The notes beneath the pieces are model-generated. The model was not told the origin of the DNA. It ran no database searches and saw only the letters and a list, made by a program, of their open reading frames with translations. From assembly GCA_021650915.1 (NCBI GenBank), contig CP091279.1, positions 840,001 to 872,000 on the forward strand: DNA of 32,000 nt, read 5' to 3'. Positions 1-32,000 of the stretch are shown one piece after another (the stretch's first letter is position 1; each line of letters begins with the position of its first letter). Both the position numbers and the translations under genes were made by a program. Origin of the DNA: Candidatus Brocadia sp. Lineage in GTDB: Bacteria > Planctomycetota > Brocadiia > Brocadiales > Brocadiaceae.

Positions 1-8
1 CTGAGGTA

Positions 9-227
9 TTAGAAAAATGGATTATGCTGTTTCCTATCTCCCGTGGTGGTAAATGTCCCATGTCCCGGATGGACGATTACATAATCTTCTAAGGTAAAGA
101 GGAGTGTTTTTATTGAGTAGCTGAACTTCGTATAAGAACCACCGCTGAGATCCGTCCGCCCGATCCCGACGGCTTTCTGGCAGGTGCGCTTTTCTATCTT
201 AACATTCCGGCCAGTTCTTGTGATACC
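9..227 (-). pseudogene. MBL-fold metallo-hydrolase (GloB-like), C-terminal remnant
   Basis: Absent from the ORF track because it has no Met. The minus-strand frame is open from 227 to 12 with its stop at 11..9. It reads ...AVGIGRTDLSGGSYTKFSYSIKTLLFTLEDYVIVHPGHGTFTTTGDRKQHNPFF*, which fits the GRTDxxGG...PGHG...NPF C-terminus of beta-lactamase-fold hydrolases. The N-terminal two thirds are missing; ogt occupies that space. Confidence 0.5.
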
Positions 228-309
228 TTATAAAAGATCTGAAAAGACAATAAAATACCAGAAGACATCATCCCGGTATTTCCATAAAAATAGTTAAAAA
301 CTCTGACAA

Positions 310-939
310 TCAGCCCCCTGATTCATCACTGGCTCCGTGTGGTGGGGATAGAGTGCTGCTTCCTGTCAAAATGTTACAATTGTGAACCGTGTGCCGTTCC
401 ATTTCCAATAACTGTTTTTTAACAGAGATTCCAAAGGCATACCCAACTAATGAACCATCAGAACCGATGATTCTGTGACAAGGGATCACCGGCGGTACAG
501 GATTTTTATTATTTGCCATACCCACTGCCCGCGTAGCCAAAGGTTGTCCGATTTCCTTTGCAACCCACTTGTAAGACCGACATTCTCCATATGGAATTTC
601 CCTGAGTTTTTCCCATACTTTCTGTTGAAACGGCGTGCCCTGATCCAAGTCCAGAGGAAAATCGAACGATACTGTTTTGCCCTGAAAATACTTTTTCAGG
701 ACATCTGTTTCTGGTTTAAGAAACAAATCGTTCCGCTGAATTTTTATGCTCCCGTTGGTTTTCTCTACGCGTGATGTGATGTCTCTTATAAATGGCCGCA
801 GAAAATCTTCTTCCGAATCATGTGGGAATGAAATCCGGCAGATTCCTTTTGCACTCTTTGCGACGTACACATTGCCTATCGGAGAAGAAAAACTGCTAAA
901 ATTTATTTCCAATTTATTTCCTGGCGCTCTTCTGTCCAA
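310..939 (-). CDS. ogt: methylated-DNA--protein-cysteine methyltransferase
   Basis: 209-aa ORF with the active-site motif PCHRIIGSDGSLVGYAFG and the upstream NKNPVPPVIP helix. It carries an unusual ~25-aa C-terminal extension. Confidence 0.9.
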   Translation of the reverse strand: MDRRAPGNKLEINFSSFSSPIGNVYVAKSAKGICRISFPHDSEEDFLRPFIRDITSRVEKTNGSIKIQRNDLFLKPETDVLKKYFQGKTVSFDFPLDLDQGTPFQQKVWEKLREIPYGECRSYKWVAKEIGQPLATRAVGMANNKNPVPPVIPCHRIIGSDGSLVGYAFGISVKKQLLEMERHTVHNCNILTGSSTLSPPHGASDESGG

Positions 940-1699
940 ATGTCAGTCTGTATGCCTTAATAAAACCCATTATAGTTAAAGTTACAGAAAGCAGTGTTGT
1001 GAGAACGGCAATGATGATTGTGGCAAGTAGCCATAATTCCCGTATGAAATGCTTCCACCATCCATATTTTAATAAACTGATTCCCGCTTTATCAAGAAAA
1101 AAGAGAATAAGGGAGATAATCGTAAATCCAAGAACAAGATATTTAATATCCTGCTTGTGAGGCGCTATGGAAATGGCAAATATAATGAGCGTTACCAAGA
1201 ACAGGATGTGACGTACATCCTTCAAATGGAGCTGTTTTTTAAAGCTATTAAAGGTGCTCCATACCGTATCAAGCAGATGCTGAAACAAGTCGAAAAAGCC
1301 CTTCAGGGTAAAATGGATTTCCTTGGGGAATGTATCATCGAGATGGATAGGGTTACCAAGCATCTTCGACGTAAAAAAGATAACATAGGCACAACCAAAA
1401 AGAGGCGCCGCGGCAATTGCGAAGTCAAAGAGGACGGGAATCTTGGGTTTATCGTATTTAATTCCAGCACTGTCCGTTGTGAATAGATTCAACTCTGTAA
1501 TAGTCGTACCCGTAATAAGACATACAAAGGCATGACTGAGTTCATGCACCATCGTGCCTGGAAAGAGAAATCCGCGGATCATTTTATCATGGATGTAATT
1601 TACCCACAGTCCATAGATTGCAAAACTAAGAAAAATCATTAAAATAAGGCATATCGCTAAAGAAAAGTATATCATGGTATCGTCTCTTAGCCACATCAT
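914..1699 (-). CDS. polytopic membrane protein with HExxH zincin motif (DUF3267/M50-like putative metalloprotease)
   Basis: 261-aa ORF with several hydrophobic helices and the motif MVHELSHAFVCLITG. Family assignment is by motif only. Confidence 0.5.
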   Translation of the reverse strand: MMWLRDDTMIYFSLAICLILMIFLSFAIYGLWVNYIHDKMIRGFLFPGTMVHELSHAFVCLITGTTITELNLFTTDSAGIKYDKPKIPVLFDFAIAAAPLFGCAYVIFFTSKMLGNPIHLDDTFPKEIHFTLKGFFDLFQHLLDTVWSTFNSFKKQLHLKDVRHILFLVTLIIFAISIAPHKQDIKYLVLGFTIISLILFFLDKAGISLLKYGWWKHFIRELWLLATIIIAVLTTLLSVTLTIMGFIKAYRLTFGQKSARK

Positions 1700-1884
1700 T
1701 CACTCCGAAGCAAGTATCGAATACTGACCTTTGAAACTAGAAATTTTCCATGAATACGGTATGCAGCTTTCGGTAATGTTCTCTTGTGCCTGAAATACTT
1801 GTGTGCTAGATTAACAGAGGTTTTAGGATATGTCAACCTGAAAGACATTTTAATTTCCCCGGACTTATTACGAAAAGAATTGCT

Positions 1885-1912
1885 TTGCAATTTGAAAGAT
1901 GAGCTATATAAT
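1885..1912 (+). promoter_or_regulatory. candidate sigma70-type promoter (TTGCAA-16 nt-TATAAT)
   Basis: TTGCAA at 1885-1890 and TATAAT at 1907-1912, in AT-rich intergenic DNA about 150 nt upstream of tRNA-Ala. This could be a chance match. Confidence 0.25.
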
Positions 1913-2068
1913 ATGAAACAAATTTATCAAATATTGCTAAGAGTAAAAAATCAATGGATTTATAGTGCTCCCTTACTAAACAGCTTGAAATCATAAATCG
2001 TATATTTGCCCTCTAGAATTTTCTGTTAATTTTGTGTCCTTACTGGCAAACGATACTCATGACTTTAT

Positions 2069-2145
<77 letters not shown>

Positions 2146-2258
2146 CACACCCGTGTCAATTATAATACCCTCATCAAACGGTCTCTGCAAGGTCTCTGAA
2201 AATACGGTAAATTATGTGTTTGTTTCGTTCTAACTCTTAAATAACGATTCTTTTAGCA

Positions 2259-2960
2259 TTGTTTTATATGACAACGATCCTGGTAATTGCGCCTCATCCT
2301 GATGATGCAGAAGGTGGTATGGGAGGCAGCATCCTGAAATTAGTCTCCCTTGGGTATAATGTCCACATCCTCGATCTGACAAATGGTGAGCCTACCCCGC
2401 ACGGTAATCCTGAAATCAGACAAAAAGAATGGGAACAATCAACAGCGATGCTTGGTGTGAAAAGCAGGACGGTGCTTGATTTGCCCAATCGTTATCTCAT
2501 GGATAGCATTGAGGCCCGTAAAAAGGTTGCGGCCATGATTCGGAAAATATGTCCGCAAATCATTTTCCTCCCTTACTGGGTCGATGCACACCCTGATCAT
2601 ATTCAAGCCACCCAGATCGGTGAGGCTGCCCGATTTTATGCGAAGCTGACTAAGTCAGATATCCCCGGAGAGCCGTGTTATCCGACCCACATCTTTTATT
2701 ACCTCTGTTCCCATTTCCGACTCCACGTCACCCCCACCTTTATTCTGGACATCAGCAAGGAATTTGAAAAGAAACTCCAGATTGCGCGGGTCTATCAATC
2801 CCAGTTTGCTTATGATGACGACCGATGGAAATATATCAGCCGTTCCCTTATCGCAAAGAATCAATATTACGGCAATCTGATCCGCGTCGATTACGGAGAA
2901 CCCTTTATGAGCCGGGAACAGCTTGGTCTAACGGATATACGTGATGTTCTATCGCAGTAA
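2259..2960 (+). CDS. PIG-L / LmbE family deacetylase
   Basis: 233-aa ORF with the N-terminal VIAPHPDDAEGGMGG motif and a later HPDH motif, both typical of the family. Confidence 0.85.
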   Translation: MFYMTTILVIAPHPDDAEGGMGGSILKLVSLGYNVHILDLTNGEPTPHGNPEIRQKEWEQSTAMLGVKSRTVLDLPNRYLMDSIEARKKVAAMIRKICPQIIFLPYWVDAHPDHIQATQIGEAARFYAKLTKSDIPGEPCYPTHIFYYLCSHFRLHVTPTFILDISKEFEKKLQIARVYQSQFAYDDDRWKYISRSLIAKNQYYGNLIRVDYGEPFMSREQLGLTDIRDVLSQ

Positions 2961-3027
2961 CGCGGCGATCAAGTCTCCCATGGGAAAGAGGATCAACGGG
3001 GTCTGTAAGGAAACTCGTTAGGAAGGT

Positions 3028-3215
3028 ATGAAATACTTTCCCGTAAGAAAACTCAATTTCAATTTGCTGGAAAAACGCCTGAATGCAAACCCCATCACCT
3101 ACCAAAGAATTATTATTGGTCCCAGGATTGACGAAAATGCAGCCGTCATCGATTTTGGGAAAAAGCATCTTGTGGCTAAGACCAACCCCGTCACTTTTAC
3201 AACACAAGGGATTAT
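3028..3215 (+). pseudogene. AIR-synthase-related (ThiL/HypE/SelD superfamily) N-terminal remnant
   Basis: The ORF begins ...IIIGPRIDENAAVIDFGKKHLVAKTNPVTFTT, resembling the GxGEDAAVxD...LVxxTDPxTF N-domain pattern with degraded catalytic residues. Similarity stops near 3215, where IS-derived sequence starts. Confidence 0.4.
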
Positions 3216-3235
3216 AATCCATACCGGCACAGCAG

Positions 3236-3838
3236 ATATTATCTTATGCAGATTTGCGAAAGTATGGACATAGGAAAAGCATTTGAAAATACCTCCGTTG
3301 TCGCGCACCTCAGGCTGCTATCCGTTACGATAAATTTCACGTTATAAGACACCTGAATGATGCCTTAGGCAAAACGAGAAAGAACGAATATGCCAGACTC
3401 AGTGGCAAAGATCGTAAGTTCATTAAAGGTCAGAAATACACTCTTCTGTCTCATCGTGAGAACCTTACGATAGGCGGGAGATGGGCATCAAAAACGCTTC
3501 TGACTGCTAGCAAACGGCTGAATACAGCATACGTCCTCGAAAAAACATTCGGACAGTTATGGAGCTATACGTCAGAGGTCCGGACCAGAAAGTTTTTTGG
3601 TAACTGGAAAATCTCGTTAAAATGGCAACGGCTTAGGCCCTATGAGAAGTTTGCAGAACTGGTCGAACGCCACGGGGATGGCATCGCCGCCTTCTGCAAA
3701 CCAAAAAATAAGGTTTCGCTCAGATTTGTCGAAGGGATCAACAACAAAATCAGAGTCATTCAACGCCGAGCTTATGGCCTACGAGACGAAGAGTATCTTC
3801 GTCTCAAAATATTGACCTGCATATTGCCTGATATCTAA
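3236..3838 (+). pseudogene. ISL3 family transposase, C-terminal fragment with internal frameshift
   Basis: Absent from the ORF track because it has no Met. One frame reads ...ICESMDIGKAFENTSVVAH. After a frameshift near 3290-3310 it continues APQAAIRYDKFHVIRHLNDALGKTRKNEY...EGINNKIRVIQRRAYGLRDEEYLRLKILTCILPDI* with the stop at 3836-3838. The DKFHV and GINNKI..IQRRAYG motifs are typical of ISL3. Confidence 0.75.
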
Positions 3839-3887
3839 TTCAGTACAAAAATGACTCATTTTTACCCACTCAATAGGAAAAAGACCC
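3236..3887 (+). mobile_element. ISL3-family IS remnant (3' third only)
   Basis: Contains the C-terminal transposase fragment below. A plausible right terminal repeat ends ...GGAAAAAGACCC at 3887 (ISL3 ends resemble GGCTCTTTTT). The 5' two thirds of the element are absent, and the left boundary is approximate. Confidence 0.7.
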
Positions 3888-3931
3888 ATAAATCTTATCA
3901 TCCAAAAACTATGTAAAACAACAAACTTGTT

Positions 3932-4417
3932 TTACACAAATCTGTGCATTACATACACGTCTATCAAGCCGAGTTTCCTGTGGTTAAATGCCTTTGGCAC
4001 GGTACCGACTATCTTAAATCCAAGTTTTAGCCATAGCTGTATAGCAACCAGATTAGTACTCACCACAAAATTAAATTGTATTGCAGAAAAACCAAGCTTC
4101 CTTGCCTGTTTTATGGAATGGCTGCCCATAGCCTTGCCGATACCTTGTCCCCAAGTTTCAGGATGTACCATATAAGCCGCGTTTGCAACATGGGCGCCCA
4201 GATCAGGCTGATTCTTCCTCAGAATATAGGTACCGCGAATTCTATTCTGTAATTCCGCAACATAGGTATGTACAGGAGGCGACATCCACAGGCTTCTGCA
4301 ATTTTCCTTGCTTGACTTTGGATCAAAGGTGAAGGTATCTCCCCTCTTTACTACTTGATGGAAAATATTCCATACATCTTCAGAATCCGTATCCTTTGCC
4401 TTCCTTATCTTAATCAT
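3932..4417 (-). CDS. GNAT family N-acetyltransferase
   Basis: 161-aa ORF with a motif-A-like WGQGIGKAMGSHSIKQARKLGF and a C-terminal LKLGFKIVGT. It overlaps the upstream kinase gene by 8 nt. Confidence 0.85.
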   Translation of the reverse strand: MIKIRKAKDTDSEDVWNIFHQVVKRGDTFTFDPKSSKENCRSLWMSPPVHTYVAELQNRIRGTYILRKNQPDLGAHVANAAYMVHPETWGQGIGKAMGSHSIKQARKLGFSAIQFNFVVSTNLVAIQLWLKLGFKIVGTVPKAFNHRKLGLIDVYVMHRFV

Positions 4418-6032
4418 CGTTCTTGCGAGGTTTTATTGGTAACGTAAAAGTGAAGGTGCTCCCTTTCCCATATTCACTTTCTACCCATATTTTCCCCCCT
4501 TGTAATTCCACCAGATGTTTTGTGAGAATTAAACCAAGTCCAGTTCCTTCGTAACGGCGTGAATATGTGCCGTCTAATTGAAGAAATGGTTTAAATAATT
4601 TGTCAATGTCTTCAGATTTGATACCAATTCCCGTGTCGCCTACCCCAATTTGAACATATTGCTCCACCAGTTCTGCGTTGATAGTAATCCGACCCTTTTC
4701 TGATGTAAACTTAACAGCATTGGATAAGAGATTAAACATGATTTGCTTAAATTTTACTTTATCAACAATTATGGGGGGAATGCCAGGGTGGAACTGTGTG
4801 TGTATGCTGATGCCTTTCTTGCTGGAGAATTCGGAAATCGCATTCAATACCTCATCAATAACCTCTTTCAATGAAAACTCTTCATACGTGAGCTCAAATT
4901 TCCCAGCCTCAATTTTTGAGAAGTCAAGGATGTTATTAATCATGCCGAGCAGGTGTTGTCCGCTGCTACGGATATCATCTAAACATTCTTTTTGTTCTTT
5001 AAGGAGCGGGCCGATAACTTCATCCCTTAAGACTTCTGAAAAACCGATGATCGCATTCAATGGAGTGCGTAGCTCGTGTGACATGGTCGCTAAAAATTCC
5101 GATTTCAGTCTGTTGGCCTTTTCAAGTGCAATGTTTGCCTGGCGAAGCTGTTTTGTTCTTTCTTCCACTTTTTTTTCGAGATTCAAATACAAACTTTCCA
5201 AATGCCTGGATTGTTCAATCGCTGTTTTTTTGTATACATCCAACAAATTTGTTTGAGTAGCTATCAACGACCTGAGCCTTTCCTCCTCTTTAATCTCGAT
5301 TTTATCGCTAACAAAGATCTTTTCTGTTACAAAAGGCAACACCGCCATTCTTACACTTAAGGCAATGTTTTTGAACATATTTGCTGTCTCGCGAGGAATT
5401 TTCGCTTTAGAAAACATAATCAGTGAGAATAAATTTCCCGTAGGCAATATGCTTCCGAGTCCTAAAACAGATTCGATTTCGTAAGGGACTACGAATTTAT
5501 CCTGAGCGGGAATAGAGGGGCTTCCAAGGGCATTGGGTACGTGGAACACGTTGAATAGCTTGCTCCCCAACTCTCTAATAAATTCTGGGGTAGGATCGAG
5601 AATATCCCTGATATCTATTCCTAATTGGTAAATCATTTGAGAAATCATGGGGATTTGTTCCACGGCACCTTCACTCACCAAAGGAATAACCCTGTGTTCT
5701 TTGGAAAGTTTTATCGAATTCCACTCCGGTCGTATTCCTACCGTAGCTAATTGAATCAAACACTTCATCCCTTGCCGGACAGGCTGCCCGTCTAATATTT
5801 CGTTGGCCAATCGACGTAATTCCGGGTCAAGCCTCGGGTAAGGATACGTCATAAAAAAACGAACCAGGGCACAAGATTTTTCACCGGTTTGTTTCTCAGT
5901 AAGATTGTCATAAAAATAACAAACCATCAAATTGGCCAATTCTTCCAGGTTTCTTGCCTTGAGGCCAAACTCCTGCAAGGCGTCTCCGCAACGGGTCATG
6001 TCTTCTAAAGTAAATTTTGTTAAATCATACAT
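4410..6032 (-). CDS. sensor histidine kinase (cytoplasmic, uncharacterised N-terminal sensor region)
   Basis: 540-aa ORF with the H-box SHELRTPLNAIIGFSE, an N box (NLLSNAVKFT), and G boxes (DTGIGI, GTGLGL). No obvious transmembrane helices are present and no response regulator lies adjacent. Confidence 0.9.
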   Translation of the reverse strand: MYDLTKFTLEDMTRCGDALQEFGLKARNLEELANLMVCYFYDNLTEKQTGEKSCALVRFFMTYPYPRLDPELRRLANEILDGQPVRQGMKCLIQLATVGIRPEWNSIKLSKEHRVIPLVSEGAVEQIPMISQMIYQLGIDIRDILDPTPEFIRELGSKLFNVFHVPNALGSPSIPAQDKFVVPYEIESVLGLGSILPTGNLFSLIMFSKAKIPRETANMFKNIALSVRMAVLPFVTEKIFVSDKIEIKEEERLRSLIATQTNLLDVYKKTAIEQSRHLESLYLNLEKKVEERTKQLRQANIALEKANRLKSEFLATMSHELRTPLNAIIGFSEVLRDEVIGPLLKEQKECLDDIRSSGQHLLGMINNILDFSKIEAGKFELTYEEFSLKEVIDEVLNAISEFSSKKGISIHTQFHPGIPPIIVDKVKFKQIMFNLLSNAVKFTSEKGRITINAELVEQYVQIGVGDTGIGIKSEDIDKLFKPFLQLDGTYSRRYEGTGLGLILTKHLVELQGGKIWVESEYGKGSTFTFTLPIKPRKNDD

Positions 6033-6164
6033 TGTTTTGTAAATTTACCCTATTTGTGAAAGGGAACGAAGGCCCTTTTTTTCCGATTGTAAACAGAAAA
6101 AAATTATAGAAGATCGTGTCGCACCTGTACCTTTCATGCACGTGTTCATAACACTTATCCAAAA

Positions 6165-7145
6165 CTAGGTAAGCGCTTCAGGATTTACACAATTCGGGGG
6201 TTTCTGTCTGTTTAGCACGGCAATGATATTTTCTGCGGCCATGAGAGACATTTTCGTTCTGGTTTCCACCGTGGCACTGCCCAGATGTGGTGCGAGGACG
6301 ACGTTGTCCAGTTCTGCAAGTCCTGGCTTTAATTTCGGTTCCTCCTCATAGACGTCAAGCCCTGCCCCTGCAATCTGCCTATTCCGTAAAGCTTGTACCA
6401 AGGCATCTTCATCGATTACGGCGCCCCGTCCGGTATTTATAAGATACGCCGTTCTTTTCATCGTTGAGAATTCCTGTGAACCTATCAAGTGTCTGGTTTT
6501 CTCAGAAAGCGGGGTATGGATAGAAATAAAATCCGACTCTTTGAGTAATGTTTCTAAATCTACCCTTTTAGCGCCAAGCATCTCTTCCAAGACAGTATTT
6601 CTCCTGCTTTGCGTGGTATAAAGAACCTTCATACACCATCCCCGCGATCGCATTGCCATGGCCGTTCCAATCCTGCCTGCGCCAATAATACCCAGGGTCT
6701 TTCCCACGAGGTCACCTCCAAGCAGCATCATGGGCGCCCAACCGGTAAATTGACCTGCACGGGTAAGCTTATCTCCCTCCACAATCCTCCGGGTTACGGA
6801 AAAAAGCAACGCCCAGGCCATATCGGCGGTGCTGTCCGCCAATACACCGGGTGTATTCGTTACAACGATGCCCCTGACAGTGGCAGCCTTGACATCAATA
6901 TTGTCGTATCCCACGGCATAATTGGCCACAATTTTCAGATTTGTTGCCTCTTGCATCAAGCGTGCATCGACCCTGTTTGAAAGCATCGTGATGATCGCAT
7001 CCCTGCCCCTTACCTCCTTCAGCATCTCGTCATAGGTCAGTGGCCGGTCGTGCGGATTTACTTCCACCTTTTGACAAGCCTTTTTGAGAACATTCACGCC
7101 CTCGTCAGGAATCTGTCTCGTGATATATACATTCAATGGCATCAT
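6165..7145 (-). CDS. D-isomer-specific 2-hydroxyacid dehydrogenase (glyoxylate/hydroxypyruvate reductase-like)
   Basis: 326-aa ORF with the NAD-binding GIIGAGRIGTAMA motif, the catalytic-region pattern NTGRGAVIDE and APHLGSAT. Confidence 0.9.
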   Translation of the reverse strand: MMPLNVYITRQIPDEGVNVLKKACQKVEVNPHDRPLTYDEMLKEVRGRDAIITMLSNRVDARLMQEATNLKIVANYAVGYDNIDVKAATVRGIVVTNTPGVLADSTADMAWALLFSVTRRIVEGDKLTRAGQFTGWAPMMLLGGDLVGKTLGIIGAGRIGTAMAMRSRGWCMKVLYTTQSRRNTVLEEMLGAKRVDLETLLKESDFISIHTPLSEKTRHLIGSQEFSTMKRTAYLINTGRGAVIDEDALVQALRNRQIAGAGLDVYEEEPKLKPGLAELDNVVLAPHLGSATVETRTKMSLMAAENIIAVLNRQKPPNCVNPEALT

Positions 7146-7183
7146 TATTTCCCTTTTCGATCTATAGTATTACTCCATAAAAA

Positions 7184-7275
7184 CTTCTTTTTTCTGTAAT
7201 GTTTTCTTTGTGATCTTTGTATAAAACTTTGCGTTCTTTGTGGTTGAACTTTTTTGGTTGCGACTGTGCTGCGTT
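7184..7275 (-). repeat. dispersed ~70-90 bp repeat, copy 1 (inverted relative to copy at 26121-26190)
   Basis: The reverse complement reads ...CGCAGCACAGTCGCAACCAAAAAAGTTCAACCACAAAGA...AAAGAAAACATTACAGAAAAAAGAAG. It aligns with 26121-26190 apart from one ~25-nt indel and a few mismatches. Confidence 0.7.
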
Positions 7276-7356
7276 ATAATATTACTGTGTAAAAGCTTTT
7301 TTTTTGTAAGTTTTTTCACAAACCCCTTTCAGGAGGTACCGTTTTTTATGAGTGAA

Positions 7357-7449
7357 AGATTGCTTCGCTTCGCTCGCAATGACAACGTGCAGTGTATCAT
7401 CAAAGTGCATGGTCGCTGTCATTGCGAGGGGCCTTTTCCGAAGCAATCT
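7357..7449. repeat. long imperfect palindrome (REP/MITE-like hairpin)
   Basis: The left arm AGATTGCTTCGCTTCGCTCGCAATGACAACG (7357-7387) pairs with the right arm CGCTGTCATTGCGAGGGGCCTTTTCCGAAGCAATCT (7414-7449). It generates the spurious RFARNDN...CHCEG...KQSP reading frame of ORF 7240..7590. Confidence 0.75.
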
Positions 7450-7497
7450 CCCCGCTTTCACAACGGAGAATTGGTTGCGGCCTTGCTGCGCTATGCA

Positions 7498-8118
7498 TTA
7501 TTTACAATACTCCCGGTACAAAAGCATATAATTCACAATAATTTTCTTTGCCTCCGGACGGAGGTCCTGTCTGAGATCAGAATTCATTAAGACACTTTCC
7601 GTGATCTTCCAGGCCTCACACCAATCCTGTTCAAAGGCCATCTGCGCCTTTGCCAGGGCCAAGATCATGGATACCGTAAAACTGTCTTGCACTGCCTTGT
7701 ACGCCTCTTCAAGCAAGATTATTGCATTTTCAGGATGAAAATAGTCGTCCATTGCTATAAGATAGCCGAGGCAAAATATTTCATCGGCGCTGAGAAAATC
7801 GGTGTTCAGCTCGGTAACCGACATATGATATAATAATCCCAGATAGTATGTATACAGCTCTGCATTATTCTTTCCTTCAAATCTCCACGAAAGGGCATTG
7901 ATTACCGCGGCCTTCACGTCGAGAGGATTTTCTGGAGACGAAAGAAATTCTGCAATTTCTACCCCCATTACGCCTTCCAGATGCGCCCGCTGAACCATTT
8001 TGACATCCAGATACGCCTTGTGAAAATCGGTGGCGGTAATCGGCGAATCGGCATGGCCTACTCCGGGAAAAACAAATAGTACTTTTAAGATAAGGGCAAC
8101 TATCAATACTTTTTTCAT
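7498..8118 (-). CDS. exported hypothetical protein
   Basis: This is ORF 7498..8148. The likely start is the internal MKKVLIVALILKVLFVFPGVGHADS signal peptide at 8118. I recognise no family. Confidence 0.55.
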   Translation of the reverse strand: MKKVLIVALILKVLFVFPGVGHADSPITATDFHKAYLDVKMVQRAHLEGVMGVEIAEFLSSPENPLDVKAAVINALSWRFEGKNNAELYTYYLGLLYHMSVTELNTDFLSADEIFCLGYLIAMDDYFHPENAIILLEEAYKAVQDSFTVSMILALAKAQMAFEQDWCEAWKITESVLMNSDLRQDLRPEAKKIIVNYMLLYREYCK

Positions 8119-8396
8119 ATTCAATTTTTCCTCACAATCAAGTGGCAAAGTGTCAACGGCTAGTGCAATCTTGCTAATTGAACCAGATATCTTTCCTAAG
8201 AACGAAAATCTTACCTTGGAAAAGGGTTAAAGATCACGCAAACCGCTTTAGTCCAATCGCAAATGATTGGATCAGCGAGGCACAAGTCACTTGACCCCTC
8301 CCTTTTGGGGAACTTAAGAGCGGCTAAACTGCGCCAGAGAATAAACCTTGTATTGTCATCATTGTAAATGCCTCGCTAACATATTACAATATATTT

Positions 8397-9104
8397 ATGT
8401 CAAACTTCAAAACCTTATTCGGTGTCGAACCTTCCTCAATCCAGGATATCTGCGTTGTAGTTCCCTTTCTTATGTCCGGATTGCTCAGGATACTGGGAGT
8501 AGATTCGTTAAAAAAGGGGAAACTCTTTTCTGCGGCAAACACCGGTGGATTTACCTTTATTAAGGCAGGCATTGGCACCTTGTTTGTCGGCGACGCCGTT
8601 TTGTACCTTGAAGAAACGGCTTGTCAGGCGATGATTTATTTTGGCGCCTGCGGACTGGTACAGGAAACCGACCGGTTGATGATCGGAAGCCTCGTTAGTC
8701 CCCAGGAGTGCATAGCGCTCGAAGGCTTTACGGACGTTGTCTTAAAATATACGGAAAAAATTACCGCCCACTATCCAGACCAGGAATTGCTTCAGTCTTT
8801 TTTGAGCACTGTGCCAAATCTGAATATTCAGCCCGTCAGGGGGATGAGTATGGGTTCCTTGAAGTGTGAGGAATCCTACAAAGAATTTTTTAATAAAAAA
8901 GGTGTTGATGTGGTAGACATGGAATGCTCTGCCTTTTTTAGCGCATCACGTCATATCCAAAAGAAGTCGATGGCCCTTTTGTATGTGACCGATATCATCG
9001 GTAAAACATCCTTTTTTGAGCCATGGAGGCCGAAGGACAAATCGCGTATTGACCATGCGATTCAGACCGCCAGTACTGCGATACAATTATTTTGCAGGCG
9101 GTGA
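8397..9104 (+). CDS. nucleoside phosphorylase family (PNP_UDP_1) protein, possibly a futalosine/MTA-type nucleosidase
   Basis: 235-aa ORF with C-terminal VDMECSAFFSASRHIQKKSMALLYVTDII, matching the DMEsaa...SD pattern of the family. The specific function is not determinable. Confidence 0.55.
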   Translation: MSNFKTLFGVEPSSIQDICVVVPFLMSGLLRILGVDSLKKGKLFSAANTGGFTFIKAGIGTLFVGDAVLYLEETACQAMIYFGACGLVQETDRLMIGSLVSPQECIALEGFTDVVLKYTEKITAHYPDQELLQSFLSTVPNLNIQPVRGMSMGSLKCEESYKEFFNKKGVDVVDMECSAFFSASRHIQKKSMALLYVTDIIGKTSFFEPWRPKDKSRIDHAIQTASTAIQLFCRR

Positions 9105-9303
9105 GGTTGCATGACATTGGATAGCATCGTTATCCAACGTTGTTAATAGTTTCACGCATTCACCAGTTGACACTTTGATTTGGCAAGTCTGTCCAATATT
9201 CAGTTCTAAGTGTGTCACGATGCCAACTTACCGTCTTTCACAGATGCAGTCCACACAGTTTCAAGGCAATTTCTCAGTCTATTGCGTCAGTGCGTTTTTA
9301 GTG

Positions 9304-9379
9304 TTCGAACGCTGATGCTCACCTGCAGCCGAAAGCGGGCGCGAAGCACTTGCCTGACGCTGGAGGCGGTCAGTTATAA
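9304..9379 (-). other. possible degenerate attC-like site (site D)
   Basis: TTCGAAC-G...CACCTGCAGC...GCTGGAGGCGG...GTTATAA lies about 100 bp downstream of the GNAT stop. The stem is imperfect and both core boxes deviate from RYYYAAC/GTTRRRY. Confidence 0.25.
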
Positions 9380-9478
9380 CGTTCTGTCAGGTGCTTTCCC
9401 CAATATTTCCTCTCCGCAGAATCCATTATCCGGCATGTCTTCGGACTTTCCGGCTTTGTGCTTCCAAGCGGCTCAGAC

Positions 9479-10351
9479 TTAGTAAAGGATCGAGGGCAGG
9501 AATGCGCCTGTGGGCTCATTATAGAGACCGATGCTCATGAGCGTCATCGGCTGGATTACGCGTAATCCATGGTCCAAACACCAACGGAACAGTTCCCCGT
9601 TGCGGGTAGGCAGGAGGAAACCGAGACCTGGGAACACAGGTGCCGCCCCGATGAGGGCTTTCAGCGCTTCGTTCGTCTCACCGACGGCATGGCCAAAGAA
9701 CGCAATCGGCGTGGCATACCCGGTGATACGCCCCCCGTGTTCGACAATGGTCGCAATGCCCTGCGTGACCGCATCGAGCAGTTCGCCACAACGGTCATGG
9801 CCGTGAACCTGCGCGCAGACCCGATTGCAGGTGTCCATATCGCGCTCGGTGGCTGGGCGTACGGTGTATCCGGGAATCTGCACGGCGAGGGGCGCTCCCT
9901 GCATGATGGAAAGCGGCTCGCGGGCTGTAAACCCTAGTTTCGCATACAGTGAGAGCGAACGGTTATGAAACGCCCCTTGCACCAACCGGACCCCTGGAAA
10001 GCGCCTCTGTGTCACCCGATTAAGGACGTGCTGCATCAGTTGACGGCCGACTGAACGGTTTTGCGCGGCAGGATCAACCGTAATCGGCCCGATGCCCGCT
10101 ACGACAGAACGTTCGTCAAGAAAGTTGCTGCCAACGATCTGACCGTCAAGCTCGGCAACCACCGCATGGAAACCGGGATGCGCAAGTAGCCCCGCCAGGA
10201 ATTCAGTGGCAACTTCGGGTGAGGCAAAGTCCGGCGGGAAATTGTGCAGCTCGGCTATCGTCTTGAAGGCTTCGTAACAGATCGCGCCACAACGCGTGGA
10301 GTCTTTAGCATTGCCCGGTCGTAGCGTGACGTTCATTGGCACTTTCTCCAT
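9479..10351 (-). CDS. GNAT family N-acetyltransferase (two-lobed, ~290 aa)
   Basis: Motif A reads QNRSVGRQLMQHVLNRVTQRRFPGVRLVQGAFHNRSLSLYAKLGF. The DNA is GC-rich relative to its surroundings. An alternative start is MNVTLRPG at 10336, behind a GGAG. Confidence 0.8.
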   Translation of the reverse strand: MEKVPMNVTLRPGNAKDSTRCGAICYEAFKTIAELHNFPPDFASPEVATEFLAGLLAHPGFHAVVAELDGQIVGSNFLDERSVVAGIGPITVDPAAQNRSVGRQLMQHVLNRVTQRRFPGVRLVQGAFHNRSLSLYAKLGFTAREPLSIMQGAPLAVQIPGYTVRPATERDMDTCNRVCAQVHGHDRCGELLDAVTQGIATIVEHGGRITGYATPIAFFGHAVGETNEALKALIGAAPVFPGLGFLLPTRNGELFRWCLDHGLRVIQPMTLMSIGLYNEPTGAFLPSILY

Positions 10352-10387
10352 CTATCGCTCATTTGGTTGGCCCCTTGTTGTTGTAAC

Positions 10388-10445
10388 ATCTAACGGTTGA
10401 ATTCAGCGGCGGCATTACGACATCTGCTGGAATGATGTGTTAGGT
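10388..10445 (-). other. attC-like recombination site (site A)
   Basis: The + strand reads ATCTAAC GGTTGA ATTCAGC [18-nt loop] GCTGGAAT GATGT GTTAGGT. The core boxes fit RYYYAAC/GTTRRRY, the spacers are 6 and 5 nt and unpaired, and there is one bulged G on the right arm. Confidence 0.6.
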
Positions 10446-10526
10446 CTTTTCTATTTATGCTACCCGACAGACTTATACCCATCAAGTTAGAACTTTTCCT
10501 ATTACCCTCCGCATAAAATACTAAAC

Positions 10527-10732
10527 CTATAGATTTTTTATAAACTCTTCAATATCGATCTCCGCATCTTTTAGAGCGCCTTTCAGAGTATACCTATCAA
10601 CTTCATCATGAAAGGGAAAAACTATCTTCCTGCCATCTGGATGTTTCATCTTTACATGACTGCCTTTTCTCTAAATCCCATCCGTTTTAGTGCTGTCCAA
10701 ACCTCTCGTCCTGATAATAGAGGGAGTTTCAT
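10527..10732 (-). pseudogene. hicA: HicA-family toxin, frameshifted
   Basis: The ATG at 10732 overlaps the hicB stop (ATGA). The first frame gives MKLPLLSGREVWTALKRMGFREKAVM* with its stop at 10654-10652. A shifted frame starting at 10664 continues GSHVKMKHPDGRKIVFPFHDEVDRYTLKGALKDAEIDIEEFIKNL* with its stop at 10529-10527. The shift sits in the A-run GAAAAGG. Confidence 0.75.
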
Positions 10733-10929
10733 AACGCCACTTCATAAACCTTATGCTTACTATCTTCTATTAACACCTCATCAGGTTCTAAATATAACCC
10801 TATTGCTTCCTTAATATTCATTAATGCCTCTTCTTCTGTCTTCCCCTGACTCCAACAGCTTTTTAACGATGGACAACGAGCTACAAGGTAACCATCTTCT
10901 CCTTCCTCTACTATAACTTTTATTTTCAT
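10729..10929 (-). CDS. hicB: HicB-family antitoxin (UPF0150)
   Basis: 66-aa ORF reading KVIVEEGEDGYLVARCPSLKSCWSQGKTEEEALMNIKEAIGLYLE, the typical HicB N-domain pattern. An AAGGAG ribosome-binding site lies upstream. Confidence 0.85.
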   Translation of the reverse strand: MKIKVIVEEGEDGYLVARCPSLKSCWSQGKTEEEALMNIKEAIGLYLEPDEVLIEDSKHKVYEVAL

Positions 10930-11019
10930 CTCCTTTATCCTTTTTTGAGTTTTTATTAAGCTATTATTTTTCTGGATACCTCTGCTTTATCTAAATCAGC
11001 CATGTATATAATCAATTTA

Positions 11020-11078
11020 ACCTAACGCGCACCTTCACGCGCGGCTGGCACGCCGTCGCGTGCAAGATGATGTTGGGC
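11020..11078 (-). other. attC-like recombination site (site B)
   Basis: The + strand reads ACCTAAC GCGCAC CTTCACGCGCGGC TGGCAC GCCGTCGCGTGCAAG ATGAT GTTGGGC. It forms a 13-bp stem with two bulged bases (T11056, C11063), both on the right arm. The last 14 codons of the P-loop ORF run into the site. Confidence 0.6.
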
Positions 11079-11532
11079 AGTTGAGTCCGAGAATTCGATC
11101 AACCACATCCTTCACGGGCACGGTTGTCTTGATCTCATGAGTGTATCGTTCTCGGAGCAGAGGTTCAATCTGCTCCAGGTCTGTCAGGATTCGCGCCATC
11201 TCCGCAGGAGTCTGGCCAAAGGCGTTGTTTGAGCGAGAACGGATGCGCTCCGTCATGATGTCACGTGGTGCACTCAACAGGATTATCGATCCGAACCGGT
11301 CGTATAGGTCGGCTTGCTCCTCGGCGCACCCAGACACGAACAGCCTATTCGTTCCGGCTTCTGTCATGGCTTGCTCAAGGCAATCCATATTCCAGTGCAG
11401 ATGCCCCTCTGCATCCATGGACGACCATCCGGGCTCGTCCATGTCGATACACTGGAATCCCCGGCACCACAACTCACCAACAACGGACGTCTTGCCAACA
11501 CCGGATATCCCGGTGATGAGAGTGGGCTTCAC
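11035..11532 (-). CDS. P-loop NTPase (small nucleoside/shikimate-kinase-like AAA protein)
   Basis: 165-aa ORF with the Walker A motif GISGVGKTS. Its size and layout resemble AAA_33/adenylate-kinase-like proteins. The C-terminal tail is encoded by the attC-like site. Confidence 0.7.
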   Translation of the reverse strand: MKPTLITGISGVGKTSVVGELWCRGFQCIDMDEPGWSSMDAEGHLHWNMDCLEQAMTEAGTNRLFVSGCAEEQADLYDRFGSIILLSAPRDIMTERIRSRSNNAFGQTPAEMARILTDLEQIEPLLRERYTHEIKTTVPVKDVVDRILGLNCPTSSCTRRRASRA

Positions 11533-11547
11533 GGTCGCTTCCTTTGT

Positions 11548-12015
11548 TCAACGCCCGAAATCAGCGTCCGCTGGACTGAGTTCTTCTGTTTCAAGCCTGT
11601 TTGAGTTACCGATGATGTACGGCTGAAGTGAGACCATAAGTTCTTTGGACGGCCTCGTCGCACTGTATAGCCCCCTCGTAAGCCAAGACGCGGTATTAAG
11701 CCAACCCGTCGTGCGCCCGACCAGACTAACCAAGGTGTCGTGTGGCACCAGGCACCAACCACCAGGCACTGGAAAGACGATGTACAGACCCTTGCCACAA
11801 TATTGCTTCGCAACCGTGATGCGGCCCTTGAGCTGCACCCTGAGGGTGTCGTTGCCGTCCTTGTGGTAGGCCAGAAAGTCGGCGCCGCGCCAGTCATCTG
11901 CAAGCTTGATGCAATTGAACCCGTAGTCGGCTAACGAGGCAGCAACTTTCTGGAAGTTGTAGGTCTCCTGCTGCTTCGCGGATAGTTGGCTGTAGGTAAT
12001 GCGATCAAACTTCAT
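11548..12015 (-). CDS. hypothetical protein (possible PD-(D/E)xK nuclease fold)
   Basis: 155-aa ORF located 15 bp upstream of the P-loop gene. The spacing in ...LADDWRGADFLAYH...LRVQLKGR is compatible with a D...(E/Q)xK nuclease core. This is inference only. Confidence 0.55.
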   Translation of the reverse strand: MKFDRITYSQLSAKQQETYNFQKVAASLADYGFNCIKLADDWRGADFLAYHKDGNDTLRVQLKGRITVAKQYCGKGLYIVFPVPGGWCLVPHDTLVSLVGRTTGWLNTASWLTRGLYSATRPSKELMVSLQPYIIGNSNRLETEELSPADADFGR

Positions 12016-12166
12016 CTTATTAATCGTCTCATAATAATATTAACATGCTGCAGCATACCTCGTTGTTTTATTATTGAAATAAGCACGCACTCTATCCTGT
12101 GTTTTTTGGATAAACCGCAAATGCTTTATTACTGCCCTCTGTAATTGCTTTGGATCGGTAATAATT

Positions 12167-13567
12167 TAGTAGCGTTGTCAAGTGGAGACCTGAGAAAAGT
12201 CCTCCAATGTATAGTTGTCACGCATCAAAGCCGTTGTAGTAATAGGCAAGCCGAATTTTGGTAACGTTCAGCGCCCCGGCAACACTCCATTTGCTCACAT
12301 TCACCCGCAGGTTAACCGTACGCATGACGCGCTCTACTTTACTTGTCGTTCTGCCATTGAGCCTCTTTTCTATCGCCGTAAACATATCAGGCCTGGCATT
12401 CTCAAGATAAGACGCGGTATGAGCATATCCCTTCGACAAACAATGCTGAATCACCGCATCCAATCGTTTCCTCTTGGACTCTATCATTTTCTCGATGGTC
12501 TTCTGACAATCAACCAATGGCCGTATCGCACAGACCTCCATAAGCTCCGACATCACCTCCAGCCATTCTTTCCCCTTGCTCTTGACCCCATCTTGCCACA
12601 ATACATACTTTGCCTGATACGGAATATGCCACAAACATCTCTGTACAAGCACCTTGATCTTACCTTTCAAACTATCCAAAATAGAGGTGTCTCCATCGGT
12701 TATCAAAAGAAACCGGGAAAACTTCCTGAACACCTTAACACTCTTACCAAAAAGCTTATCCCAACTACCGTTGTAATCCCCTATGTCAAGCCCTGCCACT
12801 CTCACCCCTCCACCGCTCTTGTATTGCACAAAGACCTTGAGTTCCTTGCCTCGTTTGGCTATCCCCTTAATCCCTACCCCTGTCCCGTCTGCTTTTCCCA
12901 GGGAAGTCCCTTCTCGTCGAGTTGAAAATCTATCTCTGCTGCCGTCTTTTGTACCGATTTCCCTATCGTCATCTTGTCTACGGTCCAGCCAAACATCGAC
13001 ACGATCTTCTTCGCTACCCGGTAGGTCGTTAACGACCCTACCAGACCAAGCTTCCGATACGTCTCTGGTGGTATTCGCTTCATCCGCTCCATCCCGAGAA
13101 GCTTTCGCGTTATATACATCTTAGGACCACACCCCTTGCACTGCACCTCTTGCACTGCACCTGCAACTGCTCTAATCTCAACCACTGAAAGACCGTCAGT
13201 ATCTTCGTCTCTTTTCCATGCCTCGTCTTCCAGATAAACTCCTTGTCATTCCCACATTCGTCGCAGCAAAATGGCTTCCGTGATTGCGCCATCGCACTCT
13301 CACCAAAACCAACCACGATCTTCCGAATAAAATCCCTTAATATCTCCGGCAGTATCTTGCAAAATGCCTTGAGAATCGACTCCAGGCTGCCGTCCTTTAA
13401 TTCAACCCGAATTTGACAACCAAATTCTACTGTGATACTCTCTGTGCATAGGGTTGCTCCCATATAGCCCTCCTTTTCTTTATGGTTTAGTTTCTTGTAT
13501 CAAAACTATTTTTTACCATATTTGGAGGGCTTTTTCTTTAACCAAGTCTCTCTTTTTCTACTCTACC
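12167..13567 (-). mobile_element. IS element B (about 1.4 kb), nested in IS630 copy 1
   Basis: It interrupts the IS630 sequence GGTAATAATTTGTCGACC exactly. A 7-8 bp target duplication, AATAATT(T), occurs at 12160-12166 and 13568-13574. The 3' third recurs at 16670-17118. Confidence 0.85.
12218..13463 (-). pseudogene. IS element B transposase (DDE type, family uncertain: IS256/ISLre2/ISKra4-like layout), two frameshifts
   Basis: Three consecutive ORF pieces: 13463-13110, 13185-12874 and 12829-12218. Zinc-ribbon-like CxxC pairs sit at the N-terminus, followed by ITDGDTSILD...QRCLWHIP...RTTSKVERVMRTVNLR...WS..GA. The first break coincides with a 14-bp tandem duplication and the second lies near 12830-12875. 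Confidence 0.8.
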
Positions 13568-14538
13568 AATAATTTGTCGACCAATTGCATTATTCTTAAC
13601 ATCATTCCAAACGCACTCATCAGGATTCAACTCCGGTGAATACGGCGGCAAAAAGAATAACCGAAAGCGTTCCTTTATGGATTCAATAAACTTGGTAACA
13701 CTACGCGCCTTGTGTGCCGGATGGCCATCAACAATCAAAAAGACCGTACGACTGCTACCATGAATCAGTCGCTTGATAAACTTGATAAACTGCCGCGCTC
13801 CGACACACCCTTTCACCACCATAAAGCGAAACTCGCCTTGCGCACTCACCGCCGAGATCATGTTCAGCCCAAAACGTGCACCGGTACTACTCACAATAGG
13901 AGTCTTCCCTTTCACTCCCCAGGTAGTACCTGCATGATGATCTGATCGAACTCCTGCTTCATCACCAAAAAATATCTGTGCCTTCATCTCCTGTGCCATC
14001 TTTTTGATCCTGGGATACTCCTCATTCAACCACTGTTGGACTTTTTCAGGCCTTTGTTGGTAAGCACGCCATAGAGGACGTTGCGGTGTTAGTCCCATTC
14101 GGGCTAACAGACGGCATACGGATGCCTTGCTCAGTTTTACACCAAAACGCTTATAGATCAACTCCCCTATCATTTTTGATGTCCACAACGCAAAGGTAAA
14201 TTTCAGCTGGAGAGGGTTTTTATCGACTATCGTCTTGTATATCCATTGCAGTGCCTTGGCATTAAGCCTGGGTTGGCGTCCTCCCCGTTTACGGGCATCC
14301 AAGGCTCCCCATCCACCACGGTTATACCGCGCCAACCAACCGTACATGGTTACACGGTTTATACCTATGGCTTTTGCCACTATCTCGGGACTTTGTCCTT
14401 CTTGCACACTATTTACCGCACGCTTTCTCAACTCGGTAAGCGTTTTGTGATCTAACCGTCTGGCATCACTCTTTTTCATAAATACATGATACCATATTGG
14501 CATTACTATGTCAATACTATTATGAGAAGGTTAATAAA

Positions 14539-14605
14539 ACATAACGCCAAAACTCAGCGGCAGTGGGCGCAGTTTCCCGTCGTCCGCTGCAGTACTTTGT
14601 TAGGC
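14539..14605 (-). other. attC-like recombination site (site C)
   Basis: The + strand reads ACATAAC GCCAAA ACTCAGCGG...CCGCTGCAGT ACTTT GTTAGGC, with bulged C14590 and T14583 on the right arm. The HepT stop codon (14602-14600) lies inside the GCCTAAC box. IS630 copy 1 is inserted 3 bp from the other box. Confidence 0.6.
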
Positions 14606-14869
14606 ATTCAACACCTCATGTATTTCTCTAATTAAAATAGGTAAATGATTCTCAACAGCCTTCCCGATAATCATTTCATCAATGATATCATAGCCATGTA
14701 TTAGGATGTGTCTGAAATCTATGATACGGTAATGCTCGGAAATTCTTTCAGGCAATTCATCATCAATTCTTTTAATCCTGTTAAGGGCTTCCCCGATAAT
14801 CTCAAAATCTCTTTCAACTGCTCTTTGTGTGACGACGCTATTTTGATATTCCTTACAGCTACAATCTTT
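14600..14869 (-). pseudogene. HepT/DUF86 (HEPN) toxin, N-terminally truncated
   Basis: Absent from the ORF track because it has no start codon. It reads ...KEYQNSVVTQRAVERDFEIIGEALNRIKRIDDELPERISEHYRIIDFRHILIHGYDIIDEMIIGKAVENHLPILIREIHEVLNA*, with the Rx4HxY HEPN motif as RHILIHGY. About 30 N-terminal codons and the expected upstream MNT antitoxin gene are missing. Confidence 0.75.
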
Positions 14870-15020
14870 GTAACACTTTAGTTTTTTGAAAAATTACCAT
14901 AATAACGATGTTGCCGCACGGTGTAGGGACGAAGCATCTGCCATAAATTGGCATAAATGTATTCACACCCCAAGCTGGCAAATGCTTCGCCCCTACTTTT
15001 TCAAAAAACTAAAGTGTTAC
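14870..15020. repeat. nested palindromic element (MITE-like)
   Basis: The outer inverted repeat is a perfect 24 bp, GTAACACTTTAGTTTTTTGAAAAA (14870-14893 versus 14997-15020). The inner repeat is ~20 bp, GTAGGGACGAAGCATCTGCC (14923-14942) versus GGCAAATGCTTCGCCCCTAC (14977-14996), with 18 of 20 positions complementary. Confidence 0.85.
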
Positions 15021-15076
15021 CTTTTTTTAAAGTGGAATCCTAACCACTGGTTTATACACAAGAGAGGAGGACGGCA

Positions 15077-16624
15077 ATGGAGAAGTTTCTGGAGAGATAT
15101 GATAGCAAAATCAGTGGGGTAATATCAACCTTTGATCGGATGATATTCAAGGGGCATATCCTGTCGTTTTTTCAAAAAGGCAACAGGCATCATTATTTAT
15201 TTCAGGAGAAGGTGTTGTTTAAGGATTTTGGTAAGTAAGCGAAGAAAGTGTCAGGTGAAATTAAGGATAAAGCGAGAGAGTTGTCGGACAAAGAGGGACG
15301 TCCGTTAATACCGCTGGATTCAAGCAGAATCAGCAAGGAGGACATTGCGCGGAAAGTACAAAAAGAAGAGGGAATAAAAGAAGGGCTTATTTGTGTCATA
15401 ACGATGGTAGAGCGGTGTGTATCGTTTGATACCCGGGGTAATAGAGAGACAGGGAAATGAGAGGTGGTAATTCGGGAGCGCCGATGTTTGTTTCTGTATT
15501 TTTATTACCAACACAAGGAGTTTGGTTTCATGCAAGTACGGATTCAGACGTGGTTTCCCTTTCAGATACAAATTTATATCAACGGACGTGAATGGTTGTG
15601 TAAACGGCTGGATAGGAAGGGCATTGGTTATCAGAGACACGACAATAGTATTATTCAGGTTGATGATGTAAAGGTGGCGCAGGAGATAGCGGAACGGTTT
15701 GTTGATGTCGGTTTTGTGAAGGCATTTGACGCGCTTTGCCGGCAGATAAATCCCGTTTTACCCCGGATAAAAAAGGTATTTTCTAAGGGATATTATTGGG
15801 TGCTGGATCAAGGGGAGTATGCAACCGATGTAATGTTCAAAGATCGGCAAAGTTTGCGAGAAATCTATCCGGAACTGGTAGAGCATGCCTTAGTGAACTT
15901 CAATGCCTCAGACGTGATGACCTTTTTGGGGAGAAAACTCACGGGTAATTTTCGAGGCGAGATTATAACGGATACGAAGAAAAGACCGCAAGGGGTTCGC
16001 ATCAAGCACCGCATGAAGAAGAATTCCCTGAAGATGTATGACACGTGGAGTGTGTTACGGGTGGAAACAACCATGAATAACCCGCGTGAGTTTAAGATAT
16101 ACCGTGAGGTAGAGCGTTGTGGTGAAAAAGTGATGAGATGGGTGCCTATGGGTAAGAGTGTGTTTCATCTTTACCGTTATGCTGAGGTATCGAAAAGCGC
16201 CAATGGGCGATATTTGGGTGCATTGTCAGCAGTTGTACCCCTGCACGATTGTGTAAAAGAACTGGAGCAACTTGCTCAACCTGTCCGTGATGGACAGAAC
16301 CGTCATTCCGGATTTAATCCATTATCCCCTGAAATAACCAGAGTATTTGAAGCCGTTTTAGACGGCGCTCATAGTATAAATGGTTTTAGAAATAAAGATT
16401 TGAGGAGCCAATTGTTTGGTGATAATACCAGGTCGCCGGAAGAGAAGAAAAAGACGGGCTCAAAAATAACGAGGATAATAAGAAAGCTCAGGGCTCACGG
16501 GCTTATATCGAAAATACCCCGTTCGACGAGGTATAAAGTTACTGAAAAAGGATATCGTATTTTGGGCGCATCTCTTGAAATGAAAAAGAAGCATCTCCCT
16601 ACAACAATGAAATATGTTGCTTAA
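15077..16624 (+). pseudogene. 515-codon ORF of unrecognised family, interrupted by two in-frame stop codons
   Basis: The ATG at 15077 follows a GAGGAGG ribosome-binding site. A single frame runs to 16624 with TAA at 15236-15238 and TGA at 15458-15460 and no frameshift. The ORF-track pieces 15248..15460 and 15464..16624 share this frame. The conserved-looking core reads GFMQVRIQTWFPFQIQIYINGREWL. Confidence 0.7.
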
Positions 16625-16669
16625 AAAAACTTACAAAAAAAAGAAGTTTTTACTGGGTAATACTATAGT

Positions 16670-17118
16670 AGGCAAAGTATGTATTGTGGCAAGATGGGGT
16701 CAAGAGCAAGGGGAAAGAATGGTTGCAGGTGATGTCTGAGCTTATGGAGGTCTGTGCGATACGGCCATTGGTTGATTGTCAGAAGACCATCGAGAAAATG
16801 ATAGAGTCCAAGAGGAAACGATTGGATGCGGTGATTCAGTATTGTTTGTCGAAGGGATATGCTCACACCGTTTCCTATCTTGAGAATGCCAGGCCTGATA
16901 TGTTTACGGCGATAGAAAAGAGGCTCAATGACAGAACGACAAGTAAAGTAGAGCGCATCATGCGTACGGTTAACCTGCGGGTGAATGTGAGCAAATGGAG
17001 TGTTACTGGGGCGCTGAACGTTACCAAAATTCGGCTTGCCTATTACTACAACGGCTTTGATGCGTGACAACTATACATTGGAGGACTTTTCTCAGGTCTC
17101 CACTTGACAACGCTACTA
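16670..17118 (+). mobile_element. partial copy of IS element B (3' terminal ~450 bp)
   Basis: Near-identical to the reverse complement of 12167-12615. ORF 16684..17067 matches the C-terminus of ORF 12218..12829 with a few substitutions. It shares the terminal ...TTGACAACGCTACTA. Confidence 0.85.
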
Positions 17119-17119
17119 A

Positions 17120-17323
17120 AAATTTTACTATAATGCAAGAGGTTCTCTATGGGAGTCTAAATATTGGGTTGATTTACTCCATGAGAGGGATCTAATTCAG
17201 GACGAGATTTACAAACCTATAATTGAAAAATTAGATGTGTTGGGAGTAAAGATAAACAATTTTATTTTTTCCATAAAATCAAGAGCCCATAAAGATAAAA
17301 ATAACAACAAATATCCACAATAA
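17120..17323 (+). pseudogene. four-helix-bundle protein (23S rRNA IVS-protein family), C-terminal fragment
   Basis: The frame is open from the IS-B junction and reads ...WESKYWVDLLHERDLIQDEIYKPIIEKLDVLGVKINNFIFSIKSR...*. This resembles the E..YW..L.......y..l......i.kml..li C-terminal helices of that family. No start codon is present. Confidence 0.45.
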
Positions 17324-17366
17324 CTACAAGTAACATTACACTCTTTCATAATTTCAGGATCATTGT

Positions 17367-18314
17367 ATGCAAATCAATTTTATCGAACGCAAAGGCCACG
17401 TCCTTACCCGATCTACCTTGAAATGCCTCAGTCAGGTGGCATCAATCAATCCAACCCTGGGGTGCATTCACCAGTGTGTCTATTGCTATGCGCGGGGTTA
17501 TTCGATGTATCCGGGCGATGGGAACGTGCTTGTTTACGGGAATATGCCTGAAAAATTGAAGCGAGAATTAACCACCCGCCGGAAGCTGCCCGACTATGTG
17601 TTTTTTAGCACCACCTGTGATGTCCTACAACCCATACCGCAGGTGCTCAGAGTAACCTATGAATTGATGAGCACCTTGCTTGAACATGGTGTCGGCATAA
17701 ATCTTCTTACCAAAGGCAGGATCCCTTTAAAATTTCTGGAGTTGTTCAGCCGGTACAGGAAATTGGTGCACATCCAGGTCGGTATTACTACCGTAGACCG
17801 GAATATTCAGAAGAAGATAGAACCGTTTGCAGCAACGCCACAGGAACGGCTGCTCAATATCAAACGACTCTGTGAGATAGGTATTGTGCCCGAAGTAAAA
17901 TTGGACCCATTGATCCCCGGCGTGACGGACACGGAGTCAAATGCGACGGCCTTATTCTGGGAGATTCAGGGATTTGGCATCCATTCCGCCTGCATGAATT
18001 ACCTGTTCCTGCGGCCGCAGATAAAAAAGAACCTGTGCAAGGCGCTGAGGAACACACCTTTTCTGCAAAAGATTCTGAGCTATTACCAAACCGGCATGCC
18101 CCTGAATTTGCTTGCAGAGCGATCCCGCGTGACCGCTCTAGCCGTGGAATACAGAAGGCAGGCGTATGAAAACATTTCACGATGGGCGAAGGATTTTGGG
18201 ATAGATGCCTATGTCTGTGGCTGCAAGAATCCCGATATTACCGGGGAGCCGCTGTGTGGCATGAACTGGGGTCAGCATTGTGAAAAGCATTTGGGGCAGA
18301 AGCAACTGTTTTAA
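17367..18314 (+). CDS. radical SAM protein (COG1533 / SplB-like)
   Basis: 315-aa ORF with the CxxxCxxC cluster as GCIHQCVYCYARGY near the N-terminus. The layout resembles spore-photoproduct-lyase-like or DNA-repair-photolyase radical SAM proteins. Confidence 0.85.
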   Translation: MQINFIERKGHVLTRSTLKCLSQVASINPTLGCIHQCVYCYARGYSMYPGDGNVLVYGNMPEKLKRELTTRRKLPDYVFFSTTCDVLQPIPQVLRVTYELMSTLLEHGVGINLLTKGRIPLKFLELFSRYRKLVHIQVGITTVDRNIQKKIEPFAATPQERLLNIKRLCEIGIVPEVKLDPLIPGVTDTESNATALFWEIQGFGIHSACMNYLFLRPQIKKNLCKALRNTPFLQKILSYYQTGMPLNLLAERSRVTALAVEYRRQAYENISRWAKDFGIDAYVCGCKNPDITGEPLCGMNWGQHCEKHLGQKQLF

Positions 18315-18499
18315 AGAAGGTGCTTATTAACCGTCTCATAATAGTATTGACATAGTAATGCCAATATGGTATCATGTATTTATGAAAAAGAATGATGCCA
18401 GACGGTTAGATCACAAAACGCTTACCGAGTTGAGAAAGCGTGCGGTAAATAGTGTGCAAGAAGGACAAAGTCCCGAGATAGTGGCAAAAGCCATAGGTA

Positions 18500-20348
18500 G
18501 TGTCTGAACGAAAACGCACTTTTTGTAAAAGTGCGAGGTCGATTTTCTATTTACCAATAGATAATTTTAAGATTTGAGATTAGGGTTTTTGGCAAAAATA
18601 CTGTTCTTTTACATATTTCCCTTGTTTTCCCCTTTATTTTAGCCTTGTCTGGGCGTACCTGCCTCCCGGCAGACTGTTTTTCTTCGTGTTTTTTGCTTGC
18701 TTAGGCGGCTTTTCGCAACTTTTCGCACTGCTTCCGTGCCTTCTCCTGCAGCACGTTTCCCAGCTTGTGCAAATTCGCAGCTAACACGCCCATTGCACAA
18801 TATCTTTTAAAGGCATGCAGCCCTTTGTCCGGACACCTATCCAAGCCGTGATGCTCCAAACGATTGATATCCGATTCTACCGCCGAGTGCTTGTGCCTTA
18901 GCTTCTTAAATGTCTTACCCGATTCCTCTTCCTGTTCCGCCTTATTCTTCTTGCCCTTCTTGGGAAGGATTACCTCTGGTATATACAAACTCAGCAACTC
19001 TTTATTCTCTTTCTTGTAAAAACCTTTATCAAAACTTATACTCTTTATTGTGCCTTCTCCGTAACGGCTCAACAACCTATCTGCCAATGGAATTACCAAC
19101 GATACATCCGCCTGTTTTTCTCCTACCACATGGTCCACGATGAAACCCCACTGATCGCTTGCTACCAGAATATTATGTCCCAACTCTACCCTTTTGTTTG
19201 ACTTGCCTTTGTACAGCCACTCCGTATGCGGCTCAAACAACGAATGAACCTTTTCTGCCGCCGGTATTACCTCATCCCGGATCACCCTTCTCTCCACCAG
19301 GTCTATCTGTTTATTCAACATCCCGTGAAAATACTCCAGTGTCCCTATTTTCCCTGCATGCTTGTCTACCTGGTTCGTCGTTAGCACCTTTTCGTAGATG
19401 GCTAACAGACTCGCTCCTATCTTTTCACTCAAACCCCTCGATAATTCCAAGTAACTCCTCACATGCTCTTCCTTGTTTTTCCCCCCGCTGCTTGACGCCT
19501 TTGCGCTTATCCTCATCAGCTTTTTTAACTCTCTCCTCCAATATTTGCTCTTGCGCCATCCTTTCCCCGCCAGGATGCCTTCCTCTATTGCATCCTCTAT
19601 CATGTCCAGACTCTTGCGTCCCGCATCCCACAATAAATTCATATCGGTCGGAAAGTGTACATTCGTCTCTAACACATACGTATCCACCTTAATACACAGT
19701 CCTTCGTCCTTTTTTTTAACCAACTGATGCCCCGATGATATCACCACTTCATTTATCTGCCTGAGGGTCTCCTCATCCAACAATCTTATATTGTCCTTGA
19801 TGCTCTGCATCGAAAAAACCTTCGCCTCTCCAAATGCCGTCTCAACCCCCATTATCTGCCTGATAAGTTTGTGATGGTTGGCAAAATCCTCCAACCTGTC
19901 ATAATCGGCATCTAACCCTAATCTTACCACCGACAACACCAAAATATGCCATAAATCCATCCCATATCTTCCCGTCTTTTTCTTCCCCTTCGTTACCTTC
20001 GCCTCTAATATCCGGAATACCTCCTCGTTCAACTCCGGTGTAACATAGATATGTTGCAACGCCCTCAGTATCGGTGGTAGCTCATCTCGACTCTTTATTG
20101 GCAGTTTTACCCCTGAAATGGGTATGATGCCAAGCTTCAATTGCTGCTCAAATCTCTTTCTCATCTTCTATCGAATGTCCTTTGGCTAGTGGGTTAATGA
20201 ACCGAATATTTGGACTCTTTATACCCAGAATCCCTTCATTTTCGCCATATTTTACCCTTTTACCCGAAAAAATTCAATGACTTTCATGAACATTTTTCAC
20301 CAGCTTCTCCTTACTTTACAGGGCTCTGGGGGGTTTCCGTTCAAACAC
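18500..20348 (-). mobile_element. IS element C (1849 bp), nested in IS630 copy 2
   Basis: The terminal inverted repeats are GTGTCTGAACGAAAACG and GTGTTTGAACGGAAACC (reverse complement). A 6-bp target duplication, TAGGTA, occurs at 18494-18499 and 20349-20354. Confidence 0.85.
18701..20164 (-). CDS. transposase of IS element C (IS5/ISNCY-like, family uncertain), apparently intact
   Basis: Uninterrupted 487-aa ORF. The N-terminus reads MRKRFEQQLKLGIIPI...KSRDELPPILRALQHIY...GRYGMDLWHILVL and the C-terminus reads HSAVESDINRLEHHGLDRCPDKGL...ANLHKLG. As I recall, proteins with this pattern are annotated as ISNCY-family transposases. Confidence 0.8.
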   Translation of the reverse strand: MRKRFEQQLKLGIIPISGVKLPIKSRDELPPILRALQHIYVTPELNEEVFRILEAKVTKGKKKTGRYGMDLWHILVLSVVRLGLDADYDRLEDFANHHKLIRQIMGVETAFGEAKVFSMQSIKDNIRLLDEETLRQINEVVISSGHQLVKKKDEGLCIKVDTYVLETNVHFPTDMNLLWDAGRKSLDMIEDAIEEGILAGKGWRKSKYWRRELKKLMRISAKASSSGGKNKEEHVRSYLELSRGLSEKIGASLLAIYEKVLTTNQVDKHAGKIGTLEYFHGMLNKQIDLVERRVIRDEVIPAAEKVHSLFEPHTEWLYKGKSNKRVELGHNILVASDQWGFIVDHVVGEKQADVSLVIPLADRLLSRYGEGTIKSISFDKGFYKKENKELLSLYIPEVILPKKGKKNKAEQEEESGKTFKKLRHKHSAVESDINRLEHHGLDRCPDKGLHAFKRYCAMGVLAANLHKLGNVLQEKARKQCEKLRKAA

Positions 20349-20627
20349 TAGGTATAAACCGTGTAACCATGTACGGTTGGTTGGCGCGGTATAACCGTGG
20401 TGGATGGGGAGCCTTGGATGCCCGTAAACGGGGAGGACGCCAACCCAGGCTTAATGCCAAGGCACTGCAATGGATATACAAGACGATAGTCGATAAAAAC
20501 CCTCTCCAGCTGAAATTTACCTTTGCGTTGTGGACATCAAAAATGATAGGGGAGTTGATCTATAAGCGTTTTGGTGTAAAACTGAGCAAGGCATCCGTAT
20601 GCCGTCTGTTAGCCCGAATGGGACTAA

Positions 20628-22633
20628 CCCGACTTTCGCAATTCGAGGGGTATACAACCCGCTAAGCCAGGAAAATCAAGGGGTCATGTAAAAAGGTCGG
20701 CACTACAGGCCGACCTGCCCGGATACGTAAACCTTGGGCGGCGGTTGTTCAGGAAGCGTTAATCCCAACTGCGCCAAAAGGAGTAAAACGTCCTTCTCCG
20801 GCTGGGTATAACGGCTCATGACAATATGACGGCCATCCGTGGTCGGTAAATGAACGTCTATCATTTGAATGCCCGACAGTTTTTCCAAAATCGCTTCAGA
20901 CGTCAGCCCTCCGGCCCTCCCCCGCGCAAGATTGCGCAGTGTCGTGTGGAGACAAAAAGCCAAAAAGGAAACAAAGATATGGGCTTCAATTCTCCGTTCC
21001 AATTGATGCCATAGGGGGCGGACGGAAAGAGACCCCTTCAAGTCCTTAAATGCCTGTTCTATCCGTGTCAACAGCAAATAATTTTCCCAGACGGTTTCTG
21101 GCGCGGTGGCCTGCATGTTGGAACGAAGCAAATAACGCCCTCGCGCCGATACGCCTGCCTCAGGCGTTCCCGATCCAAACTGAACCGGAACGTATTCTCA
21201 TTGACCGGTTCCTGCGGTTTGGGAATGGAGATCGTGACCAGTCTGTAGTCTCGTCCGGCTTCTTTCTTTAACGCGCCAATATGCATGAGCAGGTCATCGC
21301 GCGTGAGGGCTTTTCGATTGCGAAGTTCGCGCAGGCCCATCCACAAACGTCTGAGTCTGCGCCTACGCATGGCACGCTCCTTAGACACCCGGTCATGGCT
21401 TTCCACGTAAACGTAAAACTCCGATTCCTGCCGAAGAACTTTCACGCGGACACTCTCCCTCGCCTGCATCCAGGTTTGTTCGAGCAACGGTTTTTCTACT
21501 CGCGTCAAATGTCCCTTCGGAGTCCCAACCAAATAATCAATCCCTCGCTCACGCATCTTTTCCAACATCTCCTCCGTTGGAATACCTCTATCCATGAGCC
21601 AGGTGCGCCGGAATTTCCCATACTGCTTTTCAATCCGATCCAGAAATTCCTCCAGCGTTGCGGTGTCTCTGGTATTGCCCGGATACACTTCGTAGGCAAC
21701 GGGAAATCCTTCCGGCGTTAACACCAATGCCACTACCACCTGCACGCAATCCGAACGTTTGTCCCGACTATATCCAAACCGTTTCTTACTCCCCGATCCA
21801 GTCGGAGGTGGGTCACTTTCAAAATACGTACTCGTCAAATCATACAGCAGCACATCGTACTTCGCCCCAAAGAGCTTGCCCCACTTCTCCTTTAAATAGG
21901 CAAACAGCTCGTCCCGATGCTCAAGCAACAAATCCAAACAACGATACGCCTTGTCCTTCTGCGCCAGGGAATAATCCTCTCCCAGCAGATCGCCTGTTGC
22001 GCTGCGCACGTACCACTCACGGTGAAAACGAAATTCGCTTCCCGGATCGATCAACCGGTAACAGACAAGCGCCTTCAGCATATTCAACCAGCTTGTCCCC
22101 TTCCGGCTTGACGGCAGACGCATCCTCCAGAATGTGTCCAGTTCCAGCATATTCCATACATACAATCCCAACCAGCTTGCTCCCCACTCCCGTGGATGGC
22201 GCAGCTCTATTTTGTCCAACCTCACCCGAACTGTCTCACCATCCGGTATCGGCATGGCTTCCCGGTCATCCGGAAACAATGCCAGTTGTCTTGGTTTCGG
22301 TTCTTTACCCGACACCGCCTCTATCGTCCGAATCCACCCAGCCCGTTGATTGTCATTGAGTTCTCCCAAATAGAGAACCTGCCGTTGCACCACCCTTCTT
22401 CCGCTGACCCGGCGGTTCTCTACCACGCTCCAATAACGGTGGGTTTTCCCATCTTTCGTTCGTGTCTTTTCCCGGAGAAACATGCGAGCATTTTCGCACT
22501 TCCTCCTGCATGCGTCAAGAGGGTAGGTCGGCACTACAAGCCGTTTTGAAAATTCACCCCTTGAATATCACGGGTTTCCTGGCGACTCTTGCCCAAAAAT
22601 AAACTTTTTTGGGCGCGAATTGCGAAAGTCGGG
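20628..22633 (-). mobile_element. IS element D (about 2.0 kb, IS1634/IS4-like), nested in IS630 copy 2
   Basis: It has perfect 17-18 bp terminal inverted repeats, (C)CCGACTTTCGCAATTCG. A 4-5 bp target duplication, CTAA(C), occurs at 20624-20627 and 22634-22637. Confidence 0.85.
20703..22483 (-). pseudogene. IS1634/IS4-like DDE transposase, single frameshift
   Basis: ORF 21068..22534 probably starts at MFLREKTRTKDGKTHRYWSVVENRR (22483) and carries YDLTSTYFE and SRDKRSDCVQVV..GFPVAYEVYPGNTRD. It continues in another frame as ORF 20703..21131 (YLLRSNMQ...YLLLTRIEQAFKDLK..RPLWH). The break is near 21127-21135. Confidence 0.8.
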
Positions 22634-23285
22634 CTAACACCGCAACGTCCTCTATGGCGTGCTTACCAACAAAGGCCTGAAAAAGTCCAACAGTGGTTGA
22701 ATGAGGAGTATCCCAGGATCAAAAAGATGGCACAGGAGATGAAGGCACAGATATTTTTTGGTGATGAAGCAGGAGTTCGATCAGATCATCATGCAGGTAC
22801 TACCTGGGGAGTGAAAGGGAAGACTCCTATTGTGAGTAGTACCGGTGCACGTTTTGGGCTGAACATGATCTCGGCGGTGAGTGCGCAAGGCGAGTTTCGC
22901 TTTATGGTGGTGAAAGGGTGTGTCGGAGCGCGGCAGTTTATCAAGTTTATCAAGCGACTGATTCATGGTAGCAGTCGTACGGTCTTTTTGATTGTTGATG
23001 GCCATCCGGCACACAAGGCGCGTAGTGTTACCAAGTTTATTGAATCCATAAAGGAACGCTTTCGGTTATTCTTTTTGCCGCCGTATTCACCGGAGTTGAA
23101 TCCTGATGAGTGCGTTTGGAATGATGTTAAGAATAATGCAATTGGTCGACAAATTATTACCGATCCAAAGCAATTACAGAGGGCAGTAATAAAGCATTTG
23201 CGGTTTATCCAAAAAACACAGGATAGAGTGCGTGCTTATTTCAATAATAAAACAACGAGGTATGCTGCAGCATGTTAATATTATT

Positions 23286-23513
23286 ATGAGACGATTAATA
23301 ACAGGCGAAGAGATTGAACAAGCTATTTTAACCGGTGAAATAATTGAAAATTACCCCTCCGATAAATACGGACCGAGTTGCCTTGTATATGGAAAAACAG
23401 CTATGGGAAGAGCACTACACGTTCAAATAGCCCTTTTGCCAATTATAAGCATTGTAACTGTATATGAACCAGACCCGGAGCAATGGATTGATAATAGAAT
23501 AAGGAGAAAATAG
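23286..23513 (+). CDS. DUF4258 domain protein (putative toxin), N-terminus replaced or supplied by the IS630 end
   Basis: It reads ITGEEIEQAILTGEIIENYPSDKYGPSCLVYGKTAMGRALHVQIA...IVTVYEPDPEQWID, the typical DUF4258 pattern. The only nearby ATG (23286) and the first four codons lie inside the IS630 terminal repeat, which ends at 23298. Confidence 0.65.
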   Translation: MRRLITGEEIEQAILTGEIIENYPSDKYGPSCLVYGKTAMGRALHVQIALLPIISIVTVYEPDPEQWIDNRIRRK

Positions 23514-23516
23514 ATT

Positions 23517-23741
23517 ATGAATACATGTTCAGTATGTCAGGGGAAAACCACCCAGAAATATATTACGTACACTCAATGGTATCATGGGGAATTGGTTGCC
23601 GTGGAAAATGTCCCAGCAGAGGTATGTGAAAACTGTAATGAAGAATATTTTTCTCCAGAAACCGTTGACAAACTCCAAATTGCCATCGAACGGCATCGCT
23701 CATATAAAACTATTCAAGTGCCAGTATTTCAACTTTTGTAA
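23517..23741 (+). CDS. YgiT-type zinc-finger protein (MqsA-N-like putative antitoxin)
   Basis: 74-aa ORF with CSVCQG...(28 aa)...CENCNEEYFSPETVDKL. It starts 3 nt after the DUF4258 stop. Confidence 0.7.
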   Translation: MNTCSVCQGKTTQKYITYTQWYHGELVAVENVPAEVCENCNEEYFSPETVDKLQIAIERHRSYKTIQVPVFQLL

Positions 23742-24124
23742 TTAAGACACTTCAACGCAATATTCACAAATCGAGGCGCGACCCCACGACCCACCCCAAT
23801 CTGCCAGGTTTTTAACACAAACAGCAAGAATAAAGACCTGACCCCGTGCCTTTTTGTTAGAATTTGAATTTGTGAATACAATTTTTACGTAGGGCATGGC
23901 GCCGCCTGCCAGATCAAACCCGGCAAAATGTGAAGTAATGCAAGCACAACCCGCCGTTACCAAAATCCGTTCCATGCCAAGATCGTTCACAACCATTTCA
24001 TTCATTCCACATCCGTATAAATTACCCGCATGCATTCGAAATACGTGGTAGGCGATGCCTACCCTACCCGGCTCATTTTTTTCTAAAAGAAAAAAAGAAT
24101 TAAAAGTTCTTTAAAAAATCAAGA

Positions 24125-25369
24125 CTACAAAGCCATAGCCCAGGGGACATTTTTTGCCTTGAGATTTTGAATATGCACCGTTTCATCATAGGTTGTTCCC
24201 TGAGACCAAAGAGCAAAAAGGATTTTGATCCATTTTTTAGCGAGGTTGCGCAGGATGGTAGAATGATTTTGGTTTCTCTGCTTGTGGTAATCGTAGAATG
24301 CCCTTGCCCAGCGTGAGTGGTTGATACTGGTAAAAGCCCAATCACGAAATGTCCTTCTGAGGGGTTTTACGCAGGCGTAACGCAGAGATACCGTTCGCCA
24401 TTTTCCGCTTTCCCTGACAACCGGCACGCAACCGGAGAGTTTTGCAATTTCTGCAGATGCCTGGAAGCGGTGATGGCCGTCTTTGCTGTTTGGCCCAAGG
24501 ATTGCGACCAGTTCCGGCGCAAGACGTTCTCCCACGCCCGGCAAACTCTTGATCGGGGTTGATTCGGGAAGATGATCGAGGATATGCTGAATTTCTCGTT
24601 CATAATGGGTAATATGTTCTTTGAGATTTTCGAGTTGGCCGAGAAGCATTCCCAGTCGAAGTTTTCCGGAACGAGCGGTTACTTTATCCGGTTGGAGGGA
24701 AGGAGATTGAATGGTCTTCCAGAGTTCTTCGGCTTTGGCTGGATACGAGTAGCGATGTTTCCTGAGAAATGCAAGGAAGGTCTTTTTTTTGCAGGCGCTC
24801 AGGGTGTCGTGGTCGGGAAAGGCCTTGAGAAAGTCAATGAATATTTGTGAATTCAGGGAAAACATCTCCAGCGCCTTTGGATAGAATTCTTTCGAGCAGG
24901 AGATAACCTGGTTGAGAATTCTTGATTTTTCATCAACCGCCTTGCGAAGGTCGCCGCAAAGCCTGTCAAGAAGCCGGTAATCTTCGGGAAGGGGCATGAG
25001 CGGTCGAAACAGGTGTCGGTCGGTTCGCAGGAGATGACCGAGCGACAGGGCGTCGAGGACGTCCGATTTTGCCTTTGAAAGCACGTGCCGATCCTTATAC
25101 CGGTTGACTGCCTTTGGATTGATGGCATAGACGGTGTAGCCTTTCTGCAAGAGTTCGTGAAGGAGAAGTCCTCGGCTTGTCTCGATGGCGACTAATACGA
25201 GGCTGGGTGATGCCTGATGATGTGCGATGTGTGAATGAAGCAGGGCAAAGCCGTCACAGGTATGGTCAATCCGGAATTGATCGAGTGTTTTTGCTGAGTC
25301 ATCGGTAATAACGATATCGTGATGATCATCAGCCCAGTCAATACCAACATAAATCATTGTTTGTTCCAT
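24125..25369 (-). CDS. IS110-family transposase/recombinase (DEDD)
   Basis: The N-terminus reads IYVGIDWADDHHDIVITDD (RuvC-like DEDD) and the C-terminal region has LPGVGERLAPELVAILG. The start is chosen at MEQTMIYVG (25369), which lies 8 nt behind GGAAGGAG. The element ends are not determinable from a single copy. Confidence 0.9.
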   Translation of the reverse strand: MEQTMIYVGIDWADDHHDIVITDDSAKTLDQFRIDHTCDGFALLHSHIAHHQASPSLVLVAIETSRGLLLHELLQKGYTVYAINPKAVNRYKDRHVLSKAKSDVLDALSLGHLLRTDRHLFRPLMPLPEDYRLLDRLCGDLRKAVDEKSRILNQVISCSKEFYPKALEMFSLNSQIFIDFLKAFPDHDTLSACKKKTFLAFLRKHRYSYPAKAEELWKTIQSPSLQPDKVTARSGKLRLGMLLGQLENLKEHITHYEREIQHILDHLPESTPIKSLPGVGERLAPELVAILGPNSKDGHHRFQASAEIAKLSGCVPVVRESGKWRTVSLRYACVKPLRRTFRDWAFTSINHSRWARAFYDYHKQRNQNHSTILRNLAKKWIKILFALWSQGTTYDETVHIQNLKAKNVPWAMAL

Positions 25370-25594
25370 GGTATGGTCTCCTTCCATGAAAAGGTGTTTG
25401 TGGATGCCCGGAAAGAGCGGACTATTTCTGTTACCCGTTGATAGCCTTACATGGACTTTTTCAGAACATTCTATTGATCATACGGTTGCAGAAATCGGCA
25501 CAGGGAAGATGAGTATGGTCTACGCGAGGTCATCGTGTGACAGGGTGGGCGAGACTCTATCTTCCTGTGCTCTTTCAGAGACAATTTTTCGGGC

Positions 25595-25653
25595 GGGAAG
25601 GAGCGGTTAACTCCAGTCGTCCTACGGACTCCTTCCGTTAACCGCTCCTTCCC
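25595..25653. repeat. perfect 17-bp inverted repeat hairpin upstream of the IS110 recombinase
   Basis: GGGAAGGAGCGGTTAAC (25595-25611) and GTTAACCGCTCCTTCCC (25637-25653) are separated by 25 nt. That spacer contains a small GTCC-GTA-GGAC hairpin. Confidence 0.8.
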
Positions 25654-25797
25654 ACAATACTGCTAACTATTTTAGTTAACTCTTATAATATTTCAATGAA
25701 TTATAGACACCTTAACATATAAGGGTGGGCAGTGCCCACCATTTTCCTCTGAAGCCTGCGGCTTCCTTCAATTTTTGCAAATAAAAAAGCCTTACTG

Positions 25798-25845
25798 CAA
25801 AAATATTCATTTTGAACATCTTCGGCAGTAAGGCTGTCTTTTTGG
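25798..25845. terminator. possible bidirectional hairpin terminator
   Basis: An 11-bp stem, AGCCTTACTGC / GCAGTAAGGCT, is flanked by an A-run on the left and TGTCTTTTT on the right. The 26-nt loop is unusually large for an intrinsic terminator. Confidence 0.3.
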
Positions 25846-26120
25846 GATTATAGAGGGCGCATGTCATCTGTCTGTGCGGTGCACGCAGACGAGTACGCCC
25901 CTGCAAAAGACCCTGTTACTTTGCGTCCCCGGATCACTCCGGGTTTGCCCTTATCGTAATATTTTCTCTGTAGCCCTGGCTATTACGGCGTTTGGCTGGG
26001 CATATTGCCATATGTGATAATACTTGTCAAGAATAAAATTTGCAGAAAAATATTTTCTGATAATTTTCCTGGCCCACGATTCCTGAAAATGGGGTTATTT
26101 CATTGAAAGGAGTTTTTACA

Positions 26121-26190
26121 GCGCAGCACAGCCGCAGCCAGAAAAGTTTAACCACAAAGATTAAAAAGAAAATCTTACAGAAAAAAGAGG
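26121..26190 (+). repeat. dispersed ~70-90 bp repeat, copy 2
   Basis: GCGCAGCACAGCCGCAGCCAGAAAAGTTTAACCACAAAGATTAAAAAGAAAATCTTACAGAAAAAAGAGG aligns with the reverse complement of 7184-7275. Confidence 0.7.
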
Positions 26191-26431
26191 TTTTATAGAG
26201 TAAGACGATTACGCGGCAAAGTCAGAAATGATATGGAGCGGGAGCGGGGACACCGTATAAGGGAGAACTGTTCTGATGGGCCAGACGTTTTGCATGGCAT
26301 GCCTGGGCGTGGACTCGTGCAATAATGTGAAATCATGCCAAACGTTTGGTTCAATCGCGGACGATTGAACCAGCTAATTGACCAGCTAAAGGCTGAAGCC
26401 TGCGGCTTCGCTTTTCTTTCTTCTGCTGGGC

Positions 26432-27202
26432 TCACGACGCGATGCCGTTCCAGTCCCACTCCACGATCCTTTGTTGCATGGTGTAGTCTGTCAGGTCATA
26501 GCGAAGGGGAGTAATGGAGATATATCCTTCATTGACGGCATGAATATCGGTATCTTTCTCGCGATGCAGGGTCTTGTCGGCGCCTATGAGCCAGTAATAG
26601 GCCCTTCCGCCCGGATCGATACGTTTCTCAAAGTTTTCTTTAAAGTCATGGGTAAATTGCCGGGTTATCTTTATCCCTTTGATCAGTTCCGGGGGAATCG
26701 CAGGAATATTAACGTTGAGCAACGTCCCTTTCGGCAACGGGTGAGTTAGAATGCGTTCTATAACCTTTCGCGCAATCTTTGCGGCGCTGTGGACGTCGTC
26801 GTACCGTCCTGAGAGATCGAAGGAAACGGCAATGGAGGGGAAGCCCATGATGGCTGCCTCAACAGCGGCTGCAACCGTTCCGGAATAGAGGATATGGATT
26901 CCCACGTTGGAGCCCATGTTAATACCGGAGATGACCACGTCCGGCTTCTGCTTCATGATCTCATAGATGGCCAGTTTTACGCAATCTGCCGGAGATCCGT
27001 TTACCCCGTAACCAATACGCTCATTATTTACCTGCACCTCACGTATGCGCAGCGGGTGGCCGAAGGTGATGGAGTGCCCTACGCCACTCTGCTCCACATC
27101 GGGCGCTACCACGGCAACTTGTCCCATGTCCTGAATCATATGCTTCAGGGCGGCAATGCCGGGGGCATAAATACCGTCATCGTTTGTCAGCAATATCTGC
27201 AT
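26432..27202 (-). CDS. surE: 5'/3'-nucleotidase SurE
   Basis: 256-aa ORF with the N-terminal MQILLTNDDGIYAPGI signature and a later SGINMGSN motif. Confidence 0.95.
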   Translation of the reverse strand: MQILLTNDDGIYAPGIAALKHMIQDMGQVAVVAPDVEQSGVGHSITFGHPLRIREVQVNNERIGYGVNGSPADCVKLAIYEIMKQKPDVVISGINMGSNVGIHILYSGTVAAAVEAAIMGFPSIAVSFDLSGRYDDVHSAAKIARKVIERILTHPLPKGTLLNVNIPAIPPELIKGIKITRQFTHDFKENFEKRIDPGGRAYYWLIGADKTLHREKDTDIHAVNEGYISITPLRYDLTDYTMQQRIVEWDWNGIAS

Positions 27203-27207
27203 AATCT

Positions 27208-27891
27208 TTACCTCGCATCATCATAAAATCGTTTAATCGTTCGAATATCCACACCAGCCCAGTAAGCCAGGACCACAAGCTTGTTGATCAGCAACTGTCG
27301 CACGACACCCTTCCTGACGAATCGTCTCGCAGAAGAAATCACTGGTACCCGGATAAGGATAACCTTGCCCTGACGGCCAAGCCGTTTGTAAAAATCATAG
27401 TCTTCCATAATTGGCATCTCTTTATATCCCCTGAGGGCTTGAAAAACTTCACGCCGCACAAAAATACCCTGATCGCCAAAATGAAAGAGCCGGAAATTGA
27501 ATCCGGTGAGAAAGGAGATGCCTTTTAGGATACCCGTCTCCGCGTCAAACGCAAGTGAAAAGGAACCACCTGCTACCGCCGGATCCTTCATCCTTTTTCT
27601 TATATTGCGGAAGGCATTGTCTGGTAAAACTGTGTCGGCATGCAGGAACAAAAAGATGCTGCCATTGCACGCCCTGGCGCCGCAATTCATCTGTATTGCC
27701 CGTCCGCGTTTGCTGTGTATTACGGTGGTATAGCTTCTTGCAATCGTGACCGTGCGGTCGGCGCTGCCTCCGTCTACCACAAAACATTCATATTCACCAT
27801 CCTGCCTGATAACGCTCCGAAGGGTTTTTTCCAGGCAGGATTCTTCGTTTAACGTGGGGATAACAACCGATATCTTCAAGAATCTGGGCAA
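27208..27891 (-). CDS. family 2 glycosyltransferase (TIGR04283-like)
   Basis: It reads SVVIPTLNEE...FVVDGGSADRT...GRAIQMNCGA...LFLHADTVLP...GDQGIFVRR...IMEDYDFYKRL...SSARRF, the pattern typical of this small GT2 subfamily. Confidence 0.85.
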   Translation of the reverse strand: MPRFLKISVVIPTLNEESCLEKTLRSVIRQDGEYECFVVDGGSADRTVTIARSYTTVIHSKRGRAIQMNCGARACNGSIFLFLHADTVLPDNAFRNIRKRMKDPAVAGGSFSLAFDAETGILKGISFLTGFNFRLFHFGDQGIFVRREVFQALRGYKEMPIMEDYDFYKRLGRQGKVILIRVPVISSARRFVRKGVVRQLLINKLVVLAYWAGVDIRTIKRFYDDAR

Positions 27892-27939
27892 AATTTATGT
27901 ATAGGATTTCAAATTTTCTGTTCCTGCCTTACCCACCCC

Positions 27940-28683
27940 TCAGGAGACCCAATGCTTCGAGGCAGAATGCCTCGCAATCAATTCCTTCATCTCAGAGACA
28001 GCCTTCTGAATTCCGGTAAAAACTGCCCGTGATACGATGCTGTGCCCAATATGCAGTTCTTCAACGTTCAGAGATTCCACAAGCAATCCGACGTTCTGGT
28101 ACGTCAAGCCGTGTCCCGCATTGACCCGTAATCCCGCTGCACGGGCAATCCTTGCGCCTTGCTGCAGTTTCTCAATCAAGGTATTCCTGGTAACCGGATC
28201 TCCTGTATTTGCATAATTTCCTGTATGCAATTCAATGTACGATGCACCCACGTCCTTAGCCGCAGCAATCTGTATTTCTTCCGGGTCGATAAAAAGACTG
28301 ACCTGGATGCCATCGCCCTTCAGCCTTTTGACTACCTCCCGAATTGTCGTTTTTTGGAAGGCAACATCCAATCCGCCCTCCGTGGTAACCTCCTGTCTTT
28401 TTTCAGGCACAAGGGTTACCTGCTCCGGTTTTGTTTTCAAGGCGATATCAACGATCTCCGGCGCGGTTGACATTTCGAGATTTATCTTGGTGCAGGCCGT
28501 TTCCCGCAGTAATTTCACATCCCGGTCCTGAATATGCCTTCGGTCTTCTCTCAGGTGAACGGTAATAATATCAGCGCCGCCCAGGACGGCAAGGTATGCC
28601 GCCATTACCGGATCAGGCTCGAACGTCCTTCTCGCCTGACGCAGTGTTGCAACATGATCTATATTAACCCCTAATTGTATCAT
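27940..28683 (-). CDS. pdxJ: pyridoxine 5'-phosphate synthase
   Basis: It carries [21 protein letters not shown] and NAGHGL motifs. It overlaps the upstream gene by 4 nt. Confidence 0.95.
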
Positions 28684-29681
28684 CGCGCCTCCGCAGAACG
28701 CTGGGTTTCGCGAATGTCCAGGTGGGCCTCAGGCAACTTATCGGCAATCTCAACATTTTTCGGCAAGATACTTTTTATGGGCTGTTTGTACGGACCCGGC
28801 GGTTTCAAAGAAGTAACATCGATATAGAGTATTACGTCATCGGTATTCAGTTTATCAAGCAAGAGTTTCGGGCCCTTCACTTTTACCTCCACAAACTCAT
28901 CCTGCAGCTTAATCAGGTAGGGATACTCTGCAGGAGATATGATCTTTATCTTTATTTTCCCAAGTACCCGTGTGTCCTGTTGTTCCACGATTTGCAGCCA
29001 GACTCTGACGTCCTCTTTGCATTCAACCGGCAGCGAAACCGTTTTGTCGCCACGCCTGATTGCCACCCGCTTGTCTATTTCGATCCGCCAGGGAAAGGTG
29101 CGGTTTTGCTCTCCGGAAATCCCGCTGATATCAACCGGAACCGTATTGATAGAAGAAACTTCCTTTAATGCGCTGAGAGGCCCGGTAACCTCCACTTCCC
29201 CCGGAAAGATAAATTCATTTACAACACTGTATCCAACGGCGGGCTCACCCTTTTTTTGCAAGACGACTTTTAACTTTTTCTTTTGTAACTTACCCAGCAC
29301 AACGTCGATTTTATCCGGATAAACGGAAACCAGTTTAACGGCGGGAGGCAAATCCAGGTGTTCTCTCCGGATAAAAATGCTTTGTTTTAGCTGATCTTCG
29401 ATTCCATCGGGAGATTCCCTTATGACATACTGCGCCCATATTTTATGGTCCTTTATCATGCCGTCAACCGTGTCAATCACATTCTGCGGGCCCTGTACAT
29501 GTATGGTAACCTCCTCGGTGCTCTGCTCGACGATGGCAATGCCTTCGGGTACGGAAACCGTCAGGCTCACGGTTGCGGATAAATCTCCCGTATGACGATT
29601 AATGGCATATAACCACAGAGCAAATGCCATGACCAGCGCCATAAGTTTTGTAGGAAGATTCTCAGTAAATATATTCTTCAT
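28680..29681 (-). CDS. cdaR: YbbR-domain protein (CdaR-like regulator of diadenylate cyclase)
   Basis: It has an N-terminal membrane anchor ([15 protein letters not shown]) followed by repeated beta-rich YbbR-like modules. It lies immediately downstream of cdaA with a 4-nt overlap. Confidence 0.8.
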
Positions 29682-30502
29682 CTTCCGCGGGTACTCTTGG
29701 CGACACTAAATCTTTCGGTGGACAGATCATCGAGTATTTTTTTCAGTCCTTTCTCGTCAACGCCCTGATTTAATGTCCCTTTAAAGCCGGTTGATATAGT
29801 CCCTGTTTCTTCAGATACAATAATGACAAGGGCATCGGTTTCTTCGGTAAGACCGATGCCCGCCCGGTGGCGGGTCCCCAGGCTTCTCGACAATTCGGTC
29901 TTTTCGGTAAGCGGAAGCAGACATCCGGCTGCGCTTATCTTTTGCTCCTGAATAATAACCGCGCCGTCGTGGAGAGGAGAGCCAGGCCAAAAAATGGTAT
30001 TCAGCAAATCACGTGAAACGTCCGCATGCAATTTCGTTCCCGTTTCCACAAAGTTACCCAGCCCAATGTCCCGTTCAATGGCAATTAGGGCGCCAATCCT
30101 GTTTTTGGATAAATATTCGACCGCCTGTATGATTTCGTAGGTCATTTCCTGCTGTTCAGACTTTAAAAACATGCTGAAAACGGGGTTTTGTCCGAGTCTT
30201 AGCAAGGCACGCCGAAATTCAGGCTGAAAGAGAATGATAATCGGGATGATAAATACCGGGACAAATTCCGTTATTAACCAATCGATGGTAAAGAGCTGCA
30301 ATTTTCGCACAAAGAACAGCACGCCAATGGATATCAAGACAATAATAAACGCCAGACCCCGTAAAATGCTGGTTCCGCTGGTCCCCTGCATGATCCTGAG
30401 CACAACGTACACCACCATAAAGATAAGGAAGATCTCACCCAGAGATCTTCCTATCATCCAACCGCTGATATTTTTAAATAGACCAGAAATACTTTCAAAC
30501 AT
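29678..30502 (-). CDS. cdaA: diadenylate cyclase CdaA
   Basis: It has three N-terminal transmembrane helices followed by a DisA_N domain: GALIAIERD, HDGAVII and TRHRAGIGLTEETDALVIIVSEETGTIS. Confidence 0.92.
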   Translation of the reverse strand: MFESISGLFKNISGWMIGRSLGEIFLIFMVVYVVLRIMQGTSGTSILRGLAFIIVLISIGVLFFVRKLQLFTIDWLITEFVPVFIIPIIILFQPEFRRALLRLGQNPVFSMFLKSEQQEMTYEIIQAVEYLSKNRIGALIAIERDIGLGNFVETGTKLHADVSRDLLNTIFWPGSPLHDGAVIIQEQKISAAGCLLPLTEKTELSRSLGTRHRAGIGLTEETDALVIIVSEETGTISTGFKGTLNQGVDEKGLKKILDDLSTERFSVAKSTRGR

Positions 30503-31422
30503 TACCGGTTCCCGATTGCATCACACAAAGTTACCACCTGGGCCGCTTCACGCACGTCGTGAACCCGCACCATATGGGCGCCGTTCATAACGGCAACAGC
30601 AAGCGTTGCGAGTGTTCCATACAAACGTTCATGGACGGGGAGATCCAGGACGGCGCCGATAAACTTTTTCCGGGACGTACCCACCATTACAGGGAAGCCC
30701 AGGCTTGCAAACTCCCTCAACCTTCTCAGGATTTCCAGATTCTGCTGCACCGTCTTTCCAAAACCAATGCCGGGATCAACGATAATCCTTTCTCTTTTTA
30801 CGCCCGCGCTCACTGCCAGGGAGATCGATTTTTTTAAGAACGACCTTATTTCCGCACATGCGTTCTTCCGCAGGGGATATTTCTGCATGGTCCTTGTGCT
30901 GCCCTTTTTATGCATAATGATAACGGGTACCTGCGACACGGCGGCGACCCGCGCCATCTCTTTGTCCATCCGTAAACCGCCGATATCATTAATAATTGAC
31001 GCCCCGGCATCAATCGCCCTTTCTGCAACCGCGGCCTTATAGGTATCGATGGAAATTGGCGCTCGTATCCGCTTTGATAAGAGTTTAATAAGGGGAATTA
31101 CCCTGGTTATTTCTTCTGTTTCCGTCACAGGAGATGCGCCTGGTCTCGTGGATTCGCCGCCGACGTCGATGATATCTGCGCCGCAATTCACCATGTCGAG
31201 CGCATGTTCAACGGCGCTTTCGTGGGTAGCATATCGCTTGCCGTCGTAAAAAGAATCCGGGGTTACGTTCAGGATTCCCATGACATACGTCTTTGTCCCG
31301 AGGTTCAATATGCCCTGCGGATAGGGCACATCAAAACATCCCCTTTTCAGATTGTCCGGCCTGTCCTGGATTGTTTGCCCTGATTTGGGAAGAGGAGTGT
31401 CCATAATCGCAACATCCCTCAT
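30502..31422 (-). CDS. folP: dihydropteroate synthase
   Basis: It carries MGILNVTPDSFYDG, DVGGESTRPGA, INDIGG and DPGIGFGK motifs. Confidence 0.95.
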   Translation of the reverse strand: MRDVAIMDTPLPKSGQTIQDRPDNLKRGCFDVPYPQGILNLGTKTYVMGILNVTPDSFYDGKRYATHESAVEHALDMVNCGADIIDVGGESTRPGASPVTETEEITRVIPLIKLLSKRIRAPISIDTYKAAVAERAIDAGASIINDIGGLRMDKEMARVAAVSQVPVIIMHKKGSTRTMQKYPLRKNACAEIRSFLKKSISLAVSAGVKRERIIVDPGIGFGKTVQQNLEILRRLREFASLGFPVMVGTSRKKFIGAVLDLPVHERLYGTLATLAVAVMNGAHMVRVHDVREAAQVVTLCDAIGNR

Positions 31423-31424
31423 GA

Positions 31425-31940
31425 TTACCAGTCCTCTTCCATTGCATCCACAATGCCGCGGGCAACATTTACAAAGGCCTCCGTGCCGGAAGAGGTAAGC
31501 GTTTCATTCCTTGGAACAATAAACTCCGCTGCCTTGCTAATGTTTTTTCGCGGAACAATGGCCCTTCCTGTCCTCTTATCCACCCACTGTATTTCGATTC
31601 CTACAGATGTCCGGCTCTCGATGATGTTGTCATTCCTATTTTCAATGGTAACACCTTCATTAAAACTGGTAATCTTCCCGAACAAAATCGAATCGGCCTC
31701 ATCTTTATCCACTACCCGCAGTCGCGTTCTGAGCAGGATTTGATCACGAACAGCCTTGGTAAGGTCAAACTCATATCCCCGGCGAAAGGTGTTATTATCG
31801 AAAATCGGGACGTAGATACTCCGTACGTTGGAACGAAGCAACGATCGTGAAGAGTAACCACAACCCACAACCGCAGCGATAAAAAACATCACCACCGTCA
31901 GACAGACAATGGATGTGGATCTGTTGCGCTGAAAAAACAT
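31425..31940 (-). CDS. lipoprotein, LptE-like (LPS assembly)
   Basis: This is ORF 31425..31988. The likely start is MFFQRNRSTSIVCLTVVMFFIAAVVGCGYSS, which has the lipobox VVGC. The pattern CGY...S....IYVPIFDN.T resembles LptE/RlpB. Assignment is tentative. Confidence 0.45.
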   Translation of the reverse strand: MFFQRNRSTSIVCLTVVMFFIAAVVGCGYSSRSLLRSNVRSIYVPIFDNNTFRRGYEFDLTKAVRDQILLRTRLRVVDKDEADSILFGKITSFNEGVTIENRNDNIIESRTSVGIEIQWVDKRTGRAIVPRKNISKAAEFIVPRNETLTSSGTEAFVNVARGIVDAMEEDW

Positions 31941-32000
31941 CTTTCCCGGGAAGAGGTCTTTTCGCCCCCCTGTTTTCCCACATCGCAATGAAGAAAGGGA

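Follow-up and report, generated by a model that had tools for sequence, protein, structure and literature searches.

A probable integron cassette array without a nearby integrase in the chromosome of Candidatus Brocadia

Three imperfect palindromes in the chromosome of an anammox planctomycete, Candidatus Brocadia sp., share the look of integron attC sites. Are they indeed attC sites; are the genes between them mobile cassettes; and where is the integrase that would have assembled them? The DNA examined here, called the window, is a stretch of 32,000 nt (assembly GCA_021650915.1, contig CP091279.1, positions 840,001-872,000, forward strand), within which all coordinates are given. An initial annotation made from the sequence had proposed an integron-type cassette array with no integrase in the window. 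That reading is supported: every testable element held, and only details had to be mended.

Window positions 9304-14869 are very probably the surviving part of a chromosomal integron cassette array without a nearby integrase, that is, a CALIN in the terms of IntegronFinder. By definition a CALIN comprises two or more attC sites that share a strand and lie within less than 4 kb of each other, with intI absent from the vicinity (PMC4889954). Here three attC sites lie on the plus strand, separated by gaps of 574 and 3460 nt, and the 32 kb contain no intI. CALINs are a well-known type of element, and the Brocadia case is solid but ordinary. The minus strand carries four cassettes arranged head to tail, which hold, in turn, a fragment of hepT; ORF155 together with a P-loop gene; hicB-hicA; and the gene of a GNAT protein. 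Each closes with its own attC, three of them intact (S1, S2, and S3) and one decayed. Bit scores in the list are from covariance model R1, described below.

9304..9392, minus: decayed 89-nt attC that ends the GNAT cassette and the array; homologous to the attC after the GNAT homolog in contig L153
9479..10351, minus: GNAT N-acetyltransferase gene, 290 aa (Pfam Acetyltransf_1/7/10)
10388..10445, minus (bottom strand = plus): attC S1, of the hicBA cassette; pattern match; 53.7 bits, E 1.4e-12
10527..10735, minus: hicA toxin gene, a frameshifted pseudogene (Pfam HicA_toxin on the C-terminal 40-aa ORF only)
10729..10929, minus: hicB-like antitoxin gene, 66 aa (Pfam HicB_lk_antitox, E 4e-5, below the gathering score)
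11020..11078, minus: attC S2, of the ORF155/P-loop cassette; 46.3 bits, E 1.4e-10
11035..11532, minus: P-loop NTPase/kinase-like gene, 165 aa (Pfam AAA_18; weak NCBIfam kinase-family matches)
11548..12015, minus: ORF155, conserved hypothetical with 1216 homologs, gene 1 of a two-gene cassette
12017..14537, minus: IS630-family element (Pfam DDE_3 and HTH_Tnp_IS630), inserted at a TA with attC S3 on one side and the start of ORF155 on the other
12168-13567: nested ISH6-family insertion sequence splitting the IS630 element (NCBIfam ISH6 match; 8-bp duplication)
14539..14605, minus: attC S3, of the (mntA-)hepT cassette; 47.4 bits, E 7e-11
14600..14869, minus: HepT toxin gene, 3' fragment (Pfam HepT-like, profile positions 81-119 of 120 only)
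14870..15020, unstranded: element of 151 bp, marking the array break; its terminal inverted repeats are perfect over 24-27 nt

Architecture of the sites

Read on the plus strand, S1-S3 have one layout: RYYYAAC-G; 6 nt; an 8-nt arm; a loop of 14-23 nt; a second arm, which carries additional bases; 6 nt; and GTTRRRY. The 3' arm is alike in all three, with a T, six paired bases, one unpaired G or C, and two further paired bases. These are the hallmarks of attC: inverted core boxes (R'' RYYYAAC and R' GTTRRRY); an L stem, here of 8 bp, set off from the R boxes by unpaired spacers of about 5-6 nt (6 nt on both sides in S1-S3) and enclosing a variable centre; and extrahelical bases at set positions of a single bottom-strand arm, from which polarity follows. 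On the top strand the R''/R' boxes read ACCTAAC/GTTAGAT in S1, GCCCAAC/GTTAGGT in S2, and GCCTAAC/GTTATGT in S3, with one deviation in the S3 R' box. The palindromes thus lie where the initial annotation had placed them and have the architecture that it described; its core-box consensus holds for S1 and S2, but the plus-strand ACATAAC of S3 departs from RYYYAAC at one position. Folding bore out predicted bulges in S1 and S2. The L stem of S1 carries one bulged G, and the DNA MFE fold of S2 pairs both R boxes and L boxes, leaving a bulged T and C on the plus-strand 3' arm.

Hairpin stability itself is unremarkable relative to shuffled sequence (z from +0.2 to -1.7), and folding energies, which fail to separate sites from shuffles, are therefore left out of the evidence. 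Simple core-box pairs are not enriched either (6 versus 3.9 in shuffles) and are uninformative alone. The full pattern abstracted from S1-S3 matches the window three times, always on the plus strand, and matches none of 100 shuffled sequences, so that the architecture common to the sites greatly exceeds what chance would produce. A search of the window with Rfam at gathering thresholds returned only a tRNA and a c-di-GMP-I riboswitch, with no family reaching threshold in the array region. S1-S3 are canonical integron attC sites, and their recombination by an integron integrase, as folded bottom strands, is predicted.

Sites of this type in other genomes

The pattern was also scanned over genome contigs in 8-kb tiles. 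Among other genomes, at least 120 tiles contain a match, with about 1 estimated by chance, and 20 of the tiles listed encode an IntI homolog. The four of these homologs that were checked reach 387-497 bits against TIGR02249, for which the cut-off is 265. For 20 of the 23 site/intI relations among the matches listed, the pattern lies on the intI coding strand with the site upstream of intI, which upholds the earlier assignment of the minus strand as the cassette top strand. Among the matches listed is the attC of cmlA in a class 1 integron whose IntI1 is 100% identical.

In features that the pattern did not constrain, the 126 foreign sites taken from these matches are in line with attC biology. 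Ahead of the 3' arm, 117 of them and all three window sites carry an extrahelical T. Stem positions are paired in 91.8% of cases versus at most 47% when slid, and 239 double-change cells versus 95 in shuffles reveal covariation along the stem. A covariance model (R1) built from the 126 sites recovers S1-S3 with E values of 1e-10 to 1e-12, the next match in the window scoring 12 bits; these scores are partly circular, because R1 goes back to a pattern that S1-S3 themselves supplied. The aadA1 attC, outside the R1 training set, scores 47.8 bits, and R1 also recovers same-strand arrays adjoining intI in other genomes. Finally, S1-S3 align column by column with the aadA1 and cmlA attC sites. The proposed match to the attC layout accordingly has behind it the pattern and covariance tests, the co-occurrence with TIGR02249 proteins elsewhere, and the alignment with known sites.

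Cassettes and their boundaries

The intervening ORFs had been read as cassettes, and homologs of GNAT, ORF155, and HepT are indeed bounded by attC in unrelated contigs (cited here by L numbers). All three recur in other contexts as self-contained units, made up of an ORF and its attC and delimited at G|TT, as is expected of integron cassettes.

The GNAT cassette (9310-10393) is the most informative. Its homologs, at 75-88% amino acid identity, are spread over several phyla, with source names that include Pseudomonas, Sorangium, Acidobacteriota, Verrucomicrobia, and Brocadia. Homologs at 85-87% are flanked by attC in L152 and stand first in an array of eight attC sites in L153. Homology among the window, L152, L153, L149, and B. 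sapporoensis begins exactly at the GTT of R' and ends at the GTTCG of the cassette's own attC. At the sequence level, then, its boundaries coincide exactly with the expected GTT crossover points.

The GNAT cassette ends in the decayed fourth site. Its top-strand boxes, R'' ACCTGAC and R' GTTCGAA, fall outside the attC consensus, the AAC of R'' being mutated to GAC, and R1 gives only a partial match (9352-9392, 11.4 bits). The site nevertheless can be aligned to the attC located after the L153 homolog of GNAT (1659-1747, 31 bits with R1), and similarity to L153 stops right after GTTCG. A degenerate site suspected at 9304-9379 therefore exists, but homology extends its true span to 9304-9392: GTTATAA (9373-9379) was rejected as its box in favor of GTCAGGT (9386-9392).

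The hicBA cassette spans 10394-11025. The N-terminal part of hicA is read in a different frame from the C-terminal ORF. In the next cassette, the P-loop ORF overlaps attC S2 by 44 nt. PADLOC and NCBIfam gave no function for the P-loop protein, and ORF155 had no match in Pfam, NCBIfam, or PADLOC. An ORF155 homolog in L154 forms a single-gene cassette, with its ATG 6 nt past the attC R' box and its stop inside the next R'' box; one homolog (L155) lies outside any attC context. Once the insertion sequences and one TA are removed, the window ORF155 ATG likewise lies 6 nt after the S3 box, rather than the 9 nt first reported.

The HepT fragment lacks its N-terminus, and the mntA partner is absent. 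As had been noticed, the hepT stop codon (TAA) falls within a core box, the S3 R'' GCCTAAC. An intact mntA-hepT homolog is present in L197 (86.6% nucleotide identity), and HepT homologs are bounded by attC in L156, L159, L160, L176, and L197.

Base composition varies from cassette to cassette: 58% GC for GNAT, 37% for hicBA, 56% for ORF155/P-loop, and 35% for HepT, with 43% in the left flank. The earlier impression that 9300-12015 is clearly richer in GC applies to GNAT and ORF155/P-loop but not to hicBA.

The missing integrase and the array break

A tblastn search of the 32-kb window with eight IntI queries found nothing better than E = 0.5, and the larger window ORFs scanned contain no recombinase domain. 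The array thus has neither an adjoining intI of the TIGR02249 type nor a remnant of one in the 32 kb, as the initial annotation had noted, and no intI was present in any of the Brocadia loci examined, the window included. (A C-terminal intI remnant at 9246-9446 on the plus strand, suggested by weak recurrent tblastn matches of four IntI queries, was rejected because the 90-aa ORF there has no family match and the DNA is the GNAT cassette 3' end plus its attC, homologous to L153.) No attI or Pc was found either; attI sequences are not known to be conserved from one integron class to another, and the proximal end of the array is gone.

Insertion sequences interrupt the array, as proposed. The IS630 element ends 2 nt from attC S3; the annotated single copy is in fact split by the nested ISH6-family element, and L001 and L015 carry the IS630 without the nested insertion. 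To the right of the break at 14870 follow about 10 kb of IS630, IS4-like, IS110, and ISH6 elements.

The known workings of integrons suggest a history in which each cassette would once have been a circular ORF-plus-attC unit. An integron integrase would have recombined the folded bottom strand of attC (here the plus strand) at the G|TT of R', and successive insertions would have built the array, with the integrase-proximal side on the right. Past integrase action, this direction of growth, and the present inactivity of the array are what we infer. The locus would now be inert and eroding, its right end cut at 14870 with IS elements beyond; probable signs of erosion are the IS630/ISH6 insertion that parts S3 from its next gene, the hicA frameshift, the truncation of hepT, and the terminal attC without its AAC core. 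S1-S3 retain all features of functional attC sites, so an integrase supplied in trans could excise or shuffle their cassettes.

Competing origins

Could the palindromes be generic REP repeats or intrinsic terminators that merely resemble attC, with ordinary chromosomal genes between them? Like terminators, the hairpins come after ORF ends, and neither their folding energies nor their core-box pairs stand out. However, the stems have no T-run behind them, and there are only three copies, on one strand and all at cassette ends; about 75 kb of other Brocadia chromosome contained no sites of the S1-S3 type, a check for a dispersed REP family that the attC reading withstood. The motif, moreover, is found together with integron integrases in other genomes, and cassette homology stops exactly at the GTT crossover. 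This explanation is highly improbable.

If the sites are attC, the array may be a distal piece of a sedentary chromosomal integron that was formerly complete, as the initial annotation offered as its second option. IS-mediated rearrangement would have severed it from an intI/attI platform that persists, or once persisted, at another place in the genome. This origin is possible, although we rate it below even. Strand geometry places the expected intI to the right, and it is exactly on that integrase-proximal side that the break (hepT cut at 14870) and the 10 kb of IS elements sit. Yet neither the 17 kb on the right nor the 9 kb on the left contain an intI fragment; two more Brocadia cassette clusters (L097; L149-151) have no intI in the stretches examined, with housekeeping genes called alongside; and the majority of CALINs have no intI pseudogene close by (PMC4889954). 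Alternatively, the cassettes may never have stood beside a resident integrase, and would have come by attG-type insertion catalyzed by an integrase in trans or by horizontal transfer of a pre-built array en bloc. We likewise rate this account of the locus below even. It would fit the differing chromosomal loci at which GNAT and mntA-hepT cassettes lie among Brocadia genomes, with attC remnants beside each; an attC type that, among the matches listed, is that of Beta- and Gammaproteobacteria; and a cassette GC content strongly unlike that of the host. Insertion outside att sites is on record (PMC4889954; 10.1101/2022.09.11.507474). However, the break at 14870 destroyed the proximal junction that would carry the hybrid attG/attC site, and no empty-site allele appeared among contigs found through flanking genes: look-ups with the flanking PNP and 2-hydroxyacid dehydrogenase returned contigs with the same array or ending before it, and all contigs with an identical neighboring PNP gene carry the same array.

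Relation to known systems

The array resembles described CALINs in having no intI nearby, heterogeneous attC sites, and cassettes of mostly unknown or accessory function (PMC4889954); nothing essential differs, the particulars being the anammox planctomycete host and the interruption by nested insertion sequences. With the sedentary chromosomal integrons of Vibrio and Xanthomonas it shares a chromosomal location, co-oriented cassettes, and a cargo of toxin-antitoxin (hicBA, mntA-hepT) and unknown-function genes, but it has only four cassettes and no intI/attI/Pc platform. Large sedentary arrays typically have homogeneous attC sites (PMC4889954), whereas those of Brocadia are mutually dissimilar (58-89 nt, two types). 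The class 1 cassette sites aadA1 and cmlA have the same box layout, spacer lengths, and extrahelical-base positions as S1-S3; the cmlA attC fits the window-derived pattern exactly, and the aadA1 attC scores like S1-S3 under R1. The Brocadia array differs from class 1 integrons in cargo (no resistance genes), genomic platform, and the missing integrase. Like the attG insertions reported in 10.1101/2022.09.11.507474, these integrase-less cassettes lie at varied chromosomal loci of related genomes; with the diagnostic junction lost, an origin by secondary-site insertion is a possibility only.

Implications

The Brocadia array leaves knowledge of the integron mechanism unchanged. It makes anammox Planctomycetota one more group that harbors integron cassette clusters (full-text literature searches found no description of integrons in Brocadia or anammox genomes) and reveals cassettes common to different phyla, such as the GNAT acetyltransferase. 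For annotation, the GNAT, ORF155/P-loop, hicBA, and hepT genes belong to an imported accessory cargo rather than to the core functions of anammox, and decay driven by IS elements is concentrated at the array locus, where it breaks assemblies.

A more speculative suggestion, which we consider unlikely as it stands, is that Brocadia repeatedly gains cassettes from a sludge pool rich in integron-bearing Proteobacteria, fixing them at several non-attI loci with no resident integrase. If true, Brocadia genomes would preserve a natural archive of how cassettes spread across phyla through integrase in trans or attG-type insertion, in which the canonical S1-S3 would stay mobilisable.

Cassette array and attC sites

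The window holds a run of minus-strand ORFs sandwiched by conserved genes:

9479-10351, minus strand: GNAT acetyltransferase
10527-10735, minus strand: hicA, frameshifted
10729-10929, minus strand: hicB
11035-11532, minus strand: P-loop AAA_18 protein
11548-12015, minus strand: ORF155, a 155-aa protein of no assigned function
14600-14869, minus strand: HepT, C-terminal fragment

The window is from a Candidatus Brocadia chromosome. Its flanks have 100%-identical counterparts in contig LAQJ01000141 (GCA_000987375.1) and in several anammox-reactor assemblies, and a 99%-identical NCBI protein for ORF155 is labelled 'Candidatus Brocadia sp.' Cassette GC contents of 58, 37, 56, and 35%, vs 43% in the left flank, are foreign in composition.

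The initial annotation read three imperfect palindromes among these genes as integron attC sites. All three were found where it had placed them, and the plus-strand reading of each was confirmed:

Candidate attC sites, plus strand
S1, 10388-10445: ATCTAAC-G-GTTGAA-TTCAGCGG...[T]CTGCTG[G]AA-TGATGT-GTTAGGT
S2, 11020-11078: ACCTAAC-G-CGCACC-TTCACGCG...[T]CGCGTG[C]AA-GATGAT-GTTGGGC
S3, 14539-14605: ACATAAC-G-CCAAAA-CTCAGCGG...[T]CCGCTG[C]AG-TACTTT-GTTAGGC

DNA folding of the plus strand likewise placed the bulged bases on one arm: the minimum free energy structure of S2 pairs the outer core (R) and inner stem (L) boxes, with T and C bulges on the 3' arm, and the L stem also forms in the centroid folds of S1 and S3, each with a single bulge on that arm. 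Hairpin stability was no better than in shuffles (z +0.2 to -1.7), and core-box pairs alone were not enriched (6 in the window, vs 3.9 in shuffles); it is the shared architecture that carries the case. A pattern derived from S1-S3 has three matches in the window, all on the plus strand, and none in 100 shuffles.

This pattern was scanned over one genome per species (596 Gb), for which information content gives an estimate of about one chance match. It matched in at least 120 8-kb tiles. Hosts among the matches listed include Burkholderiales, Rhodocyclales, Nitrosomonas, Xanthomonas, Halomonas, Nitrospira, Acidobacteriota, Chloroflexi, Planctomycetota, and Ca. Brocadia sapporoensis. An IntI homolog was found by tblastn (IntI1 query) in 20 of the 120 tiles listed; four of these were checked, and their scores on TIGR02249 ('integron integrase', cut-off 265) were 387-497 bits. 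The cmlA cassette attC of an Enterobacter class 1 integron is itself a match, its IntI1 being 100% identical to the query. The site lies upstream of intI, on the intI coding strand, in 20 of 23 site/intI relations among the matches listed; the other three comprise one with inverted-intI geometry and two with a 30%-identical recombinase. This makes the pattern strand the bottom strand, and the window minus strand the cassette top strand, in agreement with the polarity previously deduced from the bulges.

Features that the pattern did not constrain conform to what is expected of attC sites. A T precedes the 3' arm in 117 of 126 foreign sites, and likewise in S1, S2, and S3. Stem positions covary in the foreign sites: 91.8% of cells are paired, vs at most 47% when slid, and double-change cells number 239, vs 95 in shuffles. 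A covariance model made from the 126 foreign sites (R1) scores S1 at 53.7, S3 at 47.4, and S2 at 46.3 bits (E 1e-12 to 1e-10), the next window match reaching 12 bits; it finds same-strand arrays of up to seven sites adjoining intI genes, and gives 47.8 bits to the aadA1 attC, which is outside its training set. S1-S3 align column for column with the aadA1 and cmlA attC sites. There is some circularity in R1, since the pattern that gathered its training set came from S1-S3; what is independent in the test is the agreement of the unconstrained features, the association with intI, and the aadA1 control. S1-S3 are canonical attC sites, with their polarity established. The alternative of a generic REP family scattered between genes is set aside, since R1 has no match in about 75 kb of other Brocadia chromosome.

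Cassette boundaries

For GNAT, ORF155, and HepT, the proposal that the intervening ORFs are cassettes is borne out by homologs elsewhere. The GNAT protein has thousands; the best are 75-88% identical, from sources whose names include Pseudomonas, Sorangium, Nitrococcus, Acidobacteriota, Verrucomicrobia, and Brocadia. On a metagenome contig (L152), a GNAT homolog is flanked by attC sites scoring 45.5 and 49.2 bits, and a further match of 12.6 bits (E 0.17) stands just upstream; on a second contig (L153), an attC comes after the homolog, and beyond it are seven further cassettes that have attC sites. When the window, L152, L153, and B. sapporoensis are aligned, GNAT similarity starts precisely with GTT of the upstream R' box, and the window/L153 similarity spans the gene plus an 89-nt attC, ending right after GTTCG of the R' box. 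These limits are the canonical boundaries of a cassette.

The ORF155 homolog on contig L154 is a single-gene cassette: its upstream attC scores 27 bits, its ATG stands 6 nt past the R' box, and its stop TAA falls inside the next R'' box. Window ORF155 has the same 6-nt spacing once an IS630 copy and one TA are removed. Another ORF155 homolog (L155) has no attC nearby. HepT homologs of 71-83% identity have an attC directly after the gene (L156, L159, L160, and L176).

The L153 array (ENA ERZ25039541 contig_43524, 716-11573) has at least eight attC sites, with the GNAT homolog at its head; its cargo includes a TIR-domain gene, methyltransferases, and eCIS_core-domain proteins. The stretch of this contig that was examined contains no intI.

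A degenerate fourth site had been suggested at 9304-9379; its left boundary stands, and its right boundary is moved to 9392. Its top strand reads ACCTGAC...GTTCGAA, and it is the ortholog of the L153 attC (ACCTAAC...GTTCGGC, 31 bits). Relative to that site, AAC of R'' has become GAC and the L'' box has diverged; R1 gives only a partial match (11 bits, 9352-9392). It is best read as an inactive relic.

Integrase search and IS disruption

As the initial annotation held, the window has no intI: the larger ORFs scanned contain no tyrosine recombinase domain, and eight IntI queries (tblastn) gave a best E of 0.5. Recurrent weak IntI matches at 9246-9446 were rejected; that DNA is the 3' end of the GNAT cassette. 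The geometry of site/intI pairs elsewhere leads one to expect intI to the right of the array, and on that side a 151-bp element interrupts the array at 14870, with IS elements beyond.

The array is indeed broken by an IS630 (12017-14537), inserted at a TA 2 nt beyond the S3 R' box. This IS630 is intact in other assemblies; the window copy carries a nested ISH6-family IS (12168-13567, 8-bp target duplication), a recent insertion because it is absent from two assemblies of the locus (L001 and L015). Most of the window from 12 to 25.4 kb is IS: two IS630, ISH6-family, two IS4-like, and one IS110.

Other features of the region were noted. A second, partial ISH6-family copy lies at 16663-17070, and the second IS630 (20210-20665 plus 22589-23278) is split by an IS4-like element (20703-22534), another nested insertion. 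The 151-bp element (14870-15020), which truncates hepT, has perfect terminal inverted repeats of 24-27 nt; it is possibly a MITE, or else one end of an IS that is unclassified. B. sapporoensis has a related 47-nt stretch (L149 4602-4648). Beside the 151-bp element, three consecutive plus-strand ORFs (15077-16624; 53, 70, and 386 aa) resemble a single interrupted gene, without significant matches in Pfam or NCBIfam, and may encode the transposase of an undescribed IS.

At about 7190-7600, contigs of other assemblies stop (at 7190 in L012 and 7359 in L008) and short overlapping ORFs are packed on both strands, pointing to a dispersed repeat at which assemblies break. A c-di-GMP-I riboswitch (58 bits; 25821-25959, minus strand) is followed on its strand by the IS110 transposase gene (24125-25387, minus strand). 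Homology to the close relative JAJTXD010000001 (L002) stops at 25722, where that contig continues with a 3042-aa Laminin_G/PKD/FG-GAP surface protein. The gene regulated by the riboswitch was probably displaced by IS activity.

Other Brocadia loci

A separate cassette cluster occurs at another locus in Ca. Brocadia sapporoensis (L097; NZ_MJUW02000087, 845-4200), with three attC sites that share a strand (51, 37, and 17 bits) and ORFs on the opposite strand (among them an endonuclease/ComEA-like protein and restriction-modification-like genes); no intI was found within the 8 kb examined. The cluster adjoins NuoE/NuoF-type genes. GNAT homologs of B. sapporoensis and Brocadiaceae strain B188 are at yet another locus; both retain the cassette 5' leader and the R' box of the preceding attC, and the B. 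sapporoensis homolog has a weak attC upstream (20.5 bits). A Brocadia-like contig (L197; WBZR01037174, 250-940) carries a decayed mntA-hepT cassette, 86.6% identical in nucleotides to the window hepT fragment; its hepT is frameshifted, its attC decayed (R'' GCTTGAC), and its context differs from that of the window. The cassette is a further orphan in a Brocadia-like genome.

Origin and classification

Established integron biology suggests that an integron integrase inserted the cassettes singly, recombining folded bottom strands at the G|TT crossover point. The integron platform may later have been lost or separated, leaving what may be a split chromosomal integron; or it may never have been resident at the locus, and the array may represent secondary-site insertion (10.1101/2022.09.11.507474). 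The locus now appears to be decaying, with hicA frameshifted, hepT truncated, and the terminal attC mutated. Even without an integron Pc promoter, toxin-antitoxin cassettes would be expected to have promoters of their own. From their sequences, S1-S3 would remain potentially recombinogenic given integrase in trans.

IntegronFinder defines a CALIN, a cluster of attC sites lacking integron-integrase, as two or more attC sites that share a strand, lie within less than 4 kb of each other, and have no intI in the vicinity (PMC4889954). The window array is a CALIN by this definition, one of the two options first proposed. CALINs are abundant, often without intI remnants, and integrons have already been reported in Planctomycetes (PMC4889954), so the kind is already known. 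Full-text searches found no literature on integrons in Brocadia or anammox genomes. The array adds one more CALIN to a known kind, and is of modest interest.
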